The notes under the pieces: generated by a model | The model's database searches: none | The model's input: only the letters and a program-made list of their open reading frames with translations | What the model was told of the DNA's origin: nothing | Sequence record: PQ671645.1 | Reading direction: 5' to 3' (one strand) | Length of the DNA: 64,000 nucleotides | Source: Escherichia phage DCP548 | Program-made: the position numbers and the translations under genes | In this document: piece after piece, positions 1-64,000 of the stretch | How the letters are laid out: each line of letters starts with the position of its first letter | Position numbering within the stretch: position 1 is the first letter of the stretch

Positions 1-1065
1 AAAATGGCCGCACTTATTCTTGGTATTGTTATCGGTATTGATTTATTGATAGTCCATTTCAAATATTGGACAGACAAGTTCACTTCTGCCTGGGATTTAT
101 TTGACGAAAACTTTACTAAATTCTCCGATGAAGCTAAAGAGTGGGGTAAATTCTTAAGTGATATATTCACTTCTATTGACTCGATAAAACAATTGTGGGA
201 AGCTGGAGACTGGGGCGGTTTAACCGTTGCTATTGTCAAAGGTGTAGGAACAGCATTAATGAACTTAGGTGAACTAATTCAATTAGGAATGGCTAAACTC
301 TCTGCGTCTATATTGCGTGCTATAGGTTTTGGCGATACCGCGGACGAAATAGAAGGACGTGCTTTAGAAGGATTCCAAGAAACTACTGGGAACAAATTAA
401 AGAAAGAAGACCAAGAGAAAGTCGCTAAATATCAAATGAAACGTGACGATGGGGAATTAGGAACCGTTTCTAAAGGTCTTGATATGTTACAACGCGGCAA
501 AACATTCGTTACTAACTGGGTTCGTGGTAATGACAATAAAGAAGAGTTTAGTACAAGCGATGAGCGTGCTGCGGAATCAGCAAAATTAAAAGAGTTGCCT
601 GAAGAGGAGCGTAAAGAGGCGTATATAAAAGCTAATGAAACTCGTGCGGCACTGGTTAGATTTGAGGATTATATCGATAAAATCGATATGACTAATCCGG
701 AAAATGCTAAAAACGTCGAGAAGTCTTATGCTGATTTAAGTAAACTTATTAAAGACCCTGAACTTAATAAAACTCCTGTTGTTAAAAAGGAAATAGATGC
801 TAGATTTGAAAAGCTAAATAATAAAATGGCTGAAGCCAAAAAGGCCCAGACAACAGTTAAGCCTGAATCTTCGTCTAAATCTCCAGAAGCAAAACAAGTT
901 CAGTCAATAGAGAAAGGACGTGCTTCTGAATCTAAACAACAGCAACCGGTAGCGGCGATTAGTAACACAAATAATGTCGTCAAAAAGAATACCGTAGTCC
1001 AGAATATGACCCCTGTAACAAGTACAACGGCTCCTGGAATTTTCCATGCCACCGGTGTTAATTAA
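1..1065 (+). CDS. 29: Tail tube length determinator / baseplate hub protein gp29, C-terminal part (5' end lies outside the window)
   Basis: Reading frame is open to the window edge; sits immediately upstream of gp48 and gp54 as in T4; Lys/Glu-rich coiled-coil-like sequence. Positional call. Confidence 0.6.
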   Translation, partial: KMAALILGIVIGIDLLIVHFKYWTDKFTSAWDLFDENFTKFSDEAKEWGKFLSDIFTSIDSIKQLWEAGDWGGLTVAIVKGVGTALMNLGELIQLGMAKLSASILRAIGFGDTADEIEGRALEGFQETTGNKLKKEDQEKVAKYQMKRDDGELGTVSKGLDMLQRGKTFVTNWVRGNDNKEEFSTSDERAAESAKLKELPEEERKEAYIKANETRAALVRFEDYIDKIDMTNPENAKNVEKSYADLSKLIKDPELNKTPVVKKEIDARFEKLNNKMAEAKKAQTTVKPESSSKSPEAKQVQSIEKGRASESKQQQPVAAISNTNNVVKKNTVVQNMTPVTSTTAPGIFHATGVN

Positions 1066-1073
1066 GGATTATT

Positions 1074-2183
1074 ATGATTAGTGTAAAAGAAATAGTAGTA
1101 GATGCAAAGGATTTAAATAAAGCAATCCCAGTCTCAGAAAGTGCCGGGCAAAGCACTAAAACAGAAACAACTACTAAAACTTATGTTGCTCAATTTCCTA
1201 CAGGAAGAGCAGCCGGAAATGACTCCACAGGAGACTTCCAGGTAACAGACCTTTATAAGAATGGATTATTATTTACCGCGTACAATATGTCTGCACGCGA
1301 TTCAGGATCCCTCAGGAATTTACGTCCGGCGTATGCCGGGACTTCATCTAATGGTATCATATCAGATTTAACTGATAATGTGAAAGATGCAGTGACTAAA
1401 TTCTCAAATGGATTGCTTCCTGCCGGAGCTAATAAGTCTACTATAAACAAAACTCCTGTTGCTAATATACTTTTGCCACGTTCCAAATCCGACGTTGATA
1501 CAACTTCGCATCGTTTTAATGATGTCGGTGATAGCCTTATTACTAAAGGTGGAGGTACTGCTACGGGTGTTTTAAGTAACATTGCTTCTACCGCAGTTTT
1601 TGGTGCATTAGATTCTATTACTCAAGGGCTTATGGCTGATAATAACGAGCAGATTTATACGACTTCTCGTAGTATGTATGGTGGTGCTGAGAACCGTACT
1701 AAAGTCTTTACATGGGATTTAACTCCACGTTCAACTGAAGACCTTATGGCTATTATAAACATTTACCAGTATTTTAACTATTTCTCATACGGTGAGACCG
1801 GTAAATCACAGTACGCCCAAGAGATTAAAAGTTATTTAGACGAGTGGTACCGTTCAACGTTTATTGAGCCTATGACACCAGACGATGCAGTAAAAAATAA
1901 GACATTGTTTGAAAAGATTACTGCGTCATTAACAAATGTATTAGTTGTAAGCAACCCTACAATTTGGATGGTTAAAAACTTTGGTTATACATCTAAATTT
2001 GATGGATTAACTGACGTATTTGGCCCATGTCAAATTCAAAGCGTACGTTTTGATAAAACTCCAAATGGACAATTTAATGGTCTTGCTGTTGCTCCTAACT
2101 TACCATCAACATTTACGTTAGAGATAACAATGCGAGAAATTATTACATTAAACCGTTCTTCACTTTATGCGGGGACTTTCTAA
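1074..2183 (+). CDS. 48: Baseplate-tail tube junction protein gp48
   Basis: 369 aa (T4 gp48 about 364 aa); position between 29 and 54; start 9 nt after the gp29 stop. Confidence 0.7.
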   Translation: MISVKEIVVDAKDLNKAIPVSESAGQSTKTETTTKTYVAQFPTGRAAGNDSTGDFQVTDLYKNGLLFTAYNMSARDSGSLRNLRPAYAGTSSNGIISDLTDNVKDAVTKFSNGLLPAGANKSTINKTPVANILLPRSKSDVDTTSHRFNDVGDSLITKGGGTATGVLSNIASTAVFGALDSITQGLMADNNEQIYTTSRSMYGGAENRTKVFTWDLTPRSTEDLMAIINIYQYFNYFSYGETGKSQYAQEIKSYLDEWYRSTFIEPMTPDDAVKNKTLFEKITASLTNVLVVSNPTIWMVKNFGYTSKFDGLTDVFGPCQIQSVRFDKTPNGQFNGLAVAPNLPSTFTLEITMREIITLNRSSLYAGTF

Positions 2184-3145
2184 TGTACTCTTTAGAAGAA
2201 TTTAATAACCAAGCTATAAATGCAGATTTCCAACGAAACAATATGTTTAGTTGTGTATTTGCTACTACACCATCAACCAAATCGTCTTCACTAATTTCGT
2301 CAATTGGTAGTTTTGCTTATAATAACTTAGGGTTGGATTCAGATTGGCTAGGATTGTCTCAAGGTGATATCAATCAGGGCGTAACAACCCTGATTACAGC
2401 AGGAACACAGAAATTAATTCGAAAATCAGGTATAAGTAAATATCTGATTGGAGCAATGAGTCAACGTACGGTACAAAGCTTGTTAGGTGAGTTCACAGTA
2501 GGAGCTTATCTGATAGACTTCTTCAATATGGCATATAATAATACAGGTTTAATGATTTATTCTGTAAAAATGCCTGAGAACCGATTATCGTATGAAACGG
2601 ATTTCAACTATAACTCCCCGAACATCCGAATTACCGGTCGTGAAATGGACCCGTTAGTAATAAGCTTTAGAATGGATTCTGAAGCATCTAACTTTAGAGC
2701 AATGCAAGACTGGGTAAACTCAGTCCAAGACCCTGTAACAGGTCTTCGTGCTTTACCACAAGACGTCGAAGCAGATATTCAGGTTAATTTACATGCACGA
2801 AATGGTTTACCACATACCGCTGTCATGTTCACTGGATGTATTCCTGTTAGTGTCTCTTCTCCTGAGTTAACGTATGATGGTGATAATCAGATAACAGTTT
2901 TTGACGTAACATTTGCTTATCGCGTTATGCAATCAGGTGCTGTAAATAGACAGGCTGCTTTAGAATGGCTGGAATCAGGACTTATTAGTAGTGTTTCAGG
3001 AATGTTTGGAAATAATCAGAATGATTCTGGACTAGGAAGTGCAGTATCAAGACTTTCTAGATTAGGTGGGACTGCTGGTGGTGTGTCTAATATAAACACA
3101 TTGACAGGTGTTGTGAATTCTGCGTCAAGAGTTTTAGGACTATAA
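2183..3145 (+). CDS. 54: Baseplate tail tube initiator gp54
   Basis: 320 aa, same length as T4 gp54; start overlaps the gp48 stop; followed by a hairpin at 3151-3169. Confidence 0.7.
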   Translation: MYSLEEFNNQAINADFQRNNMFSCVFATTPSTKSSSLISSIGSFAYNNLGLDSDWLGLSQGDINQGVTTLITAGTQKLIRKSGISKYLIGAMSQRTVQSLLGEFTVGAYLIDFFNMAYNNTGLMIYSVKMPENRLSYETDFNYNSPNIRITGREMDPLVISFRMDSEASNFRAMQDWVNSVQDPVTGLRALPQDVEADIQVNLHARNGLPHTAVMFTGCIPVSVSSPELTYDGDNQITVFDVTFAYRVMQSGAVNRQAALEWLESGLISSVSGMFGNNQNDSGLGSAVSRLSRLGGTAGGVSNINTLTGVVNSASRVLGL

Positions 3146-3149
3146 GAAA

Positions 3150-3170
3150 AAGGGAGACAACGTCTCCCTT
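3150..3170. terminator. Hairpin between convergent genes 54 (+) and the alt-downstream ORF (-)
   Basis: agggagac / gtctccct stem (3151-3158 / 3162-3169); T-run on the minus strand; placed between two convergent stops. Confidence 0.4.
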
Positions 3171-3177
3171 TAGGGGT

Positions 3178-3471
3178 TTATTTACGGAATGAAAGGAATG
3201 CTGGTGCTCTGAATGGAGTATCATCTTTAGAGTATTTAACTAATACGACCATTGGTACCTCTGTTTCTAAATGACCTGTCACTACACCGACAAAAATTTG
3301 ATCAGTGTGCTCAGGGTCACGAAAGTTTTTAAGAGGTTCCATAGCAATATGGAATGCACCTGGGAATACTCGATTCAATTCATCAATCACAGCTTCGTTA
3401 AAAACATCATCCGCTGGGATAGCATCTTCAACTACTAGTTCTTGACCATTAAAGCGAAGCATAGATTTCAT
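3178..3471 (-). CDS. Hypothetical protein downstream of alt
   Basis: Track ORF 3178..3543 trimmed to the internal Met (MKSMLRF) that has a GAGGA Shine-Dalgarno and avoids overlap with alt. Confidence 0.4.
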   Translation of the reverse strand: MKSMLRFNGQELVVEDAIPADDVFNEAVIDELNRVFPGAFHIAMEPLKNFRDPEHTDQIFVGVVTGHLETEVPMVVLVKYSKDDTPFRAPAFLSFRK

Positions 3472-3529
3472 AACGTTTTCCTCATGTTGTTGATGGGATG
3501 ATAGTATCACACATCCATGTGTTTGTAAA

Positions 3530-5617
3530 CTATCCTTGGACAAATTTAAACGGAACTGATTCTAAATCCATTAAAGATGCTAACAATTTCAAACCTTTAG
3601 GTGCACTAGTTTTTTCTACAAATGAGGCAAAAGATACCGGCTCATCTGATTCGATTTCACCTGTCATAGCAACTACCTCGCCTGTTTCCATGAGAACATC
3701 ACCATCATAAATGACAGCTTCATCTAACTGGTCTGAGGACATGACTTCAGCTTGAATAAATTTAAGGTTGGATTCTAAACCTGCACCAGTATCAGATGAC
3801 GCATCTGTAATTTTATTTATCTGCAAGAGAATGCCTCTAGGCAAAATAATTTCTTGCTCATTAGGGTGATTACTCAACTGTCCTGGATAAATCACGTTAA
3901 CTTTATGGGCGCCATCAATAGCCCATCCAACGTTAACACGGATTTGTTCTGGTGCATGCATAGCTGTTCTTACTTGACTAGGAGAAATAGTAACACCTTC
4001 GTCATTATTATCAATGTTAAGCTCTTTGCGAACTTCTTCAGGAGCAAGTCCAAGGGCAACGTTCTCTTTAAACCCGCCGAAAATAATAGGAGCTAGTGAA
4101 GTGGAAACATAGTTTCTGAAGTAGAATACCTTATTTTTAACCATTGCTTCGTAAATAGGCATTCTGATAGACTGAGCTCTATATAACGTTAGTCCTTCAG
4201 GTAAACGGTCTCCATTTAAAAACGCCGAATCAAGACCATCAATAGCGCGTTTAACTTCATCTTCATCTGCAACATCGTAAAAATCTGGTTTATAACGACC
4301 TAACAACATATTATTGATATCGATATACGCAGAAGAGGCATATTCACGAATAGCTCGTTTTTCAGCAACAGAGTATTGTTTAGGGTCCCGATTCATTGTT
4401 ATATTAAAGGTGCCTCTAGCCGATTCCCGTGCATAAGTATACATCACATTAGACAAGAACGCTGATTTACGTTGTTTCCAAGTTCTTTCAGATACTTCAG
4501 CTAAAACGTCGTCGGGCAGTTGGAAATTATCACGTCTAAAATCTTCAAACCATTCGTCTTTAATAGAGTCTGCAATTTCATTTGCAGCTTCAACAAAAGC
4601 AGCTAATGCTTTAACAGATGTTGTTTTTTCAGTTTTAATTTTCTTAGCAAACTTTTCTAAAGTTGGCTTAATAACACTACCATAAGAAACTTCATCGGCA
4701 AATTTAAAGGATTCATCAATACGATTATAAATCTTATTTTCGATATCAGCAACTAAAGTGCCTTTTGCTGTGGACGATGCTTGGGCTAGTACGATTTCAT
4801 ATGCTTCAGGAAGTAATTCGGCTGTAGCCGGGCCACTAACTTCTTTAGCAGAATTTTCGTATTTCTGGAATAACTCACCTTCTTGACGGTCAGCTTCTAA
4901 AGATTGACTTGCTGCAATAGCACGACGAGAAATTTTGGTGCGAGCAATAACAGGTTTATCTTTACGTTTTTCTTCTACCGCGGCAATAGAACCGGCGATA
5001 GCCGTTTCTTTGGTGACCTTTTCACCGGTCTTTTTACTCACATAAACTTCGCCAACATCAGAATCTACTTTCGTGTACAACTCTGTGTTAATGTTAGGGA
5101 TGCCTTTAATATCCTCAATGTTGGCATTTTTACGAACCATCATCACATAGGTGTGTTTACCTGTGAATTGATACATTGCCGACAATACTTTAAAACGACC
5201 ACCGGTTTTAGTAGAAACTAAACGAGCAAGAAGAGTTTGAAGCTGCTGTCCACGTCCTTTCAATTTCTTGGTAGGGAACCGGAACAGAACTGCATCCATA
5301 CGAAGAGCTTTAACCTGTTCATATACTGTATTGAAAATGGTGTTGATTGCATCAATAGGAGCAGGACCAAGGCCATTTTTCAATTCAGCGAGATTACCCT
5401 TTTCAGACAGACTCATAATAACAACATGAGCGTATTTGTCGCCAAGTTTAACTTGTTTTACAGCATCGCCTTCAGAAAGGTAAGAGAATAAGCGAACTAC
5501 GATGTTTGTATCGATATCACCAATTTTCCAGACTTGTGGAACTTTAGCTTTAGGGTTCAAATTGACGACAGGAAGACTGCCTTCAGATTCAAACACTTCA
5601 TTTAATTGTTCAGACAT
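3530..5617 (-). CDS. alt: Alt ADP-ribosyltransferase (virion-packaged; modifies host RNA polymerase)
   Basis: 695 aa (T4 Alt about 682 aa); directly downstream of DNA ligase as in T4; C-terminal region carries YRAQ and Ser-rich ART-like motifs; TATAAAT-like late promoter upstream. Confidence 0.8.
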   Translation of the reverse strand: MSEQLNEVFESEGSLPVVNLNPKAKVPQVWKIGDIDTNIVVRLFSYLSEGDAVKQVKLGDKYAHVVIMSLSEKGNLAELKNGLGPAPIDAINTIFNTVYEQVKALRMDAVLFRFPTKKLKGRGQQLQTLLARLVSTKTGGRFKVLSAMYQFTGKHTYVMMVRKNANIEDIKGIPNINTELYTKVDSDVGEVYVSKKTGEKVTKETAIAGSIAAVEEKRKDKPVIARTKISRRAIAASQSLEADRQEGELFQKYENSAKEVSGPATAELLPEAYEIVLAQASSTAKGTLVADIENKIYNRIDESFKFADEVSYGSVIKPTLEKFAKKIKTEKTTSVKALAAFVEAANEIADSIKDEWFEDFRRDNFQLPDDVLAEVSERTWKQRKSAFLSNVMYTYARESARGTFNITMNRDPKQYSVAEKRAIREYASSAYIDINNMLLGRYKPDFYDVADEDEVKRAIDGLDSAFLNGDRLPEGLTLYRAQSIRMPIYEAMVKNKVFYFRNYVSTSLAPIIFGGFKENVALGLAPEEVRKELNIDNNDEGVTISPSQVRTAMHAPEQIRVNVGWAIDGAHKVNVIYPGQLSNHPNEQEIILPRGILLQINKITDASSDTGAGLESNLKFIQAEVMSSDQLDEAVIYDGDVLMETGEVVAMTGEIESDEPVSFASFVEKTSAPKGLKLLASLMDLESVPFKFVQG

Positions 5618-5636
5618 AGTGTTTTCCTTTTAGTAA

Positions 5637-5644
5637 TAATTTAT
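5637..5644 (-). promoter_or_regulatory. Probable late promoter (TATAAATT, 7/8 of TATAAATA) for alt
   Basis: Plus-strand aatttata reads TATAAATT on the minus strand, about 20 nt upstream of the alt ATG (5617). Confidence 0.4.
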
Positions 5645-5653
5645 ATTTATGCC

Positions 5654-5673
5654 AAAAAGAGCCCGAAGGCTCT
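5654..5673 (-). terminator. Intrinsic terminator-like hairpin (UUCG loop on the transcript)
   Basis: agagcc-cgaa-ggctct with aaaa on the plus side (U-run on the minus transcript), just upstream of alt. Confidence 0.45.
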
Positions 5674-5882
5674 TAATCCACAATCGGGAGCAAAGTACGA
5701 TAAACTTCAAAATTAGGGCCTTTTTCGTACCCATTAACGTTATCTACGAAAACCCGATACGAATTTTCATTAGGAAAATCTAATATAATCTGAGAGCAAG
5801 AGGTGGAAACATCTCCACCATCCTTCTTAGCTACAATAACTGTTTCTAAATAAGCTTTCATTATAAACCTGTCTGGGACCAC
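5673..5882 (-). CDS. Hypothetical small protein
   Basis: 69-aa ORF between ligase and alt; start overlaps the ligase stop. Confidence 0.4.
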   Translation of the reverse strand: MVPDRFIMKAYLETVIVAKKDGGDVSTSCSQIILDFPNENSYRVFVDNVNGYEKGPNFEVYRTLLPIVD

Positions 5883-7354
5883 GGTCCAAATACGTCTTCA
5901 AACGAATCCGCTTCTGTTTTATCAAAACGGAACCCTTTAATAATTGGAAGGAAAATACCTACAGTGCCTTCACGTCCTTTAGAATGAACCCAACCATTGC
6001 ATTCACAATCAGCAATACGTCCAATCAATTTACCTTCACGAGCTTCGGTCATTAATCGTTCACGGTCCAAATCATGACGCTCATCTAAAGGAATAAGAAC
6101 CTTTACACCATCAACTGTTTTATGAGTTGTATCTTTAAACCCTGAACCACAATCGGTTGTAATACGACGACAACGTGATACGAGTTCGACACCACCTAAT
6201 TTGTTAGGGTCTTTAGAGTGTTCATAGTATCCTACAACTTCTAAAGCGATATCAATAACTTCTTTAAATTTAATTAGGTTCTTAGAGCGTTTGTTTTCCC
6301 AGTATGAATCACGGTTTTTAAGGATAATACCTTCAAGACCTTGGTCAACATATTTTTTATAAACCACTTTAGCTTCGTCAAGATTACGAACTAACTGATT
6401 TTCAATTGGCTCAATTCGCTTAAAGCCTTCAGCCATATTTTCAAGAGCAGCAAAACGAACATCGTATTTCTGGCCTTTAATTTTGCCATCAGAATAGACT
6501 TCATCTAAAGGAACATAGTCCCAGGCTTGAAGAACCATACCTTCCGCTTCTTTAGGAGAAATAGTCCCTTGAAGAGATTTATTTGCTAAACCATTTGAAG
6601 TGCTACGGTCTGCAACTTGTACTTCTTCGGATTCTTCATTATCACCAAATAAGAACGACAGGTCATTTCCTGAGCTCACAGCCTTTTTAATATCAAATGA
6701 ATGATAAACTAATTCACCGTCGATTAAAACCCCATTAGGGTGTCTTTCACGAGCTTCTTTAGTCATTTCCATTAGTTCATCCGCTAATAGAGTAAGACCA
6801 TGGTATTCGTTACCGGCACGAGAAAAGAATTGAACACCATCATCGCGAACTTCAGCGAAACAACGAGCACCGTCTGCTTTTAATTGGGCAAATGCTGGCC
6901 ATTTAATATTTTTAGTAATCAATTTCTCATCATATGCAGATGCTAACATCTGTGGTTGCAATTGAATAAGTCCAGGCCACACCTTATTCGCGATAGACAC
7001 TGAAGCACCTACTTCAAGGTCTCGCATCATTACACGACGAAGGACTTCTACATCATCAGGTTTACCGTCAGCGATATAACCCATGAGCTCTTTAATTGCA
7101 GCATTACCAGTGAGTTTACGAGTGGCTAATGTGAACTCAATAAAATCCAACATGTCATCTAATTCAAGAAGACCATACGCTTGAGACCTTTCACCTGGTC
7201 CTGGCCATTTCTTAATATAATACTGGATACCACGTGCATATGTTAAACGATACACACGTTCAAGTAATTTGTTGTCCTTATTTTTCTTAAGGATTTCTTG
7301 TTTTGTTTTAGTAGAACCGATCGCAGCTATTTGGTTTAAAATATCTAAAATCAT
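5861..7354 (-). CDS. 30: ATP-dependent DNA ligase gp30
   Basis: 497 aa; N-terminus MILDILNQIAAIGSTKTKQEI and C-terminal FEDVFG motif closely match T4 DNA ligase (487 aa). Confidence 0.95.
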   Translation of the reverse strand: MILDILNQIAAIGSTKTKQEILKKNKDNKLLERVYRLTYARGIQYYIKKWPGPGERSQAYGLLELDDMLDFIEFTLATRKLTGNAAIKELMGYIADGKPDDVEVLRRVMMRDLEVGASVSIANKVWPGLIQLQPQMLASAYDEKLITKNIKWPAFAQLKADGARCFAEVRDDGVQFFSRAGNEYHGLTLLADELMEMTKEARERHPNGVLIDGELVYHSFDIKKAVSSGNDLSFLFGDNEESEEVQVADRSTSNGLANKSLQGTISPKEAEGMVLQAWDYVPLDEVYSDGKIKGQKYDVRFAALENMAEGFKRIEPIENQLVRNLDEAKVVYKKYVDQGLEGIILKNRDSYWENKRSKNLIKFKEVIDIALEVVGYYEHSKDPNKLGGVELVSRCRRITTDCGSGFKDTTHKTVDGVKVLIPLDERHDLDRERLMTEAREGKLIGRIADCECNGWVHSKGREGTVGIFLPIIKGFRFDKTEADSFEDVFGPWSQTGL

Positions 7355-7620
7355 TTGATGTCCTCGATTTTGGTTACGGTTCTATTATAAGCCACTTCAT
7401 CTAGAAGCGATTTCAGCGTTTTCTGATAAGTGGTAATCCATTTACCGAGTCCTTCAACATAGTATTCTGAAATGTAGATGAACCCTTGTTCAACACACTC
7501 TTTAAATATTTCTGCGTCTTTTACTGAACGAAACAATGGCCAGTCTCGAAAGAACATGTTAACGTGACCGTAGTCACGTGTGGTGTTTTTGCCATCTGTA
7601 ATATCATGAACTACAAACAT
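7351..7620 (-). CDS. Hypothetical protein (30.1 position)
   Basis: 89-aa ORF immediately downstream of ligase with overlapping start/stop. Confidence 0.5.
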   Translation of the reverse strand: MFVVHDITDGKNTTRDYGHVNMFFRDWPLFRSVKDAEIFKECVEQGFIYISEYYVEGLGKWITTYQKTLKSLLDEVAYNRTVTKIEDIK

Positions 7621-7622
7621 AA

Positions 7623-8459
7623 TTAACCCTTAGTTGTGCCGTAACCTTGTGGAACTGCCCAATACGGAGGAACAGGATGTTCGCCTACATTAGTGTATCG
7701 CCAATGAGGCAGCATATCGGTTGGTCCTGGAGTTCGCCAGGTGTACGGATTCGACGGAGCGCCAATTTGATTAGGCCATGCACCTGGACTTGTTGCACCA
7801 GATTCTTTAAGCAAATCCGCCAATCGTTTTAAAAGGTCTTCACGATCTGAATCTGAATTATGCTCGGGTGAAACCAAACGAGATTCAATATCATCCCACG
7901 TGTGTACACGTTGTGCAGTGCGAGGAATATCATCACGTTCACCACGAGCCAACCAATAAATCGGTACATTAAGAATTTCTGCCGCATGGTCACAGTGATG
8001 AGCTAAATCGTCAACGTAACAAATCACGTTATATTTTGTTTTAGCTAGTTCAAATAATTGTTCCTTTGACGAATCATGACCACACATCATTACTTCAGAA
8101 AAAGCGCCTGGGAACAAAGCATTCAAATTAAATTGTCTATTCAATCGAGCATCAATTGAATCACCTAGCGCCGTCACGGCTACAAAATTATAGTCTTCTT
8201 TTAGTTTATTGATAACTCGAAGAGCATCCGAATAAGGCGCTAAGTAACGAATAAAATCAGAGCGATTATATTTTTCTATTAATTGTTTACCGAGGTTATC
8301 ATCGGTATTGAATAGTTTACCAGGAGAAATAAATTTTTCGTCCTGAATCATTTTTAAAATATGTTCTAATGGAAGATTATATTTTTGGGCAAAATAAGGA
8401 AGTCCAGATTGCCAGCTTAAACATACACCATCAATGTCAGTCAAAATAGTAGGCTTCAT
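7623..8459 (-). CDS. HAD-superfamily-like hydrolase with Pro/aromatic-rich C-terminal tail (30.2 position)
   Basis: N-terminal TILTDIDGV matches HAD motif I (DxDG[TV]); later ICYVDDLAHH resembles motif IV; last about 55 aa are low-complexity P/W/Y/G rich. Confidence 0.5.
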   Translation of the reverse strand: MKPTILTDIDGVCLSWQSGLPYFAQKYNLPLEHILKMIQDEKFISPGKLFNTDDNLGKQLIEKYNRSDFIRYLAPYSDALRVINKLKEDYNFVAVTALGDSIDARLNRQFNLNALFPGAFSEVMMCGHDSSKEQLFELAKTKYNVICYVDDLAHHCDHAAEILNVPIYWLARGERDDIPRTAQRVHTWDDIESRLVSPEHNSDSDREDLLKRLADLLKESGATSPGAWPNQIGAPSNPYTWRTPGPTDMLPHWRYTNVGEHPVPPYWAVPQGYGTTKG

Positions 8460-8923
8460 AAAGAGTCTCTTAATAGGTTTAACACATCAATAAATTCAGC
8501 TTCAGTTAATATTGTATCATCTTTTGTTAGGTGGCTGGCCATGCTGTGCTTCAAAATTTTTCCTTTAGAGGCTTGTAAGGCATCGCGAAACCCCTTGTTT
8601 TGGATCGCTGCTTCAAAATATGCATTTGTATATAATTCTTTCCATGCTTCAGAGTATCTTGAAAATGGAACTCCTAACCAGAAGAGAGTCCCATGGTCCT
8701 GAGCTCTTGCATAAGACCTTCCAGCTTGCTGTGCGGCCAGTCCTGACAGCCTAAATATACGTCTTTGTTGTTCAACATTTTTCACCTTACATCCTTGGAG
8801 AAATCCTTCAAGACCTCCGAATTGAATACCATCCATAACGAAAGGCCACTGGGCAAAATTACTTAATGCACATGATGGCCATCTAAAATTGCTTCTAATC
8901 TCTAACTCAGACATCTTTAACAC
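8456..8923 (-). CDS. YbiA/NADAR-like (DUF1768) protein (30.3 position)
   Basis: LSNFAQWPF...DGIQFGGLEGFLQGCK resembles the FSNFAAWP...EHYFQAQK core of E. coli YbiA; second conserved block AYFEAAIQNKGFRDAL. Confidence 0.45.
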   Translation of the reverse strand: MLKMSELEIRSNFRWPSCALSNFAQWPFVMDGIQFGGLEGFLQGCKVKNVEQQRRIFRLSGLAAQQAGRSYARAQDHGTLFWLGVPFSRYSEAWKELYTNAYFEAAIQNKGFRDALQASKGKILKHSMASHLTKDDTILTEAEFIDVLNLLRDSL

Positions 8924-9119
8924 TTATAATTTCAACATCAGCCCAATGACCATAAGCCGGTAGACGGTCTTTGATAGATAATCCACCGTCATATTTCAGC
9001 ATTTTAATTGTTTTAGTATATGGTTCAACTTTTCGGACCCATGGGCTTACATCAGTCACACGATACGTAACTTCAACCATTTCTGTACCTAACAATTTCT
9101 GGATTAATTTATTCAACAT
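8907..9119 (-). CDS. Hypothetical small protein
   Basis: 70-aa ORF in the 30.x block, overlapping neighbours by a few nt. Confidence 0.4.
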   Translation of the reverse strand: MLNKLIQKLLGTEMVEVTYRVTDVSPWVRKVEPYTKTIKMLKYDGGLSIKDRLPAYGHWADVEIISVKDV

Positions 9120-9306
9120 GTTTCAACCCTTTAATAGGAGATAACTCTTTACCCATACGTATGTCAGAAGTCCAATCAACCCATTGAACAGCATACGCTT
9201 CATTGATAATTCCAGCGGCGGTTTTAAATTCAGGGAGAACTTTAAAAATCACCCCAGGAATTCCAACACCTTTTAATTGGACTGTTTGTGCTATTAAAAA
9301 TTTCAT
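9109..9306 (-). CDS. Hypothetical small protein
   Basis: 65-aa ORF preceded by an early-promoter-like cassette at 9331-9361. Confidence 0.4.
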   Translation of the reverse strand: MKFLIAQTVQLKGVGIPGVIFKVLPEFKTAAGIINEAYAVQWVDWTSDIRMGKELSPIKGLKHVE

Positions 9307-9360
9307 ATTTTTCCACTTACTAAAGAAATCATTATACTCTAATCCGTCCTTGGATGTAAA

Positions 9361-9975
9361 CTACTTAATGAAATTAATTTCTACAGGATGAACAACAGGT
9401 TGAGCAGTGATATATTGAGTAATTGCTTTCATGACTAGAGCTTCAGAACCAGGATTTTTCTCAACGAATTCACGTGCTTGGTTATGAGCTTCAAGTTCAC
9501 TTAGTAAACCACTTCGTTGACATCCACGGTCTTGAGTACCCTGTTCAGATAAAAAGGCGACGATGTATTTTTCATCGTCATACGGTTTAGGCAGTTGAGC
9601 AAATGTTCCTTTACTTCCGAAAGGAGAGTTATGTCGCCACATAACGCCGTGAGGAGTTTCAACCTTCGTATATTCATGCGGGCCATTTTTCTTAGTTTCT
9701 TGTTGTGGAACTTCATGGACCTTAGGGTTAGGACATTCAATAAAATGCTCATCTAAATCAGTCGAGAATATTAAAGTAAAACAATTACTGAATTTACCAA
9801 CACCAGCCTGATAAATTTTACCTTCAGAAGTTCTAATTTCACAAACTGAGCCAGCATCAGTAACTTCTAAAACTTCAAAAGGCTCGATAAGGTCATATGA
9901 GAACATGTTTTTAAGGCGTGGAGTAATATCCCCATTTTTAAAATTCATTTTATAAAAAGTATTAACTTTAAACAT
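9361..9975 (-). CDS. Hypothetical protein
   Basis: Track ORF 9361..10005 trimmed to Met MFKVNTF (start codon 9973-9975), which has a GAGGAAA Shine-Dalgarno; the extension would run through the hairpin at 9988-10003. Confidence 0.5.
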   Translation of the reverse strand: MFKVNTFYKMNFKNGDITPRLKNMFSYDLIEPFEVLEVTDAGSVCEIRTSEGKIYQAGVGKFSNCFTLIFSTDLDEHFIECPNPKVHEVPQQETKKNGPHEYTKVETPHGVMWRHNSPFGSKGTFAQLPKPYDDEKYIVAFLSEQGTQDRGCQRSGLLSELEAHNQAREFVEKNPGSEALVMKAITQYITAQPVVHPVEINFIK

Positions 9976-10010
9976 AATTTCCTCAGTGGGAGCCGAAGCT
10001 CCCAATTAAA

Positions 10011-10376
10011 TTAGATATCGAATTCGTTCAGAACTACATCAAAGATTGCTTCCAGGTGTTCAGGTTTAGCTCGGTTACTCAGGATATGACGAATCCAAGT
10101 TTTAACCAGAAGTTTACGATTAACACCGTTCCAGCAAGGATGAGTACCTAAATCACGTTGACGGAAATCGTCATCTAATGCAATTTTGAAGTTGGAACCT
10201 TCCATCGTGATTGAAACCGTGATGCCATTTTCAAATCGCATATAAACGTAATTAGGAGTCATATACTGCTCAATTTCACATACTGAACCGTTTTCGTGTT
10301 TCCACAGGCAAATAACTTCAGAAGAACCAGCGATACCGTTAGAAACATATTTACGTTCGAAGTTGATGTAGTTCAT
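10011..10376 (-). CDS. Hypothetical protein
   Basis: 121-aa ORF; GGAGAA Shine-Dalgarno; early promoter cassette at 10418-10446 immediately upstream. Confidence 0.5.
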   Translation of the reverse strand: MNYINFERKYVSNGIAGSSEVICLWKHENGSVCEIEQYMTPNYVYMRFENGITVSITMEGSNFKIALDDDFRQRDLGTHPCWNGVNRKLLVKTWIRHILSNRAKPEHLEAIFDVVLNEFDI

Positions 10377-10417
10377 TTTATTCTCCAGATGTTTAAGTTG
10401 TTTGTTGGTACAGGTCT

Positions 10418-10446
10418 ATAATAACATAACCTGTACCAAAGTAAAC
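10418..10446 (-). promoter_or_regulatory. T4-type early promoter upstream of ORF 10011..10376
   Basis: Minus-strand -35 GTTTAC (plus 10441-10446), 17-bp spacer, -10 TATTAT; flanked by an 8-bp inverted repeat ggtacagg/cctgtacc. Confidence 0.5.
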
Positions 10447-10450
10447 ATTT

Positions 10451-10822
10451 TTATTTGATTTTTGTCCACTTAGCTGAATCAATAACACCTTTTGCTTTAA
10501 TCTTCTCGATTAATGACTCTGCACGATTTCTAGCATTTTCGTACCATACAACATCTTCAGAGTAACCAGTCTCTTCATCTTCGTAAGTTTTAGAACGAAT
10601 ACAACCATAAACTGTAGAATTCAGACGGTAAATTTCACCAGTGAAAAAGTTTTCGATTTCGATATGATAACAAAAATCGTCTGAAGGGCCATCAGGAGTT
10701 GTACAATAAACCACATCACCTTGAACTGAACGAACCATCCATTGTAACTCGTTAACAACTTGAGATTTATATCCATCATGGTCACGGCATTTAATTGTAG
10801 CATTTAAATTGATAGTGTTCAT
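10451..10822 (-). CDS. Hypothetical protein
   Basis: 123-aa ORF with the same 5' architecture as 10011..10376 (duplicated promoter/SD region). Confidence 0.5.
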   Translation of the reverse strand: MNTINLNATIKCRDHDGYKSQVVNELQWMVRSVQGDVVYCTTPDGPSDDFCYHIEIENFFTGEIYRLNSTVYGCIRSKTYEDEETGYSEDVVWYENARNRAESLIEKIKAKGVIDSAKWTKIK

Positions 10823-10863
10823 TTTATTCTCCGGTTGTTTTATTGATTAGGTGGTACAAGTCT

Positions 10864-10892
10864 ATAGTAACACATCCTACAGGAGAGTAAAC
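10864..10892 (-). promoter_or_regulatory. T4-type early promoter upstream of ORF 10451..10822
   Basis: -35 GTTTAC (plus 10887-10892), 17-bp spacer, -10 TACTAT; surrounding about 70 bp resemble the 10377-10450 cassette. Confidence 0.45.
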
Positions 10893-10925
10893 ATCCTTTT
10901 TAAACTTTTTCTGCCCTAAACGCAC

Positions 10926-10947
10926 AAAAGGGAGACCGAAGTCTCCC
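10926..10947 (-). terminator. Intrinsic terminator after the small basic ORF
   Basis: gggagac-cgaa-gtctccc (10930-10947) followed on the minus strand by UUUUG. Confidence 0.5.
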
Positions 10948-10952
10948 TAAAA

Positions 10953-11132
10953 TTATGCAACAACCTTTCCAAAACGAGAAGCATCATCTCGAAGAACTGC
11001 ACGTGCTCTGCGCATGATCTTCTCAACGGTTTGATTAATACGAGAGTTCGACCCACGCTTGTATCCAGCGCGTTTAGAGGTACCATCAACTTTCTTTTCT
11101 ACTGCTTTCTTTGCTTTAGCTTGTTTTGCCAT
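10953..11132 (-). CDS. Small basic protein (59 aa), not in the ORF track
   Basis: ATG at 11130-11132, stop at 10953-10955; hand translation MAKQAKAKKAVEKKVDGTSKRAGYKRGSNSRINQTVEKIMRRARAVLRDDASRFGKVVA; followed by terminator hairpin 10930-10947. Confidence 0.4.
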   Translation of the reverse strand: MAKQAKAKKAVEKKVDGTSKRAGYKRGSNSRINQTVEKIMRRARAVLRDDASRFGKVVA

Positions 11133-11399
11133 TATAAATTCTCTTTAAATGAAAATGCAGGACTTATTGACATTGCCTGCTCAAGCCCTCAAGGGGAACA
11201 TAGGTTTTGGATATTTAACGTCAGGATAACCATAAACCCGTCATCATACCGACCACGACTTAGACAGATAACCTTTTTCTGACGCGTGATAGTACAAAAT
11301 ACATTCAAGAGGTACACCGTAAAATTGTCGGGGCGGTACTTCAAAACATACCGATTCGCAAATCGATAATCAGACAATTCGACGGCTCCTCGATTTAAC

Positions 11400-11648
11400 T
11401 TACTTCAGGGTAATAACAAAATGACGAACTGCTTTACGTGCTGCAGAAGCCAGAGGCTTAGCATATTTCAATTCATCTTTCTGGACCAGGATATCGCGAA
11501 GATCGGCTTGTGCTGGATTCAGATGTTTGAAATACTGTAAGATTTCAAGAGCTTCAGCTTCAACATCAATAGATGCGCCGTAATTGTCATGGCCATTATT
11601 CCATGCATGGCGTTGCAGTTCAAGAGCGTGTTGTAATTGTTTAGTCAT
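11400..11648 (-). CDS. rIII: rIII lysis-inhibition accessory protein
   Basis: 82 aa, same length and position (just upstream of gene 31 on the map) as T4 rIII. Confidence 0.8.
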   Translation of the reverse strand: MTKQLQHALELQRHAWNNGHDNYGASIDVEAEALEILQYFKHLNPAQADLRDILVQKDELKYAKPLASAARKAVRHFVITLK

Positions 11649-11772
11649 TTTAAATTCTCAATTCGAGATAATATTTAGTAGCCACGTTCTTCTGAATTTC
11701 ACCTTCTTTCGACAAGTCTCTCAGTTGTAGGCTACCGCTTAGAAGAGTGTTCTCTTCATATAGTTATTTATA

Positions 11773-12105
11773 TCACTTATAAAGACATGGAATAGCTTTA
11801 TAGTGGCATGTTACGAATTTCTGTTTAATTTCTTTAGGTTGTTTAAGTCCTAAAGCCACAAATGGATGTGGAACATTTCGAATTTGTCCAACTGGTAGTG
11901 GAGTCAAATCACCGACTTCAACAAAACCTTCAGGAACATCAGGACCTACAGAATGAACTACACATAGTTCAGGAACTTCACCTTGAACACGTTTACCAAT
12001 CACAAGTCCTGATTCGGTAACTTCTTCATCACCTGCTTGAGCGGGTTCAGAAACCAGAATGACATATTCACCAACAGCACGAATTGGGAGTTGTACTTCA
12101 GACAT
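11773..12105 (-). CDS. 31: gp31 co-chaperonin (GroES analogue for capsid protein folding)
   Basis: 110 aa; near-identical to T4 gp31 along its length ([28 protein letters not shown]...[11 protein letters not shown]). Confidence 0.95.
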
Positions 12106-12162
12106 CTTATTTCCTTGTTGTTTGACGATAGATTAATAATACCATACTATTCGTAAAGCATA

Positions 12163-12471
12163 TTACATAAGAAGCAAACGTTCTACCGGAGTGCCATCAA
12201 CCGAAATTACTTTATCAAGGCGGAAAGAACGCCACTGACCTAACTTGGTGTCGAATGCTCGAACTGATTCACGAGGTTCATAACGAACTTCTGTTGCTGG
12301 ATTGTTATTTTCATATTTGACTTCAAGTTCATCTCGCGAAGCAAACATAGTGCGTACCTCGCCGTTAGCCTTTTCAAATACAACACAATGAACGCCTACA
12401 GACAGAATAGTTTTAATACGTTCACGAAGAACCATAGTTTCTTGTTCAGTTAAAATCATATTATTCACCAC
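12163..12471 (-). CDS. Hypothetical protein (31.x position)
   Basis: 102-aa ORF between cd and 31; start overlaps the cd stop. Confidence 0.5.
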   Translation of the reverse strand: MVNNMILTEQETMVLRERIKTILSVGVHCVVFEKANGEVRTMFASRDELEVKYENNNPATEVRYEPRESVRAFDTKLGQWRSFRLDKVISVDGTPVERLLLM

Positions 12472-13042
12472 AAAAGTTTCGGATTTGTTCCCAATTCAGA
12501 GAACGAAGATTATTACGAGAGTACTGAATTACTTCAATACCTGCTTGTTTTAGAATGTCTGCCCAATTTTCAGGAGATCGATCGTATAATTCTGCGTATA
12601 CAACCTTTTTAATACCTGACTGCGTAATAGCTTTAGTGCAATCAGGACATGGAGAAAGCGTCGTATATAACGTAGCACCTTCAATAGAATTACCTTTACG
12701 TGCTGCAAACAAAATTGCATTCAATTCTGCATGGATTTCATTATTAGCAGACCATGCACTATGAGCGGCCCGATGTTCTTTAGCTAAAACAAAATTATCT
12801 GCCCGTCCAAATGCTGTAGTGCCTTCTTTATGTCCAGCAACGATGACCGGGCTTGGTTTATTCTTCAACCAACCATTTTCGGATGCATGTTCACAACAGT
12901 TAACGCCACCTGCTGGTGAGCCATTATATCCAGTAGAGATAATGCGTCCATCTTTTTCAATGACGGCGCCAACTTTCCATGAACAACATTTTGATTCTTG
13001 AGAAATCAAATAAGCAATTTGAAGATATGTGCTAGCTTTCAT
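12461..13042 (-). CDS. cd: dCMP deaminase
   Basis: 193 aa (T4 Cd is 193 aa); zinc-binding deaminase motifs HAELNAI and PCPDC; T4 map position. Confidence 0.9.
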   Translation of the reverse strand: MKASTYLQIAYLISQESKCCSWKVGAVIEKDGRIISTGYNGSPAGGVNCCEHASENGWLKNKPSPVIVAGHKEGTTAFGRADNFVLAKEHRAAHSAWSANNEIHAELNAILFAARKGNSIEGATLYTTLSPCPDCTKAITQSGIKKVVYAELYDRSPENWADILKQAGIEVIQYSRNNLRSLNWEQIRNFCGE

Positions 13043-14034
13043 TATTGAACCTTATTAATATAAGTTAACAGCTCTTTAGTTTGTTCCCAACTGATGCACG
13101 CATCGGTAACGGAAACGCCATAGGACATATTATCAGAAATTTTTTGATTTCCTTCATGTAGGAATGATTCTATCATAATTCCTTTGACCAAATCATTAGC
13201 TGCTAAATTTTTACCAATACCAATTTGATTGATATAATACCCATCAGCGTTTGCATGGCTACAGTCAACCATTACATAATGATTCAGACCTACTGCACTT
13301 GCTTTGTTAGAAGCTTCTTGAATATCAGAAGAATGATAGTTCGGGCCGTTAGTCCCGCCACGCAATACGATATGCGTATTCTGATTACCTTCAGCTTCAA
13401 CAATGCCTACAGTACCATCGACGTCCATACCCATATACCGATGAGGCCAGGCGGCACTATACATCGCGTCTGTAGCTACTTTAATAGAACCATTTGTTGC
13501 GTTCTTGAAGCCTACGCACATCGGTAGACCTGAAGCAATTTCACGATGTGTCTGACTTTCAGTCGTACGGGCGCCAATAGCAACCCATGAGAAAATACCA
13601 GAAAGATACTTAATCGTGAATGGGTCTAATACTTCAGTTGCTAATGGAAGTCCCATACGTAGAAGTTTACGACACAATGTTCGTGCAACTATAAGACCGT
13701 GGTTCATATCAAAACTTCCGTCAAGATATGGATCATTTACAAGACCTTTCCAACCTACGGTAGTTCGAGGCTTTTCAAAATAAACGCGCATCACTAACAG
13801 AACATTAGGAAGACGAGTTTGAAGTTCAGCCAGACGTTTGCCGTATTCAACAGCAGCAATAGGGTCATGAATTGAACAAGGACCTACAACAATAAGTTTG
13901 CGTGGGTCTTCACCATTCATAATCGAATTAACTTGTTCGCGATGAGAAGCCACTTGTGATGCGTAAGCTTCCGACAAAGGAATAATCTCAGCCAGTTCTT
14001 TTGGAGAAATAAGTTTTCTGACGACAGGTAACAT
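13042..14034 (-). CDS. 3-deoxy-D-arabino-heptulosonate-7-phosphate (DAHP) synthase, class I-alpha (AroG/AroF/AroH-like)
   Basis: 330 aa; collinear match to E. coli AroG including VVGPCSIHDP, VMRVYFEKPRTTVGWKGL, IGARTTESQTHRE, GFKN, IVLRGG, CSHAN, ESFLHEGNQ and TDACI blocks; stop shares one nt with the cd ATG (TAATG). Confidence 0.9.
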   Translation of the reverse strand: MLPVVRKLISPKELAEIIPLSEAYASQVASHREQVNSIMNGEDPRKLIVVGPCSIHDPIAAVEYGKRLAELQTRLPNVLLVMRVYFEKPRTTVGWKGLVNDPYLDGSFDMNHGLIVARTLCRKLLRMGLPLATEVLDPFTIKYLSGIFSWVAIGARTTESQTHREIASGLPMCVGFKNATNGSIKVATDAMYSAAWPHRYMGMDVDGTVGIVEAEGNQNTHIVLRGGTNGPNYHSSDIQEASNKASAVGLNHYVMVDCSHANADGYYINQIGIGKNLAANDLVKGIMIESFLHEGNQKISDNMSYGVSVTDACISWEQTKELLTYINKVQ

Positions 14035-14154
14035 AACAATCCTTAGGAGATATAAACAGATTCTGATTCAACAATACCTTTAACCGGATTAGACAGGCTA
14101 AGTTGGTAGTGCTCAGATTTATGACCATTCACGATAGTAATGAGATAGCTCTCA

Positions 14155-14391
14155 TTATAGTGTTCCATATACTCGAGTTGCTTCAACAAGACCATCACTG
14201 CCTAATTTAAGATTAGTAATTTGGTCACCATCTTTAGGATTAACGATTATGAGAAAAGAACGTGGAGATTCTTGAATAACTCGTAATGTTGCATCTTGGA
14301 AACGTTCAGACACTTTATTGATGAGTGCTTGAGCAAATTCTTTTACTTTAATCTGAAATTCGTGTACTGTAATTGGGTTTTCACTTAGCAT
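14155..14391 (-). CDS. Hypothetical small protein
   Basis: 78-aa ORF with early promoter at 14420-14449 upstream. Confidence 0.45.
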   Translation of the reverse strand: MLSENPITVHEFQIKVKEFAQALINKVSERFQDATLRVIQESPRSFLIIVNPKDGDQITNLKLGSDGLVEATRVYGTL

Positions 14392-14419
14392 TTCTATTTC
14401 CTCATTTGTTGGTAGAGTT

Positions 14420-14449
14420 ATAGTAACACAACTCCACCATGTTGTAAAC
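14420..14449 (-). promoter_or_regulatory. T4-type early promoter upstream of ORF 14155..14391
   Basis: -35 GTTTAC (plus 14444-14449), 18-bp spacer, -10 TACTAT. Confidence 0.45.
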
Positions 14450-14451
14450 CA

Positions 14452-14727
14452 TTAAATTGCTTTGCATTCAATTTTTTGTGTACCGAAATTGATATCACAT
14501 TGGATAACTAAATCACCGTCAAGATCAAATACCACTATGACGTGTGCAGACCCAGGGAGAAGAGTAATAGCAATAGAATCTACTTGGTCTGGGAGCAAAG
14601 CATTGAGTACATGAGTTAGTTGAGCATGAACTCTGAGTTCGGCTGCATTATCAAGCACTTCAAACATATTATTGGCAATAATCTGACTGAAGACTACCTT
14701 TACAATTTCAGAATAAGTTGGGAACAT
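14452..14727 (-). CDS. Hypothetical small protein
   Basis: 91-aa ORF in the cd-pseT interval. Confidence 0.45.
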   Translation of the reverse strand: MFPTYSEIVKVVFSQIIANNMFEVLDNAAELRVHAQLTHVLNALLPDQVDSIAITLLPGSAHVIVVFDLDGDLVIQCDINFGTQKIECKAI

Positions 14728-14734
14728 AATTACC

Positions 14735-14959
14735 TCAGTGTACAGTATTTACTTTAACTCGAACAACAAATCGCTCGGTCGGTTCACCTACAGGAACAAA
14801 CTCTACATGATATTCGCCTTTGTAACGAGTATTCAGATCATTACGAATTCCTGTGAGTTTGTTTATTAATGTAGGACTCATATTAAGTCCCACTAGTTTA
14901 CGAAGCATTTTGTATGCTTCATCTTCGATTTCATGATGTTTATCGTACATAGTTTTCAT
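14735..14959 (-). CDS. Hypothetical small protein
   Basis: 74-aa ORF in the cd-pseT interval. Confidence 0.45.
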   Translation of the reverse strand: MKTMYDKHHEIEDEAYKMLRKLVGLNMSPTLINKLTGIRNDLNTRYKGEYHVEFVPVGEPTERFVVRVKVNTVH

Positions 14960-15130
14960 TTAACCATTCAATTGCCTGGTCGACGTTATCAAATATACCG
15001 CCGTCCAAACGTTCTTCATGCTCATAGTCCAGCACATCAATACCGAACCGTCCATTTACTAAAGGCCAGGCTACAAACAAATATTCTTTATGCTGTTCGA
15101 TGGCCTCAACCACTTCATATAATCGTTTCA

Positions 15131-15131
<1 letters not shown>
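14940..15131 (-). CDS. Hypothetical small protein
   Basis: 63-aa ORF whose start overlaps the pseT stop. Confidence 0.4.
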
Positions 15132-16217
<1,086 letters not shown>

Positions 16218-16218
<1 letters not shown>

Positions 16219-16517
16219 TATTTTATTCCTAAGAAAATTTCAAGAATACGAATGTTATGCTCGCGCCGGTCTTTATTAATTTCAACAACGTTTTTATTAA
16301 TTGACGTACTTCTAACGTTTGAAGAAATAAATTTAATCATATGACTTTTGAGTTGTTGCAAATCCAACCCTTTTTCTTTAGCAGCTTTACGAAGAGCTTT
16401 ACCTGCTTCATCTAGTGCCTTTGCTGCATCTTTGTCATAATTGCCGAGTGACATTCCACGACAGATATCAATATACTCATCAGACCGTTTGATGTAATTC
16501 TCTAGTAATGTTTTCAT
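16218..16517 (-). CDS. Hypothetical protein
   Basis: 99-aa ORF with early promoter cassette 16546-16575 upstream. Confidence 0.45.
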
Positions 16518-16545
16518 TTAGATTTCCTCAATTATCCATAGGAGC

Positions 16546-16575
16546 ATTATACTCTGCTCCTGAGAGTTTGTAAAC
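16546..16575 (-). promoter_or_regulatory. T4-type early promoter in a stem-loop cassette upstream of ORF 16218..16517
   Basis: -35 GTTTAC (plus 16570-16575), 18-bp spacer, -10 TATAAT; inverted repeat ggagca/tgctcc around the -10; near-identical copy at 44697-44732. Confidence 0.5.
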
Positions 16576-16799
16576 TATTTTACTAAAGATTCAATATACT
16601 CGTGAAGAGCTTTAGTCGCTACTGCCCACTTATTCTGATATTCATTTTTCAGATTAGCACGAGACTGAACTAACAATCGGTCATTAGTCGGAGGCAAAGA
16701 TTCTAATCGTTGAATCTGGCGCCCATAAATCATAGCCGCCATTTCAGATTCATAGATAAGCCCTTTAATGTATTCATGTTGTTCTTTAGTCATTGGCAT
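16575..16799 (-). CDS. Hypothetical small protein
   Basis: 74-aa ORF downstream of the spanin pair. Confidence 0.4.
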   Translation of the reverse strand: MPMTKEQHEYIKGLIYESEMAAMIYGRQIQRLESLPPTNDRLLVQSRANLKNEYQNKWAVATKALHEYIESLVK

Positions 16800-17080
16800 T
16801 TTTCCTCTTTTAAACCACTACGATAATAACATATCATAGTCTTCTGGTCATGTACATATCTTTTTACATCGTTTAACCAGATACGAAATTCTTGAGAGTC
16901 TTCAAATGGCATTCCAACCCACGGATTACCATCAATAACCTTTACTTGCCATTTCTGGTTATATTCAACAATAGATTCAGGCCACGGCGGATGTAAAGTT
17001 TCTTTAGGGCTTAAGGGCACATCCTGGGCACATCCGGCCAAAATGCCAATAGATAATACAACTGCGGTTAATTTAATCAT
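16790..17080 (-). CDS. o-spanin (outer-membrane lipoprotein subunit, Rz1-like)
   Basis: N-terminus MIKLTAVVLSIGILAGC has a signal peptide and lipobox (LAGC); start overlaps the upstream i-spanin stop; matches the T4 pseT.2 position. Confidence 0.65.
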   Translation of the reverse strand: MIKLTAVVLSIGILAGCAQDVPLSPKETLHPPWPESIVEYNQKWQVKVIDGNPWVGMPFEDSQEFRIWLNDVKRYVHDQKTMICYYRSGLKEEKCQ

Positions 17081-17433
17081 TCTGAGAGCTTCCTGAGGTC
17101 TTCTGCAAAGGAATCGAAGGACCTGTTGATTTGTTTTTCGACCAATCCTGGTTTACTTGCCACCACGTTCTTCTTCTTCGAATCCTTACGGAGCTTTTCA
17201 TTTTCGGCCTTAAGTTGGTCAACTAAAACACGGTTCTTATAAGTCATTTCTTCGATTGACTGATATTGAACCTTGAAGTCGTCTAATACTTTAGCATTGT
17301 TTTTAGCGGTCTCTTTGACAGAAGCTAATTCAGTATTCAACGAATCAACTTTGTTGTTTAAGACAACTATTGTTACCGTAGAAACTAGAGCAAAAGCTGC
17401 TACTATAGCATAAATCGGATTTACTTTAAGCAT
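17077..17433 (-). CDS. i-spanin (inner-membrane subunit, Rz-like)
   Basis: 118 aa; N-terminal transmembrane segment (IYAIVAAFALVSTVTIVVL) followed by a charged coiled-coil region; matches the T4 pseT.3 position. Confidence 0.65.
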   Translation of the reverse strand: MLKVNPIYAIVAAFALVSTVTIVVLNNKVDSLNTELASVKETAKNNAKVLDDFKVQYQSIEEMTYKNRVLVDQLKAENEKLRKDSKKKNVVASKPGLVEKQINRSFDSFAEDLRKLSE

Positions 17434-17921
17434 GTTTTAATAATCTCAATGATTTCATCTCGGGATAATCCATTGATAAGAACGGTTTTCGGACCATCGC
17501 ACTGGATTTTGTACGATTCAAACAATACACACAACTCTTCTGCTGTATGATACGGACTTGAGATTCCGAGACGGTTGAATTTGTCGGTAAGAGGGTCGCA
17601 AATAATGTAGAATTTTATACCTGCAATATGTACGTTTGGTTGACTAATATTAATGAACACATTAGCGTCATATTTAGTCAAATTGTTTTGAAGAAATTCT
17701 ACCATAGCATTAACTGCTTCTGGCATCGCTTCGCGTTTCTCTTCGGTGTAACGTGTTGAATATTCCTTTTGCTTTAACTTCTTTTTAGCATTTTTCGCTA
17801 GAGTAACACGTAGGTCAGTAAGATAACCAACTGGGCGTCCTTTCTTAAAGACTCGGATTCCATCTGTAGAATCACCAAATGCTGCCACAACCATATCGTT
17901 AGTAATCAATTGCATATTCAT
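17421..17921 (-). CDS. alc: Alc (host transcription elongation inhibitor), positional call
   Basis: Track ORF 17421..17984 trimmed to MNMQLI (start codon 17919-17921, GAGGAG SD), giving 167 aa, the size of T4 Alc; the extension would cover the promoter at 17952-17981; lies directly downstream of rnlA. Confidence 0.55.
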   Translation of the reverse strand: MNMQLITNDMVVAAFGDSTDGIRVFKKGRPVGYLTDLRVTLAKNAKKKLKQKEYSTRYTEEKREAMPEAVNAMVEFLQNNLTKYDANVFINISQPNVHIAGIKFYIICDPLTDKFNRLGISSPYHTAEELCVLFESYKIQCDGPKTVLINGLSRDEIIEIIKTCLK

Positions 17922-17951
17922 AATTTTCTCCTCGTGTTGTTGATAAAAACC

Positions 17952-17981
17952 ATAGTAACACCTTCCTTGGTGTTTGTAAAC
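17952..17981 (-). promoter_or_regulatory. T4-type early promoter upstream of alc
   Basis: -35 GTTTAC (plus 17976-17981), 18-bp spacer, -10 TACTAT, in the rnlA-alc gap. Confidence 0.45.
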
Positions 17982-17983
17982 CA

Positions 17984-19117
<1,134 letters not shown>

Positions 19118-19134
19118 TCAGTTAGTTTTTTTAA

Positions 19135-19164
19135 ATTGTACCACAATCCTTGTGGCATGTAAAC
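19135..19164 (-). promoter_or_regulatory. T4-type early promoter upstream of rnlA
   Basis: -35 GTTTAC (plus 19159-19164), 18-bp spacer, -10 TACAAT. Confidence 0.45.
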
Positions 19165-19574
19165 TACTTTTTCTTATGTTGGATATTCCAAGGCGGGTTG
19201 AACTTTTTGATAAAAAGCGGTTCTTCAAGGTCCATTGTTGCGATGGTCATTGAACCAAGTTCGTTGGTGACTGAAAGGTCAAAACATTGGCGGGCCCAGA
19301 ATTCAACCTTTTTGCCTTGCATTAAGGCATCCAAAATCATAAGTGATTTTCTTGAATCTGAAGTCTGGTCTTTTCGATTTATGGCTGTTCGATAATAGTT
19401 AATGCGTTTCTTTAAATTCTTGGTTTTACCAATATACACAAGTTCGTCATCTATAGCAATAGCGTATATGACATTTTTCTTATTAGGGACATCAACTGTT
19501 TTAATTGTTGCATCTTCTAATAGCTCCAATTCTGTATATTTAATAAAGGAATATTCGGCGGCAATATCTTTCAT
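19164..19574 (-). CDS. denA: Endonuclease II (GIY-YIG-like)
   Basis: 136 aa, same length as T4 DenA; VYIGKT...L..R...Y GIY-YIG-like core; T4 map position between rnlA and nrdB. Confidence 0.8.
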   Translation of the reverse strand: MKDIAAEYSFIKYTELELLEDATIKTVDVPNKKNVIYAIAIDDELVYIGKTKNLKKRINYYRTAINRKDQTSDSRKSLMILDALMQGKKVEFWARQCFDLSVTNELGSMTIATMDLEEPLFIKKFNPPWNIQHKKK

Positions 19575-19577
19575 AAT

Positions 19578-19596
19578 AAAGTGGGACCGAAGTCCC
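19578..19596 (-). terminator. Hairpin between nrdB and denA
   Basis: gggac-cgaa-gtccc (19583-19596) with a U-rich tail on the minus transcript; may be attenuating rather than fully terminating. Confidence 0.4.
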
Positions 19597-19600
19597 GTCC

Positions 19601-20740
19601 TTAGAAATATTTTTTGTATGAATTGATTACATTTTGGTCTACATCATTATCAATTTGTGCGACAAGATAAGAACTGATTTCAACTTCCTGAGGAGCTGCT
19701 TGAACTAAATCAGAGTTCAGATATTCACGAATCCAAGGATACGGATGCTTGGTCGGAGCATCAGTGATTGGGCATGGCAAACCACACTGTTTCATACGAG
19801 ACACAGTCAAGTAATCAACAAAAGCACACATACTCTGCGTATTGATACCTGGGCATGTACCGTCTTTAAAGAGGTGTGCAGCCCATTCCTTCTCTTGTCT
19901 ATTTACTTCCATAAAAATGTCAACTGCTTCTTGTTCACATTCTTTAGCAATTTGAACCCACTCATCACCATCAGTACCAGATTGAAGTTGACGGATAATG
20001 TACTGAGTACCCTTGAGGTGGAGTTGTTCGTCACGAGCAATGAACTTCATAATCTTTGCATTACCTTCCATAATTTCCATATTTTTATGGAAGTTGAAAG
20101 TACATGCAAATGATACGTAAAAACGAATAGCTTCCAGAGCGTTGATTACATGCAGACAGAGGTAAAGAGAACGCATTAGTTCGTATTTAGCCTGTTTTAC
20201 GCCTTCGCTAAACTCGTGATATTCTTCTAAAGCATTCTGGTAAAGGCGAGTCTTGACTAGAACATCATCGTAATATTTACCTATTGATTCAGCTCGTTTC
20301 ATGATTGCTTCGTCTAATACAATTTCATCAAATACCTTAGATGGGTCTGTATAAAGATTTCGCATAATATGAGTATACGAACGAGAGTGAATAGTTTCAC
20401 TGAATGTCCATGTTGCAACCCATGTATCTAATGAAGGGTCGGAAATCAGTGCCATAAGTACCGCAGATGGGGCCCTGCCTTGGATAGAATCTAATAATGA
20501 TTGATACTTAAGATTGTTTGTAAAGATGTCCTGTTGGAACTGAGGAAGCTTATTGAACTGCGCAGAGTCCAACATCAAGTTTACCTCTTCGGGACGCCAG
20601 AAAAATGACAAGGATTTTTCTATAAGTTCTTCAAAAACTTTATGACGCTGAATATCATACCGTGCGAGGCCAAGACCAGAACCAAAGAACATTGGTTCAT
20701 TCAAAACATCGACTTGTTGTGTGTTAAAAACTGTACTCAT
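19601..20740 (-). CDS. nrdB: Ribonucleotide reductase small (beta) subunit
   Basis: 379-aa uninterrupted ORF with di-iron/tyrosyl-radical R2 features; T4 position; no intron interruption. Confidence 0.9.
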   Translation of the reverse strand: MSTVFNTQQVDVLNEPMFFGSGLGLARYDIQRHKVFEELIEKSLSFFWRPEEVNLMLDSAQFNKLPQFQQDIFTNNLKYQSLLDSIQGRAPSAVLMALISDPSLDTWVATWTFSETIHSRSYTHIMRNLYTDPSKVFDEIVLDEAIMKRAESIGKYYDDVLVKTRLYQNALEEYHEFSEGVKQAKYELMRSLYLCLHVINALEAIRFYVSFACTFNFHKNMEIMEGNAKIMKFIARDEQLHLKGTQYIIRQLQSGTDGDEWVQIAKECEQEAVDIFMEVNRQEKEWAAHLFKDGTCPGINTQSMCAFVDYLTVSRMKQCGLPCPITDAPTKHPYPWIREYLNSDLVQAAPQEVEISSYLVAQIDNDVDQNVINSYKKYF

Positions 20741-20793
20741 TATATTTTCTCACTTAGTTTAACTCATCCATGAGTAAATTATAATCAAAAGTC

Positions 20794-23049
20794 TTAAAGC
20801 TTACAAGCAGAACAATCTTCAGCTTTAGGTGTTTCTAATTCATAGTCATCTGTACCTGACCCATCACGAGTGTTATGATAGTAGAGGTTTTTTCCGCCAA
20901 AGTACCAGAAGTAAAGTAGATCGTCAAGCATTACTGACATTGGTACTTTACCTTTCTCAAATACTGCAGGGTCATAGTAAGTATTAGCAGAAGCAGATTG
21001 GCACACCCATTTCAACATGATAGCAACTTGGGTCAAATAAGGTTTATTACCTTTCTTAGCAAGTTTCCACGCATAGTCGTAAAGACTCATATTATGTTCG
21101 ATATTAGGAACAACCTGTCGGAAGTTGCCTTCTTTAGATTCTTTAATACTTACTGGACCGCGTGGGGGCTCAATCCCGTTTGTAGAGTTAGATACTTGAC
21201 TGCTTGACTCACACGGCATGAGCGCGGACAACGTTGAGTTACGAATTCCATGTTCTTTGAGTTCAGCTCGAAGTTCTTCCCAGTCACAGACGTAGTTCGG
21301 GGCTGCGATTTGGTCAATCTTTTTATTGTACCAGTCGATAGGTAATTCGCCTCTAGACCATTTAGTGTCTGAATAATACTCGCAACATCCTTTTTCTTTG
21401 GCGAGTTTGATTGATGCTTTGATAAGGCCATATTGCAATCTCTCAAACAATTCATGAGTCAAATCGTTAGCGTCTTCATATGAAGCAAAGTTAGAAGCTA
21501 ACCATGCAGCGTAGTTCGTAACACCAACACCAAGATTACGACGCTTTTTAGCTTTTAAAGCTTCTGGAACCGGATAATCTTGATAGTCTAACAGGTTATC
21601 AAGTGCACGTACTTGTACTTCGGCAAGTTCATTAATTTTATCTTGGTCTTGCCAATCAAATTTATCTAATACAAAAGCAGATAATGTGCATAAACCAATT
21701 TCAGCATCAGGACCATTCACATCATTAGTTGGAATAGCGATTTCACAACATAAGTTACTCTGACGAATTGGAGCTTTTTCACGAATAAACGGAGTGTAGT
21801 TATTCGTGTTATCAACAAACTGTGGATAAATTCGAGCAGTGCCAGAACGTTCAGTCATGAACAATTCAAAGAGTTCTAGTGCTTTGATTCTTTTCTTTCT
21901 GATTGTTGGGTCTTTTTCAGCTTTCTCATAAAGCTCACGGAATTTATCTTGATCTTCAAAGAACGAGTAGTATAGTTCGCCTGACATTTCGTGAGGGCTA
22001 AATAAAGTAATATAATCATTTTTACCAAGGCGTTCCATCATAAGGTCATTAATCTGAATTCCGTAGTCCATATGTCGAATACGGTTTTCATCCACACCTT
22101 TATTATTTTTCAGAACTAATAGGTTCTCTACTTCTAAGTGCCACATCGGATAATACGCTGTAGCAGCACCACCACGAATACCACCTTGAGAACAAGATTT
22201 TACTGCAGTTTGGAAATGTTTCCAGAATGGAATAACACCCGTATGTCGAACTTCACCCATACCGATCTTAGAACCTTCTGCACGAAGCATACCAACGTTG
22301 ATACCTATACCAGCTCGTTTAGAAATATATTCAATAATTGATGCTGAAGTTTTGTTAATAGATTTTAACGAATCACCGGCTTCAATAACTACACAACTAG
22401 AGAACTGGCGAGTTGGAGTACGAGCACCTGCCATAATTGGAGTAGGCAATGAAACTTGATGAGTAGAAACGGCATCATAAAAACTAATAATATGTTTCAA
22501 ACGGTCATGAGTTTCGTCTTGATGTAAGGCCATACCAATAGCCATGATAGCAAACTGGGGAGTTTCATAAATCTTACCAGTTGTTTTATCTTTAACCAGG
22601 TATTTTTCTTTAAGCTGCATAGCACCAGCATAAGTCAGGTCGAAATCTCGCTCGTGTTTAATCTGAGAATCAAGATAAATGATTTCTTCTGCAGAATATC
22701 TAGACAACAACTCGGGATCGTATTTGCCTTCATTAACACAGTAAGAAATATGGTCGATAAAAGCAGGAGGTTCAAACTGTCCATATACATCTTTACGAAG
22801 TGCAAACATTAATCCTTTAGCGGCAACATATTGATAATCGGGTTCTTCGACAGAAATCGAGTTAGCTGCAACTTTAATACAAATCTTCTGAATATCTTTG
22901 GTGCTCATCCCATCGACAAGATGGGTCTTAATTTCTTCGTACAATTCATATGGGTCAATTTGTGTTCCTTCACATTGCCAAGTTAAGACTTGAATAATTT
23001 TCTGTACATCAAAATTTTGGGATACACCACTGCTCTTAGTTACTTGCAT
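20794..23049 (-). CDS. nrdA: Ribonucleotide reductase large (alpha) subunit
   Basis: 751 aa (T4 NrdA 754 aa); class Ia R1 features including the C-terminal redox cysteines (CSACKL). Confidence 0.9.
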   Translation of the reverse strand: MQVTKSSGVSQNFDVQKIIQVLTWQCEGTQIDPYELYEEIKTHLVDGMSTKDIQKICIKVAANSISVEEPDYQYVAAKGLMFALRKDVYGQFEPPAFIDHISYCVNEGKYDPELLSRYSAEEIIYLDSQIKHERDFDLTYAGAMQLKEKYLVKDKTTGKIYETPQFAIMAIGMALHQDETHDRLKHIISFYDAVSTHQVSLPTPIMAGARTPTRQFSSCVVIEAGDSLKSINKTSASIIEYISKRAGIGINVGMLRAEGSKIGMGEVRHTGVIPFWKHFQTAVKSCSQGGIRGGAATAYYPMWHLEVENLLVLKNNKGVDENRIRHMDYGIQINDLMMERLGKNDYITLFSPHEMSGELYYSFFEDQDKFRELYEKAEKDPTIRKKRIKALELFELFMTERSGTARIYPQFVDNTNNYTPFIREKAPIRQSNLCCEIAIPTNDVNGPDAEIGLCTLSAFVLDKFDWQDQDKINELAEVQVRALDNLLDYQDYPVPEALKAKKRRNLGVGVTNYAAWLASNFASYEDANDLTHELFERLQYGLIKASIKLAKEKGCCEYYSDTKWSRGELPIDWYNKKIDQIAAPNYVCDWEELRAELKEHGIRNSTLSALMPCESSSQVSNSTNGIEPPRGPVSIKESKEGNFRQVVPNIEHNMSLYDYAWKLAKKGNKPYLTQVAIMLKWVCQSASANTYYDPAVFEKGKVPMSVMLDDLLYFWYFGGKNLYYHNTRDGSGTDDYELETPKAEDCSACKL

Positions 23050-23136
23050 ATATTCCTCAGTATAGGTTGATAGACATTACTCCAAACGGGATAGTATTTA
23101 TCCCGTTAATTTATTATACACTTTTAAACTGAAGCG

Positions 23137-23391
23137 TTAATTATTCTTAGCAATAATTTCTTTGTATTCTTTAGGAGTCAAAACTGTGATATCGAAATAA
23201 ACCAATGGTTCTTTTTCCATACCGTAACCACCACAAAATTCACGATATTCATAAATTCGTTCATGTGAATAGCAAATGAATCGTTCACCTTTAACTGTGA
23301 TTTCACTATTTGGCGAAGGGATATCTAGTTCTGTAGGATTTTTCATTTCAAAAATTGTGGTGCCATATGAATTAATAAAACGTAAAATCAT
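23137..23391 (-). CDS. Hypothetical protein (nrdA.1 position)
   Basis: 84-aa ORF between td and nrdA. Confidence 0.45.
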   Translation of the reverse strand: MILRFINSYGTTIFEMKNPTELDIPSPNSEITVKGERFICYSHERIYEYREFCGGYGMEKEPLVYFDITVLTPKEYKEIIAKNN

Positions 23392-23392
23392 T

Positions 23393-25078
<1,686 letters not shown>

Positions 25079-25080
25079 AA

Positions 25081-25329
25081 TTATTTCCTCAGATTTTTCT
25101 TAACAACTTTCCAATCAGCTTTAAACTGATCGACGTCAGAATGATAAATCCAGAATCCTGCACTTTCACCATCTTCGTAGAGTGGACATCCATCACATTC
25201 TTCGTTCCAACCCATTTCTCGTAAAGCTTCTTCAGCTTGTTCAAGGAGTTCAGCGTCTTTACCGACGATGTTGAAGTACCATTTACCTCTAACTTCCGAA
25301 TCTTTGATGCTCTGGCGTTGCAATCTCAT
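25081..25329 (-). CDS. Hypothetical small protein (frd.x position)
   Basis: 82-aa ORF with early promoter at 25365-25394 upstream. Confidence 0.45.
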   Translation of the reverse strand: MRLQRQSIKDSEVRGKWYFNIVGKDAELLEQAEEALREMGWNEECDGCPLYEDGESAGFWIYHSDVDQFKADWKVVKKNLRK

Positions 25330-25364
25330 TTTATTCTCCGCTTCACTTTTGATTTGATAGGGCT

Positions 25365-25394
25365 ACTATAACATAACCCTATCTGATTGTACAC
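25365..25394 (-). promoter_or_regulatory. T4-type early promoter in a stem-loop cassette upstream of ORF 25081..25329
   Basis: -35 GTGTAC variant (plus 25389-25394), 18-bp spacer, -10 TATAGT; inverted repeat gataggg/ccctatc (25356-25383) brackets the -10. Confidence 0.45.
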
Positions 25395-25798
25395 TACTTT
25401 TTAAAAGTTTTTTGCAAAAGTTTGATGATTTCGTCGACGTTGGTTTCATCTACGATACAATGGATTTTTGTTACACCTAAAGTTATACCTTCGTTAGTAG
25501 GTTGAGGCTTTTCTAAAGTTACCTCAGTAAAGTACTCAATAAAGTATTTGAACTCGTCAGGATAAATCTCAAAATAAGTTTCAATTTCACCACCGGCAGA
25601 ACATACAGTACCATCTTCCATAGTTACACTTACTACGTTTGACGTATCGCTATCATAATCAGGTTCCATTCCGTTTACAACAAAACTAGGCCCGTGGAGT
25701 TCAATCAATTTTAACATCTTAGCGTTATTGTGTGGTGCTTCTTGAACAAAGTCGTCTTTAAATAAAGGGTTAATGATATAAGATTTTCCGATTTCCAT
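25394..25798 (-). CDS. Hypothetical protein
   Basis: Track ORF 25394..25897 trimmed to Met MEIGKSY (start codon 25796-25798) preceded by a GAGGAAA SD. Confidence 0.45.
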   Translation of the reverse strand: MEIGKSYIINPLFKDDFVQEAPHNNAKMLKLIELHGPSFVVNGMEPDYDSDTSNVVSVTMEDGTVCSAGGEIETYFEIYPDEFKYFIEYFTEVTLEKPQPTNEGITLGVTKIHCIVDETNVDEIIKLLQKTFKK

Positions 25799-25808
25799 TT
25801 TGATTTCC

Positions 25809-26060
25809 TCATTTGTTGATGTGTTGTAATAAAGATTCTGCAAACGTCTCATATGATTCCAGGTGTTCTTCTTTAATGCGAACTGCATGATTATCACCCG
25901 AAGAATAGAACATCTGTACGATAAGAGCTTCGTAATCAGACGAAATACATGCTACGTTTTCCGACTTCAGGCATTCATTGTATGTCGCAACTGGGTCAGT
26001 GAAAGCTGCAACGTTTTTGCTACCGCAGTAATCCATACTTCTTTGAATAATAAAAATCAT
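25809..26060 (-). CDS. Hypothetical small protein
   Basis: 83-aa ORF immediately downstream of the gene 32 terminator and the promoter at 26091-26119. Confidence 0.4.
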   Translation of the reverse strand: MIFIIQRSMDYCGSKNVAAFTDPVATYNECLKSENVACISSDYEALIVQMFYSSGDNHAVRIKEEHLESYETFAESLLQHINK

Positions 26061-26090
26061 TTTATTTTCCTCTCATTTGTCGATAAGTCT

Positions 26091-26119
26091 ATAGTATCAT
26101 GTTTAAAGGAAAAGTAAAC
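26091..26119 (-). promoter_or_regulatory. T4-type early promoter upstream of ORF 25809..26060
   Basis: -35 GTTTAC (plus 26114-26119), 17-bp spacer, -10 TACTAT; just downstream of the gene 32 terminator. Confidence 0.45.
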
Positions 26120-26146
26120 AACTTTTTCGGCAATTTACAGATACTC

Positions 26147-26168
26147 AAAAGGGAGACCGAAGTCTCCC
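26147..26168 (-). terminator. Intrinsic terminator after gene 32
   Basis: gggagac-cgaa-gtctccc (26151-26168) followed by UUUUGAG on the minus transcript, 7 nt after the gene 32 stop. Confidence 0.6.
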
Positions 26169-26174
26169 AATTTA

Positions 26175-27074
26175 TTATAGACCAGCTAACAGGTCATCGA
26201 GGTCGCCATCGTCAGAAGACGAGGAACTCATGAAGTCATCTTCAGTTTTTGCAGAACCAAAGGCTTCCATGTCTTTATCAAAATCATCAAGGTCAGAAGC
26301 AACTTTATCTGCAACAGAAGCTGCTGCGGCTGCTGCACCACCAAGAGCGGCAGTACCAAGAACTTGATTAAATTTAGTATTCAATTCTTCAAACGATTTG
26401 AACTTATCTTTAGAAGTCATTTCAGAAAGGTCGACCATTTGTTCGAACAATTCTTTCTGGAAAGATTCATCATCAATGTTTGGAATCGCAGATTGATTCA
26501 GGAATTTAGATTCATCGTAGTTACTGAAACCAGAAACCTGTTTAACTTTCAGCACAAAGTTAGCACCTTCCCATGGGCAAGTTACATCAACAGGAGTTTC
26601 ACCCATTTCAGTATCGACTGCAATCATTGCATTGATTTTGTCCCAAATCTTTTTACCGAAACGATATTTGAATACTTTACCTTCATTATCTGGAGCTTGT
26701 GGGTCTTTAACAACCAGAATATTAGCCCAATAAGAAGTTTTACGTTTCAGTTGAGAATATTCAGTTTTGTTGGTATTGTACAGGTCATTTTTACTAATGT
26801 ACTGACATACAGGACAAGAGTCATAATCGCCGTGTGTAGATGAACAGGTTTCAATATACCATTTACCATTTTTCTTGAACCCGTGGTTAACAAGAATTGT
26901 AAACGGAAGTGCGTCATCTGTTTTTGCCGGCAGGAAACGAATTACCGCTTGACCATTACCGGATGCATCGAGTTTCAGCTTCCATTCACCTTTATCTTCT
27001 GAAGAGAAACCTTTGTTACCATTCAGTTTAGCCATCTGAGCTGCGAGGTCTGCGGTACTTTTACGTTTAAACAT
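26175..27074 (-). CDS. 32: Single-stranded DNA-binding protein gp32
   Basis: 299 aa (T4 gp32 301 aa); near-identical N-terminus [23 protein letters not shown], zinc-binding Cys/His cluster, acidic C-terminal tail. Confidence 0.95.
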
Positions 27075-27191
27075 TTTATTTGCCTTTATTTAGATTATTA
27101 ATTAAATTTTACAGTTGGTTGCTACGACACTTATACCTCGTAGCTGGTATGTTTTATTTATACGGTAATTCTAACACAGATAAAATAAAGC

Positions 27192-27845
27192 TTAATACTT
27201 ACATGATTTTATTGTTTCTATGAACAATTTCTTAGCAGCATTTACATCGATTTGAAGTATTTTTCGATATGCCTTTAATTTGGTAGAATAATTTTGCCAG
27301 ACTAAATTGTCAGTGAGTTCGTCGTGCTTATCTATAATATTCAAAAATGAATCCAACAACAAGAAGGTTTCAAATGAAATTATATTGCTTTGTAGCAATT
27401 TAAATATGTAGCTCGACTGAACGTTGTTATTATAATCAAATATCTCTTGAAGCGCACTAACTTCAACTTTCTTACTGAAATAGTAGATGTTACGTACGTC
27501 TTCAGCAAACGTCTCTTTAGCTTGTTTGAGACGTCCAATATATTCCCTATAGAAAACTAATGCATCAGCGTCTGATATCTCACCAATCCATGCGTCTTGG
27601 TTAGCAACTAAGTTGCTTATGAATATCAAGGTGAGTTCCTTCAATTTATATTTCTCTGCTAGTTTTTCAAAGAAATATTTATCTCGGCGTTTTTGATACG
27701 CATTATCCGAAACACGCATGCACCAGTTATATTTGATTACGTCATACCGACCATTAAAATGTTGTTTGCACATCAAGTATAGTTTGTATACCGATTTTCC
27801 GTTAATATAACGTTCTCCATCAGGAGGCATGCGTATTTTAATCAT
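27192..27845 (-). CDS. 59: gp59 helicase-loading protein
   Basis: 217 aa, same length as T4 gp59; near-identical N-terminus MIKIRMPPDGERYINGKSVYKLYLM. Confidence 0.95.
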   Translation of the reverse strand: MIKIRMPPDGERYINGKSVYKLYLMCKQHFNGRYDVIKYNWCMRVSDNAYQKRRDKYFFEKLAEKYKLKELTLIFISNLVANQDAWIGEISDADALVFYREYIGRLKQAKETFAEDVRNIYYFSKKVEVSALQEIFDYNNNVQSSYIFKLLQSNIISFETFLLLDSFLNIIDKHDELTDNLVWQNYSTKLKAYRKILQIDVNAAKKLFIETIKSCKY

Positions 27846-28180
27846 AATAAGAAATCTAACGTATTAGTTTTTTCACCACGAGCAACTGACGGGCGAAGCA
27901 TGTTTTCGTCAATTGCTTCGCTTGTAATTTTTTCAACAATTCCTGTAGGAATAAATTTAGCAAATTGTGTTTCTGGAATAGAATTTTCTTCCAAGAAAGC
28001 AGTTGTTGCTTCTAAATAAGACATACCAAATTGTTCAACCATAGATTCGATAATGAATCCGTTTTCTTGACGGTCAAGCAATTTAGCGATATCATCTTTA
28101 TCATGTTTTACTGCTAATTCTTGTTCAGATAAACCGGCCTCATCAACCGGTTTAATATCACTTAGTGAAAACTGTGTCAT
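27842..28180 (-). CDS. 33: gp33 late-transcription co-activator
   Basis: 112 aa, same length and position as T4 gp33 (between 59 and dsbA). Confidence 0.75.
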   Translation of the reverse strand: MTQFSLSDIKPVDEAGLSEQELAVKHDKDDIAKLLDRQENGFIIESMVEQFGMSYLEATTAFLEENSIPETQFAKFIPTGIVEKITSEAIDENMLRPSVARGEKTNTLDFLL

Positions 28181-28427
28181 AAAGCTCGACTACCTCTTCA
28201 TTTTCAGCTTCAAATTGGTCACGAGCGTCTTTATGATAAAGAGCTAACAAACGATTAAACATTTTTCCATCGACGCCAAGCTCTTCTTTAGCACGAGTAC
28301 GAATGTCTTTAATCAGTTCATTATAACCAGAAATTTTAAGTTTGTTATCGGAAGCTTCCTTGACTAGTTTAGCCAGTTCTTCACCATGCACATCTTGATT
28401 AAATTCAACTGCTTCTTTCTTAGCCAT
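28158..28427 (-). CDS. dsbA: DsbA double-stranded DNA-binding protein
   Basis: 89 aa, same length and position as T4 DsbA (between 33 and rnh). Confidence 0.7.
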   Translation of the reverse strand: MAKKEAVEFNQDVHGEELAKLVKEASDNKLKISGYNELIKDIRTRAKEELGVDGKMFNRLLALYHKDARDQFEAENEEVVELYDTVFTK

Positions 28428-28434
28428 GTTTACC

Positions 28435-29352
28435 TCAGAATTCGTTAATTACACTTGTTAATTTAGAAAGACCCGATTTTACAAAGTATGAATAAATCTT
28501 GCCTTTAGGTTGTTGTTTATACGAGTTATAATACTCTATAATGGTTGAAGCAATATTATCAGGGATATAATCAAAATCAATGAGAACCAAATTTTCTTGA
28601 TACCGTTTATATTCTTCTGCACTTAATAATACTTCAGCTTGAGAACGGTCGTTAGCAATTGCTTCAATAATTGATGTTTTCATGCTTGGAGTTCGTTCAC
28701 CTTCAACTCGAGTAAACCAGAAGTCACCACGAACTCGAACAGATGCAACACCATCCTTACGGTCACCTTTAAGAATTTTAGTCATGCAATCAATTTCAGC
28801 AGAACCGTTCTTAATTTTAACCCATTTTTTCTGTGGTGGCGACCACTGTTTAACGTTAGGATATTTGTGTAATTGTGTAAAGTCACCATCTGATGCAACA
28901 ATACATACCTTATGTCCAGCTAATGACAAATATTTAGTTAATACACCAATATGGTCATCCGCTTCATACTTGTCAATATCCATTACAACGTATGGCATGT
29001 ATTTCTTAATCTCATCAACAACTTGATGGAGTGCAGTAAAATATCCTTCCCAATCCCACTTTGAAGCTTCACGATCGGTTTTACGATTTTTCTTGTAATA
29101 GTAAGCAAAGTCACGACGCCAATAACCTGAAGTAGCATTATCCATACACAATACAAATTTTGTATAGCCTTGCTTACGGAACATCACTACGTTTTTACGA
29201 ATTGAATTCAAGATTACATGTCGAACCATTGGAACAGTAATTTTATCACCGTCTTCAAAGTTGTTTAATGCGGCTGCCAACGCAATGTTACTAAAGTCGG
29301 CAAGTGCAATACCTTCTTTGTAATCTTCATCCAACATCATTTCTAAATCCAT
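28435..29352 (-). CDS. rnh: RNase H (5'-3' exonuclease / flap endonuclease)
   Basis: 305 aa; near-identical to T4 RNase H (MDLEMMLDEDYKEGI..., DIDKYEADDHI, C-terminal SYFVK.GLSKLT). Confidence 0.95.
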   Translation of the reverse strand: MDLEMMLDEDYKEGIALADFSNIALAAALNNFEDGDKITVPMVRHVILNSIRKNVVMFRKQGYTKFVLCMDNATSGYWRRDFAYYYKKNRKTDREASKWDWEGYFTALHQVVDEIKKYMPYVVMDIDKYEADDHIGVLTKYLSLAGHKVCIVASDGDFTQLHKYPNVKQWSPPQKKWVKIKNGSAEIDCMTKILKGDRKDGVASVRVRGDFWFTRVEGERTPSMKTSIIEAIANDRSQAEVLLSAEEYKRYQENLVLIDFDYIPDNIASTIIEYYNSYKQQPKGKIYSYFVKSGLSKLTSVINEF

Positions 29353-29384
29353 ATGAACCTCTTGTTCAGTTAGTCAACTTGTCT

Positions 29385-29414
29385 ATAGTAACACACTCAT
29401 TTGAAAGCGTAAAC
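29385..29414 (-). promoter_or_regulatory. T4-type early promoter for rnh
   Basis: -35 GTTTAC (plus 29409-29414), 18-bp spacer, -10 TACTAT; its -35 is 3 bp from the plus-strand late promoter of gene 34. Confidence 0.45.
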
Positions 29415-29417
29415 TGG

Positions 29418-29425
29418 TATAAATA
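29418..29425 (+). promoter_or_regulatory. Late promoter TATAAATA for gene 34
   Basis: Exact TATAAATA 31 nt upstream of the gene 34 ATG (29456). Confidence 0.7.
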
Positions 29426-29455
29426 AGTATTATTGAAACAATAAAGGAAAAACGA

Positions 29456-32400
29456 ATGGCCGACATCAAACGTAAGTTCAGAGCCGAAGACGGTCTGGAC
29501 GCCGGTGGCGACAAGATTGTTAACGTAGCATTAGCCGACCGTACAGTAGGTACTGATGGCGTAAACGTTGACTTCCTGGTACAAGAAAACACCGTTCAAG
29601 TATATGATTCTACGCGTGGATATAACAAAGGATTTGTTGTTCTTTATGACAACCGTTTATATCAAGCAATAAATGATATTGTGTCTCCTTCCGGGGCATT
29701 TAACCTTTTACAATGGCGTGCAGTTCGTACTGATGCACAATGGATAACTGTCGCTTCTGGGACTTATCAACTTTCTTCAGGTGAATCGATTTCGGTTAAC
29801 ACTGGTGCCGGCAATGATATGGTTTTCACGTTGCCAAATGCGCCGGTTGATGGTGACACTATTGTTTTGGCTGATATTGGTGGAAGAACCGGGGCAGTTA
29901 AAGTACAGATTAACGCGTCTGTGCAGAGTATTTTAAACTTTAGAGGCGAACAAGTTCGTACAGTTTTAATGACGCGTCCGCGTTCACAACTAGTGTTTGT
30001 GTTTAGTAATCGTTTGTGGCAGATGTATATCATTGATTACGGTAAAGAATCAATCACTGTTACACCTGCTACACCATATCAAGCGCAAGCAAACGATTTT
30101 ATTGTTCTTCGTTTTACTAGTGCAGCACCAATCAACATTACACTTCCACGTAATGCTAACAATGGTGATATAATCAGCCTAGTTGATTTAGATAAATTAA
30201 ACCCACTGTATCATACGATTATTAAAACATTTGATGATACAACGTCTATTGGCGAAGTCGGGACTCATATCGTCGAAGGTAGAACTTCTTCTGACGCGTT
30301 TTTTGTTTTTGATGCTGCAAATAGTTTATGGCGTATATGGGAAGGCGACCAGAAATCACGTCTTCGTATTATCCGTACAGATTCAAATATTCGCCCAAAT
30401 GAAGAAGTTCTTATTTTTGGTACAAATAACGCTACAGCAGAAACTATTAACCTTACGCTTCCTACAGGAATTTTGACCGGTGACACTGTTAAAATTTCAA
30501 TGAACTACATGCGTAAAGGCCAAACAGTAAAAATTAAAGCTGCCGAAGGTGATACAATTGCTTCTTCTGTCGCATTACTTCAGTTCCCTAAACGTTCTGA
30601 ATATCCACCTGATACTCAATGGGTCTCTGTTACTGAACTAGAATTCAATGGCACTACTTCATATGTTCCTGTATTAGAATTAGCGTATATCGAAGACACC
30701 GATTCTGACACTCATTATTGGGTTGTGCAACAGAATGTCCCTACGGTAGAACGTGTTGATGCTGGAAATGATGCTACACGAGCTCGTTTAGGTGTTATTG
30801 CTCTCGCTACTCAAGCGCAAGCAAATGTTGATTTAGAGAATACTCCGGCTAAAGAAGTGGCTATTACTCCTGAAACGTTGGCAAATCGTACAGCAACTGA
30901 ATCTCGACGTGGTATCGCCAAAATTGCTACAACAGCGCAAGTTAACCAGAATTCCACAGCATCATTTGTAGACGATACTATTGTTACGCCTAAAAAACTA
31001 AATGAGCGTACAGCAACTGAAACTCGTCGTGGTCTTGCTGAAATTGCTACTCAGGCTGAAACTGATGCCGGTCTTGATGACACAACAATTATTACACCTA
31101 AGAAATTGCAGGCACGTCAGGGTTCTGAAACACTATCTGGTATAGTTAAATATGTATCAACTACTTCTGCTACACCTGCCGCGACTCGTGGAGCTGCAGG
31201 CACTAATGTTTATAATAAAGACACATCCACGTTAACTATTTCTCCTAAAGCCCTTGACCAATATAAAGCAACTTATGCTCAACAAGGTGCAGTAATTTTA
31301 GCTGTTGATAGTGAAGTAATTGCTGGACAATCTCAAGCAGGTTATTCTCATGCTGTAGTAACTCCTGAAACACTACATAAGAAAACTTCTACTGATGGAC
31401 GTATTGGTTTAATTGAAATTGCTACGCAAGCAGAAACTAATGCTGGGACTGATTATACACGTGCAGTAACGCCTAAGACGTTAAATGATAGGAGAGCGAC
31501 GGAAGGATTATCCGGCATAGCCGAACTTGCTACGCAAGTTGAATTTGATACTGGAACTGATGATACTCGTATCTCGACTCCACTGAAAATTAAAACTCAT
31601 TTTGATTCTTCTGACCGTACCAGTGTTAATTCTGATTCCGGACTTATTGAAGAAGGAACCTTGTGGAACCATTATACTCTTGATATTTCTAAAGCAAATG
31701 AAACACAACGTGGTACACTTCGCGTAGCGACTCAGGCAGAATCTAATGCAGGAACTTTAGATGATGTTCTTATTACTCCTAAAAAGCTTTTAGGGACTAA
31801 GTCCACTGAAACGTCTGAAGGTGTAATTAAGGTTGCTACTCGGGCTGAAACTGTAACAGGAACTTCTGCTAATACTGCTGTATCGCCTAAGAATTTAAAA
31901 TGGATTGTCCAGAATGAACCAACATGGGCTGCTACTATGGCAATTCGTGGATTCGTTAAAACTTCATCCGGTTCTATTACATTCGTTGGTAATGATACAG
32001 TTGGTTCAACACAACCTTTAGAATCATATGAAAAAAATAGCTATGCTATATCTCCATATGAATTAAACCGTGTACTTGCTAACTATTTGCCATTAAAAGC
32101 AAAAGCCGCTGACGCAAATTTATTAGATGGCATAGATTCATCTCAGTTCATTCGTAGGGATATTGCACAGACGGTTAATGGTTCACTAACCTTAACGAAA
32201 CAAACTAATCTGAGTGCCCCTCTTGTATCATCTAGTACTGCTACGTTTGGTGGGTCAGTTTCGGCAAATAGTACATTAACTATTTCTAATACTGGAACGG
32301 CAACTCGTCTGATTTTTGAGAAAGGACCTCAAACTGGAACTAATCCAGCACAGACGATGACTATCAGAGTTTGGGGAAATCAGTTTGGTGGCGGATCAGA

Positions 32401-33331
32401 TACAACACGTTCTACTGTATTTGAAGTTGGTGATGAAACGTCTAATCATTTTTATTCTCAACGTAATAAAGATGGGAATATAGCGTTTAGCATTAATGGT
32501 ACTGTGATGCCAATAAACATTAATGCTTCCGGTTTGATGAATGTTAATGGCGTTGCAACATTCGGTCGTTCAGTTACTGCTAATGGCGAATTCATTAGTA
32601 AGTCTGCAAATGCTTTCAGAGCAATTAGTGGTGATTACGGATTCTTTATTCGTAATGACGCTGCTAATACCTATTTTATGCTCACTGCATCAGGCGATCA
32701 GACTGGCGGATTTAATGGATTACGTCCTTTAGCTATTAATAATGCATCCGGTCAAGTAACGATTGGTGAAGGCTTAATCATTGCCAAAGGTGCTACTATA
32801 AATTCAGATGGTTTGACTGTTAACTCTAGAATTCGTTCTCAGGGTACTAAAACATCTGACTTATATACTCGTGCGCCAACATCCGATACTGTAGGATTCT
32901 GGTCAATTGATATTAATGATTCAGCCACTTATAACCAGTTCCCTGGTTATTTTAAAATGGTTGAAAAAACTAATGAAGTGTCTGGACTTCCATACTTAGA
33001 ACGTGGCGAAGAAGTTAAATCTCCTGGTACATTGACTCAGTTTGGTAACACACTTGATTCGCTTTACCAAGATTGGATTACTTATCCAACAACTCCGGAA
33101 GCACGTACCACTCGCTGGACTCGTACATGGCAGAAAACTAAAAATTCTTGGTCAAGTTTTGTTCAAGTATTTGATGGGGGTAACCCTCCTCAGCCATCTG
33201 ATATTGGTGCTTTACCTTCTGATAATGCAACAATCGGAAACTTGACAATAAGGGATTTCTTAAGGATTGGTAATGTCCGCGTTATTCCAGACCCTGTGAA
33301 TAAATCTGTTAAATTCGAGTGGATTGAATAA
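29456..33331 (+). CDS. 34: Long tail fibre proximal subunit gp34
   Basis: 1291 aa (T4 gp34 1289 aa); TATAAATA late promoter at 29418-29425; internal repeated ATE.RRG.AEIATQAE...ITPKKL motifs. Confidence 0.9.
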   Translation: MADIKRKFRAEDGLDAGGDKIVNVALADRTVGTDGVNVDFLVQENTVQVYDSTRGYNKGFVVLYDNRLYQAINDIVSPSGAFNLLQWRAVRTDAQWITVASGTYQLSSGESISVNTGAGNDMVFTLPNAPVDGDTIVLADIGGRTGAVKVQINASVQSILNFRGEQVRTVLMTRPRSQLVFVFSNRLWQMYIIDYGKESITVTPATPYQAQANDFIVLRFTSAAPINITLPRNANNGDIISLVDLDKLNPLYHTIIKTFDDTTSIGEVGTHIVEGRTSSDAFFVFDAANSLWRIWEGDQKSRLRIIRTDSNIRPNEEVLIFGTNNATAETINLTLPTGILTGDTVKISMNYMRKGQTVKIKAAEGDTIASSVALLQFPKRSEYPPDTQWVSVTELEFNGTTSYVPVLELAYIEDTDSDTHYWVVQQNVPTVERVDAGNDATRARLGVIALATQAQANVDLENTPAKEVAITPETLANRTATESRRGIAKIATTAQVNQNSTASFVDDTIVTPKKLNERTATETRRGLAEIATQAETDAGLDDTTIITPKKLQARQGSETLSGIVKYVSTTSATPAATRGAAGTNVYNKDTSTLTISPKALDQYKATYAQQGAVILAVDSEVIAGQSQAGYSHAVVTPETLHKKTSTDGRIGLIEIATQAETNAGTDYTRAVTPKTLNDRRATEGLSGIAELATQVEFDTGTDDTRISTPLKIKTHFDSSDRTSVNSDSGLIEEGTLWNHYTLDISKANETQRGTLRVATQAESNAGTLDDVLITPKKLLGTKSTETSEGVIKVATRAETVTGTSANTAVSPKNLKWIVQNEPTWAATMAIRGFVKTSSGSITFVGNDTVGSTQPLESYEKNSYAISPYELNRVLANYLPLKAKAADANLLDGIDSSQFIRRDIAQTVNGSLTLTKQTNLSAPLVSSSTATFGGSVSANSTLTISNTGTATRLIFEKGPQTGTNPAQTMTIRVWGNQFGGGSDTTRSTVFEVGDETSNHFYSQRNKDGNIAFSINGTVMPININASGLMNVNGVATFGRSVTANGEFISKSANAFRAISGDYGFFIRNDAANTYFMLTASGDQTGGFNGLRPLAINNASGQVTIGEGLIIAKGATINSDGLTVNSRIRSQGTKTSDLYTRAPTSDTVGFWSIDINDSATYNQFPGYFKMVEKTNEVSGLPYLERGEEVKSPGTLTQFGNTLDSLYQDWITYPTTPEARTTRWTRTWQKTKNSWSSFVQVFDGGNPPQPSDIGALPSDNATIGNLTIRDFLRIGNVRVIPDPVNKSVKFEWIE

Positions 33332-33339
33332 GAGGTATT

Positions 33340-34467
33340 ATGGAAAAATTTATGGCTAAGTTTGGACAAGGATATGTCCAAACGCCATTTTTATCGGAAA
33401 GCAATTCGGTACGATTTAAATTAAGCATAGCGGGCTCTTGTCCGCTATCAACATCTCCTGCTTATATTAAGTTCCAAGATAATCCACTTGGGTCCCAGGT
33501 TTTTTCTGTTGGATTAAACGTTTGTGTAATAAATCCTACAACAGGTGCAGTAGTTGAATCTAAGTCATATAATTTCTCTACTGAAAACGACGCCACGTCA
33601 AGTGCATTTGTTACTTTCATGGACACATATGCTTCAAATTTTATATTTGCTCTTGTTACTAACGCTAAAACAAACTTTCCACCCGAAGTTCTTACATGGT
33701 TTAATAAAGCCGGAAGTTCTGCTATTCCATTAGCTCAACAAGTTTTAAATATAGTGGACATTTCTTATTCTGCGTTTTATATTTCTGGTAAGAATGCTAT
33801 AGCACTAGAACATATTAAGTATAGTAATAAGAAAACTTCAACCGACTATAGTACACCACTTGATGTTGTGTACGACACGATCGATGATATTGGTGCTACC
33901 GGCTTCCCTAGACGTACGTACGAATCGACAGACACATTTTTATCTGCTGTTGGAGGTGCTAATAATGAAATTAAAAGGATGCCTACAACATCCATTATTA
34001 CACCTCTCGCTGGGTATAAATTGAAGCCTGGAGATTTCCTTTATATGAAATTCCAACTAATGGCCGATGCCGATTTGTTAGCACAAGGGACGACACGACT
34101 TTCTATTCGTTTCTTTAAATCTCCTTCTACTTCACCTATTTCATTTAAGGATACAAACTTTGATGGGGCTGCAGGTGAATGGAAGATATATGAAGACTAC
34201 ATAGAAATTCCTGCTGGTGCTGACGGGTTCACGATTTATTGTTATCGTACAGCTCCAGTCGGGCAAGGTGGATTAAGAAACGTTATATTCACTGAAGTAT
34301 CATGTAATGGAAGCGTTTCAAAACCTGCTGAGTTTGGTGTAAATGGTATTCGTGTAAATTATGTTTCAGAATCTTTAAGTGCCCCAGACATAATGACATT
34401 ACCTACTCAATCTTCAACTGATACTGGTAAGGTATTTGGACAAGAATTTAAAGAAGCATCGGAATAA
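33340..34467 (+). CDS. 35: Long tail fibre hinge protein gp35
   Basis: 375 aa (T4 gp35 372 aa); immediately follows gene 34; terminator hairpin at 34473-34496. Confidence 0.8.
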   Translation: MEKFMAKFGQGYVQTPFLSESNSVRFKLSIAGSCPLSTSPAYIKFQDNPLGSQVFSVGLNVCVINPTTGAVVESKSYNFSTENDATSSAFVTFMDTYASNFIFALVTNAKTNFPPEVLTWFNKAGSSAIPLAQQVLNIVDISYSAFYISGKNAIALEHIKYSNKKTSTDYSTPLDVVYDTIDDIGATGFPRRTYESTDTFLSAVGGANNEIKRMPTTSIITPLAGYKLKPGDFLYMKFQLMADADLLAQGTTRLSIRFFKSPSTSPISFKDTNFDGAAGEWKIYEDYIEIPAGADGFTIYCYRTAPVGQGGLRNVIFTEVSCNGSVSKPAEFGVNGIRVNYVSESLSAPDIMTLPTQSSTDTGKVFGQEFKEASE

Positions 34468-34472
34468 ATTTA

Positions 34473-34496
34473 GGGAGACTTCGGTCTCCCATTTTT
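34473..34496 (+). terminator. Intrinsic terminator after gene 35
   Basis: gggagac-ttcg-gtctccc followed by attttt; 6 nt after the gene 35 stop and just before the gene 36 late promoter. Confidence 0.6.
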
Positions 34497-34497
34497 G

Positions 34498-34505
34498 TAT
34501 AAATA
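34498..34505 (+). promoter_or_regulatory. Late promoter TATAAATA for gene 36
   Basis: Exact TATAAATA just after the gene 35 terminator, 25 nt upstream of the gene 36 ATG (34530). Confidence 0.7.
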
Positions 34506-34529
34506 TGGTATACATATAAGGAGACAACT

Positions 34530-35195
34530 ATGGCCGATTTAAAAGCTGGTAGTACAACTGGCGGTGCTGTCATATGGCATCAAGGTAATTTCCCTTTAAT
34601 GCCAGCAGGTGATGACGTCCTGTATAAAACGTTTAAACTCTATTCAGAATATAATAAACCACAAGCGGCTGATAACGATTTCGTTTCTAAAGCTAATGGT
34701 GGTACGTATGCCGCTCGAGTAACATTTAATAATGGTGTGCAAGTACCTTATGCCGTAAATAACACAAATCAAAGTGGTATTTATCCTGGCAATGGCGATG
34801 CTGCTACTTTTGATACAGCAAATATTGATATTGTTTCATGGTATGGCATTGGTTTTAAATCATCACAAGGATCTGCAGGTAGAACTGTTGTTGTTAACAC
34901 TCGTACTGGTGATATCAGCACTAAAGGTGGTATTTATGCAACTGGTCCTGTCCGTTCTAACGCTACTGCTCCGGTTGCAGCAAATGATCTCACAAGAAAA
35001 GATTATGTTGATGGACGAATAAATATTGTTACGGATAACGCAAATTCCCGTGTATTGCGTAAAGGCGATACCATGACTGGTACTTTAACAGCACCAAACT
35101 TTTTCTCACAGAATCCGGCGTCTGAGGCTAATCATGTTCCTCGTTTCGACCAGATTGTAATTAAAGATTCTGTTCAAGATTTCGGCTATTATTAA
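34530..35195 (+). CDS. 36: Long tail fibre distal connector gp36
   Basis: 221 aa, same length as T4 gp36; TATAAATA late promoter at 34498-34505 and AAGGAG SD. Confidence 0.8.
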
Positions 35196-35203
35196 GAGGA
35201 CTT

Positions 35204-38200
35204 ATGGCTACATTAAAACAGATACAATTTAAAAGAAGCAAAGTAGCAGGAGTTAATCCTACTGCAGCACAATTAGCCGAAGGCGAATTAGCGATAAACT
35301 TAAAAGATCGAACTCTTTTTACTAAAGATGACCTCGGTAATATTATTAGCCTAGGCTTTGCTAAGGGTGGGGATATTAACGGTAATGTAACTCAAACTGG
35401 TGATTATTTACAAAACGGCACGTATAATCTCAATGGAAATCAGTTTGTTTATGCAGGAAAATACATTGAATTTTTACCTAAAACCACTGGAAATGGCGCT
35501 TGGGCTAACCAACATTCGAATAAAGCCCCTATCTTTACAGATTTAAGTTCAACTACTTCTGTTTCAGAATACCATCCGCTGATTAAACAACGCTATAAAG
35601 ATGGAACTTTTTCTGCTGGTACATTAGTAAACGAAGGTAGTTTTAAATTCCATTATATTGATGAAACCGGGACTTCAAAATACTGGACTTTTAATCGAAA
35701 CGGTAATTTTCAAGTTGATTCCGGAAGTTTATTAGTATCTAATGGATATTTAGTTACTCAAAGTAATATTGAAACTAAAGCTGGTTCTTTAATTGGTCCT
35801 AAAGTTATTACCAAAAATATCAATGTGAGCACTAAATCTTGGGACACTAATATTGATACTGCATATGATTTAGTTTCATTACCGACTTGGCAGTATACTC
35901 CAACCGAAACGGATTTGGATACTAATGGTATAAACTACCTTCGTAAATTCCGCGGACATGTTTCTTCTGCTATTTTCCATGAAGTTGCTGATGCTCGTTC
36001 AGGTAAACCACAGAATATTTCGTATTGGACGGGACGTAATGCTGAAGTTTATCAATGGTCTTATACCACAGATGGGCGTATGTCTGTTGCTAATTCGATA
36101 GGTATAGGTCTTGCTGATGTTGGTGACCAAGGACGTTATCCATTGGTTTCGTTTGGTAAAGGTATTGCAATTGGTGACAATGATACTGGTATTAAATGGG
36201 TTCGTGACGGGGTTATCGATTTAGTTGCGAATGGTATTTCTGCCGGCACTATTCTTAATAACGGTATTAACAGTACTAAAAAATTGATGGTTGGTTATAG
36301 TCGAGATTCTGGTTCTACTTGGGATTACCCAAATAACAACCAAGCAATGTTTACTGCGCGTACCGATGTTGATGGTAATAATAACGGTGACGGTCAGACT
36401 CATATCGGTTATAGCAGCAATTCTAAAATGTATCACTATTTCCGTGGTACAGGTCGTATGTCCGTTAGTATGGGCGATGGGCTTCTTGTTGAGCCGGGTA
36501 TTTTAGATATTAAAACAGGTTCAAATACATTAAGTTTGCGTGCTGATGGTACCGTCGCTTCTGTTCAAACATTAAAGCTTAATAATGGATTATATTTTAA
36601 TAGTGATGGAACTAACGCTTCTCTAATTTTTAAAGCAGCTTCAGGTATTGATGGTACTAAGCAAATTTTGTGGGAAGGCGGTACCCGAGCGGGCCAGAAT
36701 AAGAGTTATGTAACTGTTAAAGCATGGGGTAATTCATTTAACGCCACCGGCGATAAAGCTCGCGAAACGGTTTTTGAAGTAGCTGATAGTCAAGGTTATT
36801 ATTTTTATTCTCAACGCGTAGCTCCGAGCGGTTCCGAAACTACTGGTCCTGTTGTAACCCAGTTTGCGGGAGCTGTTAACGCTAGAGGAAGTATTATTAC
36901 TGATGGAAGTTTTAAAGTTAATGGATTAAGCACTTTAGTCGGTAATGTTACTATGTCTAACGGTCTGTTTGTCCAAGGCGGTTCTTCTATTCTTGGACAA
37001 GCTAAATTTGGTGGAACGGCAGATGCATTAAGAATTTGGGATGCCGAATATGGTGCTATTTTCCGTCGTTCTGAAGATAAGCTTTATATTATTCCAACTC
37101 CGCAGAATGCTGGTGAAACAGGTGGCATTTCTAATTTACGTCCGTTCTATATTACATTAAGTAATGGTAAAGTTTCCATGGATCATGATGTAGATATCGG
37201 CGGCGGTAGATTTAAAGTAGATACAACCGGTACTACGGCTGGCCAACGTATTACAGTTAATACTGCCTCCGATGCTATTAGAATAAATGCCCCAACACAA
37301 GAATCTTCTAACTTCATCCAAGGACGTAAAGCAGAGGTTCCGAAATGGTATTTAGGTATTGGCGATGGCGGTAACATCGTTCGTATGCACAGTTACACCT
37401 ACTCCCACGGTATTGCATTAAACTCTGATACGGTTGATATAGCTAAACCTCTTAAAGTCGGTAATGCTCAATTCGGTACTGACGGTAATATCACTGGTGG
37501 TTCTGGTAATTTTGCTAACTTGAATACCACAATAAATAACCTTAAGATAGATATTGTGTCGAGTTATCCAATTGGTGCTCCGATTCCTTGGCCTACTGAT
37601 ACACCTCCTGAAGGTTATGCCGTCATGGAAGGCCAGACGTTTGATACTGACTTGTATCCTAAGTTAGCTGCGGTGTATCCTTCCGGCGCTCTGCCTGATA
37701 TGCGTGGTCAAACTATCAAGGGTAAACCATCTGGGCGTGCTGTATTAAGTACAGAAGCAGACGGTGTTAAGTCACATAGCCATAGTGCAAGTGCATCAAA
37801 CACGGATTTGGGTACTAAGACCACTTCTAGTTTTGATTACGGTAGCAAAACGACTTCAAGCTTTGATTATGGTACTAAGACCAGTAATACCACTGGTAAC
37901 CATAACCATACAGTGAGCGGTAATACTAGTTCCGCCGGTGCGCACCAACACGCGCGTTCAGGCCCTCAGATACAAGCCGGCATACCCAATAACATATTCT
38001 ATGACGGATATAATAGTGTAGGTGCAAACGCCAACGCTAAATTCACTGGAACCGTGAATGGTGCTACTGCAGGGTCGAATATAGCCAAAACTTCTTCAGA
38101 TGGTGCCCACACTCATAGTTGGTCAGGAACTACTAGCGCTACGGGTAACCATGCTCATACTGTGGGTATTGGTGCTCATACGCATACTGTGGGTATTGGT

Positions 38201-38320
38201 GCTCATTCTCATACTGTTGCAATTGGTTCCCATGGACATACAATAACTGTAAATGCCACAGGAAATACAGAAAACACAGTTAAAAACGTTGCTTTTAACT
38301 ATATCGTTCGTTTAGCATAA
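35204..38320 (+). CDS. 37: Long tail fibre distal subunit gp37 (receptor-binding tip)
   Basis: 1038 aa (T4 gp37 1026 aa); C-terminal His-box repeats ([16 protein letters not shown]...) and C-terminus [11 protein letters not shown] typical of T4-type gp37. Confidence 0.9.
38171..38251 (+). repeat. 27-bp tandem repeat (3 copies) encoding the gp37 His-box motif
   Basis: ggtgctcatacgcatactgtgggtatt / ggtgctcattctcatactgttgcaatt / ggttcccatggacatacaataactgta; encodes [27 protein letters not shown]. Confidence 0.6.
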
Positions 38321-38326
38321 GGAGAA

Positions 38327-38345
38327 GGGACTTCGGTCCCTTTTT
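38327..38345 (+). terminator. Intrinsic terminator after gene 37
   Basis: gggac-ttcg-gtccc followed by ttttt; 7 nt after the gene 37 stop. Confidence 0.6.
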
Positions 38346-38350
38346 ATAAT

Positions 38351-38902
38351 ATGAAACTCTATCACTATTATTTTGACACTAAAGAATTTTACAAAGAAGA
38401 AAATTATAAACCATTAAAAGGCGTAGGATTTCCGGCTCATTCGACACCAAAAAAACCTTTAGACCCTAAAGAAGGCTATGCTGTTGTATTTGATGAACGC
38501 GAACAAGAATGGGTATATGTCGAAGACCATCGTGGAAAAACAGTATGGACTTATGATAAGCAAAAAATTGTTATTGACACTCCAGGTACTCTTCAAAATG
38601 TTACTACAGAAGAACCTGGTGAATTTGACATTTGGTCCGGTGACGGGTGGAAGGAAGATGAAGCATATAAACGCGTAGTTCAACGTGACAAGAAAATTCA
38701 TGAACTCTATAAATTATTCGGTGTTTTAAGTTCTCTTATTGACGCAGAGGTTGCTAATAGAGAAGAAAAACGAAAATTTAAAGAGCTCAAAAAATTCTTT
38801 GCCCTTTTAGAAAAACATGAACATCTTGGCGGCGAATTCCCTAAATTCCCTGACCTTGAAAACAAATCTATTTTCAAAGCGATTATAAATATCTTTAAGT
38901 AA
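38351..38902 (+). CDS. 38: gp38 tail-fibre assembly chaperone (T4 type)
   Basis: 183 aa; strong match to T4 gp38 (MKLYHYYFDTKEFYKEENYKP...FALLEKHEHLGGEFP), not the T2-type adhesin form. Confidence 0.9.
   Translation: MKLYHYYFDTKEFYKEENYKPLKGVGFPAHSTPKKPLDPKEGYAVVFDEREQEWVYVEDHRGKTVWTYDKQKIVIDTPGTLQNVTTEEPGEFDIWSGDGWKEDEAYKRVVQRDKKIHELYKLFGVLSSLIDAEVANREEKRKFKELKKFFALLEKHEHLGGEFPKFPDLENKSIFKAIINIFK
38884..38891 (+). promoter_or_regulatory. Late promoter TATAAATA for holin t
   Basis: Exact TATAAATA inside the 3' end of gene 38, 21 nt upstream of the t ATG, followed by AAGGAGG. Confidence 0.7.
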
Positions 38903-38911
38903 GGAGGTATT

Positions 38912-39571
38912 ATGGCAACACCAAAAGTGTCATTTTCACCTAGTGATATTCTATTTGGGTTGCTAGATCGTATTTTCAAAGATAACGCTACTGGAAAGGT
39001 TTTAATGTCACGAGTAGCGGTAATTATTCTTTTGTTCCTAATGGCACTAATATGGTACAAAGGAAGTATTTTGCTGGATTATTATGTAAGATCTAAGTAT
39101 GATACTTATACTGAAATAATCCAAAAAGAACGAGCTTTACGTTTTGAATCTGCGGCTCTAGAACAACTGCAAATAGTTCATATCTCATCTGGTGCAGATT
39201 TTAGTGCTGTGTATTCTTTCAGACCTAAAAACTTAAATTATTTCGTCGACCTTATAGCTTATGAAGGCAAACTGCCTAGCACAATTTCTGAAAAGTCCCT
39301 TGGCGGATTCCCAGTAGATAAAACGGCCAATGAATATATAATTCATTTAAGCGGCCGTCATTTCTCATCTAAATCAGAATTTGCATTTTTGCCTACAAAA
39401 TCTAAGACCGCCGAACTTTCTTATATGTATAGTTGCCCATACTTTAATTTGGATAACATCTATGCTGGAACTGTGACGATGTATTGGTATAAGGGGAGTA
39501 ATATACTTGAGGAAGACCGCTTAGCGGCTATATGCAACCAAGCGGTCCGAATACTAGGAAGGGCTAAATAA
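38912..39571 (+). CDS. t: Holin
   Basis: 219 aa; near-identical to T4 T holin (SFSPSDILFG..DRIFKDNATGKVL, C-terminal RILGRAK); late promoter 38884-38891 and AAGGAGG SD. Confidence 0.95.
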   Translation: MATPKVSFSPSDILFGLLDRIFKDNATGKVLMSRVAVIILLFLMALIWYKGSILLDYYVRSKYDTYTEIIQKERALRFESAALEQLQIVHISSGADFSAVYSFRPKNLNYFVDLIAYEGKLPSTISEKSLGGFPVDKTANEYIIHLSGRHFSSKSEFAFLPTKSKTAELSYMYSCPYFNLDNIYAGTVTMYWYKGSNILEEDRLAAICNQAVRILGRAK

Positions 39572-39844
39572 TTAGTTGTTAGAATACATCGCTAAATGAC
39601 GATAAATATTTTCAAAACCTTCATTGAATTCACTAATCAGTGTTTTCTTTTCTTCGGCAGTTAAATTTGTAATTAGTTTTCTGAACGAATTCTGATTTAG
39701 CTGCCGACCATCTTTTTTAATTCCAATCTCATTCAAGAATCCGATGAAACTTGCTCGGTCTTCAACAATATCTTCCCTAGAGAATTTAATCAAAATAGAA
39801 GCAATAGTAATAATTTCACGTACGATTTCAATATCTTTATTCAT
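39572..39844 (-). CDS. asiA: AsiA anti-sigma-70 factor
   Basis: 90 aa; close match to T4 AsiA (MNKDIEIVREIITIASILIKFSREDIVE...). Confidence 0.95.
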   Translation of the reverse strand: MNKDIEIVREIITIASILIKFSREDIVEDRASFIGFLNEIGIKKDGRQLNQNSFRKLITNLTAEEKKTLISEFNEGFENIYRHLAMYSNN

Positions 39845-39890
39845 AACGTTTTATTCATTCCACTTAGTTGGTATGGATATAGTACCATTA

Positions 39891-40106
39891 TCAGTGTTGA
39901 TTGTAAATGGCTTTTTCTACGCTTTTAACGTAATTGGTATAGTCTTCCTGTTCATACGAGTGTAAGGCCAAGAACTGAACTAATAGTTCATTATAGACTA
40001 AAGCCTCACGCTCACGTTCGGCCTCTACTACGTTCTGAAGATTATGACTCATATCGTTCCTTATAACTATCAATATAGTCCTGTATGTCGAAGAATGATA
40101 TTTCAT
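39891..40106 (-). CDS. Hypothetical small protein
   Basis: 71-aa ORF; overlaps the following ORF, so one of the two starts is probably wrong. Confidence 0.3.
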   Translation of the reverse strand: MKYHSSTYRTILIVIRNDMSHNLQNVVEAEREREALVYNELLVQFLALHSYEQEDYTNYVKSVEKAIYNQH

Positions 40107-40341
40107 ATTCTAGGGCATTAAGAGCCCGTTCTTCAGTATAGTCAGAACCAAAGACGATAGTGATTTCGCCAGGCTTCATGTGATTGAAATCAACACTAAA
40201 AGGAATACGAGAACATACTTCGTCTGCCATATCTGCAACAACACTACGATATACTTCTCGGTTAACCTGATAAAGCTCTGCAAGTTCTTCACAACGAATA
40301 ACAAGTTCAGTGGCAGGATTTTCTTTGATTTTAGTAAGCAT
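40042..40341 (-). CDS. Hypothetical acidic protein
   Basis: 99-aa strongly acidic ORF in the asiA-motA interval, where T4 encodes the DNA-mimic Arn; similarity to Arn not established. Confidence 0.4.
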   Translation of the reverse strand: MLTKIKENPATELVIRCEELAELYQVNREVYRSVVADMADEVCSRIPFSVDFNHMKPGEITIVFGSDYTEERALNALEYEISFFDIQDYIDSYKERYES

Positions 40342-40415
40342 AGTCTTTACCCTTATGTTTTTGTTTGCGTTTAGATTGAAGTTCTGATTTCTTCTTGTCC
40401 TTATGAACAGAAGCC

Positions 40416-40643
40416 TTATTGAAATCGTGTTTTGCTACAAGATTGTTCATAATGATTTATAACCTCATTTAAACATTTATCGGTAAAAGAAAACTTTTTA
40501 GCCACAGAACATTCGATAATGTGCTCTTTCAAATCTTTAGAGTCGGTATATCCCATCTCAGTAATAAAGTGGCGAATTAAAGCTTTATTCTTATCATTAA
40601 CAGAATTAAAATAATCTGCTTTAGAATCAATTATTCTCATCAT
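40416..40643 (-). CDS. Hypothetical small protein
   Basis: 75-aa ORF. Confidence 0.4.
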   Translation of the reverse strand: MMRIIDSKADYFNSVNDKNKALIRHFITEMGYTDSKDLKEHIIECSVAKKFSFTDKCLNEVINHYEQSCSKTRFQ

Positions 40644-40908
40644 CTAATTTCCTTAATTGATATTGCAACGAGCTAATAATTTCTTCGTTCATTTTAATAT
40701 ACATGTCACGCAAGAAAGGTTTTAACCCATCACGAATAATTGCTAATGTATCACCTTTACATAAATTAACCAAATAAGGATGGTCTAAAGCGTCCCAACC
40801 AGGCTGATTAGCATACATACCATAGTTTTCTTCCATCATATGATTAAGACGTTTGATATCTTGGATACGTGATTCAATAGCATCTTTCTGGAGTTGTTTA
40901 ATATTCAT
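40627..40908 (-). CDS. Hypothetical small protein
   Basis: 93-aa ORF; stop overlaps the next start. Confidence 0.4.
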   Translation of the reverse strand: MNIKQLQKDAIESRIQDIKRLNHMMEENYGMYANQPGWDALDHPYLVNLCKGDTLAIIRDGLKPFLRDMYIKMNEEIISSLQYQLRKLDDENN

Positions 40909-41369
40909 TAATAAAGGTCCTCTGAATAAAGTTCTTTCTCACTTCCGCCACGTTCAATACGTACCTGTCCAGCATACGTTGCAATAATCATTGCTTCTTC
41001 ACGAGTCCAGTAATTAGAGTATTGGTCGATAAAGCCTTGGTCGTCACCACAAACTTGTTGCGAGACTAATTGAGGACCAACTATATCAAGTACTTCAGCC
41101 ATATCTTTAGAGTAATGACGAACTCCAGGAATAACCAGAGTTCCACCACTCTTCAATTTAAACCTATTAGCTGCACATACTATAACACGTTGAACTTTTT
41201 GGTCATTATTCCAATAGCACGTTTGCCAACAGATTTCAGGAACTTCATTCATTATATCATCAGCAGAATAATTATAACCGTAGGACTGGAATTTTTCTGC
41301 TAGACTTTCAGGGGTCTCACGAGACAAGGCCAAATCTAATAGCTCTAAACGTTCTTTAAATGATTTCAT
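40908..41369 (-). CDS. Hypothetical protein
   Basis: 153-aa ORF; start overlaps the upstream stop. Confidence 0.45.
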
Positions 41370-41710
41370 TTAAACCATTCCTTAATACGTTGCCAAATAG
41401 ATTTTTGTGCTTGTTTATTTACACCAATCGAACGAATAACCGGTTGTGACTGCTGATATTCTTTATAATCTTCTTTATAGATTTCGTAAGCGGCATCAAC
41501 AAATGAACTGATCGCTGCCATAAAGTTTTTACGTATACCGCCAGGAGCTACTCCATTAGGGAATTCAGAATTTTCGCGAATAATTAAATATAACCCAGCT
41601 TTAACTTTAACTATAGTTCCAAGATAAGCCCCGTGGTACCAAATATCCCATCCTTCCTGAGTAGGTTCTGCACATTTACGAAGTTCGTTAATAATATTCA
41701 GCTTATTCAT
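41366..41710 (-). CDS. Hypothetical protein
   Basis: 114-aa ORF directly downstream of motA. Confidence 0.45.
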
Positions 41711-41720
41711 TATGTATTCC

Positions 41721-42353
41721 TCACAATACGTTAGTTACAAGGGTAATGATTTCTTTGGACACATTAGGGAAGTCAATGTAAGTATATTTACCACCGATCT
41801 TAATCTTAACATCATTTTCAAGAGAAGTAAACAGCTTTGATTCAGTTTCTGACATGTTGTATGCAAAGATTCTAAGAGAACCATCTCGACGAATTTCGAT
41901 CTGACGAATACCTAGAACTCGTTTTGCAAATCGAACTTCCAAGTTACTACGGTTTTCACCGATTTCTTTAACTTCAACTTTATCTTTAATATTTTCAAAA
42001 ACAAAGTTTGCTAGTTCATGCATTTCAGGAGTAACTCCACGTGCTTTTCTGGTGTTACGTTTCTGAAGAAGTTCTGGAGCATTTTCTTGGGCAAAAAGGT
42101 CTGCAGCTTTTTGGATAATATCCATTGCTTCGCCTGTTGCTATAAGTCCATCACCAGATTTTTCGACTAAACCTTTCTTAATCAATACACCAATGTTAGA
42201 GTTAACAACCGATGCATTGTATTCCGCTTCCAGAGCTTCACGGACATTGGCAGCAGTGGTGAAGTTGTTCTTAATGATATAAACCATTATTGCAGCAGTT
42301 TTTTCATTCAGAGCGTTTTCGGAAGCTTTGATGATGTAAGCAACTTTAGACAT
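41721..42353 (-). CDS. motA: MotA middle-transcription activator
   Basis: 210 aa (T4 MotA 211 aa); strong N-terminal match (MSKVAYIIKAS...VVNSNIGVLIKKGLVEKSGDGLI). Confidence 0.9.
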   Translation of the reverse strand: MSKVAYIIKASENALNEKTAAIMVYIIKNNFTTAANVREALEAEYNASVVNSNIGVLIKKGLVEKSGDGLIATGEAMDIIQKAADLFAQENAPELLQKRNTRKARGVTPEMHELANFVFENIKDKVEVKEIGENRSNLEVRFAKRVLGIRQIEIRRDGSLRIFAYNMSETESKLFTSLENDVKIKIGGKYTYIDFPNVSKEIITLVTNVL

Positions 42354-42392
42354 TTTATTTCTCCAATTTGGTTGTTTTGTTTTGATAGGTCT

Positions 42393-42421
42393 ATAATATC
42401 ATGTTTGAAGCACATGTAAAC
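42393..42421 (-). promoter_or_regulatory. T4-type early promoter for motA
   Basis: -35 GTTTAC (plus 42416-42421), 17-bp spacer, -10 TATTAT; preceded on the transcript by the terminator hairpin at 42451-42466. Confidence 0.5.
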
Positions 42422-42446
42422 TGTTTTGTGAGAAAAAAAAATGCAC

Positions 42447-42466
42447 AAAAGGGAGCTTCGGCTCCC
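42447..42466 (-). terminator. Intrinsic terminator after gene 52
   Basis: gggagc-ttcg-gctccc (42451-42466); on the minus transcript it is followed by UUUUGUGCAUUUUUUUUU. Confidence 0.5.
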
Positions 42467-42542
42467 TAATCATGTTTGTCCAACCAATACAGCCAAATCA
42501 CTAGTACAGCTATTGCACCGAGAAATCCTAAGGCTATGGCAC

Positions 42543-43868
42543 TCAAAGTGCCTCCAAGTCTTTAGTGTACTCTGTCACAACATCAGTAGACTTCCAATAC
42601 TCATTTTCTTCTTTCTTAGCTTTAGCTTCTTCCGCTAGTTTACGTGCTTCGTCAGAAGTGATATGGAAGATGTTAAGGCCTACCAGTTTATCGACATGTT
42701 CTTTATACATTTCGATTTGTGCTAGCTCTTCAGTCAAAGCTTTACGAGTCTTGCCCTGAATCACAATTTCGCCACTGATAACTTTTTTGATGAAGTGTGC
42801 CTTAGCAAAAGCCAGTTTAAATGCTTTTTCAGATTCAAGGATTTTGTTGTCAATACGTTTCTGAACGTAAGTCTTACGGACTTCAACAAAATCTTTGATT
42901 AAGTCCACTACATTATCATAGACTGCTAATTTACCCTTTTCATTAATCACTGTGATGTTTTGTGAACGACGTTCGATGAGACTAAAATCTTTCATGATTT
43001 TTTCATGACGTAGCTCTTCATCATCAGGAAGCGAGTACTCTTTACGGAACTTCACCTTAAACCCAAAGCCGTGTTCACCGCAATCATCTTCCCATGAGAT
43101 TAGACCTTTGTCTTCCAACGGGTCAAGAACCTTACTCACATACGTTTCACGGTCAAATTTATATGGGATTTCAGTTATCTGCATTTGAGTGCGAGATGTG
43201 AACTTATATGTTCCGTGAATCTCATAACGCCCATCAACTTCATGTACTTCACCACGGAATTCTGGGAATTCAACTTTTGGCTTAGTAACATTTTTACCTT
43301 GAAGAGCTTGTAATACAGCCTTTTTGACTGATTTAAAACTATGAGGCAGAATATTTGTTGCGTAACCGGTTGCAATACCAGAGACACCATTCAAAAGAAC
43401 TGTCGGAATAATAGGAAGATAGAATTTTGGTGGAATGTGTTCTTTATCTTCATGAGCTGGAGCATATTCAGTATCTTTATATACGTTATAGAAATTTTTA
43501 CTTACACGAGCAAAAATATAACGAGATGCTGCAGCTTTTTGGACTGTTCTAGAACCAAAGTTGCCTTGGCCATCTAACAGTGGATAGTTGTTGTTCCATG
43601 TGTTAGCCATCAATGCACCTGCATCTTGTGCAGAGATTTCACCATGGTGATAACCTAAATCTGCAACACCGCCTGCAATTGACGCAAGTTTATGAAATTT
43701 TTCTTTATTACCACGAGCCAAATCTAACGCACGATGAACCACAAAACGTTGAACCGGCTTAAATCCATCAATCATGTTTGGGATTGCACGGTTTTCAACG
43801 GTGTACATCGCATATGCTAAGGCTTCGTTATCAATAATACTTTTTAGATTACGAGAATTCAATTGCAT
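42543..43868 (-). CDS. 52: DNA topoisomerase II medium subunit gp52 (GyrA-like)
   Basis: 441 aa (T4 gp52 442 aa); GyrA-type features (AIPNMIDGFKPVQR) with an active-site Tyr region. Confidence 0.9.
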   Translation of the reverse strand: MQLNSRNLKSIIDNEALAYAMYTVENRAIPNMIDGFKPVQRFVVHRALDLARGNKEKFHKLASIAGGVADLGYHHGEISAQDAGALMANTWNNNYPLLDGQGNFGSRTVQKAAASRYIFARVSKNFYNVYKDTEYAPAHEDKEHIPPKFYLPIIPTVLLNGVSGIATGYATNILPHSFKSVKKAVLQALQGKNVTKPKVEFPEFRGEVHEVDGRYEIHGTYKFTSRTQMQITEIPYKFDRETYVSKVLDPLEDKGLISWEDDCGEHGFGFKVKFRKEYSLPDDEELRHEKIMKDFSLIERRSQNITVINEKGKLAVYDNVVDLIKDFVEVRKTYVQKRIDNKILESEKAFKLAFAKAHFIKKVISGEIVIQGKTRKALTEELAQIEMYKEHVDKLVGLNIFHITSDEARKLAEEAKAKKEENEYWKSTDVVTEYTKDLEAL

Positions 43869-43872
43869 ATTT

Positions 43873-44013
43873 TCACCATATTAATGAACGAATAACCATT
43901 ATAACATCTGAAATGAAAAGCACTACTTGGATTAGCCCAAACATCACACCGTAGTACAGAACCGTAAGCAAAAACAAGAGCCCGAAGGCTCCTGCTAAGA
44001 TTTTCTTAATCAT
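43873..44013 (-). CDS. Small hydrophobic membrane protein (46 aa), not in the ORF track
   Basis: Hand translation MIKKILAGAFGLLFLLTVLYYGVMFGLIQVVLFISDVIMVIRSLIW; its ATG overlaps the stop of the next small ORF (ATGA). Confidence 0.35.
   Translation of the reverse strand: MIKKILAGAFGLLFLLTVLYYGVMFGLIQVVLFISDVIMVIRSLIW
43898..43922 (-). promoter_or_regulatory. Candidate MotA-dependent middle promoter for gene 52
   Basis: Minus strand reads TGCTTTTCA (MotA-box-like), 12 nt, then TATAAT, ending about 30 nt upstream of the gene 52 ATG. Confidence 0.35.
43974..43991 (-). terminator. CGAA-loop hairpin inside the small membrane ORF 43873..44013
   Basis: gagcc-cgaa-ggctc (43978-43991) with a U-rich tail on the minus transcript; embedded in coding sequence, so function is uncertain. 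Confidence 0.25.
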
Positions 44014-44159
44014 TGCTCGCCTTTTAATACGTTAAGAAGAGCTAAGACCGCTAAGGTACCTTGTGACACAGCCTGTTGAAATACTGTTGTTTCGCCTGTA
44101 ACTAAAGTGTTAACGAATAAAAACGACCAACACAGCAATGCAATAATCCATGCTACCAT
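44010..44159 (-). CDS. Small hydrophobic membrane protein (49 aa), not in the ORF track
   Basis: Hand translation MVAWIIALLCWSFLFVNTLVTGETTVFQQAVSQGTLAVLALLNVLKGEQ; lies between ndd and 52, where T4 carries small membrane-peptide genes. Confidence 0.35.
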   Translation of the reverse strand: MVAWIIALLCWSFLFVNTLVTGETTVFQQAVSQGTLAVLALLNVLKGEQ

Positions 44160-44211
44160 TTTAATTACCTCAAAAATAAATTAAAGGCCTAACTTAATAG
44201 GCCCGTATAAA

Positions 44212-44658
44212 TTAGTAACTCTGCAGAACGAATTTGAAATTATCTGCCAGAAGACGGTTCATTTCAGTGAGTGTTTGATATTCTGATGTATGATTGCGAG
44301 TGAATGCCAGAGCCAATTGTCCTTTACCATAACCAGTAGTCAGGGGTTTCATGTTCTTAGCTGCAACAAAGATTACATCATATTCAATATTGTTAGTGCC
44401 CATAGTACGGGCTAGTTGCGAACGGCCTTGACGAATGTGAGAAAGAATTGCATCCAACCCTTGTTTAGAACGTTGACGTCCTACAAAGAATCGTGCTGCT
44501 ACTTGTCGCCAGTCAGATGAACCTTTAACAAAGAAGTAAAAACCTTCACGAGAACGAAACTCTTTAGAAACTTCAGAACCGTATTCGCCATTACGAACTA
44601 CTGCAACAACTTCACCGCCAACTGCCAGAAGGTCTTTACGAGTTAAATATTTGGACAT
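44212..44658 (-). CDS. ndd: Nucleoid disruption protein (Ndd), positional call
   Basis: 148 aa (T4 Ndd about 151 aa); position between denB and 52; basic protein. Confidence 0.5.
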
Positions 44659-44702
44659 GCTAATTTCCTCAATTGATTAATGTTTTTGTAATCCATGAGA
44701 GC

Positions 44703-44732
44703 ATTATACTCTGCTCTCAAGAGTTTGTACAA
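44703..44732 (-). promoter_or_regulatory. T4-type early promoter in a stem-loop cassette upstream of ndd
   Basis: -35 TTGTAC variant (plus 44727-44732), 18-bp spacer, -10 TATAAT; inverted repeat gagagca/tgctctc; near-identical to 16541-16575. Confidence 0.45.
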
Positions 44733-44734
44733 TT

Positions 44735-44935
44735 TTATTCGGCTATATCAGAACGTTCAAAAAGCTCTTCAATAGTTAAACATTCAGTGTCATCTTCAAT
44801 AAAGAATCGAGTCCAACACGTTGGGGCGATACAGTTATGAGTTTGTCCGGCGATAGAAGCTACACGAATAAGCTGCTGACCATTATTCAGAACAAATTTT
44901 TCACCAATTTCAACATCTTTAAAAAGCTTAGCCAT
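44735..44935 (-). CDS. Hypothetical small protein
   Basis: 66-aa ORF with early promoter cassette 44964-44993 upstream. Confidence 0.4.
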   Translation of the reverse strand: MAKLFKDVEIGEKFVLNNGQQLIRVASIAGQTHNCIAPTCWTRFFIEDDTECLTIEELFERSDIAE

Positions 44936-44963
44936 TTTGTGTTCCTCATGTTTCAGTAGGACT

Positions 44964-44993
44964 ACTATACCATAATCCTACCGTGATGTAAAC
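44964..44993 (-). promoter_or_regulatory. T4-type early promoter in a stem-loop cassette upstream of ORF 44735..44935
   Basis: -35 GTTTAC (plus 44988-44993), 18-bp spacer, -10 TATAGT; inverted repeat gtagga/tcctac brackets the -10. Confidence 0.45.
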
Positions 44994-44995
44994 AA

Positions 44996-45106
44996 TTAAA
45001 TTACATTAAAATATGTTAAAGCCAACCATGTTCCAGTGAACGAACATGCGATGTAAAACCCCGTATCACAAATTGTTCTTAGTACAATAAGAAGTGCATT
45101 TTTCAT
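44996..45106 (-). CDS. Small hydrophobic peptide (36 aa), not in the ORF track
   Basis: Hand translation MKNALLIVLRTICDTGFYIACSFTGTWLALTYFNVI; its ATG overlaps the stop of the upstream small ORF (ATGA). Confidence 0.3.
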   Translation of the reverse strand: MKNALLIVLRTICDTGFYIACSFTGTWLALTYFNVI

Positions 45107-45189
45107 AAGTACCTCAATACAATTGAAAATATTATACAAATCATAGGGATACTAAGCAACCATATTCCGATCCACATTTTAGAGCTCAT
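45103..45189 (-). CDS. Small hydrophobic peptide (28 aa), not in the ORF track
   Basis: Hand translation MSSKMWIGIWLLSIPMICIIFSIVLRYL; its ATG overlaps the stop of ORF 45186..45449 (ATGA). Confidence 0.3.
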   Translation of the reverse strand: MSSKMWIGIWLLSIPMICIIFSIVLRYL

Positions 45190-45449
45190 ATCTCAACTTC
45201 CGCGAGTTCCATATATCCTTTGTTGATAACCTCTTTAAGGTCTTTAGAAAGAATAACACTAAAATGGTCGTTCATATGTCCATTAACCAGACGAGTTATT
45301 TCGGCTTCAGATGACATATAAGGCACGTCTGAGTCCCAATGAGATAGACCCAAATGGGTATAAATCATCCCTTCGTCATCTGCAGTGTTGTACATTGAAA
45401 CAAATTCGCCTGTTACTTTATGTTTTGCGTAGAAAAATTTAAATTTCAT
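45186..45449 (-). CDS. Hypothetical protein
   Basis: 87-aa ORF with early promoter cassette 45476-45505 upstream. Confidence 0.45.
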   Translation of the reverse strand: MKFKFFYAKHKVTGEFVSMYNTADDEGMIYTHLGLSHWDSDVPYMSSEAEITRLVNGHMNDHFSVILSKDLKEVINKGYMELAEVEI

Positions 45450-45475
45450 GATGTTATCCTCTTTTAGATAGGACT

Positions 45476-45505
45476 ACTATATCATAGTCCTACTTAGTTG
45501 TAAAC
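45476..45505 (-). promoter_or_regulatory. T4-type early promoter in a stem-loop cassette upstream of ORF 45186..45449
   Basis: -35 GTTTAC (plus 45500-45505), 18-bp spacer, -10 TATAGT; inverted repeat taggact/agtccta (45469-45492). Confidence 0.45.
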
Positions 45506-45517
45506 ACTTTTATGAAA

Positions 45518-46075
45518 TTAAAGTTGAAGATACCACCCGTTGTAGTTGCTCTTGCGGACGATTTTCTTTAGGTCTTCATGGTCTCCCACGAACTTTATAG
45601 AATAAGAGAAGACGTCAGGTGAGGTTTCTTTGACATCTAATATAATAATGCAATCTGCGACTCGATGGTTCAAGAAGGGCCCTATGTTGATTCCGTTGCC
45701 GCCTGGATAATCACCACTGTATCCTGTGGTAACAGAAATCCATTTAGAATCCATCTGATGTGTCTTGACTTCTACACGAATTCCACAATATTTGGGATGG
45801 GCCAACACGTCCCATGCATACGTGTACGGGTCTTCTACATCTTCAATACCTTTATTAACATATCCGTCTAGCCAATTTGCTACTACATACTCTGCAAAGA
45901 CTGCAACCTTACAACGTCGAACTACATCTTCTTTGTTTTGGTCTGGATTTTGGCTCAACGAATATCGAGCAGTGTCAGCAATCTTCACCTTCATTTCACT
46001 AGTCAAAAACTCATTCGACAGGATAAATGTCGGAAGACTCTTCAGTCTCAACAATCCCAAGTTCGTCTTTACCAT
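45518..46075 (-). CDS. denB: Endonuclease IV-like (DenB), positional call
   Basis: Track ORF 45518..46138 trimmed to Met MVKTNLG (start codon 46073-46075), giving 185 aa, the size of T4 DenB; start choice is uncertain. Confidence 0.4.
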   Translation of the reverse strand: MVKTNLGLLRLKSLPTFILSNEFLTSEMKVKIADTARYSLSQNPDQNKEDVVRRCKVAVFAEYVVANWLDGYVNKGIEDVEDPYTYAWDVLAHPKYCGIRVEVKTHQMDSKWISVTTGYSGDYPGGNGINIGPFLNHRVADCIIILDVKETSPDVFSYSIKFVGDHEDLKKIVRKSNYNGWYLQL

Positions 46076-46349
46076 AGATACCTCTGATGTGTAGTTCGCC
46101 AAAATAAATGCGGTCACCTTCTTCAAGATATTCAGCATCTACAGGTGGAATTTCATTAACAACTTCGTCGCATTCTAACCAGCCATAGTGTGCATCACCT
46201 GGGTGTTTTACCAATTTAGCACAATAAACCGATTTACACTTATGATGACCACGAAGATTAGCAATTTTGGATTCTGATACGTCAAATGGATGAATCATAA
46301 TTACCCCTAAAGAAAAAGGGGACCGAAGTCCCCAATTATTATTCTGCAA
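46011..46349 (-). CDS. Hypothetical protein (between rIIB and denB)
   Basis: 112-aa ORF; overlaps the proposed denB start by about 65 nt, so one boundary is probably wrong. Confidence 0.3.
   Translation of the reverse strand: MQNNNWGLRSPFSLGVIMIHPFDVSESKIANLRGHHKCKSVYCAKLVKHPGDAHYGWLECDEVVNEIPPVDAEYLEEGDRIYFGELHIRGIYGKDELGIVETEESSDIYPVE
46313..46333 (-). terminator. Intrinsic terminator after rIIB
   Basis: ggggac-cgaa-gtcccc (46318-46333) followed on the minus transcript by UUUUUCUUU; 6 nt after the rIIB stop. Confidence 0.55.
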
Positions 46350-47286
46350 ATAATTCAGTAACGTCTGAAATTACTTCATAACGACAAGTACGCATCTTAG
46401 CATCGCCATAGTCAACTGGGATGGACACAACATCACGTGGATGAACTTTAACCTTAACAACTTTATCTGAGCTAGAACCAAAGTAACGAATATACGATTT
46501 AGCGCAAACATGTAGACCACGGGAGCAGGTTTGTGTATCATCATCGTTAACACGAGTACGAGGCATTGAAACAACTTTACCTGGTGAGTTATCAAATGTA
46601 CCGCTATAGCAATCTAAATAATCTTTACGAACTACTTTCCACGCGTAGAAATGCCCATCTTCAGTGATTTCAATATCATTTGCAACCAAGAAGTCGAATA
46701 AACGTTGTACAGCTTTTTCGCTTGGGTTTTCTAACAGGTTTTCAAGGAACGGTAGATAGAATTTAAAGTCTTCGCCTTTTTCCATAGAATCAATAATACG
46801 ATTAACCAGACCAGAACGAATCTCTATACCTTGATAAAATAAACTACCACCTTCAATAACAACATTACCGTCAACAAACTTACTAATAGCTTTCTTGATG
46901 TTAATAAGTTCGACAGCTTTACTAAGGTTTCCTGCGACCAGATTAGCTTTAATTTCTTCAAAATTTGCATGACTTGATGGAGTCGCATTGTATGCTACGC
47001 GTCCTTCAATAATTGAAATAAATTTAGATGACGCGTTCCATACGATTTCAGGACGATGTCCGCCGATAATAGGTTCATCATTTTCTGGAACTTCTTCGAT
47101 TACATAAGAGGCATCGTTTGCTTCAGGGACAACGCCTTCTGCTTTAAAATTCTTAACAATCTTACGAAGAGTATCTGTTGAAATGTCGAAGTAATCGGCA
47201 ATTTCTTTACGAGTCCATTTGCCTGATTCAACCAGGCCGTAAGCTTCTAACTGTTCTTCTTGGGATAAGCATTTGATATTGTACAT
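46339..47286 (-). CDS. rIIB: rIIB membrane-associated protein
   Basis: 315 aa (T4 rIIB 312 aa); near-identical N-terminus MYNIKCL and C-terminal half (DGNVVIEGGSLFYQ...VNDDDTQTCSRGLHVC...VHPRDVVSIP). Confidence 0.95.
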   Translation of the reverse strand: MYNIKCLSQEEQLEAYGLVESGKWTRKEIADYFDISTDTLRKIVKNFKAEGVVPEANDASYVIEEVPENDEPIIGGHRPEIVWNASSKFISIIEGRVAYNATPSSHANFEEIKANLVAGNLSKAVELINIKKAISKFVDGNVVIEGGSLFYQGIEIRSGLVNRIIDSMEKGEDFKFYLPFLENLLENPSEKAVQRLFDFLVANDIEITEDGHFYAWKVVRKDYLDCYSGTFDNSPGKVVSMPRTRVNDDDTQTCSRGLHVCAKSYIRYFGSSSDKVVKVKVHPRDVVSIPVDYGDAKMRTCRYEVISDVTELFAE

Positions 47287-47295
47287 AATGTTTCC

Positions 47296-49509
47296 TTATT
47301 TGGCCGCTTCCACGGCCTTCATGAATTTAACGATTTGAGCGACCTGTTCTTTGGAAAGAGTACCACGTCGTCCCATGTATTCTGACACAATATGATAATT
47401 GGTTTCGAATTCAATAACCATTTTATCATCATTATCGTAAGCATTATCTTTAAGCTTATCGAAAATTTTAGCACACAATTCTAACTTCTTATTCAGGTCT
47501 GTATTAGTAGCACCTGCGAATCGATTCCATCCCCAACGATTATTTACTGTTGAGAGTTTTGCAAAATCTTTACTGATTTCTTTGTTTTTAGAGCTAAAAT
47601 ACTTACTAAGGAAGTTAAGCTCTTCATTACGAGTAATATGATTCAAATAAGGCTGTGCTCTACGACTTGGTGATACATACTCATCATAATCCACTTTATC
47701 GATTAGCGTAATATAGTCATTAATTGATTTTTCGAACAAGCATTCTACTTCACCAAGTTTACGAACTTTCTTAGCAATCTGTGGACGAACTACAGTGAAC
47801 TCTTTAATACCTGACAAATCAGCAATACGGGTCAAGAAATTGGAGTCATAGTTCAACCAACCTTTATCTGCGTCAAGACATTCGGCATTAGAACGATTAC
47901 GAACTATAGCATAACCTTGGATTTCATCTGCTTCACTTGCCGGAATAAAGAGGTCTTCTGATACCCAAACATCGTTTTCATTCTTAAAGAATCGATGAGC
48001 ACTCGGGGATTTAGGACGAGGCTCATTAGTCCGTTTCCTGACTTCAATCCATGGCTTAACGATTTGTAAAAGCTCTGAAGTCTTGTACATGTTAATGTTG
48101 TCGCCATCAAAGATAACTTTAAGGCGTTCCAGAAGTTTCATTGCATCTTCGTCTGTAGGGTCAACGAATAGTACGCTTTTACCAAAACCGCGTGGAACTT
48201 TACCGGATAATTTAACCTCGTCTTTAGACATTTCAATTGAATTAAGAGCTCGCATTAATGGAACGCGTCCCTTAACATCGTCAATAACAATTTCAACGTT
48301 TTTAATGTTAATGCCAATCAGGCTGTTAATTGAAATGGTTGATGATGAGCTACCACTTTCACGAATACGACGAAGACGAGGGGATTCAACGATATCGTAT
48401 ACGACACCAAGATTACACCACTCAGGTCCCATTTTAAAACGTTTGTACAACTCAGAATAAGTTAGTTGTTCTTTAGAGTATTTCAGTGATTCAATATTAG
48501 ACCCGGCCTTTTCCATGTATTTACGAGCGGTATAACCAAGAGAATCAATTTCGCGGAACACATGTCGTGGGTATTTACAATCAATCCATTTCTTAGAATC
48601 TTCAGCGAACAATTTAGAATCGATTTCTGCAACGCGTTTATGGATATTTGCTACTGTACGTTTATCAAATGACAATGCTTCGCGAGACGGAGCAACATCT
48701 AGTTCACCCATTGGGAATTTAATATAAGCTGTAGTGCATCGTGTCATCATCCATGTTTGTTCTTTAATAACACTTCCGATTGGATATACAATACCGCCAT
48801 AAACAGCCATGATATTACCACGTTCACCCCATGGAGCTTCCTTGGCCAAATATACATCATCAAATTCTGGGAAGTATTTAATATCTTTAACACCACGAAC
48901 TTCTGCAATATCACCTAGAGGACGCATAACATATGCAATTTCGGATGCAAACTTTTCAAAATCTTCCGGGTTAACCGGTACAACTACTTCTACACCCGTA
49001 CGGTCATCAGGACCCATCTTATCTACAAAGGTCGGCTTAATCTGTGGACCTGTGTCATCTTGGTAGATTACGTAACCACGAACTTCACCATTATGATAAG
49101 ACGTAAGGTTAAACGTATCAGTATATGCTAATGGAGCTTTAGAGCCGAGTCCGAATCCACCAATGAAATCGTTACTCGATGTTTTAGTTGAAGCAAAATA
49201 TGAGTTATAAATTCCTGGCTCTTCGTCATTACCACGAATAGTGAAATCACTCATACCAGGTCCAAAATCACGAACTACAAAACGTGGGTCTAAACGACCT
49301 GGAGCCTGAACAATAAACTTATCAGTGCAACCATTAAGAATTTGCCCATCAATACAGTTTGTGATTAATTCACGTACACAAGCCAATTCTTTGTTTGTAT
49401 AAAGGTCATTAGACAAAATCTTATAAACTTTGCTATTGCCTTGAATAGTAAATGCTGTGCTCTTACCGCCTGAACCAATAATCGTTTCTTTAGCCGTTTC
49501 AATAATCAT
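47296..49509 (-). CDS. rIIA: rIIA membrane-associated protein
   Basis: 737 aa (T4 rIIA 725 aa); GHKL ATPase-like N-terminal region; immediately upstream of rIIB. Confidence 0.9.
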   Translation of the reverse strand: MIIETAKETIIGSGGKSTAFTIQGNSKVYKILSNDLYTNKELACVRELITNCIDGQILNGCTDKFIVQAPGRLDPRFVVRDFGPGMSDFTIRGNDEEPGIYNSYFASTKTSSNDFIGGFGLGSKAPLAYTDTFNLTSYHNGEVRGYVIYQDDTGPQIKPTFVDKMGPDDRTGVEVVVPVNPEDFEKFASEIAYVMRPLGDIAEVRGVKDIKYFPEFDDVYLAKEAPWGERGNIMAVYGGIVYPIGSVIKEQTWMMTRCTTAYIKFPMGELDVAPSREALSFDKRTVANIHKRVAEIDSKLFAEDSKKWIDCKYPRHVFREIDSLGYTARKYMEKAGSNIESLKYSKEQLTYSELYKRFKMGPEWCNLGVVYDIVESPRLRRIRESGSSSSTISINSLIGINIKNVEIVIDDVKGRVPLMRALNSIEMSKDEVKLSGKVPRGFGKSVLFVDPTDEDAMKLLERLKVIFDGDNINMYKTSELLQIVKPWIEVRKRTNEPRPKSPSAHRFFKNENDVWVSEDLFIPASEADEIQGYAIVRNRSNAECLDADKGWLNYDSNFLTRIADLSGIKEFTVVRPQIAKKVRKLGEVECLFEKSINDYITLIDKVDYDEYVSPSRRAQPYLNHITRNEELNFLSKYFSSKNKEISKDFAKLSTVNNRWGWNRFAGATNTDLNKKLELCAKIFDKLKDNAYDNDDKMVIEFETNYHIVSEYMGRRGTLSKEQVAQIVKFMKAVEAAK

Positions 49510-49521
49510 ATTTTTCTCTCA

Positions 49522-49722
49522 TCACAAGTTACGTTTAAAAATTTCTGCTACTTCAAGAAGTTCTTCTTTAGTAGCTGTATCGGTTTGTATTTTATATCGA
49601 ATTTCTTTAAAGCGTTCTTTAAAGGACTCTGCTGACTCGATATCAAAAAATCTTTGGATAAGCCGGAATTCCCGGAGTACAGCTTTATCAAAAAGTTCCA
49701 AGTCCACGTTATATGTTCTCAT
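49522..49722 (-). CDS. Hypothetical small protein (rIIA.1 position)
   Basis: 66-aa ORF directly upstream of rIIA. Confidence 0.45.
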   Translation of the reverse strand: MRTYNVDLELFDKAVLREFRLIQRFFDIESAESFKERFKEIRYKIQTDTATKEELLEVAEIFKRNL

Positions 49723-49814
49723 AATATTCTCTTCAGTAGATTCCTAGGGCACTATTACTAAAGACCATATAATCTATCATCTTATGTGTAATAGTGCCTC
49801 AGGCTATTCAGGAT

Positions 49815-50915
49815 TTACGCTGTGAAGATTTTATCCCACATCGCAACAACTGCATCTCGGTTATACTTCTTCCATACTGCTTCAGCACGTTTAACTCGAG
49901 CTTCGTATGTGTCAGTGAATTCTAATACAGCTTTTGTGTAAAGCGCAACTACTTCTTTCTTAGGAGTAGAGGAATCAATTTCTACACGCACAGTATCTGG
50001 GTCGTATTCGAATGTCGCATGAGGATAATCCTTAAAAACTAACTGGATTACAGGGACACCTTTAGAGATGGCTTCAATAGAACTATTCTCTACCGTACCT
50101 GTGTCAGGACACGTATTAATAAGTGCTTTAGCTGTTTTAAGACGTTCCATGATTTCACTGTGTGGAGCATCAATAATAACAGGATATTTAGCTGGTGGCG
50201 CCCATTTGCTTGGGCAGTATCCTGCACCATTTTCGCCTAGTGCTTTAATCGCTTCAAGAGCAACATCAGTACGACGCATTTTAGTGTCATAACGTTGTGC
50301 ACTAATAATCAGATCCGTCGCCGGAAGAACTTCAGGTTTCTCATTCAAACAAATAACCGGATAATCTTCGGCTTCAAACAACGGATTTGCTCGCCAATAA
50401 TCGTAATCAATTTTGTCAGTCAGACCTGAAGTCATATAACAATATTTGCGTTCAAATTCACGGAAGGCTTTAGTAGGAGCATAACTCTTACCACCATTCT
50501 TATGAATTTGAATAGTCTGGTCCCAAATTTGAACAATGCCACGAGATACCGGTTCAAATGGTGTTGCCATAAAATTCTTATGAACTTTAGAGAGACCTGC
50601 GTCTTTAATTGCCTGAACGGTTAGTTTAGTCGGTTCCATAGTAACAACAAAATCGTATTCATGGATGCCGGCTAGTTCAACAATCTTACGAGCCATAGTA
50701 TAACTCATACCTAGACTGAATTTAGTCAGATGACCAACAGGATGGTGTGTAACTTTCCAGTCACCAAACGTGTCGTTATCAAAGCCGATATAATCAATAT
50801 CAGCACCGATGGACACAAGATATTTCAACACGTTCAAATGAACCGCTTCAAGACCACCTTGTACACGTTCTGGGTTAAATGGGACTGCGCGAGATGGGAT
50901 AAACATAACTTTCAT
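49815..50915 (-). CDS. Putative GT-B fold glycosyltransferase (family 4-like)
   Basis: 366 aa; N-terminus MKVMFIPS...GGLEAV typical of the GT-B N-domain; C-domain has TGTVENSSIEAISKGVPVI resembling the GT4 E-x7-E / ...EAMA.G.PVI motif region; lies where T4 has gene 60 and mobA. Confidence 0.45.
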   Translation of the reverse strand: MKVMFIPSRAVPFNPERVQGGLEAVHLNVLKYLVSIGADIDYIGFDNDTFGDWKVTHHPVGHLTKFSLGMSYTMARKIVELAGIHEYDFVVTMEPTKLTVQAIKDAGLSKVHKNFMATPFEPVSRGIVQIWDQTIQIHKNGGKSYAPTKAFREFERKYCYMTSGLTDKIDYDYWRANPLFEAEDYPVICLNEKPEVLPATDLIISAQRYDTKMRRTDVALEAIKALGENGAGYCPSKWAPPAKYPVIIDAPHSEIMERLKTAKALINTCPDTGTVENSSIEAISKGVPVIQLVFKDYPHATFEYDPDTVRVEIDSSTPKKEVVALYTKAVLEFTDTYEARVKRAEAVWKKYNRDAVVAMWDKIFTA

Positions 50916-50930
50916 AATTAAGCCTTATTA

Positions 50931-50959
50931 AAATTAAAATGAAGCTCCCGAAGGAGCTT
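50931..50959 (-). terminator. Terminator-like hairpin after gene 39
   Basis: aagctcc-cgaa-ggagctt (50942-50959) overlapping the gene 39 stop, followed on the minus transcript by a U-rich tract. Confidence 0.45.
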
Positions 50960-52775
50960 AGGACATCCATTCTTTACGAAGTTCTGAATCATCACCCATC
51001 AACATTTCAAAGAGTTCTTTCCAATTTTCAGGAAGTTTAACTACGTCGTACACAGGGTTCTGAATCATTTCACGATATTCTGACTTTTCAAGGGAGCCTA
51101 ATCCCTTGATGTATCGAATACTATGCTTAGGCAGTGTATCTTTAACTTCTTCATACTCAGCTACAGTATAAAACCATTTTTGAGTTTTGCCAATTTGTGC
51201 AATAATTACAGGCGTTTTAACAAAGCGAATACGTCCTTGTTCAAACAATTCAGGCCAATTACTAAAGAAAGCAAGCAAAGCCGGATAGATACTTCCAAGA
51301 CCGTCATGATCGGCATCGGTCATAATTGCAATATTACGATAGTTCGTATTCTCTGCCTTTTCACCAAGAATAAGACCTGTGATAGCACAGATATCGAAGA
51401 GCTCTTTGTTCTTCATCATATCGGCATATGACATACCCCAGCTATTCATCACCTTACCACGTAATGGGAATCCACCGTGTAGTTCACGGTCACGAACATC
51501 AATGAGATAACCAATTGCCGAATCACCTTCTGTTAAAAACAATGTCGTATCTGCATCTTTACCACATTGGTTAGCTTTAATATGCTTATGAACCTTAGCT
51601 TTAGTTGCCTTTTTAGCTGCTTTAGTTTCTGCAGCCTTTTCTGCTGCCAATTTACGAGCTAATGCTGCTTCAACAATAGGCATAATCAAGGCTTCGTTTT
51701 TAAGAAGTGCCTGAGCAATTTTCTTAGCATCTAATTGGATATGATTACGAATATCGCCATACGTTGACGTTAAACGTTCTTTAGTCTGAGAATCAAAACG
51801 CATGTTGCTCATGTCTCTAATAAACATCAACATTGTGAGACATTCTTTAACACGAGCTTTAGTGACTTCAATACCCTTATATTTCTTTTTAATACCCGGC
51901 AAAAGATGTTCGCAGATATCATCCATTACACATTCAACATGATGACCACCATTTTTAGTATGGATGTTATTCACATAAGTTAAATGACGGAAGCCGTCCG
52001 GCGATGTTGTGAATGCTATAGAGACTTTATCATTTTCTTGAATGATGCTATCTTCGCCAAATTGTTTAGCAAATCGTTTAAAATTACCATCAACCTTTTT
52101 ACCATTAAATGTGAACTTGATATCAGGATAAACGACTGCCAATGTTTGAAGTCGGTCTAAAGTAATATCTAAATAAATTTGAGATAAATTATGCTCTTCA
52201 AATGAAGAGAAATCAGGAGTGAAGATTACTTTAGTGCCTTTACCTTTAGATTTCTTAGAAGACCATGATTTGTTTTCCATTCCGTTTGAACAGTTAACAG
52301 TGATTTCATTTTCGCCATCTGACGTGATGCCTGTAAACAACGTAGAGAAGATATTAGTTAAACTACTCCCGACGCCGTTCATACCACCAGTCTTGCGTTC
52401 AGAGTCATCACCAAAGTTACCACCGGCCTTTGGAATAGTCCAGGCCGCTACAGGCCCAGGAATTTGTTCACCTGTTTGGTCGGTAACTAAACCTTGAGGA
52501 ATACCACGCCCGTTATCTTCCACTGAAACTTGATTATTTTTAATTTGCACATCAATTTTATTTGCAAACTTAAATGATGTACGAATAGCTTCATCAACCG
52601 AGTTGTCAATAATCTCATCGATTAATTTAACCAGACCAGGAACATATTCAACTTGTTGATATTTACCAAACAAAAAACGCTCGTGGGCTTCTTTAGCCGA
52701 AGAACCAATATACATACCACTACGTTTCTTAATATGTTCTACATCTGACAATACCTTAATTTCATTTTTAATCAT
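50958..52775 (-). CDS. 39: DNA topoisomerase II large subunit (GyrB-like), uninterrupted gp39+gp60 form
   Basis: 605 aa; N-terminal GHKL ATPase; C-terminal 130 aa (IAIMTDADHDGLGSIYP...KLPENWKELFEMLMGD) match T4 gp60, so the protein is contiguous with no bypass element. Confidence 0.95.
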   Translation of the reverse strand: MIKNEIKVLSDVEHIKKRSGMYIGSSAKEAHERFLFGKYQQVEYVPGLVKLIDEIIDNSVDEAIRTSFKFANKIDVQIKNNQVSVEDNGRGIPQGLVTDQTGEQIPGPVAAWTIPKAGGNFGDDSERKTGGMNGVGSSLTNIFSTLFTGITSDGENEITVNCSNGMENKSWSSKKSKGKGTKVIFTPDFSSFEEHNLSQIYLDITLDRLQTLAVVYPDIKFTFNGKKVDGNFKRFAKQFGEDSIIQENDKVSIAFTTSPDGFRHLTYVNNIHTKNGGHHVECVMDDICEHLLPGIKKKYKGIEVTKARVKECLTMLMFIRDMSNMRFDSQTKERLTSTYGDIRNHIQLDAKKIAQALLKNEALIMPIVEAALARKLAAEKAAETKAAKKATKAKVHKHIKANQCGKDADTTLFLTEGDSAIGYLIDVRDRELHGGFPLRGKVMNSWGMSYADMMKNKELFDICAITGLILGEKAENTNYRNIAIMTDADHDGLGSIYPALLAFFSNWPELFEQGRIRFVKTPVIIAQIGKTQKWFYTVAEYEEVKDTLPKHSIRYIKGLGSLEKSEYREMIQNPVYDVVKLPENWKELFEMLMGDDSELRKEWMS

Positions 52776-52821
52776 GTTGTCTCCTCGTTATGAAGGTATT
52801 CTATCATCCGAAATCTAAAGC

Positions 52822-52838
52822 AAAAAGGGCCGAAGCCC
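52822..52838 (-). terminator. Intrinsic terminator-like hairpin after ORF 52839..53264
   Basis: gggc-cgaa-gccc with aaaaa on the plus side (U5 on the minus transcript). Confidence 0.45.
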
Positions 52839-53264
52839 TTATTTAAATTTAATTTTCTGAAGTGCATCAATTGCAGCCAAACGCCCTTGTTCACTTTTAA
52901 CTGTAATGACCACATCGCCTGATACGATCACCGAACCATCAACAAATTCTATAGAGCCTTTTTTGAAATCGACAGCTGTATCTGGTTCCGGAACTTCTTC
53001 AAAGAATTTAAATTCTGCACCATAAAGCAGAATATCACCTTGCATACTATGAATAGTTCGGCCATAATCGCCTACGGCTTCTACAGCAATAACCGAAACG
53101 CCGTAACCAATCATCTCTTCCACAATAAAATCTTTGGACAATAAAGTAGTATGCAGATTAGTATTAAGACGCTTACCAGTCGTATTAAGAATTCTCAAGA
53201 AATTATCTTCCTGTCCTTTGATAATACGATATTTCTTACCAACTTCAAAACCTTTAAAAGCCAT
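52839..53264 (-). CDS. Hypothetical protein
   Basis: 141-aa ORF followed by a CGAA-loop terminator hairpin at 52827-52838. Confidence 0.45.
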   Translation of the reverse strand: MAFKGFEVGKKYRIIKGQEDNFLRILNTTGKRLNTNLHTTLLSKDFIVEEMIGYGVSVIAVEAVGDYGRTIHSMQGDILLYGAEFKFFEEVPEPDTAVDFKKGSIEFVDGSVIVSGDVVITVKSEQGRLAAIDALQKIKFK

Positions 53265-53266
53265 AA

Positions 53267-53446
53267 TTAACCCTTCTTAAGTAAGTCGTAAAAACCACCG
53301 TTCACATGTTTAGGAGCAGAAACCCGACGAGTAGACAGACGATGACATTCAGGGCAAACATCGTTTTCTCGTTCAGAAATTCTTTTAATTTTTTCATATT
53401 CATGGCCACAATCTTCAGATTGACATTTATAGTCGTATAACGGCAT
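53267..53446 (-). CDS. FmdB-family zinc-ribbon protein (59 aa), not in the ORF track
   Basis: Hand translation MPLYDYKCQSEDCGHEYEKIKRISERENDVCPECHRLSTRRVSAPKHVNGGFYDLLKKG; MP.Y.Y.C..CGH.FE ... CP.C signature of FmdB-type regulatory zinc ribbons. Confidence 0.55.
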   Translation of the reverse strand: MPLYDYKCQSEDCGHEYEKIKRISERENDVCPECHRLSTRRVSAPKHVNGGFYDLLKKG

Positions 53447-53448
53447 TA

Positions 53449-53877
53449 TTATTCCTTAAAATGTGCTTTCAACATTTGATACAAAGACCATGCCTGGTCG
53501 TTATTTTCGATAGTAATCGTCATCACCGGAAATTCAGACAATTCGTCAAGTTCACCAGAATCTTGCTCTTCGGACGCTAGATATGGATTTTCAACTTCGT
53601 CAAAGAACTCTGCTTCATTCGTGGAGAGCCAGATAAAGTTTTCATCAAGGATATCACCGCCTGTTGCGTATCCAACCGTGCCAGTAGATGTCACAATTTT
53701 AGTAGGACGACCAAGATGGTCAACATCTAATACTTTAAATGGTTCCATGCCAAGACGTCGTGCATAAATCCCATTATCAGTGTGGTCTTTAATAAACTCT
53801 TCTTGGGCACGTTTATCTATAAATTGATACCATGAGTTAACGCGGAATTTATTAGCCATTAGTAAGTTTCCTTCCAA
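53449..53877 (-). CDS. Hypothetical protein
   Basis: 142-aa ORF; true start may be the downstream Met (MANKF). Confidence 0.45.
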
Positions 53878-54086
53878 TAAGTTGTACCATTTTCAGTGAT
53901 TTCACGGAAGATACCATAGATAGGCATTTTGTCGCCTAGTTTTTCGTAAACGTAAACCACTTCAGTGTAGCATAAAAATTCAGTCCAGTTTTTCTGTACA
54001 ACAACTAAATCAGGATTAAACAGAACATCTTCAAACTCATCGATGTTTGAATCAGTAGTTACGTTTTTAATGATTTGACGTTTCAT
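53859..54086 (-). CDS. Hypothetical small protein
   Basis: Track ORF 53859..54131 trimmed to Met MKRQI (start codon 54084-54086; AGGAGAA SD), because the extension covers the promoter at 54115-54144. Confidence 0.4.
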
Positions 54087-54114
54087 AATATTCTCCTCTT
54101 GTTTTGATAGGTCT

Positions 54115-54144
54115 ATAGTATCATAGACCATAGTTGTTGTACAT
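54115..54144 (-). promoter_or_regulatory. T4-type early promoter upstream of ORF 53859..54086
   Basis: -35 ATGTAC variant (plus 54139-54144), 18-bp spacer, -10 TACTAT; near-palindromic ggtctatagtatcatagacc. Confidence 0.4.
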
Positions 54145-54668
54145 CATTTTAGCAAAATAAAATCAACTTGTTCTGCCAATGAACGTCTGAACATTAATTG
54201 ACAACTTCCGAGGATGAAATCAGGTGCTTCATAGACCGCGATGTAGTATCCTTTAGCTTTCAAGAGTTCAACATCCACCTGGTCATCAAACCATGCATAA
54301 ACCGCGTCAACACTTTCAAATCCAAAATAGAACCCTTGAGCCCAATCTTCACTCAGTTCAAATGTGTAATCAATTCTATAGTATCTTAAGATATTTTGTT
54401 CAAGGAGTTTGTCTTCATTTACTGTAGGACGATTAGGGACATTGTAGTTGTCGCCGTGATGGTAGAAGTTACCTGAGATTATTCCATGTTTATCAAGGAA
54501 CTCCCATGTTTCTTCAGAGTTGTCGGTGCCCGACCAGCCGTACGGCGAACGAGGTTCTTTATTCCAAGAGGTTTCCCAAATTCTGACGGCTTTACCGTCT
54601 TCGATAGCAATTCCTGGTAATGATTCACGTTGAGTACAAAAACTACGTTCTACGCGGTAAACTAACAT
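54144..54668 (-). CDS. Hypothetical protein
   Basis: Track ORF trimmed to Met MLVYRVERSF (start codon 54666-54668; GAGGAGAA SD); early promoter 54695-54723 upstream. Confidence 0.45.
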   Translation of the reverse strand: MLVYRVERSFCTQRESLPGIAIEDGKAVRIWETSWNKEPRSPYGWSGTDNSEETWEFLDKHGIISGNFYHHGDNYNVPNRPTVNEDKLLEQNILRYYRIDYTFELSEDWAQGFYFGFESVDAVYAWFDDQVDVELLKAKGYYIAVYEAPDFILGSCQLMFRRSLAEQVDFILLK

Positions 54669-54694
54669 ATTATTCTCCTCTGGTTGATATGGAT

Positions 54695-54723
54695 ATAATA
54701 TCAAAACCAGAGGAGAAGTAAAC
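54695..54723 (-). promoter_or_regulatory. T4-type early promoter upstream of ORF 54144..54668
   Basis: -35 GTTTAC (plus 54718-54723), 17-bp spacer, -10 TATTAT. Confidence 0.45.
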
Positions 54724-54727
54724 AACT

Positions 54728-55147
54728 TTATGCAAAAGATGCTGGGCAATATTTTTTGATTTGGAACTCAGGAACTACCATGAACTGACCAGCGAAAACG
54801 ATGTTATAAAGCTTAACACCATCTTCTACCCAACGGTCGCTAATAAATCCGGCGATTTGCTTAGTTTTCCACGGCGTTCCATCAGTTGCCGCAGCAATAG
54901 TGAATTCATGGTCTTTTACAACTAAAACAGACCTGCACAGTTTCCATTTGAACACACGTTCTTCTGACTCAATGAATTGGCTTTTAACATAACCAATGTT
55001 ACCATCAGCGTCACGAACTTTAACTTCGTTACGTCCAAAAACCGGATCACTCACAGAAAGAACTTCAACCAACTTCCCGGCAACTTTAGAGCGAGAAGCA
55101 ACAGATACATATACGTAATCACCTGTAGAGAGATTTACAATATTCAT
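54728..55147 (-). CDS. Hypothetical protein, member A of a three-gene tandem paralogue family
   Basis: 139 aa; shares N-terminal (..VASRSKVAGKLVEV..) and C-terminal (GFISDRWVEDGVKLYNIVFAGQF.VVPE) blocks with the ORF at 55157..55654. Confidence 0.5.
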   Translation of the reverse strand: MNIVNLSTGDYVYVSVASRSKVAGKLVEVLSVSDPVFGRNEVKVRDADGNIGYVKSQFIESEERVFKWKLCRSVLVVKDHEFTIAAATDGTPWKTKQIAGFISDRWVEDGVKLYNIVFAGQFMVVPEFQIKKYCPASFA

Positions 55148-55156
55148 AATAATTCC

Positions 55157-55654
55157 TTAAGCTTTAAGAGGAGACACATAGCGAGTGATTTCAGATTCTT
55201 TAACAACTCGGAAGTCACCTAAGAATACGATATTGTATAACTTTTCACCATCTTCAACCCATTGGTCACTAATGAAGCCACACATGATATCGGTTGTGCT
55301 TGGATAACCGTATTCGTCGATGTAATCGAATTCTTTATCGGTTATAAATTCAACGCCTTTACACAAGGCCCATTTGAACTGTACATTAGGCTCAACGATA
55401 TCGCTTGAAGCAAAGTGTGCAGGTGCAACTTCTTCGCTTGAAGCAAATTGGACTCGTATATGTTTTTCCAGGAATTTAGGACTTACGTAAGCATACTGGG
55501 CATCTTGTCCGCCAAAACTGGGGATGATTCGAACTTTAACTTCTTTAACACGTCCCATGCCGTTAGTACGAAGCCCTGCTACTTCAACCAGACGACCTGC
55601 AGCTTTAGAACGAGAAGCAGGAGATACACGAAGGATTTCACCAATAGTAATCAT
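55157..55654 (-). CDS. Hypothetical protein, member B of the tandem paralogue family
   Basis: Track ORF trimmed to Met MITIGEIL (start codon 55652-55654); C-terminal block GFISDQWVEDGEKLYNIVFLGDFRVVKE; promoter 55685-55714 upstream. Confidence 0.5.
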   Translation of the reverse strand: MITIGEILRVSPASRSKAAGRLVEVAGLRTNGMGRVKEVKVRIIPSFGGQDAQYAYVSPKFLEKHIRVQFASSEEVAPAHFASSDIVEPNVQFKWALCKGVEFITDKEFDYIDEYGYPSTTDIMCGFISDQWVEDGEKLYNIVFLGDFRVVKESEITRYVSPLKA

Positions 55655-55684
55655 ATTTTTTCTCTCTTTGTTTAAGTTGAATTC

Positions 55685-55714
55685 ATTATACTCCATCCAT
55701 CCTTGGATGTACAA
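55685..55714 (-). promoter_or_regulatory. T4-type early promoter upstream of paralogue B
   Basis: -35 TTGTAC variant (plus 55709-55714), 18-bp spacer, -10 TATAAT; shares the attatactcc...ccttgg motif with cassettes at 9331 and 56243. Confidence 0.4.
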
Positions 55715-55716
55715 CA

Positions 55717-56211
55717 TTAATTTAGAATATTAACTACTGCACTACGTGGAACCACACTAAAATCACCGGCATGAACAACGTTCAGAAGTTCAACCCCATC
55801 TTCAATCCACTGGTCAGTTACCCATCCATTTACCGGACCATCGAATGGGCGTCGAATTGAAACATATTTACACAACAAATCAGTAGGCTCAATAGGCTTA
55901 ATCAGAGTACCGTACATACAAACGATATCCATATCAAAGTGGAGACCATCTTTAACAGGTGCTTCTTCAATCAACAGTTCAAAGTCGGTGCTTGGAATGG
56001 CAGTAGTAGAAATTGTACCGTATGAATTTTTAATTTCTAAGAATAACCAAGGGCCTTCAACTTGTTTGATGAAGTTAACAATAGTGAAACTATTACCTTG
56101 AGTGGCACCTAAAATTTCACAAAACTTTTCATAAGCTCGCACTGAAGCACCGTACCAGTTGATTTGTTTTTCGTCTTTCAGGATGTAAGTAGCCATAGTA
56201 TTGATATTCAT
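55717..56211 (-). CDS. Hypothetical protein, member C of the tandem paralogue family
   Basis: 164 aa; C-terminal block GWVTDQWIEDGVELLNVVHAGDFSVVP is shared with members A and B; promoter 56243-56272 upstream. Confidence 0.5.
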   Translation of the reverse strand: MNINTMATYILKDEKQINWYGASVRAYEKFCEILGATQGNSFTIVNFIKQVEGPWLFLEIKNSYGTISTTAIPSTDFELLIEEAPVKDGLHFDMDIVCMYGTLIKPIEPTDLLCKYVSIRRPFDGPVNGWVTDQWIEDGVELLNVVHAGDFSVVPRSAVVNILN

Positions 56212-56242
56212 AATGTTTTTCCTGTTTGGTTAAGATAGAAAG

Positions 56243-56272
56243 ATTATACTCCAACCGTCCTTGGTTGTAAAC
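56243..56272 (-). promoter_or_regulatory. T4-type early promoter upstream of paralogue C
   Basis: -35 GTTTAC (plus 56267-56272), 18-bp spacer, -10 TATAAT; same cassette family as 9331-9361 and 55685-55714. Confidence 0.45.
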
Positions 56273-56277
56273 TGGTT

Positions 56278-56955
56278 TTATCGCTGTTTTACACTTAACG
56301 GGTCAGGATTCTCAGGGACATCTTCAAGACCAAGCGCATAACGCTGAGCATATTTTAACATCAAAATATCTTTAGCACAATCATGAATACTATCATGGGC
56401 AACGAATCCTTTTAGCGTACCCATCGGTAATGGACACATACTTAATCCTCGTGTCAACGAGTAAGCTTCGATTGCCGTACGAATATCACGTTGAGCCCAG
56501 AATTTAACCGGTTCTAATTTATCAGTATCAATCTCTGGTTCAGGAACACCTTCATCACGATAGAGGTCACGAATCAAATCGACCAATATCGGGAAGTCAA
56601 AGCTCATACCACGGCACCACATCTGTGATTTCCATTGGTCAACTTTATTAGCTCGGCAATAGTCTAAAAAGATTTTAATGCCTTCAAGCGTAGTGACATC
56701 ATCTTCAGACGGAGCAAGGTTTTTACGTGCTTCTGCTGATTGTTCTTTCCACCATTTCATAGTGGATTTAGCGAAAACTCGCTTCCCTTTCTGAGAAGCT
56801 AAATTAAATTTAATTCGCTTACCTCGTTGAACAAGTTCTTCAAATGATTCAACAACTTCAGGGTCGGAATTATATGCAATAACCGCAAGGTCAATAACAG
56901 CCGCTTTTGATGTATTGCCGAATGTTTCAAAATCTATAATAACATCAGTGCTCAT
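56278..56955 (-). CDS. dexA: Exonuclease A (DnaQ-like 3'-5' exonuclease)
   Basis: 225 aa (T4 DexA 227 aa); N-terminal IIDFETFG exo motif I; position immediately downstream of dda. Confidence 0.8.
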   Translation of the reverse strand: MSTDVIIDFETFGNTSKAAVIDLAVIAYNSDPEVVESFEELVQRGKRIKFNLASQKGKRVFAKSTMKWWKEQSAEARKNLAPSEDDVTTLEGIKIFLDYCRANKVDQWKSQMWCRGMSFDFPILVDLIRDLYRDEGVPEPEIDTDKLEPVKFWAQRDIRTAIEAYSLTRGLSMCPLPMGTLKGFVAHDSIHDCAKDILMLKYAQRYALGLEDVPENPDPLSVKQR

Positions 56956-56964
56956 AATTTTCTC

Positions 56965-58278
56965 TCAAATAAAATGGACGTCAAACCGACCACGAGTTGT
57001 GCCAACATACAATAACTGTTTAGCTAATTCTGAATCGGCATAATGGATACACGGTGTATAAACAAAGGCTGTGTCAACAGACATACCCTGGGCCTTATGG
57101 AAGGTTGATACTGGTAGTGCCTTCACCTTAGTGAACATGCGTTTAGCATCCCAGAATTCGCTCCATGGAGCTTTACCACCTTTATTCCAGAATTTGTATG
57201 TTTCTGCGGTCTTAGCCAAAAACAAATTGAATTTATAAAGCTCTTCTTCAGAAGAAATAACCTTTATATCTTCGCGGATGTATTCTTCATCATCCCCATA
57301 TGTTTCTACTGTAAGATTCCAGTATCGTATCATATATTCGCCTGAAACGCCACGTGCTTTAACGAATGTAGACGTTTCTACAGCATCTCGAATACGAACG
57401 AATTGCCCGTTATTGAAAAGCATTTCGGTCATATTTTTACCATCTAGCTTATATGTCTTAGTAAATGGCTCTTGTAGAACAATGACTTCATCTTTAATAA
57501 ATGGTTTTTCTGTTTCAAGAAGTTTTCGGCGAATAATTGAATTTAACTTGTCCACCGACTTATTTGTGAATGCCATCATTCGATTTTCGAAAAGGTCTTC
57601 AGGAGTTTTAACAACGTTAAAATAGTTCATCATATACGATTTAAGGTCTGTATATCCATGAACACCGTGCCCATCAACTACTTTATCGTAAATCCATTTG
57701 CCATTACGAATATCAGTCGCAACATCAATAATTGGCGCATTGCTACGTTTAACTTCTGTAAGGTCGCATTGCACGAAGTCTTTGTGAGTGAAGAAAGGAC
57801 TTAGATACGCAGTTGATTCGCCTGGGTCTACCGGACGAATCTGGCATCGGTCGCCGATTCCAATTACTGTACACCATTTAGGGATACTAGCTAACATTAT
57901 TTTAAACAGAGAACGGTCGCACATTGACGCTTCATCAAATAACAGTACACGACACAAGGCTAAGTCTGGAACCTTTTTCTGTTCAAATAATACGTTTTCT
58001 TCGTATGTAGTTGGGTTGATTTTAAGAATGCTATGAATAGTCGATGCTTCTTGACCAGCAAGTTTGCTTAGAACCTTTTTAGCGGCATGTGTAGGGGCTG
58101 CTAAAATAATACCTGATTCTCCAGAAGAAATAAGGGCTTCAACGATGAATCTAGTAAGGGTTGTTTTACCTGTACCAGCAGGTCCATTAATAGTTACATG
58201 ATGTTTCTTTTCTTTAATAGCTTCCATAACAACGTTGAAGGCGTTTTTCTGGCCTTCAGTCAAATCATCAAATGTCAT
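56965..58278 (-). CDS. dda: Dda DNA helicase (SF1B)
   Basis: 437 aa (T4 Dda 439 aa); N-terminus MTFDDLTEGQKNAFNVV and Walker A GPAGTGKTT match T4 Dda. Confidence 0.9.
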   Translation of the reverse strand: MTFDDLTEGQKNAFNVVMEAIKEKKHHVTINGPAGTGKTTLTRFIVEALISSGESGIILAAPTHAAKKVLSKLAGQEASTIHSILKINPTTYEENVLFEQKKVPDLALCRVLLFDEASMCDRSLFKIMLASIPKWCTVIGIGDRCQIRPVDPGESTAYLSPFFTHKDFVQCDLTEVKRSNAPIIDVATDIRNGKWIYDKVVDGHGVHGYTDLKSYMMNYFNVVKTPEDLFENRMMAFTNKSVDKLNSIIRRKLLETEKPFIKDEVIVLQEPFTKTYKLDGKNMTEMLFNNGQFVRIRDAVETSTFVKARGVSGEYMIRYWNLTVETYGDDEEYIREDIKVISSEEELYKFNLFLAKTAETYKFWNKGGKAPWSEFWDAKRMFTKVKALPVSTFHKAQGMSVDTAFVYTPCIHYADSELAKQLLYVGTTRGRFDVHFI

Positions 58279-58586
58279 CGTAAAGTCCCTGCAATTGGAA
58301 TACTAACAATACGGCCTGTGTCCAGGATTCGTTGATACAATTTTTGCGTCTCCGCATCTAGTTTAATGTGTTTCATTTCAAGCTTATTAAACCAGAACTT
58401 ACGCGGAGTTTCGACCATTCTTAGAACTCCCATTTTTAAATCTGTTTTATACTGTGTTTTCAAAGTATCGAAAACTTTATCTGCAATATCCTTTCTAAAA
58501 AATACTGCAGGACGATGCTCATCAAGTGGAACCGGGACAGTAAATCCTTCCATATCTCGATAAACTATTGCATATACATAAACCAT
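58275..58586 (-). CDS. Hypothetical protein (dda.1 position)
   Basis: 103-aa ORF; stop overlaps the dda start. Confidence 0.45.
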   Translation of the reverse strand: MVYVYAIVYRDMEGFTVPVPLDEHRPAVFFRKDIADKVFDTLKTQYKTDLKMGVLRMVETPRKFWFNKLEMKHIKLDAETQKLYQRILDTGRIVSIPIAGTLR

Positions 58587-58588
58587 AA

Positions 58589-59335
58589 TTAACCTTTAAT
58601 CAGTTGGAATAATGATGCGCTAAGTGGTAGGCCACGTTTCAATTTTAATTTACCAATGAAACCGATCTTTTCAAAACGTTGCAGACCTTGGATAACTTTA
58701 TCATATGTATCGAAAAGCGATTCAGCATCAGTTAATTTAGTTTTAGTTTTCCAGTCAGAGCCTTTAAGAAGAACGTTGAGTTTAGTAAGTTCATGGCCTT
58801 CTGCTTGATGTGAGCCATTAATGCGTGCTTTCAAAGCAACAATTCTAAGTTTAGATTCGTTAGATAAAGGTTGATTTTTCATCATGTTCGCCATATGCTT
58901 AACACGGTTTTCACGTTTTGCTCGGATTTTTAAAATAGTACCATAAACCTTTTTAATTTGGGCCCATTTCTTCTCGTCGAGATTAAGTTTCTCTACTTTA
59001 CGGGCAGAAGGATTAGCGATACGTCTTGCAATGGCATCACGTTTCTCAATAAGTTCTTCTAATGTTAAATCAGAACGAGCCGTGTTATATTTTTTCTTAA
59101 CTGGGATAACATTACCTTTAATGTAGCCGATATCATTATTAAAACGTTCTAAGGATAATTTCTCACCTTCAACAGAGTTATTGAAAGATTCACCTGAGTA
59201 AGCGCAGACCTTTTGATCAAGAATGTTTTTAAGGTAATTAAAGTCTAAGTTAAAATCCTTAGAGCGTCTCTTCGCAGAAGCTCTGGTGTGGTCAAGACGA
59301 CGATTAATTTTGTTAATTTTATTATTTGATAACAT
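58589..59335 (-). CDS. Hypothetical basic protein at the T4 srd position (Srd-like by position only)
   Basis: 248 aa, Lys/Arg-rich; lies between dda and modA where T4 has srd; no motif-level confirmation. Confidence 0.4.
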   Translation of the reverse strand: MLSNNKINKINRRLDHTRASAKRRSKDFNLDFNYLKNILDQKVCAYSGESFNNSVEGEKLSLERFNNDIGYIKGNVIPVKKKYNTARSDLTLEELIEKRDAIARRIANPSARKVEKLNLDEKKWAQIKKVYGTILKIRAKRENRVKHMANMMKNQPLSNESKLRIVALKARINGSHQAEGHELTKLNVLLKGSDWKTKTKLTDAESLFDTYDKVIQGLQRFEKIGFIGKLKLKRGLPLSASLFQLIKG

Positions 59336-59385
59336 AATATTTTCCTCTGTCTTACGGACGTTAAGGTCATTTAGCTGATAAGCTT

Positions 59386-59414
59386 ATAATATCATGCCCT
59401 CAGGTAGTGTACAC
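59386..59414 (-). promoter_or_regulatory. T4-type early promoter upstream of the srd-position ORF
   Basis: -35 GTGTAC variant (plus 59409-59414), 17-bp spacer, -10 TATTAT. Confidence 0.4.
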
Positions 59415-59488
59415 TCTTTTTTCATAAAATGCTTTAATTTTTTATGTGTTATAATGGTTCTGAGTTCCATCCGGTTATTCCAATTCAG

Positions 59489-60097
59489 TCAGTAACTGAC
59501 AATAGACAGATTCCAGATTGTATAACGTCCATCCTGAATAATAGAATCTACACGCAGTGTAGTCCCTATAGGGAGCATAAATTCACATTCGTCAGATATA
59601 AGTCTAGCATTAGACCGTCTTGTCGCTTCAGGGAAAGCTCCATTGAACTCACAAGATGGCGCAGCCAGAATCATGTTAAGCATATGTTCACGGAAGTTGA
59701 AAGCAAATGGTGCATCTTTGATGCAGAACATATTAAATGTTCCGTAAAAATTATACGAAGCAAAGTTACGTGCTACACCGAACACTGGGCTGAAGCTCAT
59801 TACTCTGTCAAATTTAATAATACTACCAATACCTTTATCATCGAGTGTGGCCATAGTTTTCTTAGAGATTCCACGATACATTGTCTCAGGAACAGAAGAC
59901 GTCCAATTTCTACGAACGATTGAACTTAACTCCTGTTGAATACAGTCTGGCTTGTTTTCCATACACTGCCACAGTACACTTTGTTCAATGTCGCTGAATT
60001 GACTATCAATTTCGTACTGCAATACATCTTGATATTCGGGGTTTTGAGCACGACGAACCATTTCTTCAATTTCACACTCGTTATACGGCATAAACAT
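59489..60097 (-). CDS. modA: ModA-like ADP-ribosyltransferase
   Basis: 202 aa (T4 ModA about 200 aa); ART-like R / S-x-S / E-x-E elements (MYRGISK, SFSPVFG, ECEFML); tandem paralogue of the next gene. Confidence 0.6.
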   Translation of the reverse strand: MFMPYNECEIEEMVRRAQNPEYQDVLQYEIDSQFSDIEQSVLWQCMENKPDCIQQELSSIVRRNWTSSVPETMYRGISKKTMATLDDKGIGSIIKFDRVMSFSPVFGVARNFASYNFYGTFNMFCIKDAPFAFNFREHMLNMILAAPSCEFNGAFPEATRRSNARLISDECEFMLPIGTTLRVDSIIQDGRYTIWNLSIVSY

Positions 60098-60127
60098 TTA
60101 GGTTTCTCCTCACGTTTCGATAAAGTA

Positions 60128-60157
60128 ATCATAACACCGTCTGTGGTGGTTGTAAAC
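60128..60157 (-). promoter_or_regulatory. T4-type early promoter upstream of modA
   Basis: -35 GTTTAC (plus 60152-60157), 18-bp spacer, -10 TATGAT. Confidence 0.4.
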
Positions 60158-60738
60158 TAAAAATTCAACATCTTTAAGTGAATGATTTTGTATACTCGAG
60201 ACAAAGGGTCATACTCTAACTCTTCGATTTCCACAATCTCAAATCTAGAGATACTTGAAACCATGTACTCTTGTTCAGATTCAATCATATCTAGGACATC
60301 AACACGTGTTTCTTCCATAACATGCTTAGGGTTCTTTCCGGCGAGTACAATATTAACCATGTTTTGGTAGTAATCAAAAATGAATGGAGCATTCCTGAGA
60401 CTAAGAATAGTGTACGTCTGATATTCCCATCTCCCAGAGAATTGACGAGCTGTACTGAAATCAGTTGTGAACGATGTTACTCGTCCAGGAGACCAATGGC
60501 ATCCAACAGAAAGAAGGGAAAGACGTTCTACTTCTTCTGGAGTTACACCACGGTAGAGTTCTACTGGTACTGCAGAAGTCATATGCTTACGAACAAGATG
60601 GTCTAATTCATAGTGGAAATCCGGGTCTTCCTTAGAATCGGTGCAAGCCCAGAGAATGTTTTGTTCTTGGTGGGTGAATTTGCTATCAATCAGATTTGTT
60701 AGGTATTCACGTTCTTGAAGTTCAGATTGACATGTCAT
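60157..60738 (-). CDS. modB: ModB-like ADP-ribosyltransferase
   Basis: 193 aa; paralogue of the adjacent gene (LYRGVTP, SFTTDFSTARQF); T4 map position. Confidence 0.6.
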   Translation of the reverse strand: MTCQSELQEREYLTNLIDSKFTHQEQNILWACTDSKEDPDFHYELDHLVRKHMTSAVPVELYRGVTPEEVERLSLLSVGCHWSPGRVTSFTTDFSTARQFSGRWEYQTYTILSLRNAPFIFDYYQNMVNIVLAGKNPKHVMEETRVDVLDMIESEQEYMVSSISRFEIVEIEELEYDPLSRVYKIIHLKMLNF

Positions 60739-60765
60739 GATAGACCTCCATTTAAAGATAAGCCT

Positions 60766-60794
60766 ATCATAACACGAGAGGAGGGAATGTAAAC
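60766..60794 (-). promoter_or_regulatory. T4-type early promoter upstream of modB
   Basis: -35 GTTTAC (plus 60789-60794), 17-bp spacer, -10 TATGAT. Confidence 0.4.
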
Positions 60795-60954
60795 TATTTT
60801 TTAAGCTTTCCTACTAAAGGTCCATCAGGACTAGGTTGTTCTAACATGAATAAGGATGCTTTAAAAAGCAATGTCAACCCTTTCACCATTCGATACCATG
60901 TCTCAAAGTCTTTTTCCTTGATTTCTAGTAAGAATTTCTCTTTCAATTTCTCTT

Positions 60955-61146
60955 TCATTTCCAAGGACTCCATGGTGGAGGGTCGTCATAATAAGATGCA
61001 AGGTCTTTCAGGGCTTCAACAGGTAAACTAAAGCCGTGTCGTTGTATAATACTATCTAGTTCATCAACAAGTTCACTACGATGCACTTTAGGAGCCTCAA
61101 CTTCAGGCTCGTCAAACATACTCATAAGGTCCATATTATTCACCAA
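60955..61146 (-). CDS. Hypothetical small acidic protein
   Basis: 63-aa ORF in the modB-soc interval (T4 has srh/mrh here); not confirmed. Confidence 0.35.
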   Translation of the reverse strand: MVNNMDLMSMFDEPEVEAPKVHRSELVDELDSIIQRHGFSLPVEALKDLASYYDDPPPWSPWK

Positions 61147-61600
61147 GATAAAAACTAGCCGGTTCAGAGAATGTTTCTAGTGCTACACCTTTTGTCTTAA
61201 AAAATTTCCAAATAGCTCGCTGCAAATGGATTAAATCTGCTAATGATGTAATAAAGTATTTTTTGGCAAAGTACTTATGGTCTCGCTTTTCAAACAGGTC
61301 TAAACGCTTTTCAGGATTCACATAAACTGCATTTTCAGTAGATTCATAACCTAAATCCTTTATGCCTTCTTCAAGACTAAACGGAGAATTTTTAGAACGA
61401 GTAATAGCTCCAACTCGCTCTACACGAATTTTGTAACCTTTAGGAATCTGCAATTTGCAGAATTCTTCTACGATATATTGCGGATTATTTAGACTTTTGT
61501 TAATGAGAATAGCTATTTCTAGTGGAGTCTTATCTTCTACTGGTATATGTTTAAACGACTTGGCTTCAAGCAAATACATTTTAAATAACATAGCATCCAT
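61136..61600 (-). CDS. Hypothetical protein
   Basis: 154-aa ORF in the modB-soc interval, roughly the size of T4 Mrh; positional only. Confidence 0.4.
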   Translation of the reverse strand: MDAMLFKMYLLEAKSFKHIPVEDKTPLEIAILINKSLNNPQYIVEEFCKLQIPKGYKIRVERVGAITRSKNSPFSLEEGIKDLGYESTENAVYVNPEKRLDLFEKRDHKYFAKKYFITSLADLIHLQRAIWKFFKTKGVALETFSEPASFYLGE

Positions 61601-61806
61601 TATAATTTCCTCGATGGTTCACCCATATAAAGTTTTACAATACGTTCGCCTTCATCTTCGACGAGCTTTTCTTCATGTTTCTGGAATTCTTTAGCCATAT
61701 TCTCTTCAAGAACATCCAGCCAATCTTCCGGACCGACACCATCGTCCCAGCTTTTAAACCATTTAACTATCTTGTTCATTCGCAGCTCCCTGAGCTTGAA
61801 CCACAA
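61600..61806 (-). CDS. Hypothetical small protein
   Basis: 68-aa ORF; start overlaps the next ORF. Confidence 0.35.
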   Translation of the reverse strand: MWFKLRELRMNKIVKWFKSWDDGVGPEDWLDVLEENMAKEFQKHEEKLVEDEGERIVKLYMGEPSRKL

Positions 61807-61964
61807 TCAGAATAACTTGACCCGGAATCGCCGGACCAGGATGATACGTAAGAATGATTATAACTTGAAGAGCTTGAAGCAGACTTAGGACGAATAACTT
61901 CTTCCATCATGCCGTCACCGATATATTCCCAACTTTTTTCGTGTGTATCAGGAATAGGCATCAT
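61776..61964 (-). CDS. Hypothetical small protein with Ser-rich C-terminal tail
   Basis: Track ORF 61776..62087 trimmed to MMPIPD (start codon 61962-61964) to avoid a 110-nt same-strand overlap; C-terminus SASSSSSYNHSYVSSWSGDSGSSYSDCGSSSGSCE. Confidence 0.3.
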   Translation of the reverse strand: MMPIPDTHEKSWEYIGDGMMEEVIRPKSASSSSSYNHSYVSSWSGDSGSSYSDCGSSSGSCE

Positions 61965-61977
61965 ACCTTCGCCTGGT

Positions 61978-62205
61978 TTAACAGCAAACAACTTCTTCAG
62001 TATCGTAAGCATTAATTGTTCCTCGAACAAAACGAACACCACCGTCATCCCAACGGATTTCGGCATTAAATTTGACGTCTTCACCATCCATCATGAATGA
62101 GTGTACGACTACATCATCGTAATATCCAAGACCGTATTTCAACGAAACTTCTTGAGCAATCAAAGCACCTAATGTGTTATTAGGTTTAATCCAACGATTT
62201 AACAT
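61978..62205 (-). CDS. Hypothetical small protein
   Basis: Track ORF trimmed to Met MLNRW (start codon 62203-62205) preceded by a strong AGGAGA SD. Confidence 0.4.
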   Translation of the reverse strand: MLNRWIKPNNTLGALIAQEVSLKYGLGYYDDVVVHSFMMDGEDVKFNAEIRWDDGGVRFVRGTINAYDTEEVVCC

Positions 62206-62272
62206 ATTATTCTCCTCTTGAGTAAGTAAGAATATCTTAACACAGTTTTTAGTGGTTGTAAACTGTAGAAAC

Positions 62273-62303
62273 AAAAAAAAAAAGGAATCCCGAAGGATTC
62301 CTT
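62273..62303 (-). terminator. Strong intrinsic terminator after soc
   Basis: aaggaatcc-cgaa-ggattcctt (62282-62303) followed on the minus transcript by U11 (plus-strand A-run 62273-62283). Confidence 0.65.
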
Positions 62304-62310
62304 AAATTAT

Positions 62311-62547
62311 TTAACCGCTTACTGGTGTAGGGGTAAACATTGCAGCGTTCTTAGTTTTCCAATCAGCTGCATCAGAAACTACAGTAGAATATGCTGCCTT
62401 TTCTGACGGAAAGATTTGATAATGAGAATCAGCAATCCGATGTTCGTTTGAATAAATCTCAAACGGCACAGAAACTTCCATACCTTTAACTTCTTTACCT
62501 TCACCAGCAGGATGCGTAAAGGTTTTGATGTTTACATAACCACCCAT
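62311..62547 (-). CDS. soc: Small outer capsid protein
   Basis: 78 aa; matches T4 Soc (GYVNIKTF..., HYQIFPSEKAAYSTV); TATAAATA late promoter at 62579-62586; strong terminator downstream. Confidence 0.9.
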   Translation of the reverse strand: MGGYVNIKTFTHPAGEGKEVKGMEVSVPFEIYSNEHRIADSHYQIFPSEKAAYSTVVSDAADWKTKNAAMFTPTPVSG

Positions 62548-62549
62548 AA

Positions 62550-62774
62550 TTAACTCCTTTGTTGTTTAATTACAGGTGTATTTATAATGAATTTCTTCGG
62601 GACAATAAAATATCCGAATTTAGCTAATATAACAACATCACCGTTAATTATTACCGGAGAATAATCATCTGGAGTATTAAATTTCCAGTGGAGTCTAGTA
62701 TTATATCCATCAGAGCCGAATGCTTTATTAGCCGGTCTCCCGGCTTTTTGCCATGCATAAAAATCAAGTTTCAT
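62550..62774 (-). CDS. Hypothetical small protein
   Basis: Track ORF 62550..62870 trimmed to Met MKLDFYAW (start codon 62772-62774); contains the soc late promoter. Confidence 0.35.
   Translation of the reverse strand: MKLDFYAWQKAGRPANKAFGSDGYNTRLHWKFNTPDDYSPVIINGDVVILAKFGYFIVPKKFIINTPVIKQQRS
62579..62586 (-). promoter_or_regulatory. Late promoter TATAAATA for soc
   Basis: Plus-strand tatttata is TATAAATA on the minus strand, about 32 nt upstream of the soc ATG (62547). Confidence 0.65.
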
Positions 62775-62937
62775 TTGCAACCCAATCAACCATATGTAGA
62801 TGGTCTGATAATTGACTAACATGCTGAAGCTGATTAGATAGGAGCTTACAAATAAGCTCACTGTTATCATTTTTAAATAGCTGGTCGATACGTTTCTTGT
62901 GGGCTTTCTTAAGCTGTCGTTTATTTAAACGAGCCAT
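62764..62937 (-). CDS. Small basic protein (57 aa), not in the ORF track
   Basis: ATG shares one nt with the gene 56 stop (TAATG); hand translation MARLNKRQLKKAHKKRIDQLFKNDNSELICKLLSNQLQHVSQLSDHLHMVDWVANET; its stop overlaps the next ATG. Confidence 0.3.
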   Translation of the reverse strand: MARLNKRQLKKAHKKRIDQLFKNDNSELICKLLSNQLQHVSQLSDHLHMVDWVANET

Positions 62938-63473
62938 TAGTAACCTCGGTCTTGGCGGGAGAAGTTTTCAGCATTCTTCAAGTAATACAGTTTAAAGATT
63001 TCTTCAGCAGAAAGACCCAGACCTTGGAACATGTTCAGGACAAAGTGGAGGATATCAATCATCTCGAATTTAATTTCAAGCTGGTCTTCAGGAGACAGTT
63101 CATCGATACGACGATTTCGATATTCAGCATGTTGCGCCTTCCACGGCTTCCATACAGAGCTAGCTGCTTTTTCACCATTGCTCATACCACCAAGTGAAGT
63201 CAACAGTTCACGGAATTCATCATCAATATAATCTTTCTGATTACGCAGCCAGTCAACAACATCACCAGCAGTAGCCAATTCATCAGGATGTTTGTTATGT
63301 TCAGGCTTGTCATTTGCCAGACGAACCTGTAAAGATTTCTGCATATCAAGCATTACCTGCAGAGGGTCTTTATCTTCGTGAATCAGAGCATTAAAATAAG
63401 CTTCTTCTGCTTTATCAACACCAGAAATAAGTTGTGAACATTCGTTAAAGTGCGCCATTATTTTTCCTTTCAA
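62937..63473 (-). CDS. 56: dCTPase/dUTPase gp56
   Basis: 178 aa (T4 gp56 171 aa); close match (MAHFNEC...LQVMLDMQ...ETAGDVV.W...IDDEFRELLTSLG, C-terminal FKLYYLKN.ENF.RQDRGY). Confidence 0.9.
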   Translation of the reverse strand: MKGKIMAHFNECSQLISGVDKAEEAYFNALIHEDKDPLQVMLDMQKSLQVRLANDKPEHNKHPDELATAGDVVDWLRNQKDYIDDEFRELLTSLGGMSNGEKAASSVWKPWKAQHAEYRNRRIDELSPEDQLEIKFEMIDILHFVLNMFQGLGLSAEEIFKLYYLKNAENFSRQDRGY

Positions 63474-63547
63474 TTCAGTATAAGAGAAGTTAATTCTAAC
63501 ATTAATTTTATAAAGCGTAATAAATAATAGGTAACTAAGGAGATATT

Positions 63548-63745
63548 ATGTTTAAACTTCCATCGTTAATCAACGCTATTAAAGGCAATAAAAAGAAAAC
63601 TGCTATCGCTGCAATAGTTGTAGGTGGCATTATTTCATGGAACTTCGGGATTGCACCATTGTTAGTTGCTAATGGTATTATAGTTCCTTCTGTTCCATTG
63701 GATACTGTAGTTGATTTGGCCTTTGCTATTATAGGGCTTGTTTAA
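63548..63745 (+). CDS. Small membrane protein (plus strand)
   Basis: 65-aa ORF with AAGGAG SD 8 nt before the ATG; two predicted hydrophobic segments; divergent from gene 56. Confidence 0.45.
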   Translation: MFKLPSLINAIKGNKKKTAIAAIVVGGIISWNFGIAPLLVANGIIVPSVPLDTVVDLAFAIIGLV

Positions 63746-64000
63746 ATCTTCGAATAACGAGATAATCTCATTTTAGCATGCAACCCACTTGAAATATTCT
63801 GTTTCATATATTCTAAAATTTCTTGTGGTGTTGCATTTTCTTTCATTACCATATCATTCACATCCTTTGATCTCCATGGAGCTCGGTCCCAGAACATGAC
63901 ACGTTCGCCTGCATCAACTAATCGCTTCATGCGAGCTATAGTATCCGGATGCCTAGGTTCATTATCCATTACCCATACCCGACGTTCTTTAAATGGTACC
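63742..64000 (-). CDS. Hypothetical protein, 5' end beyond the window
   Basis: Reading frame stays open upstream of the track's Met through the window edge; identity unknown. Confidence 0.35.
   Translation of the reverse strand, partial: VPFKERRVWVMDNEPRHPDTIARMKRLVDAGERVMFWDRAPWRSKDVNDMVMKENATPQEILEYMKQNISSGLHAKMRLSRYSKI

What the first reader, a model, noticed from the sequence alone, without database searches (positions are those of the whole stretch)
8456..8923. YbiA/NADAR-like ORF in the 30.x block: possible ADP-ribosylation-reversing (anti-DarT-type) function
The 155-aa protein carries the SNF...WP and G..F...E.F.Q..K blocks of the YbiA/DUF1768 (NADAR) family. NADAR enzymes have been reported to remove ADP-ribose from guanine bases and to counter DarT-type toxins. 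The phage also encodes three ADP-ribosyltransferases (Alt, ModA, ModB), so the gene might serve either as an anti-defence factor or to manage ADP-ribose chemistry.
Basis: partly seen in the sequence, partly recalled or inferred. Interest (0 to 1): 0.55.

Follow-up and report, generated by a model that had tools for sequence, protein, structure and literature searches.

The report
Known anti-DarT1 enzyme AdfN (gp30.3)

Summary

T4 gp30.3 has been published as AdfN (Nat Commun 2025;16:1598). It is a guanine-specific DNA ADP-ribosylglycohydrolase that T4 and T2 need in order to grow on DarTG1 hosts. Toxins 2024 and a 2025 transposon screen confirm this independently. The window allele lacks the frameshift that truncates RB69's copy.

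The anti-DarT interpretation is supported. The finding is already known and of low interest.

The parts
8456..8914 (-). adfN (gene 30.3) coding sequence, 152 aa plus a TGA stop. It encodes a phage-type NADAR DNA ADP-ribosylglycohydrolase.
8915..8923 (-). They are probably not translated.
   Evidence: T4 and pEK20 annotate the ATG start and a 152-aa product. With the ATG start, the numbering of E36 and K43 matches the published T4 mutants.
8843..8863 (-). The S18-N19-F20-A-Q-W23-P24 block, the N-terminal NADAR motif.
   Evidence: A16, L17, S18, N19 and F20 are invariant in 61 homologues. This block aligns to the FSNFAAWP block of E. coli YbiA, 2b3w.
8786..8830 (-). The G29..F32...E36.F38.Q40..K43 block. 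It carries the catalytic Glu36 (8807..8809) and Lys43 (8786..8788).
   Evidence: E36, G37, F38 and Q40 are invariant and K43 nearly invariant. E36A and K43A impair T4 AdfN (PMC11825919). Codons checked.
8546..8548 (-). His123. It directly follows the last beta-strand (120-122) of the model. It is the phage-NADAR counterpart of the catalytic Glu of the YbiA family and the Asp of the DarG1/BC4488 family.
   Evidence: H123 is invariant in 61 homologues. Strand E120-122 in the model. The literature states that phage NADARs have His at this position (PMC11543638; PMC11125620).
8462..8503 (-). C-terminal alpha-helix, residues 138-151. It is intact here and lost in RB69 through a +T frameshift at gene position 411.
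   Evidence: Helix H138-151 in the model. DNA alignment shows the extra T only in RB69 (column 420). Protein alignment shows RB69 ending at T137. T4 AdfN truncated at the same point has reduced activity.
7623..8459 (-). Downstream neighbour, gene 30.2 (278 aa, function unknown). Its ATG overlaps the adfN stop as ATGA.
   Evidence: Same position as in T4, RB69 and pEK20. phrog_420, unknown function. Some records annotate it as HAD-like or putative phosphatase.
8907..9119 (-). Upstream neighbour, gene 30.4 (70 aa). Its stop overlaps the adfN start as ATGTCTGA.
   Evidence: Synteny with T4 30.4. phrog_2042.
9331..9360 (-). Sigma-70-like site TTTACA-18-TATAAT, 11 of 12 matches, upstream of the 30.5-like ORF. 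It is a candidate early promoter for the tightly packed 30.5-30.4-adfN-30.2-30.1-30 gene string.
   Evidence: This is a consensus scan only, and the number of sites in the region is not above the shuffled expectation. It is inferred, not shown.

Best explanation
Window 8456..8914 (minus strand) is an intact orthologue of T4 gene 30.3, published as adfN (anti-DarT factor NADAR). The 152-aa product is a minimal, core-only NADAR-fold N-glycosidase.

The mechanism is as follows. On infection of a DarTG1 host, the DarT1 toxin ADP-ribosylates guanine bases in phage DNA and blocks replication. AdfN is made from the early-region gene string downstream of 30.9 and upstream of the ligase gene. It hydrolyses the bond between ADP-ribose and guanine and restores unmodified DNA, so replication proceeds. 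It works enzymatically and does not bind DarT1. Catalysis uses Glu36, Lys43 and the phage-specific His123, and full activity needs the C-terminal helix. It is specific for guanine-ADPr (DarT1) and does not act on thymine-ADPr (DarT2). It appears effective only in the context of T-even infection.

Shown here: identity to T4 AdfN, the intact reading frame, the conserved residues and the NADAR fold. Shown in the literature for the T4 protein: enzymatic activity and the counter-defence role. Inferred: that this allele, with six substitutions, behaves the same way.
For: 96% identity (146/152, no gaps) to T4 gp30.3. 100% identity to Mosigvirus pEK20. PF08010 matched over its full length at E 2.7e-69.

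Synteny alt-alt.1-30-30.1-30.2-30.3-30.4 is the same as in T4 and RB69.

E36, K43 and H123 are present and invariant or nearly invariant across 61 homologues down to 35% identity.

The RB69 frameshift is absent.

31 synonymous against 6 non-synonymous codon differences from T4.

9 of 61 family members hit PF08719 NADAR, best E 1.5e-7. The family profile hits YbiA at E 0.0038.

Experimental literature on the T4 orthologue: PMC11825919 and PMC11257639, PMC11125620, PMC12945103, and the HIDEN-SEQ preprint.

Bas46 and Bas47, described in the paper as the two closest relatives of RB69, carry full-length 30.3 and resist DarTG1.
Against: This particular allele has not been assayed. It differs from T4 at G55R, R74H, P89E, V120I, I125M and G128H, all at positions that vary across the family.

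There is no direct PF08719 hit and no hit to a DarG model in PADLOC.

In the published version, E36A and K43A still gave partial rescue, so the catalytic picture is not complete.

AdfN of T4 does not neutralise DarT1 in uninfected cells. The basis of that context dependence is unresolved.
Confidence: 0.93

Rival explanations
1. The protein mainly degrades small soluble ADP-ribose derivatives rather than DNA adducts. Candidates are immune signalling molecules, toxic ADPr metabolites, or by-products of RNA repair.
For: This was proposed on contextual grounds for phage NADAR domains before they were characterised (PMC9503650). NADARs are N-glycosidases with varied substrates. E. coli YbiA-type enzymes act on riboflavin intermediates according to that review.
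Against: T4 AdfN removes ADPr from DNA in vitro. Its loss gives a specific four-log plating defect on DarTG1. Insertions in the gene are depleted on DarTG1 but not on plain K-12. No small-molecule substrate has been shown for the phage clade.
Confidence: 0.04
2. The protein tidies up collateral ADP-ribosylation, of nucleic acid or protein, made by the phage's own transferases Alt, ModA and ModB.
For: Alt lies about 3 kb away in the same transcriptional direction, and two Mod paralogues are in the window. The 2022 survey notes that in T4-like phages NADAR genes are expressed early along with the ARTs.
Against: Alt and Mod target arginine in proteins, whereas the NADARs tested act on base-linked ADPr, on guanine and for some on cytosine. 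30.3 is dispensable on hosts without DarTG1. No experiment links it to Alt or Mod.
Confidence: 0.02
3. The protein blocks DarT1 stoichiometrically by binding it, as AdfA(R164H) does, and the hydrolase activity is secondary.
For: In the published version, the catalytic-site mutants E36A and K43A retained partial rescue.
Against: A bacterial two-hybrid assay found no AdfN-DarT1 association, whereas AdfA(R164H) was strongly positive. AdfN does not neutralise DarT1 in uninfected cells. The purified protein removes ADPr from DNA.
Confidence: 0.01

Closest known systems
T4 gp30.3 = AdfN, anti-DarT factor NADAR (Johannesman et al., Nat Commun 2025;16:1598; Pfam PF08010 Phage_30_3)
   Same: Same length (152 aa), 96% identity and the same genomic slot between 30.2 and 30.4. 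The same residues E36, K43 and H123 and an intact C-terminal helix.
   Different: Six substitutions: G55R, R74H, P89E, V120I, I125M and G128H. The host genome is a Mosigvirus (JS09/pEK20-like, the genus of RB69), not a Tequatrovirus.
RB69 gp30.3, a naturally truncated and non-protective allele
   Same: Same genus-level background. The alleles are 95% identical over the shared 137 residues and share E89, I120 and M125.
   Different: RB69 has a +T insertion at gene position 411 that removes the last 15 residues, the C-terminal helix. The window gene does not have it.
DarG1, the NADAR antitoxin of the DarTG1 toxin-antitoxin system (BC4488 family; Geobacter lovleyi structure 8bat)
   Different: No adjacent DarT gene, so it is an orphan. 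His replaces the catalytic Asp. It lacks the N-terminal extension: 152 aa against 219 aa. Only 14% identity. The T4 orthologue cannot replace DarG1 in uninfected cells.
E. coli YbiA (2b3w) and eukaryotic NADAR (Phytophthora nicotianae, 8bau)
   Different: About 21% identity. They have Glu where the phage clade has His. They differ in physiological role, and there is no direct PF08719 hit.

Membership tests
gp30.3 / AdfN clade (Pfam PF08010 Phage_30_3; 'phage NADARs') | Full-length match to the PF08010 profile above its gathering score | tested here: met
   231.7 bits against a cut-off of 36, E 2.7e-69, profile positions 1-138 of 138.
gp30.3 / AdfN clade (Pfam PF08010 Phage_30_3; 'phage NADARs') | Orthology to the characterised T4 protein, shown by high identity and conserved gene order | tested here: met
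   146/152 identical with no gaps. The gene lies between 30.2 and 30.4, downstream of the ligase, as in T4 and RB69.
gp30.3 / AdfN clade (Pfam PF08010 Phage_30_3; 'phage NADARs') | Histidine at the position of the catalytic Glu/Asp at the last beta-strand | tested here: met
   H123 is invariant in 61 homologues and directly follows strand 120-122 of the model. The criterion comes from PMC11543638 and PMC11125620.
gp30.3 / AdfN clade (Pfam PF08010 Phage_30_3; 'phage NADARs') | Intact C-terminal helix, needed for full activity and lost in RB69 | tested here: met
   No frameshift. Residues 138-152 are identical to T4. Helix 138-151 is present in the model.
gp30.3 / AdfN clade (Pfam PF08010 Phage_30_3; 'phage NADARs') | Protects the phage against DarTG1 and hydrolyses guanine-ADPr in DNA | not testable with these tools
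   Shown for the T4 protein only. Inferred for this allele.
NADAR superfamily (YbiA fold; Pfam PF08719) | Direct match to the PF08719 NADAR profile | tested here: not met
   No hit even at E<=10. However, 9 of 61 homologues hit PF08719 (best E 1.5e-7), and the family profile hits YbiA at E 0.0038. Pfam models the two groups as separate families.
NADAR superfamily (YbiA fold; Pfam PF08719) | YbiA fold: a helical core flanked by small beta-sheets | tested here: met
NADAR superfamily (YbiA fold; Pfam PF08719) | Conserved ADP-ribose-contacting Glu and Lys in the E.F.Q..K motif | tested here: met
   E36 and K43 are present. They align to the EHYFQAQK block of YbiA and are conserved in the family.
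DarG1 antitoxin (DarT-associated BC4488 NADAR family) | Encoded next to a DarT1 toxin gene | tested here: not met
   The neighbours are 30.2 and 30.4. The only nearby ART is Alt (PF03496), which is not a DarT.
DarG1 antitoxin (DarT-associated BC4488 NADAR family) | Aspartate at the catalytic position of the last strand, and N-terminal extension elements | tested here: not met
   His123 stands in place of Asp. The protein is the 152-aa core only, against 219 aa for 8bat. No DarG model hit in PADLOC.
YbiA family proper | Glutamate at the catalytic position of the last strand | tested here: not met
   H123 is invariant at the position where the literature places the YbiA Glu.

The most novel reading that the evidence does not exclude
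The Mosigvirus-type allele might be tuned to arabinosyl-hydroxymethylcytosine DNA rather than the glucosylated DNA of T4. Three of its six differences from T4 are shared with RB69. More broadly, AdfN might have a second natural substrate that explains why it is kept in about 1500 T4-superfamily genomes, many on hosts not known to carry DarTG1. One candidate is guanine-ADPr on RNA, which NADARs of all families are reported to remove in vitro (PMC12945103). Another is adducts made by other guanine-directed toxins such as YarT-like ARTs.
Probability: 0.1. Interest if true: 0.4.

Novelty: already known. Interest (0 to 1): 0.1.

Why it matters
The gene can be annotated with confidence as adfN, an anti-DarTG1 DNA ADP-ribosylglycohydrolase, instead of 'hypothetical protein'. 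Most of the listed phage records that carry a homologue still label it as hypothetical. Because the allele is intact, this phage is predicted to resist DarTG1, unlike its relative RB69. That is useful for host-range prediction and for choosing therapeutic phages. It adds nothing conceptually new. The case also carries a methodological warning.

Tried and rejected
1. Direct Pfam NADAR (PF08719) membership: no hit at E<=10. I rejected this as a refutation because fold, motifs and transitive hits all agree.

2. NCBIfam and PADLOC scans gave no informative hit. PADLOC returned only a chance-level match to a type I specificity subunit, E 0.034.

3. PHROGs places the protein in phrog_652, 'unknown function', so that library is out of date for this family.

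4. Sequence search of the PDB with the single protein gave only a weak YbiA hit, E 0.34. A family profile improved this to E 0.0038.

5. I rejected it in favour of the ATG, on annotation in T4 and pEK20, residue numbering and overlap with the upstream stop.

6. I considered whether tblastn rows covering only residues 1-144 (for example UFV10) mark naturally shortened alleles. They do not: the UFV10 gene is full length with an identical C-terminus, so the shorter coverage does not reflect a shortened allele.

7. I considered T4's annotated internal ORF 30.3' as a second product. It is interrupted by a stop here and in RB69.

8. I checked for AdfA (gene 61.2) in the window. It is absent, because the window ends before that gene.

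Full report
**Observation**

The ORF exists. The ORF listing gives 8456..8923 on the minus strand, 155 aa from a GTG. The start used in annotated relatives is the ATG three codons downstream (8914..8912), which gives 152 aa. That ATG overlaps the stop of the upstream gene as ATGTCTGA. The gene's own TGA overlaps the ATG of the downstream gene as ATGA. This arrangement is typical of translationally coupled T4 early genes.

**Identity**

The window comes from a T4-like phage. The surrounding genes are, in order: Alt at 3530..5617 (PF03496); DNA ligase gp30 at 5861..7354; 30.1 at 7351..7620 (DUF3045); 30.2 at 7623..8459; this gene; 30.4 at 8907..9119; a 30.5-like ORF; then 30.7 and 30.8. T4 and RB69 have the same order.

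The best DNA match is Escherichia phage pEK20, a Mosigvirus of the JS09 species, at 99.8% over 801 bases. Its gp30.3 is 100% identical at protein level.

The protein is 146/152 identical to T4 gp30.3 with no gaps. It matches Pfam PF08010 'Bacteriophage protein GP30.3' end to end, E 2.7e-69. Compared with T4, 31 codons differ synonymously and only 6 change the residue, so the frame is under purifying selection.

Homologues occur in 1510 phage records across the T4 superfamily. Hosts include Escherichia, Klebsiella, Aeromonas, Acinetobacter, Vibrio and Rhizobium.

**Is it a NADAR?**

Pfam keeps gp30.3 proteins in their own family. Other evidence supports membership of the superfamily:

- The only PDB sequence hit is E. 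coli YbiA, over the SNF..WP to E.F.Q..K region. It scores E 0.34 with the single sequence and E 0.0038 with a 61-sequence family profile.
- 9 of the 61 homologues hit PF08719 on their own, best E 1.5e-7.
- An AlphaFold2 model built on that alignment is confident, with pLDDT 93 and pTM 0.88.
- Against the PDB, Foldseek ranks YbiA 2b3w (E 4e-5), Phytophthora NADAR with ADP-ribose 8bau (E 2.1e-2) and Geobacter lovleyi NADAR 8bat (E 8.2e-2) as its top three. Every other match has E>=2.
- E36, G37, F38, Q40 and H123 are invariant and K43 nearly invariant across homologues down to 35% identity.
- H123 directly follows the last strand of the model. This is where the literature places the residue that separates NADAR families: Glu in YbiA, Asp in DarT-linked BC4488/DarG1, and His in phage NADARs (PMC11543638; PMC11125620).

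The protein is therefore a member of the NADAR superfamily, in the phage (gp30.3) clade. It is not a YbiA proper and not a DarG1.

**What it does**

This is already published for the T4 orthologue.

Johannesman et al. (bioRxiv 2024, PMC11257639; Nat Commun 2025;16:1598, PMC11825919) mapped DarTG1 resistance to gene 30.3 by crossing T2 or T4 with RB69, and renamed the gene adfN. Their main results were:

- Deleting adfN from T4 or T2 costs about four logs of plating on DarTG1.
- Expressing it in trans restores RB69.
- It does not counter DarTG2.
- It shows no two-hybrid interaction with DarT1.
- The purified protein removes ADP-ribose from DarT1-modified DNA.
- The E36A, K43A and C-terminally truncated variants are impaired.

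Toxins 2024;16:208 (PMC11125620) showed independently that the T4 NADAR hydrolyses guanosine-ADPr but not thymidine-ADPr in vitro, and that it does not rescue cells from DarT1. A 2025 transposon-sequencing preprint found that insertions in 30.3/adfN are lost only on a DarTG1 host.

**Is this allele functional?**

RB69 belongs to the same genus as the window's closest relative. It is DarTG1-sensitive because a T insertion at gene position 411 truncates the last 15 residues. The three-way DNA alignment shows that extra T in RB69 only. The window protein has the full C-terminal helix, identical to T4.

The six differences from T4 are G55R, R74H, P89E, V120I, I125M and G128H. All fall at positions that vary within the family. 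Three of them, E89, I120 and M125, are shared with RB69. Bas46 and Bas47, described in the paper as the two closest relatives of RB69, carry full-length alleles and are reported DarTG1-resistant.

I therefore infer, without direct proof, that this allele is active.

**Mechanism, with status of each step**

- DarT1 ADP-ribosylates guanine in phage DNA and blocks replication (literature).
- AdfN is expressed from the early-region gene string. This is inferred from gene order, start/stop overlaps and a consensus promoter-like site at 9360..9331. The number of such sites in the region is not above the shuffled expectation.
- AdfN binds the ADP-ribose moiety through the E36/K43 pocket and cleaves the ribose-guanine N-glycosidic bond, with H123 in the role of the family's third catalytic residue. 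The fold and residues are shown here. The chemistry is shown for T4 and other NADARs.
- Replication resumes (literature, T4).

**Rivals**

- A role against soluble ADPr signals or RNA-repair by-products was the pre-2023 prediction for phage NADARs (PMC9503650). The specific DarTG1 phenotype now makes it unlikely as the main role.
It does not fit the base-linked substrate specificity of the NADARs tested.
- Stoichiometric inhibition of DarT1 is contradicted by the two-hybrid result and by the failure to detoxify DarT1 in uninfected cells.

**Verdict**

The function has been in the literature since 2024-2025, so the finding is 'already known' and of low interest.

Two practical points remain. 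First, most phage records listed still label the gene as hypothetical.

Noticed in passing
window 9361..10005 (-): A 214-aa ORF from TTG (204 aa as annotated in pEK20). It belongs to phrog_17531, unknown function, and has no Pfam or NCBIfam hit. It occupies the slot where T4 and RB69 carry the unrelated 95-aa gene 30.6. This is a variable cassette a few genes upstream of adfN and could be another accessory or anti-defence gene.
   Followed up: partly
window 8674..8778 (-), inside adfN: T4's annotated out-of-frame internal gene 30.3' (75 aa) is cut to 34 codons by an in-frame stop in this window, and at the same place in RB69. It is probably not a real gene.
   Followed up: yes
proteins P0010, P0014, P0017, P0052 and others: The protein collection holds many truncated gp30.3 fragments of 83-126 aa. 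Some also hit families named for other T4 30.x genes (PF06919 Gp30.7, PF06019 Gp30.8) or PF11097. This suggests that adfN is frameshifted or recombined in several T-even phages, as in RB69. Such phages would be predicted DarTG1-sensitive unless AdfA compensates.
   Followed up: no
L006:8993-9643 (pEK20, outside the window); RB69 at L007:3003-3641: The closest relative, pEK20, encodes an AdfA (gp61.2) that is 98% identical to RB69's. It has His at the position where RB69 has the non-neutralising Arg164. This lineage therefore probably carries two anti-DarTG1 factors, as T4 does. The window itself ends before gene 61.2.
   Followed up: partly
window 59489..60097 (-) and 60157..60738 (-): Two adjacent Mod-family ADP-ribosyltransferase paralogues lie next to srd (58589..59335). 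Both resemble T4 ModB more than ModA (30-38% identity), so a one-to-one ModA/ModB assignment is uncertain.
   Followed up: partly
window 7623..8459 (-): Gene 30.2 (278 aa) is translationally coupled to adfN through an ATGA overlap. It has no Pfam hit and falls in phrog_420, unknown function, but some records annotate it as a HAD-like phosphatase. Whether it cooperates with AdfN, for example by processing released ADP-ribose, has not been tested.
   Followed up: no
literature, not in the window: The HIDEN-SEQ preprint reports that T4 tk.4 encodes a macrodomain anti-DarTG2 factor, AdfM. I did not search the window for a tk.4 homologue.
   Followed up: no

Follow-up and report, generated by a model that had tools for sequence, protein, structure and literature searches.

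The genome of Escherichia phage DCP548 (sequence record PQ671645.1) has a gap of 267 bp between the lysis inhibition gene rIII and the small basic gene which follows it, and the question raised by this locus is what such a gap encodes. A sequence-only reading of the whole stretch of DNA analysed here (64,000 nucleotides, called the window below) had offered three answers, a structured RNA, a leader with a translational operator, or a decayed gene.

The rIII-30.9 Locus

The open reading frame coordinates confirmed the gap at 11133–11399, from the rIII stop (11400) to the start of the small basic reading frame (11132), and together with the sequence gave the minus-strand order rIII, gap, gene 30.9. 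By sequence the phage is an RB69-like T4-type phage, the identity over the region being 93% with RB69 (genus Mosigvirus, T4 family) and 99.5% with Shigella phage phi25-307. All genes of the neighbourhood are on the minus strand in the order cd, 31.1, gene 31 (11773–12105), rIII, gap, and gene 30.9, followed by a hairpin with UUUU. The upstream neighbour rIII (11400–11648, stop codon included; phrog_1457, E = 8e-42) encodes the lysis inhibition accessory protein. The downstream neighbour (10953–11132; phrog_1427) is the homologue of T4 gene 30.9 and encodes a basic protein of 59 amino acids for which no relative was found in Pfam or PDB. The translation initiation region of gene 30.9 with its start codon, AAAGAGAAUUUAUA-AUG, occupies 11130–11146 on the minus strand and is nearly identical to the initiation region of rIII (GAGAAUUUAAAAUG).

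Downstream of gene 30.9 a strong hairpin, GGGAGAC-UUCG-GUCUCCC, followed by UUUU (10926–10947, minus strand) could be read from the sequence. In the record of phage SA35RD a rho-independent terminator is annotated at the matching position, and the hairpin probably ends the transcription unit. Another long hairpin, GUAGCC...GGCUAC (11678–11730, minus strand; nhmmer E = 7e-11), lies in the spacer between gene 31 and rIII and is homologous to the hairpin which precedes 30.9 in Klebsiella T4-type phages, designated G' below. A promoter scan found no sigma-70-like promoter within 11133–11399 on either strand. A terminator consensus scan of 10700–11900 found no site in the gap, the same scan also missing the obvious hairpin after 30.9. 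ARAGORN yielded no tRNA or tmRNA in the whole window. As rIII is known to have early, middle, and late promoters (PMC9409239), the spacer RNA would be present throughout infection.

The equivalent gap has 263 bp in RB69 and 244 bp in T4, with nothing annotated there in either reference record, and the parts of the T4 interval which can be aligned to the present gap are 93% identical. By blastn the gap sequence was matched in 773 phage records, at one place per record. A description of the T4 rIII-30.9 spacer or of T4 small RNAs was not found in the open literature searched.

Coding Potential and Composition

Three short reading frames are contained in the gap, one of 62 amino acids with a TTG start on the minus strand, and two on the plus strand with 27 (GTG) and 26 amino acids (ATG). 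The initial impression that only frames with non-ATG starts or antisense shadows occur here was nearly right. A small protein gene or its remnant could be sought in the 62-amino-acid frame, in a micro-frame at a conserved AUGAUG, or in the antisense ATG frame, and a few observations speak for it: GAGGAG stands 8 nt upstream of the TTG, one deposited genome has a 40-amino-acid coding sequence annotated in the gap, and T4 has an antisense ATG frame of 49 amino acids. The fate of the long frame was, however, checked in 16 relatives sharing the region, 14 of which have CTG where the frame would start and a stop as fourth codon, the other two being frameshifted. The antisense ATG frame, which lacks a Shine-Dalgarno sequence, shifts after about 20 codons when T4 is compared with the present phage. 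Pfam and PHROGs gave no match to any reading frame of the gap, an intact gene at this position was absent from all related loci examined (more than 40), and the substitutions in the helices described below are compensatory, unlike a codon pattern. Across the T4-alignable parts the spacer identity of 93% compares with 67% at third codon positions and 90% at positions 1 and 2 of rIII. As the spacer is conserved above positions 1 and 2 of rIII while its reading frames are not conserved, selection acts on it, but not on codons. Judged by these comparisons the gap is non-coding, neither a gene nor the remnant of one, and a coding function appears very improbable. The idea of a decayed gene fails on the same grounds, no intact gene in more than 40 loci, reading frames that are not conserved, and purifying selection.

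The gap had also been thought to be less AT-rich than the surrounding DNA. Its GC content of 0.404 against 0.379 for the window corresponds only to the 77th percentile of the window and lies below that of both flanking genes (0.433 and 0.414), so that no compositional anomaly is left. Likewise the folding energy of the single sequence is ordinary, with z = −0.49 for the sense strand and −1.34 for the antisense strand. The evidence for structure is comparative, not thermodynamic.

Five RNA Modules

For the comparison, spacers were extracted from 40 IMG/VR loci around rIII homologues and from T4, RB69, and one other phage. The module coordinates in the window were obtained with nhmmer, and helices were assessed by the percentage of paired alignment cells in comparison with the same value after sliding the helix partners against each other. 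The alignments show the gap to consist of five RNA modules, B, C, D, F, and G, each predicted to fold independently on the gene-sense strand, and all five kept by purifying selection. Compensatory base-pair changes were found in four of the five (B, C, D, and G), a covariation which rests on about five to six independent lineages, and an all-pairs scan also yielded a few isolated column pairs outside the structure models. With these changes, and with a conservation exceeding that of rIII positions 1 and 2, the suggestion of a structured RNA is supported. Each module is present in a single copy in the 64-kb window, as determined by nhmmer.

Module B (11302–11396, minus strand), located by nhmmer and folded by RNAalifold, is a long stacked three-helix stem of about 95 nt. 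The helices are P1 (GAGG/CCUC), P2 (GCCGU/ACGGU), and P3 (GAAUUGUC/GACAAUUU). Inside the stem are a C-rich single strand and a hairpin, UAUCGAUU/AAUCGGUA, which has UGCG as its loop. The fold was independently predicted by RNAalifold. Paired cells amount to 98.4% as compared to 23–59% for the slid helices, and five pairs have compensatory changes. P1 sequesters the Shine-Dalgarno-like GAGGAG, which is invariant, as is the 5' AAAU. In IMG/VR, modules B and E (the latter described below) were found only at the rIII-30.9 locus, and B only on T4-type contigs.

Module C (11250–11292, minus strand; nhmmer and covariation) is a two-tier hairpin with the outer stem AUCACG/CGUGGU and the inner stem CAGA/UCUG, conserved in its 9-nt loop AAAAGGUUA and in UAAG of the internal loop. 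In this module 92% of the cells are paired versus 27–53% upon sliding, with five compensatory pairs. It is missing in T4, and in other relatives a 135-nt module, E, takes its place.

Module D (11196–11249, minus strand; nhmmer and covariation) is an H-type pseudoknot. Stem S1 pairs 11242–11237 with 11225–11220, stem S2 pairs 11234–11228 with 11206–11200, and an A-rich linker, GUUAAAUAUCCAA, extends over 11219–11207. This linker (ACGUWAAA...AAAC) and the segment GGUUAUC are nearly invariant across genera. With alignment gaps placed by hand, 82% of the cells are paired versus 30–57% for slid helices, and 8 of the 13 pairs have changed on both sides (four of six in S1 and four of seven in S2). 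Three held-out sequences found later kept 10, 13, and 11 of the 13 pairs. In the copy of the window, S1 contains one A.A mismatch and S2 forms only four pairs (GGUU/AACC). With two helices, both supported by covariation in the alignment, module D belongs to the class of H-type pseudoknots. It was found in every spacer examined.

Module F (11182–11199, minus strand; nhmmer) is a mini-hairpin, GUUCCCC-UUGA-GGG followed by CUUG, which is nearly invariant, with an uncertain pairing register of 3–5 bp. It was located by nhmmer in 32 of 36 spacers and could be read by eye in three more (L020, L026, and L031); in one lineage (L033) CCUC/GAGG stands in place of CCCU/AGGG. Two repeats had been pointed out here from the sequence alone, and both are present, CTCAAG at 11180 and 11188 and CCCTCAAGGGG at 11186–11196. 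The inverted repeat corresponds to the conserved hairpin of module F. The direct repeat is incidental because T4 and RB69 have CTTGCG in the second copy.

Module G (11147–11180, minus strand; nhmmer and covariation) contains a hairpin, GCAGG/CCUGC, which pairs 11180–11176 with 11161–11157. Its 14-nt loop has the invariant core CAAUAAG (in the window CAAUGUCAAUAAGU), and the U-rich AUUUUCAUUU follows. All cells are paired (100% versus 23–50% upon sliding), with two compensatory pairs, in an alignment of six sequences only. In L025 and L028 the stem is replaced by GAACUGG/CCAGUUC with the loop core unchanged, and further lineages carry another hairpin here.

RNAalifold analysis found G.U pairs to be frequent and A.C pairs to be rare on the minus strand only, so that the sense of the RNA is that of the genes. 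This bears on the idea of a plus-strand or DNA-level element, which would be an antisense RNA made from TATAAATT at 11134–11141, a DNA hairpin, or a recombination site. This octamer matches seven of the eight bases of the T4 late promoter consensus, the folding z-score of that strand is slightly lower (the −1.34 given above), and in one lineage the block was moved by recombination at a 13-nt repeat. On the plus strand, however, many G.U pairs of the helices would become A.C mismatches; TATAAATT, which is complementary to the 30.9 initiation region, is missing in lineages where this region differs; and the promoter scan of the gap was negative for both strands. Such an element therefore has very little probability, and the coding, antisense, and DNA-level readings are all nearly excluded.

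Modules Behave as Cassettes

A comparison of related phages reveals cassette behaviour of the modules, the one site holding subsets of them which vary, as does their order, from phage to phage. T4 has A-B-D-F-G, the present window and RB69 have B-C-D-F-G, and some Mosigviruses have C-D-F-G. VR26-type phages have A-B-E-D-F-G, Klebsiella phages D-A-E-F-G', and EcS1-type phages F-E-D-C', and three further spacers (L019, L022, and L043) have F-D-(C'). Modules A, B, C, and E thus come and go among relatives, E being a complex RNA of 135 nt which some of them have in addition. The distance from module D to the start of 30.9 varies from about 58 to 280 nt depending on the phage, other modules standing between the two. 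The spacer is missing from more distant T4-type phages, where rIII abuts the next gene, and in one of them a short 30.9 homologue begins 9 nt after rIII. In two contigs the entire A-B-D-F-G block is found inside a tRNA cluster, between direct repeats of 13 nt. The sole coding sequence attached to these copies is a small chimeric reading frame, in which the start of 30.9 is fused to C-terminal codons of rIII.

The spacer always has the 30.9 initiation region downstream, the transposed copy included, and a hairpin with a U-rich run, the sequence of the hairpin varying by lineage, always stands just upstream of the 30.9 Shine-Dalgarno sequence. Both observations suggest a cis-acting leader, in which the spacer, or at least D-F-G, would set the amount of 30.9 product, either by a leaky terminator or attenuator formed by the last hairpin and the U-rich tract, or by a protein, possibly gp30.9 itself, binding the pseudoknot as operator. 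The 30.9 product is small and basic, in non-T4 lineages CUCC stands 5-6 nt before the GGAAGA Shine-Dalgarno sequence, and in L019, L022, and L043 a hairpin with U-tract comes immediately after the pseudoknot, an arrangement which resembles an aptamer with expression platform. The conservation of module D is also aptamer-like. For comparison, the gene 32 mRNA leader of T4 has a pseudoknot operator in a constant position, from which an unstructured A/U-rich run leads to the ribosome site. In both cases the untranslated part of a T-even mRNA contains a conserved H-type pseudoknot, upstream of the gene of a small protein of nucleic-acid-binding type. Module D, in contrast, has no fixed distance or order with respect to the 30.9 start, may stand before or after F and E, and has whole structured modules inserted between it and the start, which is hard to reconcile with a classical operator. 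Furthermore, the distant phage with its 30.9 homologue 9 nt after rIII does without any leader. With a stem of 5 bp and a loop of 14 nt before AUUUUCAUUU, module G would be a poor terminator, and the scan reported no terminator-like site in the gap, a scan which also misses the 30.9 hairpin. As to a riboswitch, no Rfam family matched, nor was the pseudoknot found to have an alternative pairing with the hairpin downstream of it. Of the leader with a translational operator proposed from the sequence alone, only the part next to the 30.9 start is thus left as a possible site, the pseudoknot being at variable distance, and a cis-acting leader as a whole must be regarded as doubtful.

Another role which has to be weighed is that of mRNA punctuation, the modules protecting the 3' end of rIII, offering a cleavage site, and uncoupling the fates of rIII and 30.9. 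Module B, as a long interrupted stem, is similar to the RNase III sites between cistrons of phage T7. The gene 31-rIII spacer, too, has a homologous long hairpin, such hairpins thus recurring between genes of the operon, and the interchangeable hairpin at the position of module G would fit a generic role. Known RNase III sites of T7, and bacterial REP elements, occur in many copies per genome and can vary in their loops; like these the spacer is structured RNA between cistrons of one operon, but its modules are single-copy and their loop sequences invariant. Cuts might be made by RNase III on the long stems, by RNase E, or by RegB at GGAG in module B, where GAGGAG is invariant. RegB cuts GGAG (PMC9409239), but this motif is largely base-paired in module B. 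A generic barrier requires neither a pseudoknot with an invariant loop nor a module G loop core kept through the replacement of its stem, and distant relatives do without any spacer. Punctuation is therefore unlikely.

Two more classes of phage RNA elements invite comparison. The T4 stable RNAs species 1 and 2, rnaC and rnaD, are encoded in the tRNA cluster, and like the spacer modules are structured non-coding phage RNAs, the spacer block being located inside the tRNA cluster in one lineage. The modules, however, would be part of an mRNA and not of a tRNA precursor, and no sequence similarity to rnaC or rnaD was seen by eye. The PeSL ('promoter-early stem-loop') elements were reportedly described by Arbiol et al. 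in 2010 as mobile regulatory cassettes of T4-type genomes shuffling between intergenic positions. They are likewise short shuffling non-coding cassettes, and a terminator hairpin does occur just downstream of 30.9 in the window; in T4 the terminator hairpin 3' of 30.9 is followed by a promoter-like GTTTACA. The gap differs in having no sigma-70-like promoter, in single-copy modules confined to one site, and in folds which include a pseudoknot and multi-helix structures rather than a simple stem-loop plus promoter.

Module A and ToxI

Module A, which occurs in relatives as a single unit, is the one cassette with a recognisable counterpart. In VR26-type and Klebsiella phages 30–32 of its 36 nt are identical to the ToxI repeat AGGTGATTTGCTACCTTTAAGTGCAGCTAGAAATTC of an E. 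coli plasmid, where 5.6 tandem copies are located just upstream of a toxin gene of the ToxN/AbiQ family. This repeat was matched in 65 plasmids, at 3–10 places per record among the matches listed (small enterobacterial plasmids). A profile built from plasmid ToxI repeats only found the phage units with E = 5e-9 in L004/L005, about 1e-8 in L026–L032, and 1e-6 in L006/L017; it gave no match in the 64-kb window, which has no module A. In one phage lineage the ToxI helix is kept by a double compensatory change from UUGC/GCAG to UCGC/GCGG. The T4 unit is degenerate, with 24 of 36 nt identical to the ToxI repeat. In the open literature searched, no description of ToxI-like phage units or of a T4 pseudo-ToxI was found.

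The ToxI antitoxin neutralises the ToxN ribonuclease. Antitoxins of type III are built as H-type pseudoknots to which single-stranded tails are attached (PMC5086642). A single ToxI-like unit at the same rIII-30.9 site in relatives recalls the pseudo-ToxI of the Pectobacterium phage PhiTE, likewise a phage-borne non-coding intergenic RNA (PMC3475682). Plasmid toxIN still blocks T2, T4, and T6 (PMC9391042). T4, the only one of these three examined here, has a divergent A unit and is nevertheless blocked, and a single unit therefore need not protect. Module D resembles the type III antitoxins in being an H-type pseudoknot with A/U-rich single strands (PMC5086642), but at about 50 nt it is larger than ToxI, has no sequence in common with it, and never occurs in tandem, and the searches below gave no bacterial counterpart of it.

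Searches for Counterparts of the Modules

Searching window positions 10700–11900 against Rfam 15 with E up to 10 matched no family, giving only sub-threshold chance matches which did not meaningfully cover the modules, and twelve related loci and the L032 spacer gave nothing. As a control, a genuine ToxI array was also missed by the Rfam copy used, and the result therefore does not exclude RNAs similar to type III antitoxins. Modules B, C, D, F, and G were compared by blastn with 72,556 plasmids and with complete genomes of E. coli, and none had a match. A strict pattern of module D gave a single, chance-level match in 185,579 bacterial genomes (GTDB), and a tandem pattern detected no arrays in metagenomes, both scans missing templates which have diverged by more than about 10%. 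These blastn and pattern results do not support mimicry of a known bacterial RNA by B, C, D, F, and G. In IMG/VR a degenerate pattern of module D yielded mostly chance matches, from which an nhmmer filter kept T4-type contigs and weak partial matches (E = 0.04–1).

Several other candidates were dropped on inspection: a frameshift signal, there being no slippery site and no reading frame; a MotA or late promoter within the gap; a match of module F to a CRISPR I-E repeat, which comprised only 7 nt; and pairing of the module G loop with the rIII stop region, which was not conserved.

A Proposed Role for the Modules

The explanation we prefer, to which we assign a probability of roughly 40%, is that the spacer carries autonomous protein-binding RNA cassettes on the rIII-30.9 transcript, some of which may be decoys. 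The spacer would be co-transcribed with rIII and 30.9, and each module would be a position-independent ligand for a protein, or possibly for an RNA. Since D, F, A, and E shift in order and in distance to both flanking genes, and since unpaired loops are invariant, binding of a partner independent of position is the likeliest use of these RNAs. The contact surfaces would be the invariant single-stranded loops, namely the linker of D and the loops of G and C, and the likeliest role would be to bind and titrate, or to recruit, an RNA-binding factor of the host or of the phage in the course of infection. Accessory modules, here B and C, are most plausibly decoys, with the ToxI-like sister cassette at the same site as precedent. 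The universal pair D-F probably serves a partner that, as the pair is universal, would be conserved across hosts or encoded by the phage. The presence of D and F wherever a spacer exists speaks against this explanation in so far as it would be more typical of a conserved housekeeping function than of a decoy in an arms race.

A bolder form of the proposal regards the rIII-30.9 spacer as an RNA counter-defence island, a fixed landing site for shuffled RNAs, each of which would neutralise another RNA-binding immune effector of the host. The one recognisable example would then be the ToxI-like unit, and B, C, D, G, and E would be decoys, possibly of other type III toxins or of RNA-regulated abortive-infection systems. 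We consider the island improbable.

Implications for T4-Type Phages

Though T4 and RB69 are among the best-studied viruses, this spacer has remained unannotated in their reference genomes. It holds several RNA folds under selection, including a pseudoknot in every spacer-bearing T4-type phage examined. The folds appear to be new RNA motifs, and their organisation, a site which collects shuffled cassettes, varies the known themes of pseudo-ToxI, PeSL, and operator pseudoknots. As the modules are small, have defined coordinates, and can be deleted or transplanted, the question of their function is directly testable. RNA-based counter-defence of phages has so far been represented by the pseudo-ToxI of PhiTE and by RNA anti-CRISPRs. 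If the modules act in trans, they would enlarge this RNA layer of counter-defence and give a defined locus at which the partners can be sought. If they act in cis, they would be an unusual modular control region for gene 30.9 and for rIII, whose product recent work has linked to ribosomal protein S1 and to RegB (PMC9409239).

RNA elements of the rIII-30.9 spacer

In many T4-type phages of Klebsiella, Escherichia, Enterobacter, Yersinia and Salmonella the spacer between rIII and 30.9 contains an insert of about 135 nt, the RNA module E (CGGCAAGUGCAUGC...GCUAACGGUGUGCAACAGAUAAGAG), which is absent from the window and was located in the related loci L005 (1887-2021) and L032 (1869-2003) as well as in 16 others. 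The RNAalifold fold comprises 44 pairs, 17 of them with compensatory changes, and a GNRA-capped hairpin is present. The module also has a probable loop-loop pseudoknot with the strands GAUGG/CCAUC, which covary to AAUGA/UCAUU and CUAUGG/CCAUAG. The spacer containing module E matched 452 phage records in blastn, some of them not via the module itself. No Rfam match to module E was obtained, and an annotation of it as RNA was never found.

Directly 3' of rIII several T4-type lineages carry a single ToxI-like unit, a putative mimic of a type III antitoxin (L004 1755-1788; L026 1834-1864). The T4 copy, just past the rIII stop on the minus strand of L003, is degenerate with 24 of 36 positions identical, and no mention of it was found in the accessible papers on toxIN and T4. 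The ToxI array of the E. coli plasmid L132 lies at 1428-1627. Since this real array (5.6 copies; searched as L132 1380-1700) was not detected by the Rfam copy used, at E values up to 10, negative Rfam results are uninformative on type III antitoxin-like RNAs.

Within the window the hairpin C (11251-11291, minus strand) and the pseudoknot D (11196-11249, minus strand) have in common the near-identical segment GGUUAUC(C)UG, which in both makes up the loop plus the 3' strand of the stem. Module C may derive from D, reduced to the hairpin alone, or may compete for the downstream AACC of D.

Annotations and promoter-like sequences

Deposited genomes vary at this locus. Some annotate a 40-amino-acid 'hypothetical protein' within the gap (e.g., L002 1790-1912), and in several Pharokka-annotated records the 30.9 homologue goes under the name '1,4-alpha-glucan branching enzyme GH-13-type'. 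Neither the 40-residue entry nor this name seems to be more than an artefact of annotation.

At 11765-11772 (minus strand), directly after the gene 31 stop codon and upstream of rIII and of a long hairpin (GUAGCC...GGCUAC; 11678-11730, minus strand) in the gene 31-rIII spacer, the sequence is TATAAATA, the consensus of T4 late promoters; the record of phage SA35RD has a late promoter annotated at the corresponding site. The sequence TATAAATT at 11134-11141 (plus strand) matches the consensus at 7 of 8 positions and is oriented into the spacer in the antisense direction. Since this sequence is complementary to the initiation region of 30.9, its likeness to a late promoter is probably incidental.

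Possible duplication and transposition

The hairpin at 11678-11730 is homologous to the one preceding 30.9 in Klebsiella phages. The initiation regions of rIII and 30.9 (GAGAAUUUAAAAUG and GAGAAUUUAUAAUG) are near-identical, which suggests duplication of a leader. In L041 and L042 (contigs also represented by L053 and L101) the entire A-B-D-F-G block of modules, at 1290-1640, sits within a tRNA gene cluster. Copies of a 13-nt direct repeat, TTTATTGGAGATT, flank the block, and the next tRNA likewise begins at its 5' end with GGAGATT. The block, in which C-terminal codons of rIII are joined to the 30.9 start codon, resembles a copy of the spacer that has been transposed and circularly permuted.

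Follow-up and report, generated by a model that had tools for sequence, protein, structure and literature searches.

DAHP synthase sets the flux of carbon to aromatic amino acids, folate, quinones and siderophores. In a 64,000-nucleotide stretch of DNA from Escherichia phage DCP548 (PQ671645.1), which we refer to as the window, an initial annotation recognized a gene for such an enzyme, described as AroG-like, between cd and pseT. This raises the question of what the gene does for the phage, and of whether its product still obeys the feedback inhibition by Phe, Tyr and Trp to which the DAHP synthases of the host are subject.

We stress that the gene itself is not new: annotations of it exist in more than 200 phage genomes, it falls in a PHROG family of auxiliary metabolic genes (AMGs) and it has been discussed in print. 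The Straboviridae gene labelled 'phospho-2-dehydro-3-deoxyheptonate aldolase' in GenBank, equivalent to PHROG 5045, is the same gene at the same pseT...cd locus. The DAHP synthase of Kanagawavirus KLB31 has been called an amino-acid AMG (PMC11845039), a 2025 paper has already proposed an aromatic amino acid role for the phage enzyme, and passing mentions occur in the phiC120 genome paper and in a paper on a Klebsiella M5al phage. With both gene and probable role on record in databases and publications, the present analysis has modest value as a discovery. What we add is a clade-wide signature in the allosteric site, a truncation of the N-terminus and the boundaries of the module that carries the gene, none of which we found in searchable papers; nor did the full-text-searchable literature yield measurements, whether biochemical, genetic or of expression, on a DAHP synthase from any phage.

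Identity and expression of the gene

The open reading frame at positions 13042..14034 of the minus strand, whose extent and length of 330 residues had been correctly given in the initial annotation, encodes a type I-α DAHP synthase. The protein matches the Pfam profile PF00793 (E 2e-74; 250.3 bits, cut-off 25.5) over profile positions 8-269 of 270, and it exceeds the cut-offs of NCBIfam TIGR00034 aroFGH (426.8 bits against 173.2) and of PRK12755 (453.6 bits against 343). Residues 1-330 align with positions 8-337 of the 341 in the PHROG 5045 profile (E 1.6e-181), and the best match in a PDB search is E. coli AroF (E 1e-104). Identity to the E. coli enzymes is 51% for AroF, 47% for AroG and 44% for AroH, and the scores fall short of the cut-offs of both the AroG equivalog NF006723 (361.8 bits against 568) and the AroH model NF009396 (383.4 bits against 463). 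Given that the protein is slightly nearer to AroF than to the other two and that these cut-offs are missed, we consider both 'AroG-like' and the GenBank label 'Tyr-sensitive AroF' to be over-specific; the family assignment stands.

Profile searches, alignment and a structure model agree that this is a class I enzyme with its catalytic residues kept, as had been claimed, and all the motifs on which that claim was based are present: GPCSIHD (C53), KPRTT (88-92), GWKGL, CSHAN (H260), ESFLHEGNQ (E289) and TDACI (D311). The metal ligands C53, H260, E289 and D311 match AroG C61, H268, E302 and D326, and the PEP and erythrose 4-phosphate (E4P) residues R83, K88, R90, T91, R156, K177 and R225 match AroG R92, K97, R99, T100, R165, K186 and R234. 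These 11 residues show no variation in the 64 sequences compared, which were taken from 123 aligned homologues and include all 25 members of the phage clade. The AF2 model (pLDDT 94) has a TM score of 0.96 and a root mean square deviation of 1.4-1.5 Å to solved DAHP synthases (1KFL, 1GG1, 4HSO), and consists of a (β/α)8 barrel with an extra β6a/β6b hairpin (strands 198-203 and 209-214). The fold, the metal ligands and the PEP/E4P residues are thus those of E. coli AroF, AroG and AroH (PDB 6AGM, 1KFL and 1QR7, respectively), from which the phage enzyme differs in small deletions at AroG ~282-286 and 310-312 and in a shorter C-terminus. From these observations, we infer that the enzyme is catalytically competent and metal-dependent, and that it would condense PEP with E4P to give DAHP. 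We also observed that 84% of the phage clade has Gly in place of K273, a residue that does not vary among the 98 cellular sequences.

Table 1. Features of the DAHP synthase locus (positions in the window)
Feature	Position	Strand	Basis or remark
cd (dCMP deaminase)	12461..13042	minus	Pfam dCMP_cyt_deam_1, E 1.5e-26; ATG overlaps DAHP synthase stop
Right 13-nt direct repeat, ATAATGAAAGCTA	13033..13045	minus	DAHP synthase stop / cd start
DAHP synthase gene, type I-α, phage clade	13042..14034	minus	330 aa + stop, ATG start; profile matches, catalytic residues, PHROG 5045
Shine-Dalgarno AAGGA	14044..14040	minus	A few bases 5' of DAHP synthase ATG (14034..14032); direct sequence reading
41-aa ORF	14043..14168	minus	Partial duplicate, C-terminal half of foreign (Kanagawavirus-like) cd.2
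Left direct repeat, ATAATGAGAGCTA	14146..14158	minus	End of cd.2; 12/13 identical to right copy
cd.2 homologue, 78 aa	14155..14391	minus	DUF7320; first gene of presumed early transcription unit
Sigma-70-type promoter TTTACA-17-TG-TACTAT	14420..14448	minus	Orthologous to Pe133295, an early promoter that T4 has between cd.3 and cd.2; consensus scan
pseT (polynucleotide kinase/phosphatase)	15131..16030	minus	Upstream landmark; profile match

The features of the locus are collected in Table 1. T4 carries cd.1 to cd.5 between cd and pseT and has no DAHP synthase, in agreement with the initial statement that only small cd.x ORFs are found there. The location between cd and pseT is correct for the window as well, and can be made more exact: the gene lies between cd.2 and cd, cd.1 being absent in this lineage. 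The cd gene of the window is 96% identical to that of RB69 and 73% identical to that of T4. At the junction, which reads ...GTT CAA TAATG AAA GCT..., the final A of the DAHP synthase TAA (13042) is the A of the cd ATG, so that the two genes share a nucleotide, as had been noted. The orthologue of Pe133295 lies ~390 nt upstream of the DAHP synthase gene, and its surroundings match the T4 locus closely by eye (ATTTAATGGTTTAC...GAGTTGTG..TA.TAT), the T4 promoter being annotated at that spot. The minus strand contains no terminator-like site between 12300 and 16300, and the window as a whole has no tRNA or Rfam family. Directly upstream of the gene there is no convincing middle promoter of the MotA-box type, and with 21 occurrences against 14.5 expected, this pattern shows no enrichment in the window. 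The proposed co-expression with cd thus gains support from the stop/start overlap, the lack of a terminator-like site on the strand and the upstream promoter. Early transcription from the Pe133295 orthologue would then cover a unit of cd.2, the 41-aa ORF, the DAHP synthase gene and cd, in which the TAATG overlap may couple translation of the DAHP synthase to that of cd.

Distribution, origin and module boundaries

The window belongs to an HX01/ST0-like Mosigvirus (99.4% identity to HX01). A near-identical gene (98-99%) is annotated in 139 records, and genes of 55-78% identity occur in other genera. Its carriers are Mosigvirus, Kanagawavirus, Kagamiyamavirus, Winklervirus, Marfavirus and Bragavirus, together with a metagenomic T4-like contig; those named include HX01, ST0, Bas47, PEi20, X20, Marfa and PM2. 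The gene is always found between pseT and cd, in the order pseT...cd.2-DAHPS-(cd.1)-cd, a cd.1 homologue following it in X20 and EcS1, and in 212 phage records the reading frame is intact and the synteny conserved. A dN/dS of 0.18-0.21 between genera shows that the gene is under purifying selection. Its GC content is 40.7%, against 52-53% in E. coli aroF, aroG and aroH, and its GC3 of 28.5% is similar to that of the neighbouring phage genes, against 51-57% in the three E. coli genes. The phage-like GC3, the same context in the near-identical records and in other genera, and the low dN/dS bear out the earlier view that this is not a stray host fragment.

Visualizing the relatedness of the sequences by neighbour joining (NJ), we observed that the phage sequences form a monophyletic group, recovered in 60/60 bootstraps, that falls outside the E. 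coli isozymes AroF, AroG and AroH. Members of the clade are 55-98% identical to one another and at most 55%, typically about 50%, identical to cellular enzymes; they are 319-343 residues long, compared with 341-388 in the cellular matches. No close cellular donor was found: the best cellular matches reach 50-55% identity and come from scattered taxa (Kiritimatiellota, Planctomycetota, Pseudomonadales and enterobacterial AroF). Since the NJ sister of the phage clade (P0095) is an ordinary bacterial chromosomal gene with an odd pocket of its own, no donor can be named.

The two copies of the direct repeat bound a module of 1113 bp, which contains the DAHP synthase gene and a fragment of a foreign cd.2; in RB69, which lacks the module, the repeat occurs once, where cd.2 meets cd. 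The fragment, the 41-aa ORF, is annotated as bas47_0049 in phage AlbertHofmann. It matches phrog_15876 (E 5e-32), with a further, weak match to the C-terminal portion of phrog_1504, the cd.2 family. It agrees with the cd.2 of Entb_45 at 19 of 31 residues and with the cd.2 of the window itself at 5 of 9, and is probably a recombination scar. The site is empty in RB69, in about ten other Mosigvirus records and, at about 78% identity, in WG01, QL01, dhaeg and their relatives (nine records). These empty sites, and the absence of the gene from T4, show that the module is accessory in nature and that the gene is dispensable. Natural relatives with the site filled (HX01/Bas47) or empty (RB69/JK36/moha) differ by the module, which makes the system easily testable, all the more so as the E. 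coli assays and aroFGH mutants are standard tools.

The inhibitor pocket and the N-terminus

We compared the phage clade (n = 25) with the top 98 cellular matches to the phage protein, a set that is not a balanced sample of DAHP synthases, in a consensus scan of the whole alignment that was unbiased by position. With at least 85% conservation in each group per column, the phage and cellular consensus differ in seven columns only: P150I, Q151K, D155G, L156I, S180P, F209Y and T223A in AroG numbering, equivalent to I141, K142, G146, I147, P171, Y200 and A214 of the window protein. By their alignment with AroG, all seven lie in the inhibitor pocket. Five of them appear among the inhibitor-contact and feedback-resistance positions of AroG listed in a review (PMC9529685), an overlap with a hypergeometric P of 2e-7, or of 3e-6 when conserved columns only are counted. 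The review's 'K127' appears to be R127 in the numbering used here. The states seen at I141, K142, G146, P171 and Y200 are common to the 25 clade members, with one exception each at AroG positions 150, 151 and 155; among the 98 cellular homologues, Q151 is retained in 99% and S180 in 98%.

Relative to AroF, AroG and AroH, the inhibitor site is therefore replaced (P150I, Q151K, D155G, S180P, F209Y, T223A), and neither its residues (P150, Q151, D155, S180, F209) nor the N-terminal segment with D6/D7 (AroF N8, I11) is kept. The window protein has no counterpart of AroG residues 2-9, and 10 residues precede its conserved Pro, compared with 17-19 in the E. coli enzymes, a shortening of 7-9 residues; across the phage clade this number is 8-12, and in cellular enzymes 16-53. 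Co-variation at the D155 salt bridge was considered and rejected, its Arg partner (AroG R127, phage R118) being kept.

The changes Q151→K and S180→P replace residues that bind the main chain of Phe or Tyr in AroG and AroF, and P150→I, F209→Y and D155→G are at positions that can be mutated to feedback resistance or that stabilise the inhibitor site. The segment that holds AroG D6/D7 and AroF N8 is missing from the whole phage clade, with the active site unchanged. AroF becomes insensitive to Tyr when Ile11 is deleted or when P148 or Q152 is altered (PMC5791370). The pocket changes and the short N-terminus predict that feedback inhibition has been lost or re-tuned, and, given that the pocket is rebuilt in every phage copy, the enzyme probably ignores the brake that Phe, Tyr and Trp apply in the host. 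Insensitivity to all three is most likely, and the escape from host feedback that the initial annotation had offered as a guess thus finds support at the level of sequence. It is nevertheless an extrapolation, since the natural changes (Q→K, S→P, P→I, F→Y) differ from the laboratory ones (Q151 variants, S180F, P150L, F209A/S). The positions concerned are also mutated in engineered feedback-resistant AroG and AroF (S180F, P150L and Q151 variants; AroF ΔIle11/P148L/Q152I), but the phage changes are natural, multiple and chemically different, and the insensitivity of the phage enzyme is a prediction. As a natural recipe for feedback-resistant type I-α DAHP synthases, the clade-specific substitutions may be of interest for engineering of the shikimate pathway.

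The substituted pocket residues are near-invariant in the clade, as are D137, P138, I166, G169, L170, S193 and G202, and 34% of all positions are invariant. A pocket still in use, or under structural constraint, would account for such conservation better than an abandoned one.

Possible roles during infection

We consider it fairly probable that a single explanation accounts for these observations jointly: the gene is an accessory AMG of many enterobacterial T4-like phages, whose early-expressed, catalytically competent and feedback-insensitive product feeds the synthesis of aromatic amino acids. Once host transcription is shut off, derepression of aroF, aroG and aroH would no longer be possible in the cell, and the phage enzyme would then give carbon a deregulated entry to the host's own shikimate pathway. 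Aromatic amino acids would be sustained for virion synthesis, and other chorismate products secondarily. The curated genome of the close relative Bas47 has, over 150 kb, no further gene annotated for the shikimate pathway or for folate biosynthesis, td and frd only being present. A lytic coliphage with its own, probably deregulated copy of this enzyme would mean that T4-like phages reprogramme amino acid biosynthesis besides nucleotide metabolism. There is a bacterial parallel in PhzC, a feedback-insensitive DAHP synthase dedicated to the phenazine gene cluster (PMC8772962), which is likewise freed from feedback for a dedicated demand but is a type II enzyme.

A reading that we hold to be unlikely is that the pocket has been re-tuned and the enzyme is still allosteric, answering to another ligand, for example a nucleotide or an acid that lacks an α-amino group (chorismate, prephenate or phenylpyruvate), or to a protein partner from phage or host; entry to the shikimate pathway would then track the state of infection, not aromatic amino acid levels. 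The changed residues are near-invariant in a clade whose members can be as little as 55% identical overall and in which only about a third of positions are invariant, and the β6a/β6b hairpin that forms the pocket is kept and is predicted with high confidence in the model. Furthermore, the Gln→Lys change, together with the loss of acidic N-terminal residues, could exchange the partners of an amino group for a cationic side chain. However, the argument is partly circular, as the signature columns were chosen for their conservation, and the region, which lies at the tight-dimer interface of AroG, could be structurally constrained. Somewhat less likely again is the specific form in which a strictly conserved new regulatory pocket (I141/K142/G146/I147/P171/Y200/A214, with the short N-terminus) binds a different effector or partner and couples shikimate entry to a phage-specific signal. 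If true, the phage protein would be a central metabolic enzyme in an allosteric form that evolved in viruses.

We think it improbable that the main benefit comes from chorismate-derived cofactors, with pABA leading to folate for Td, Frd, dCMP hydroxymethylase and the baseplate, instead of from aromatic amino acids. The route through pABA to folate goes back to the initial annotation. The gene does share its presumed early unit with cd, nrdAB, td and frd lie ~10 kb away on the same strand, and abundant Phe, Tyr and Trp inhibit the host DAHP synthases, so that a deregulated enzyme might matter most for the chorismate products that are not amino acids. Against this, folates are recycled cofactors and the T4 baseplate takes only a few folate molecules per virion, and by our estimate the rationale is quantitatively weak; the DAHP synthase comes without any pab or fol biosynthesis gene, and T4 and RB69 share the folate enzymes yet lack it.

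Less probable still, in our judgement, is a main role as a sink that drains PEP or E4P and so rewires central metabolism, or as an enzyme that condenses PEP with a different phosphosugar (arabinose 5-phosphate, for instance, a possible product of these arabinosyl-hmC phages). Mosigviruses have genes for a putative phosphosugar isomerase and for UDP-arabinose enzymes, type I-α DAHP synthases accept some alternative aldose phosphates weakly, and K273 is commonly replaced by Gly in the phage clade; but the KPRTT hallmark and every E4P, PEP and metal residue are unchanged. A link to arabinosyl-hmC sugar metabolism was rejected, as RB69 makes arabinosyl-hmC and lacks the gene, and genera other than Mosigvirus carry it, among them Marfavirus and Bragavirus, in which arabinosylation is not reported. 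Two kinds of artefact, a chimeric assembly that includes host DNA and a non-functional remnant in decay, can be set aside for practical purposes, given the phage-like composition, the intact reading frames, the dN/dS of ~0.2 and the lack of any E. coli-like DNA match (the nearest bacterial match is 65 nt), and we found nothing in favour of either.

A phage-borne type I DAHP synthase is also present in the 79-kb Aeromonas phage HJ05. It is 38% identical, has its catalytic residues intact and also lacks Q151 and S180, with A-H-P-F-P-V-T at the seven signature positions. Unlike the enzyme of the window, it has 37 residues before the conserved Pro and lies in an unrelated genome context; it is an independent acquisition.

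The phage enzyme and its locus

The ORF lying between pseT and cd, the dCMP deaminase gene, encodes a class-I DAHP synthase, as the initial annotation had proposed: in a profile search Pfam DAHP_synth_1 matches it at E 2e-74 (250 bits, cut-off 25.5), and it exceeds the cut-offs of NCBIfam TIGR00034 aroFGH (427 bits vs 173) and PRK12755 (454 bits vs 343). All the sequence blocks quoted for the ORF are found in the protein. Aligning it with the MG1655 sequences of AroG, AroF and AroH, the E. coli isozymes regulated by Phe, Tyr and Trp, respectively, we observed that the metal ligands (C53, H260, E289, D311) and the PEP/E4P residues (R83, K88, P89, R90, T91, G154, A155, R156, K177, R225) are all retained. 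The AroG-like label holds for the family and not for the isozyme: the protein is nearer to AroF (51% identity) than to AroG (47%) or AroH (44%), and it misses the isozyme-specific models for AroG (362 bits vs a cut-off of 568) and AroH (383 vs 463). Among solved structures, E. coli AroF comes closest (6AGM, E 1e-104), ahead of the enzyme from Neisseria meningitidis and of E. coli AroG. An AlphaFold2 model based on 46 homologues (pLDDT 94, pTM 0.92) keeps the beta6a/beta6b hairpin and matches solved type I-alpha DAHP synthases with a TM of 0.96 and an rmsd of 1.4 Å. The 'Tyr-sensitive' label that the gene carries in relatives' GenBank records finds no support in the sequence.

Features of the pseT-cd region and its surroundings (window coordinates)
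Feature	Coordinates	Strand	Remarks
Gene 31 homologue	11773..12105		
MotA-box-like middle-promoter match	12136..12160	-	TGCTTTA...TATTAT; just upstream of gene 31 homologue
gp31.1-like SH3 protein	12163..12471		
cd	12461..13042	-	Pfam dCMP_cyt_deam_1; next gene after DAHP synthase
DAHP synthase ORF	13042..14034	-	330 aa; ATG start, AAGGA ahead of it
Phage G265 (AroG K273)	about 13240..13242	-	Five residues past metal-binding His
41-aa ORF (phrog_15876; bas47_0049)	14043..14168	-	In 120-nt gap from left repeat to DAHP synthase; homologous to C-terminal half of cd.2
cd.2	14155..14391		DUF7320
Promoter-like site	14448..14420	-	TTTACA-17-TG-TACTAT; matches T4 promoter region by direct reading
pseT		-	HAD_PNKP + AAA_33; upstream of DAHP synthase past small ORFs

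The overlap reported between the two genes can be read in the sequence (GTT CAA TAATG AAA GCT), the last base of the TAA stop being the first of the cd ATG. The T4 order is pseT, cd.5, cd.4, cd.3, the early promoter Pe133295, cd.2, cd.1 and cd; that of the window is pseT, three small ORFs, the promoter-like site, cd.2, the 41-aa ORF, DAHP synthase and cd, and the sequence around the promoter-like site closely resembles the T4 early promoter region, surroundings included. Because of this match, and because no terminator-like site was found on the minus strand across 12300-16300, early co-transcription with cd is likely; co-expression had previously been proposed from the overlap. The order cd.2-DAHP synthase-cd or cd.2-DAHP synthase-cd.1-cd is kept in six named genera and a metagenomic T4-like contig. 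Within the 64-kb window ARAGORN found no tRNA genes and no Rfam family reached its gathering threshold; by collinearity the window corresponds to ~22.5-86.5 kb of phage Bas47, whose two annotated tRNA genes lie at about 145 kb.

A stray host fragment, an origin that the initial annotation had already discounted, is ruled out by base composition (GC 40.7% and GC3 28.5%, with GC3 of 15-32% in phage neighbours vs 51-57% in E. coli aroF/G/H), by a sole bacterial DNA-level match of 65 nt, by a dN/dS of 0.18-0.21 between genera (with dS saturated) and by divergence in step with the neighbouring genes. Identities of the enzyme between genera (67%, 67% and 58%) parallel those of its neighbours cd, pseT, gp31 and rIII, which fits long co-residence in T4-like genomes. 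That the gene is an artefact is extremely unlikely.

A remodelled inhibitor pocket

A database search gave 23 clusters (319-343 aa, 55-98% identity) that we assigned to a phage clade; the hits then drop sharply to cellular proteins, 341-388 aa long and at most 55% identical. Where context was checked, divergent members sit in T4-like contigs, and 25 phage sequences, including the window protein and P0032, were monophyletic in 60 of 60 neighbour-joining bootstraps. The 11 catalytic positions are identical in all 64 sequences inspected of the 123 aligned, among them every member of the phage clade. Scanning every alignment column for differing phage and cellular consensus residues, each at least 85% conserved, we found seven only: P150I, Q151K, D155G, L156I, S180P, F209Y and T223A (cellular residue first, AroG numbering). 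Five of these are among the positions described in PMC9529685 (hypergeometric P 2e-7 over all positions, 3e-6 over conserved columns only), according to which Q151 (AroF Q152) and S180 (AroF S181) hold the inhibitor, Phe or Tyr, by its main chain, a salt bridge of D155 stabilises the site, and the changes P150L, S180F and F209A/S confer feedback resistance.

In the phage proteins 8-12 residues precede a conserved Pro (phage P11), vs 16-53 in cellular enzymes, and owing to this shorter N-terminus they lack counterparts of AroG D6/D7 and AroF N8. AroF N8K and a seven-residue N-terminal truncation were reportedly found to be Tyr-resistant by Jossek et al. in 2001. AroF is also made Tyr-insensitive by deletion of Ile11 or by changes at P148 or Q152 (PMC5791370). 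With relaxed criteria the scan also picks up L130C, F144V, S160V and K273G, among others; K273 is invariant in 98 of 98 cellular homologues, and Gly takes its place in 84% of the phage clade.

The pocket substitutions and the short N-terminus lend sequence support to the earlier suggestion that a phage copy might escape feedback by Phe, Tyr or Trp. The main rival is that the pocket has been re-tuned and not lost; the substituted residues hardly vary from one clade member to another, which speaks for it, although we consider it the less probable reading by some distance.

Altered pockets occur elsewhere. The unrelated 79-kb Aeromonas phage HJ05 encodes an independent DAHP synthase (L009 3399..4562; 38% identical, annotated hypothetical) which, like the phage clade, has intact catalytic residues and replacements of Q151 and S180 (A-H-P-F-P-V-T at the seven positions); this may be convergent loss of the inhibitor site. 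The bacterial chromosomal enzyme P0095 from a JGI metagenome (L018 8001..9083), encoded beside uvrC and a CDP-alcohol phosphatidyltransferase gene, reads A-G-D-V-P-H-T and is the neighbour-joining sister of the phage clade, a position that could reflect long-branch attraction or hint at a donor lineage.

An accessory module

RB69, the type Mosigvirus, has no DAHP synthase gene, and its cd.2 abuts cd at ...ACACTATAATGAAAGCTAGC.... This 13-nt junction string is doubled in the window, as ATAATGAGAGCTA at 14146-14158 and ATAATGAAAGCTA at 13033-13045 (minus strand), and the resulting direct repeats, ATAATGA(A/G)AGCTA, enclose a 1113-bp module. A single copy marks the empty site in RB69 (L010 about 8246..8258), JK36, JK42, moha and some mar005P1 records; the name mar005P1/mar005p1 is used on both filled- and empty-site records. 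The 41-aa ORF, annotated as a gene in some records, shares 19/31 identities with Kanagawavirus cd.2 vs 5/9 with the window's own, and is a partial cd.2 duplicate that looks like a recombination scar. The nearest DAHP synthases outside Mosigvirus are those of Kanagawavirus (77-78%). Most simply, the lineage of HX01-type Mosigviruses acquired the module from a Kanagawavirus-like phage by recombination, with crossovers presumably within cd.2 and at the cd start. Precise loss of the module would be just as compatible with the repeats on either side. Since both filled sites (139 records) and contiguous empty sites (20 records: 11 Mosigvirus at ≥93.8% identity and nine at ~78%, namely WG01, QL01, dhaeg and relatives) occur, the gene is accessory and dispensable.

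The 2.4 kb around it are 99.4% identical to Escherichia phages HX01, SSE1 and pEK20 and 99.3% to ST0, all Mosigvirus (Straboviridae). By tblastn the protein is found in 212 phage records, 139 of them at ≥95% identity, with ~77% in Kanagawavirus (Entb_45, PEi20/26), 66-69% in Kagamiyamavirus EcS1, Winklervirus X20, Erwinia phages and Klebsiella Marfavirus, and ~58% in Proteus Bragavirus. The gene is therefore real but already known: in most records it is annotated as phospho-2-dehydro-3-deoxyheptonate aldolase, DAHP synthase, AroG or aroF; its product is PHROG 5045 (E 1.6e-181; 'moron, auxiliary metabolic gene and host takeover'); the genome paper on phiC120 includes it (PMC8022965); and a 2025 Klebsiella phage study treats the Kanagawavirus KLB31 copy as an amino-acid AMG, hypothesising aromatic amino acid production (PMC11845039). 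We found no experimental work on a phage DAHP synthase in the searchable literature.

Role during infection

We consider it most likely, and the whole chain reasonably probable, that an active DAHP synthase is produced early, is insensitive to Phe, Tyr and Trp, and would feed the host's own shikimate pathway while host transcription is off, when the cell could not derepress aroF/G/H. Among bacteria, a dedicated DAHP synthase free of feedback inhibition is already known in PhzC (PMC8772962). In 150 kb of curated Bas47, a close relative, there are no other shikimate or folate-biosynthesis genes, only td and frd; the phage therefore contributes solely the flux-controlling first step. Supply of folate, including that of baseplates, as suggested in the initial annotation, is improbable as the main role, given that folates are recycled and that neither T4 nor RB69 depends on the gene; a role as a sink or with an alternative substrate is unlikelier still.

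The original observation is thus confirmed and its interpretation supported. Added here are the remodelled feedback site seen throughout the clade, the boundaries of the module with an apparent foreign cd.2 scar, and a candidate orthologous early promoter; with these the deregulation hypothesis becomes specific and inexpensive to test.

The genomes of close relatives (Bas47 73120-74220 and 97272-101379; L020/L021) also contain a set of genes for UDP-arabinose biosynthesis, one of them for a phosphosugar isomerase, and a gene for a putative hmC-arabinosyltransferase; we found no evidence linking these genes to DAHP synthase. Relatives' records also use misleading product names: 'tRNA-specific adenosine deaminase' or 'ribD riboflavin biosynthesis protein' for cd, 'tail fibers protein' for the gp31.1-like protein and 'olfactory receptor-like protein' for cd.2.

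Follow-up and report, generated by a model that had tools for sequence, protein, structure and literature searches.

Hairpin-bearing cassettes with predicted early promoters of the PeSL kind in a T4-like coliphage of the RB69/JS09/F2 group

PeSLs have been described in RB49/phi1 (Arbiol et al. 2010, PMC2839356) and in T4/PST and KVP40/nt-1 (Comeau et al. 2014, PMC4122927). They are defined by a stop codon in an A-rich tract, a sigma-70-type early promoter, a stem-loop, a Shine-Dalgarno sequence (SD) and a start codon, with the stem-loop lying between the -35 and -10 elements or overlapping the -10 (PMC2839356). Early promoters of T4 (Pe) are 'uber' promoters with UP, -35, TGn and -10 elements (Hinton 2010, PMC2988021; PMC1524935); those published for T4 and RB69 carry GTTTAC at -36 to -31 and an A-tract, and start 7 nt past the -10 (PMC1524935, PMC2988021). 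For RB69, 57 early promoters were predicted (Nolan et al. 2006, PMC1524935). Hairpins that occlude translation are known from the T4 genes e, soc, 49 and I-TevI (Uzan & Miller 2010, PMC3014915), in which the SD/AUG is paired with upstream sequence on the long transcript and the promoter lies inside the helix, the short transcript lacking the 5' arm.

The stretch analysed here, 64,000 nucleotides of Escherichia phage DCP548 (PQ671645.1; hereafter the window), shares 99.2% identity with phage F2 and belongs to a T4-like coliphage of the RB69/JS09/F2 group, which the PeSL papers did not catalogue. A two-block weight matrix, trained on the window's own sites with the plus strand and shuffles as controls, revealed 25-26 sites scoring ≥12 on the minus strand, counted here as 25 cassettes, and none on the plus strand of the whole window (best score 10.7), against about 0.7 sites per dinucleotide shuffle of the window. 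A loose regular expression likewise gave 46 minus-strand matches versus 20±3.8 in shuffles and 22 plus-strand matches versus 23. The GTTTAC/-10 cassettes that the initial annotation had reported before many minus-strand genes are thus real. All of them lie within the leftward early-gene regions, and positions upstream of orthologues of T4 early genes (asiA, motA, ndd, srd, rnh and others) are shared with the T4 early promoters.

Each cassette occupies the 55-75 nt from the stop codon of one early gene to the start of the next, in the order A-rich tract (visible upstream of the -35), GTTTAC(A) as -35, a 16-18 bp spacer often ending in TGn, TAnnAT as -10, a predicted transcription start 7 nt further on, SD and ATG. 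In 15 of the 25 cassettes, 0-6 nt separate the end of the upstream gene's stop codon from TTTAC; the SD follows the -10 by 14-38 nt (22/25), and where a downstream ORF was called (22 cassettes) the ATG lies 24-44 nt past the -10 in 20, and 15 and 50 nt past it in the other two. This consensus fits the published T4/RB69 early promoters in its GTTTAC -35, TGn and TAnnAT elements, as well as in an A-tract near -42, a C-rich stretch at -3 to -1 and the orientation with early genes, which supports the identification of the 25 sites as putative sigma-70-type early promoters whose activity and start sites are predicted from the consensus. The T4 descriptions cover the promoter only, and the hairpin and the recombination role are added layers. 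Promoter features were absent from the T4 GenBank and RefSeq records, and literature searches yielded nothing usable on T4 transcription start maps, 3'-end maps or early-promoter dyad symmetry. The cassette map below would provide 25 likely early transcription starts; in the text a cassette is cited by a single coordinate next to its right-hand end.

3467..3530, minus strand: cassette before an alt.-3-like ORF, abutting the alt stop codon; -35 GTTTACA 3524-3530, -10 TACTAT 3501-3506; spacer hairpin ACACA/TGTGT
9307..9361, minus strand: cassette with an 18-bp spacer; -35 9355-9361, -10 TATAAT 9331-9336; spacer stem ATCC/GGAT; boundary of a segment replaced in NHEP36
10377..10446, minus strand: cassette with a 12-bp stem TTGGTACAGGTT/GACCTGTACCAA (10428-10439 / 10405-10416) around -10 TATTAT 10418-10423; allele-replacement boundary
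10823..10892, minus strand: cassette with -10 TACTAT 10864-10869; spacer TCTCC pairs long-range with SD GGAGA; other boundary of the 10450-10822 replacement
14392..14449, minus strand: cassette before a cd.2-like ORF; -10 TACTAT enclosed by a 13-bp stem that includes G·U (14427-14439 / 14410-14422); hairpin of about -16 kcal/mol retained in relatives with 5-6 changes
16518..16575, minus strand: cassette from which the initial annotation started; -35 GTTTACA 16569-16575, its G coming from the TAG stop of a pseT.1-like ORF; -10 TATAAT 16546-16551; stem AGGAGCA/TGCTCCT (16555-16561 / 16540-16546); predicted start ~16539; heads a two-ORF block absent from T4
16800..16857, minus strand: weak cassette (score 14.5) inside an Rz1-like ORF; -10 TATGTT; stem ACTATGATA/TATCGTAGT
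17920..17981, minus strand: alc-region cassette abutting an rnlA-like stop codon; spacer hairpin ACACC/GGTGT; second helix pairing -9..0 with the AUG region
19109..19164, minus strand: cassette before rnlA, abutting the denA stop codon; spacer hairpin TGCCACAA/TTGTGGTA
25330..25394, minus strand: cassette with -10 TATAGT 25365-25370; 11-bp stem GATAGGGTTAT/GTAGCCCTATC (25373-25383 / 25356-25366), kept or improved in relatives despite 3-6 changes
26061..26119, minus strand: cassette on the downstream side of gene 32; the spacer segment TTTCCTTT is paired with SD AGAGGAAA
29353..29414, minus strand: cassette before rnh, in the gap between it and the divergently oriented gene 34; without a notable stem embedded in the promoter
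39845..39908, minus strand: cassette before asiA; consensus 5-bp repeat TGGTA/TACCA only; adjoins a segment replaced in AV111
42354..42421, minus strand: cassette before motA; duplicated around an extra ORF of ~72 aa in vB_EQ1 and AV110
44659..44732, minus strand: cassette before ndd, of the family of the 16518..16575 cassette; -10 TATAAT 44703-44708; stem TGAGAGCA/TGCTCTCA (44712-44719 / 44696-44703)
44936..44993, minus strand: cassette with -10 TATAGT 44964-44969; 12-bp stem CGGTAGGATTAT/GTAGTCCTACTG
45450..45505, minus strand: cassette with -10 TATAGT 45476-45481; 10-bp stem GTAGGACTAT/GTAGTCCTAT
54087..54144, minus strand: cassette with -10 TACTAT 54115-54120; stem GGTCTATG/TATAGACC (54122-54129 / 54110-54117)
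54669..54723, minus strand: cassette with a 12-13-bp stem TTCTCCTCTGGTT/AACCAGAGGAGAA (54705-54716 / 54674-54685) enclosing the -10 and the predicted start; the SD is the 3' arm of the stem
55653..55714, minus strand: cassette carrying ATCCA-agga-TGGAT as spacer hairpin; the downstream one of the two partners in the NHEP36 deletion
56212..56272, minus strand: cassette downstream of dexA; spacer hairpin AACC/GGTT; upstream partner in the NHEP36 deletion
59336..59414, minus strand: cassette before srd; consensus repeat TGATA/TATCA only
60098..60157, minus strand: cassette before a modA/B-like gene; CACC/GGTG as a short stem in the spacer; each of the four relatives differs at 14-16 of the 49 positions
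60739..60794, minus strand: cassette in which a 17-bp helix (with G·U) joins the -10 region (60760-60776) to the SD end and AUG (60731-60747)
62206..62263, minus strand: cassette in which SD GAGAATA pairs with TATTCTT, a segment immediately 5' of the predicted start

Every anatomical part of these cassettes matches the published definition (PMC2839356), and they share with PeSLs the whole composite layout, the many copies in early regions and the position at indel junctions between close relatives. The resemblance proposed in the initial annotation therefore holds: the cassettes belong to the already known PeSL kind, in a phage group new to that literature. The published T4/PST stem consensus AGNA-loop-TCNT fits window stems of the form TAGGA...TCCTA (44992, 45504). 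The PST stems were placed 'just upstream of the promoter' (2014 figure legend, PMC4122927), whereas the stems of the window and of the re-scanned T4 bracket the -10 and the start.

Six inverted repeats bracketing the -10 had been singled out by the initial annotation, and all six were recovered at their positions:

16541-16560, minus strand: inverted repeat GGAGCA/TGCTCC, brackets the -10
44697-44718, minus strand: inverted repeat GAGAGCA/TGCTCTC, brackets the -10
25356-25383, minus strand: inverted repeat GATAGGG/CCCTATC, brackets the -10
~44956-44981, minus strand: inverted repeat GTAGGA/TCCTAC, brackets the -10
45469-45492, minus strand: inverted repeat TAGGACT/AGTCCTA, brackets the -10
10409-10438, minus strand: inverted repeat GGTACAGG/CCTGTACC, brackets the -10

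Folded singly as RNA, these repeats reached -11.9 to -17.9 kcal/mol (z = -2.2 to -6.5 versus dinucleotide shuffles). The consensus itself holds a 5-bp repeat, TGATA-N9-TATCA, several cassettes are paralogues and some natural variants break stems, so the repeats could be a by-product of chance in AT-rich spacers, of consensus palindromy or of descent from duplicated cassettes. We consider this very improbable, since shuffles that keep the consensus fold far more weakly. When letters were permuted within aligned columns across 23 cassettes, which retains the promoter consensus, the mean minimum free energy (MFE) was -5.64±0.47 kcal/mol, compared with -9.93 in the natural cassettes (0/500 shuffles), and perfect stems of ≥6 bp numbered 3.4±1.7 instead of 11 (0/500); in the syntenic part of T4, 18 cassettes gave -13.2 versus -6.0±0.55 (0/300). 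Individual hairpins stand out in the z scores above, and the stems of paralogues differ in sequence yet stay paired, with compensatory changes. The hairpins thus exceed what the promoter consensus alone gives and what shuffled sequence leads one to expect. Random 49-nt windows of the same strand had a mean folding energy of -6.3. No stem beyond the consensus 5-bp repeat was present in 4 of the 25 cassettes (29413, 39907, 42420, 59413), and no Rfam covariance model matched at the gathering threshold anywhere in the window.

Loop lengths ranged from 4 to 31 nt, and register and arm sequence varied between cassettes; the loops resemble one another since each consists of the TGn/-10 element. In the trio starting at 9321, 55681 and 56236 the repeat lies between the -35 and -10 elements (ATCC(A)/(T)GGAT, AACC/GGTT) and not around the -10. 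The inverted repeat would occupy positions that polymerase does not read, namely the spacer and the stretch from the -10 to the start, so that the conserved -10 would form the loop and the arms could vary from cassette to cassette.

Covariation was analysed with sequences from GenBank phage records and degenerate DNA patterns, since protein-anchored retrieval from IMG/VR gave 3 and 7 loci (ndd, pnk), too few for orthologue covariation; relatives were compared by MAFFT global alignments. The cassette family AAACTCT-N6-CAGAGTATAATG, with a 7-bp stem and 15 distinct natural variants, showed 98.1% paired cells versus 88.3±2.1, and pairing fell to 35-50% when the register was slid. Two-sided (compensatory) changes occurred at 4 of the 7 pairs, and the family contained 14 G·U cells and no A·C cell. 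A naive per-pair count on MFE structures yielded 20 pair-keeping and 30 pair-breaking changes, but such a count on the window's MFE structures is too noisy, with compensatory changes and a loop flip mis-scored, and a comparison with random mutation was used instead. The 48 orthologue variants retained stability better than randomly placed equal mutations (z = -2.65; strong hairpins, -3.0). Stem-breaking variants were AV110 at the 44731 cassette (-13.9 to -7.2) and AV111 at the 44992 cassette (-16.1 to -6.6). The column shuffle, the family covariation and the variant comparison agree in supporting selection for structure, as the initial annotation had supposed from the differing stems.

The pairing is specific to the sense strand: RNA folding gave -9.70 for sense and -7.95 for antisense (p = 0.014; nulls -5.57 and -5.27). 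This bears on a role of the repeats in DNA, as cruciforms or hairpins that open the -10 or attract recombination or replication enzymes. The -10 lies in the loop of many hairpins, crossovers were mapped within the PeSLs of RB49/phi1 (PMC2839356), and two loops are inverted exactly between the arms (AV111 at 56271, where the hairpin loop is flipped, and the T4 record's note on Pe133295), which implies intrastrand DNA pairing at some time. A cruciform, however, needs both strands, and in the covarying family all 14 non-Watson-Crick cells are G·U in the sense strand, equivalent to C·A on the other, with none in reverse; together with the better folding of sense RNA and the -10 left unexposed in spacer-only hairpins and SD-pairing helices, this makes a DNA role rather improbable. 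The palindromes might instead be operators bound by a dimeric regulator, of the phage or the host, for the shut-off of early promoters; the repeats overlap the -10, and how that shut-off works is incompletely understood (PMC3014915). The arms, however, are wholly different (GGAGCA, GATAGGG, GGTACAGG, GGTCTAT, ...) and, with loop length and register also varying, offer no common recognition sequence, and variation of the G·U type suits RNA and not a DNA operator, so that we give this explanation hardly any credence.

By consensus spacing, transcription starts in or after the 3' arm, which ends at about -9 to +6, so that the hairpin could form only on read-through RNA; a transcript initiated at the cassette would lack it, and only RNA from an upstream promoter would fold it. 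The expectation of the initial annotation that on such RNA the hairpin sits just 5' of the next SD was borne out for most cassettes, in which the SD comes 14-32 nt past the -10. SD accessibility was higher on own transcripts (0.64) than on read-through RNA (0.44; p = 0.002). The switch was complete at three cassettes, in which the unpaired probability of the SD on read-through RNA and on the own transcript was 0.01 and 0.85 (10891), 0.01 and 0.72 (26118), and 0.00 and 0.82 (54722), and partial at 60793 and 62262 (0.23 vs 0.70 in the latter). At 17980 accessibility rose only from 0.60 to 0.86, and occlusion was assigned from helix geometry. The SD or AUG forms the partner arm in roughly six cassettes. 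Compared with spacer shuffles, SD occlusion was not significantly enriched in the window (5 of 22 cassettes versus 2.8 expected; p = 0.07) but was so in T4 (6 of 11 versus 1.9; p = 0.0003). Swapping promoter halves between cassettes left mean SD accessibility unchanged, a control that is uninformative because all SDs are alike.

The geometry of e, soc, 49 and I-TevI recurs in the window at 54722, 26118, 10891, 60793 and 62262 (and 17980), although only in a minority of cassettes; the T4 genes have a late or middle internal promoter and an early long transcript, whereas in the window both are early. At these roughly six cassettes, tying up the SD/AUG would leave read-through copies poorly translated and promoter-proximal copies open, much as in e, soc, 49 and I-TevI. 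In the others the hairpin precedes the SD by 10-30 nt and may cause pausing, hinder 3' decay or insulate the upstream message.

The discoverers of PeSLs proposed that the stem-loops are transcription terminators or attenuators against upstream polymerase, and one RB49 stem-loop reduced lacZ expression as strongly as rrnB T1 (PMC2839356); the window hairpins also stand directly after stop codons and are predicted only on read-through RNA. However, the stems of the minus-strand cassettes are followed by no U-tract and flanked by A-rich sequence, for example CCCTATC before AAATCAAA and CCTGTACC before AACAAACA, and hence are not classical terminators. A scan for minus-strand terminator-like sites listed only one cassette hairpin (17974), along with separate T-tailed hairpins with UUCG loops elsewhere in the window. 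The stems are AT-rich here, unlike the G/C runs of RB49, and long early operons require read-through. The terminator role of PeSLs therefore lacks sequence support in this window, and we regard it as unlikely. A plus-strand terminator reading of the hairpins at 45469 and 54110 was rejected, the T-rich windows being weak and plus-strand genes absent there.

Taken together, the cassettes of this RB69/JS09/F2-group phage are probably PeSLs built on T4-type early promoters, with a hairpin that would act on read-through RNA and a sequence that serves as portable homology. More tentatively, the hairpins might be marks of transcript origin and not terminators, lowering translation of the next cistron or altering decay on RNA started upstream. 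Such a role is allowed by the sense-specific pairing (G·U, no A·C), the 3' arms at the predicted start and the missing U-tract, and by SD occlusion that is significant in T4, though it concerns a minority of window cassettes. If it is true, each early gene would be expressed mainly from its own promoter, the hairpin logic of e/soc/49 would extend to early genes, and PeSL stems would gain an RNA-level function. The stems here carry no terminator tails, would fall outside the transcripts of their own promoters and covary like sense RNA, which sharpens the question of their role and makes the terminator and read-through-gating models directly testable.

Whole cassettes had been described as recurring nearly verbatim; the copies are similar, but the wording was overstated, since identity is 75-81% (41 of 53 positions between 16531-16580 and 44685-44740, and 30-35 of 40-43 within the 9321/55681/56236 trio). 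Gene conversion between cassettes could copy both arms together, mimicking compensatory change. The inter-cassette similarity of 50-75 bp would be a portable homology, separate from the role of the hairpin: recombination between two cassettes would delete or insert the gene between them, and each gene would retain its own promoter. Lambdoid morons, with their own promoter and terminator, are likewise single genes travelling with their expression signals, but their flanks are not thought to mediate movement, whereas the flanking cassettes of the window are the recombining homology (PMC2839356 discussion).

Comparison of relatives revealed recombinant junctions at cassettes. NHEP36 lacks 55708-56265, precisely the segment between cassettes 56271 and 55713, and its junction cassette is chimeric; vB_EQ1 and AV110 contain the extra ORF between two copies of cassette 42420. 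These sister phages directly support gain or loss of whole genes by recombination between cassettes, in line with the modular gene shuffling that the initial annotation had suggested. In addition, an ORF indel is bounded at one end by the 3' half of cassette 26118, and an allele swap at 10450-10822 is bounded by cassettes 10445 and 10891. A cassette was touched by 7 of 11 ORF-scale events (homing-endonuclease insertions left out), where random placement at gene junctions would bring about one-quarter of breakpoints to a cassette anyway, and at least three ORF-scale indels had no flanking cassettes. Promoter-proximal genes were not enriched in genes without a syntenic T4 homologue (2/20 versus 14/66 other genes, for the part of T4 compared), and a search for a donor of the divergent versions of cassettes 60156 and 39907 identified none. 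The junctions in NHEP36 (chimeric) and in vB_EQ1 and AV110 (duplicated) are textbook-clean cases, and structure selection and gene gain and loss at PeSLs are confirmed in a phage group outside the original papers. The cassette map predicts sites of engineered or natural gene swaps in such phages; pathogenic E. coli and Shigella strains served as isolation hosts for many of them.

Comparison of a 5-kb probe of the window with database sequences revealed 99.2% identity to Escherichia phage F2 and 98–99% identity to HX01, JS09 and phi25-307; judged by sequence, the phage belongs to the RB69-like group of T4-type phages. By the F2 annotation, the window starts with the baseplate genes 48/54, alt, 30, rIII, 31, cd, pseT, alc, rnlA and denA and continues through nrdAB, td, frd, 32, 59, 33, dsbA and rnh, the plus-strand tail-fibre genes 34–38, and then asiA, motA, 52, ndd, denB, rIIB, rIIA, 39, motB, dexA, dda, srd and modA/B. 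Except for the tail-fibre block, it consists of leftward early and middle genes.

The initial annotation described promoter cassettes with inverted repeats on the minus strand, and its description was accurate: minus strand 16575–16535 reads TAGTTTACAAACTCTCAGGAGCAGAGTATAATGCTCCTATGG, and the six cited repeats were all in place, each bracketing the -10. A loose promoter regular expression matched the minus strand 46 times (20 ± 3.8 in shuffles) and the plus strand at background level (22 vs 23). With a two-block weight matrix, 25 minus-strand cassettes scored ≥12, compared with 0.7 matches in dinucleotide shuffles and no site ≥12 on the plus strand (best score 10.7). Their consensus has an A-tract, GTTTAC, TGn, TAnnAT and a C-rich stretch at -3 to -1, exactly as published for the early promoters of T4 and RB69, for which the start is placed 7 nt past the -10 hexamer and 57 early promoters are predicted in RB69 (PMC1524935; PMC2988021); the promoter part of the cassettes had already been predicted for RB69 (PMC1524935). 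The stop codon of the upstream ORF ends 0–6 nt before TTTAC in 15 of the 25, and the distance from the -10 to the next ATG is 24–44 nt in most. The cassettes, named by the window coordinate at their -35 end, fall into four groups by the position of the arms:

10445, 14448, 16574, 16856, 25393, 44731, 44992, 45504 and 54143 (minus strand): arms bracket the -10, the 3′ arm ending at -9 to +6 of the predicted start (group 1)
3529, 9360, 17980, 19163, 55713, 56271 and 60156 (minus strand): both arms inside the spacer (group 2)
54722 (13 bp), 26118, 10891, 60793, 62262 and the second helix of 17980 (minus strand): the SD or AUG is the partner of a 5′ arm lying upstream of the start (group 3)
29413, 39907, 42420 and 59413 (minus strand): consensus repeat only (group 4)

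Since the promoter consensus itself carries a 5-bp repeat (TGATA-N9-TATCA), the fair null is one that keeps it, and letters were therefore shuffled inside the aligned columns of 23 cassettes. Mean MFE of the -17 to +32 region was -9.93 kcal/mol vs -5.64 ± 0.47 in column shuffles (0/500), and 11 cassettes had a perfect stem of at least 6 bp vs 3.4 ± 1.7 (0/500), confirming the reported association of inverted repeats with the promoter cassettes. A folding energy of -13 was reached by 7 of 25 cassettes vs 2.8% of 49-nt windows taken at random from the same strand (mean -6.3), and hairpins folded singly gave z = -2.2 to -6.5. In the 63 kb of T4 that is syntenic, the same matrix picked out 18 cassettes, which folded at -13.2 vs -6.0 ± 0.55 (0/300).

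Cassettes 16574 and 44731 form one family with fixed flank and loop, AAACTCT-N6-CAGAGTATAATG. A search for this pattern with the arms left free in IMG/VR and the fetched loci revealed 50 instances in 21 distinct versions. Some genomes have up to three copies, and what lies downstream falls into six or more contexts, one of them motB in T4. Over 15 distinct variants, 98.1% of the cells of the 7-bp stem were paired vs 88.3 ± 2.1% in shuffles (0/500); sliding the register reduced this to 35–50%. Both-sided changes occurred at four of the seven pairs, and the non-Watson-Crick cells comprised 14 G·U and 0 A·C. In a second family, with its stem in the spacer, ACCA...TGGT alternated with TCCA...TGGA over 14 versions. 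Compared with equal numbers of mutations placed at random, the natural variants in the four sister phages (vB_EQ1, AV111, NHEP36 and AV110) were better at preserving hairpin stability (48 variants, z = -2.65; strong hairpins, z = -3.0), with 44731 in AV110 and 44992 in AV111 as exceptions. That loops are alike while stems vary would be explained by the loop being the TGn/-10 element, held constant by promoter function, with the arms filling the spacer and the -6 to +3 stretch, positions that the polymerase would not read by sequence.

Sense RNA folded better than antisense (-9.70 vs -7.95, p = 0.014; nulls nearly equal), and this, together with the G·U-only pattern, points to pairing of the arms on the sense strand, most simply as RNA and not as a symmetric DNA cruciform. 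As the cassette's own transcript, begun at the predicted start, lacks the 5′ arm in groups 1–3, the structure would be specific to read-through RNA from an upstream promoter. SD accessibility was 0.64 on own transcripts vs 0.44 on read-through RNA (p = 0.002), with a complete switch at 10891, 26118 and 54722. Compared with spacer shuffles, SD occlusion was not significant in the window (5/22 vs 2.8 expected, p = 0.07) but significant in T4 (6/11 vs 1.9, p = 0.0003), where the same logic is known for e, soc, 49 and I-TevI (PMC3014915). In the majority of cassettes the hairpin follows the stop codon and precedes the next SD; we infer that it functions on RNA, and our guess for this majority is a pause, a 3′-decay barrier or an insulator. 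No U-tract was found after the stems, and the terminator scan listed only 17974 among them; the sequence lends no support to a termination role.

The scan also found separate G+C-rich, T-tailed hairpins with a UUCG (or GUUG) tetraloop at 46318–46333, 52825–52840, 43973–43996, 50942–50959, 19583–19596 and 3149–3171, two of which read as terminators on both strands. Distinct from the cassettes, these are probably the genuine intrinsic terminators, or else they stabilise RNA.

Alignment with the four sister phages revealed gene-content changes at the cassettes. In NHEP36, 55708–56265 is missing; this is precisely the ORF that cassettes 56271 and 55713 flank, and the junction joins the upstream half of 56271 to the downstream half of 55713, with the crossover just past GTTTACA. 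An extra ~72-aa ORF at 42344 in vB_EQ1 and AV110 lies between two direct copies of cassette 42420, SD and ATGTCTAAA included. ORF 25809–26060 is missing in three relatives, and the edges of this indel are the leader/SD half of cassette 26118 and a half-cassette that matches it. A ~65%-identity allele of ORF 10451–10822 lies between cassettes 10445 and 10891, and replaced segments adjoin 9360, 14448 and 39907 as well. Leaving out homing-endonuclease insertions, 7 of 11 ORF-scale events touch a cassette, three or four of them at both ends, and at least three (e.g. 62592–62935) have no cassette contact. Relative to T4, an extra two-ORF block between pseT.1 and pseT is headed by cassette 16574; T4-absent ORFs were not enriched beside cassettes (2/20 cassette-proximal vs 14/66 other genes).

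Two loops were inverted between their arms. In the AV111 orthologue of 56271 (window 56243–56272), AACCA-agga-TGGTT became AACCA-tcct-TGGTT (AACCAaggaTGGTT to AACCAtcctTGGTT), with the arms and both promoter hexamers unchanged. The T4 record (NC_000866) describes 133300–133313 as 'inverted complement of previously reported sequence; corrects the early promoter Pe133295'; this is exactly the 14-nt loop TTGTGATATTATAG, -10 included, between the 7-bp arms GGTAGAG/CTCTACC of a hairpin (133293–133320) in the T4 counterpart of cassette 14448. Both inversions imply that the arms once paired within one DNA strand, and the T4 one may have arisen as an artefact of cloning or sequencing.

The proposed likeness to promoter-early stem-loops (PeSLs) is supported, as the cassettes share all anatomical features of published PeSLs and the junctions agree with the PeSL recombination model (PMC2839356; PMC4122927). 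In the expectation of Comeau et al., 'probably all' T4-like phages carry PeSLs (PMC4122927); a catalogue of PeSLs in RB69-like phages was absent from the searchable literature, and no Rfam family matched. To the published picture we add that the pairing looks RNA-level, and that the stems, as predicted, are free of terminator features and excluded from the cassettes' own transcripts.

Each of the four relatives differs from the window at 14–16 of 49 positions in cassette 60156 (60098–60157, minus strand), with flanking coding sequence ~96% identical; the cassette appears to have been swapped as a unit, and a search for a donor found none. The 106-aa ORF at 62550–62935 (minus strand), present in the window and AV110 and absent from three relatives, adjoins at its downstream boundary TATAAATA, the T4 late-promoter consensus, before a soc-like gene, with no early cassette. 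Of two adjacent 82-aa ORFs (24830–25078 and 25081–25329, minus strand), only the second matches T4 (tblastn); the first is missing in AV111, NHEP36 and AV110, an event without flanking cassettes. Homing-endonuclease gene insertions of 650–1100 nt in three sister phages (AV111 and two others) map to ~20103, ~21703, ~23703, ~27841, ~50963 and ~63458, inside or beside nrdB, nrdA, td, gene 59/33, gene 39 and the dCTPase gene, and form another path by which gene content changes, unconnected with the cassettes. Between cd and the cd.x ORFs, 13042–14034 (minus strand) encodes a 330-aa phospho-2-dehydro-3-deoxyheptonate aldolase (aroF-like DAHP synthase) that the syntenic part of T4 lacks; it is an auxiliary metabolic gene within an early region. 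A 366-aa ORF (49815–50915) with no T4 match in synteny adjoins the topoisomerase II large subunit, which is a single 605-aa ORF here (50958–52775, minus strand) and is divided in T4 into genes 39 and 60, with translational bypass.
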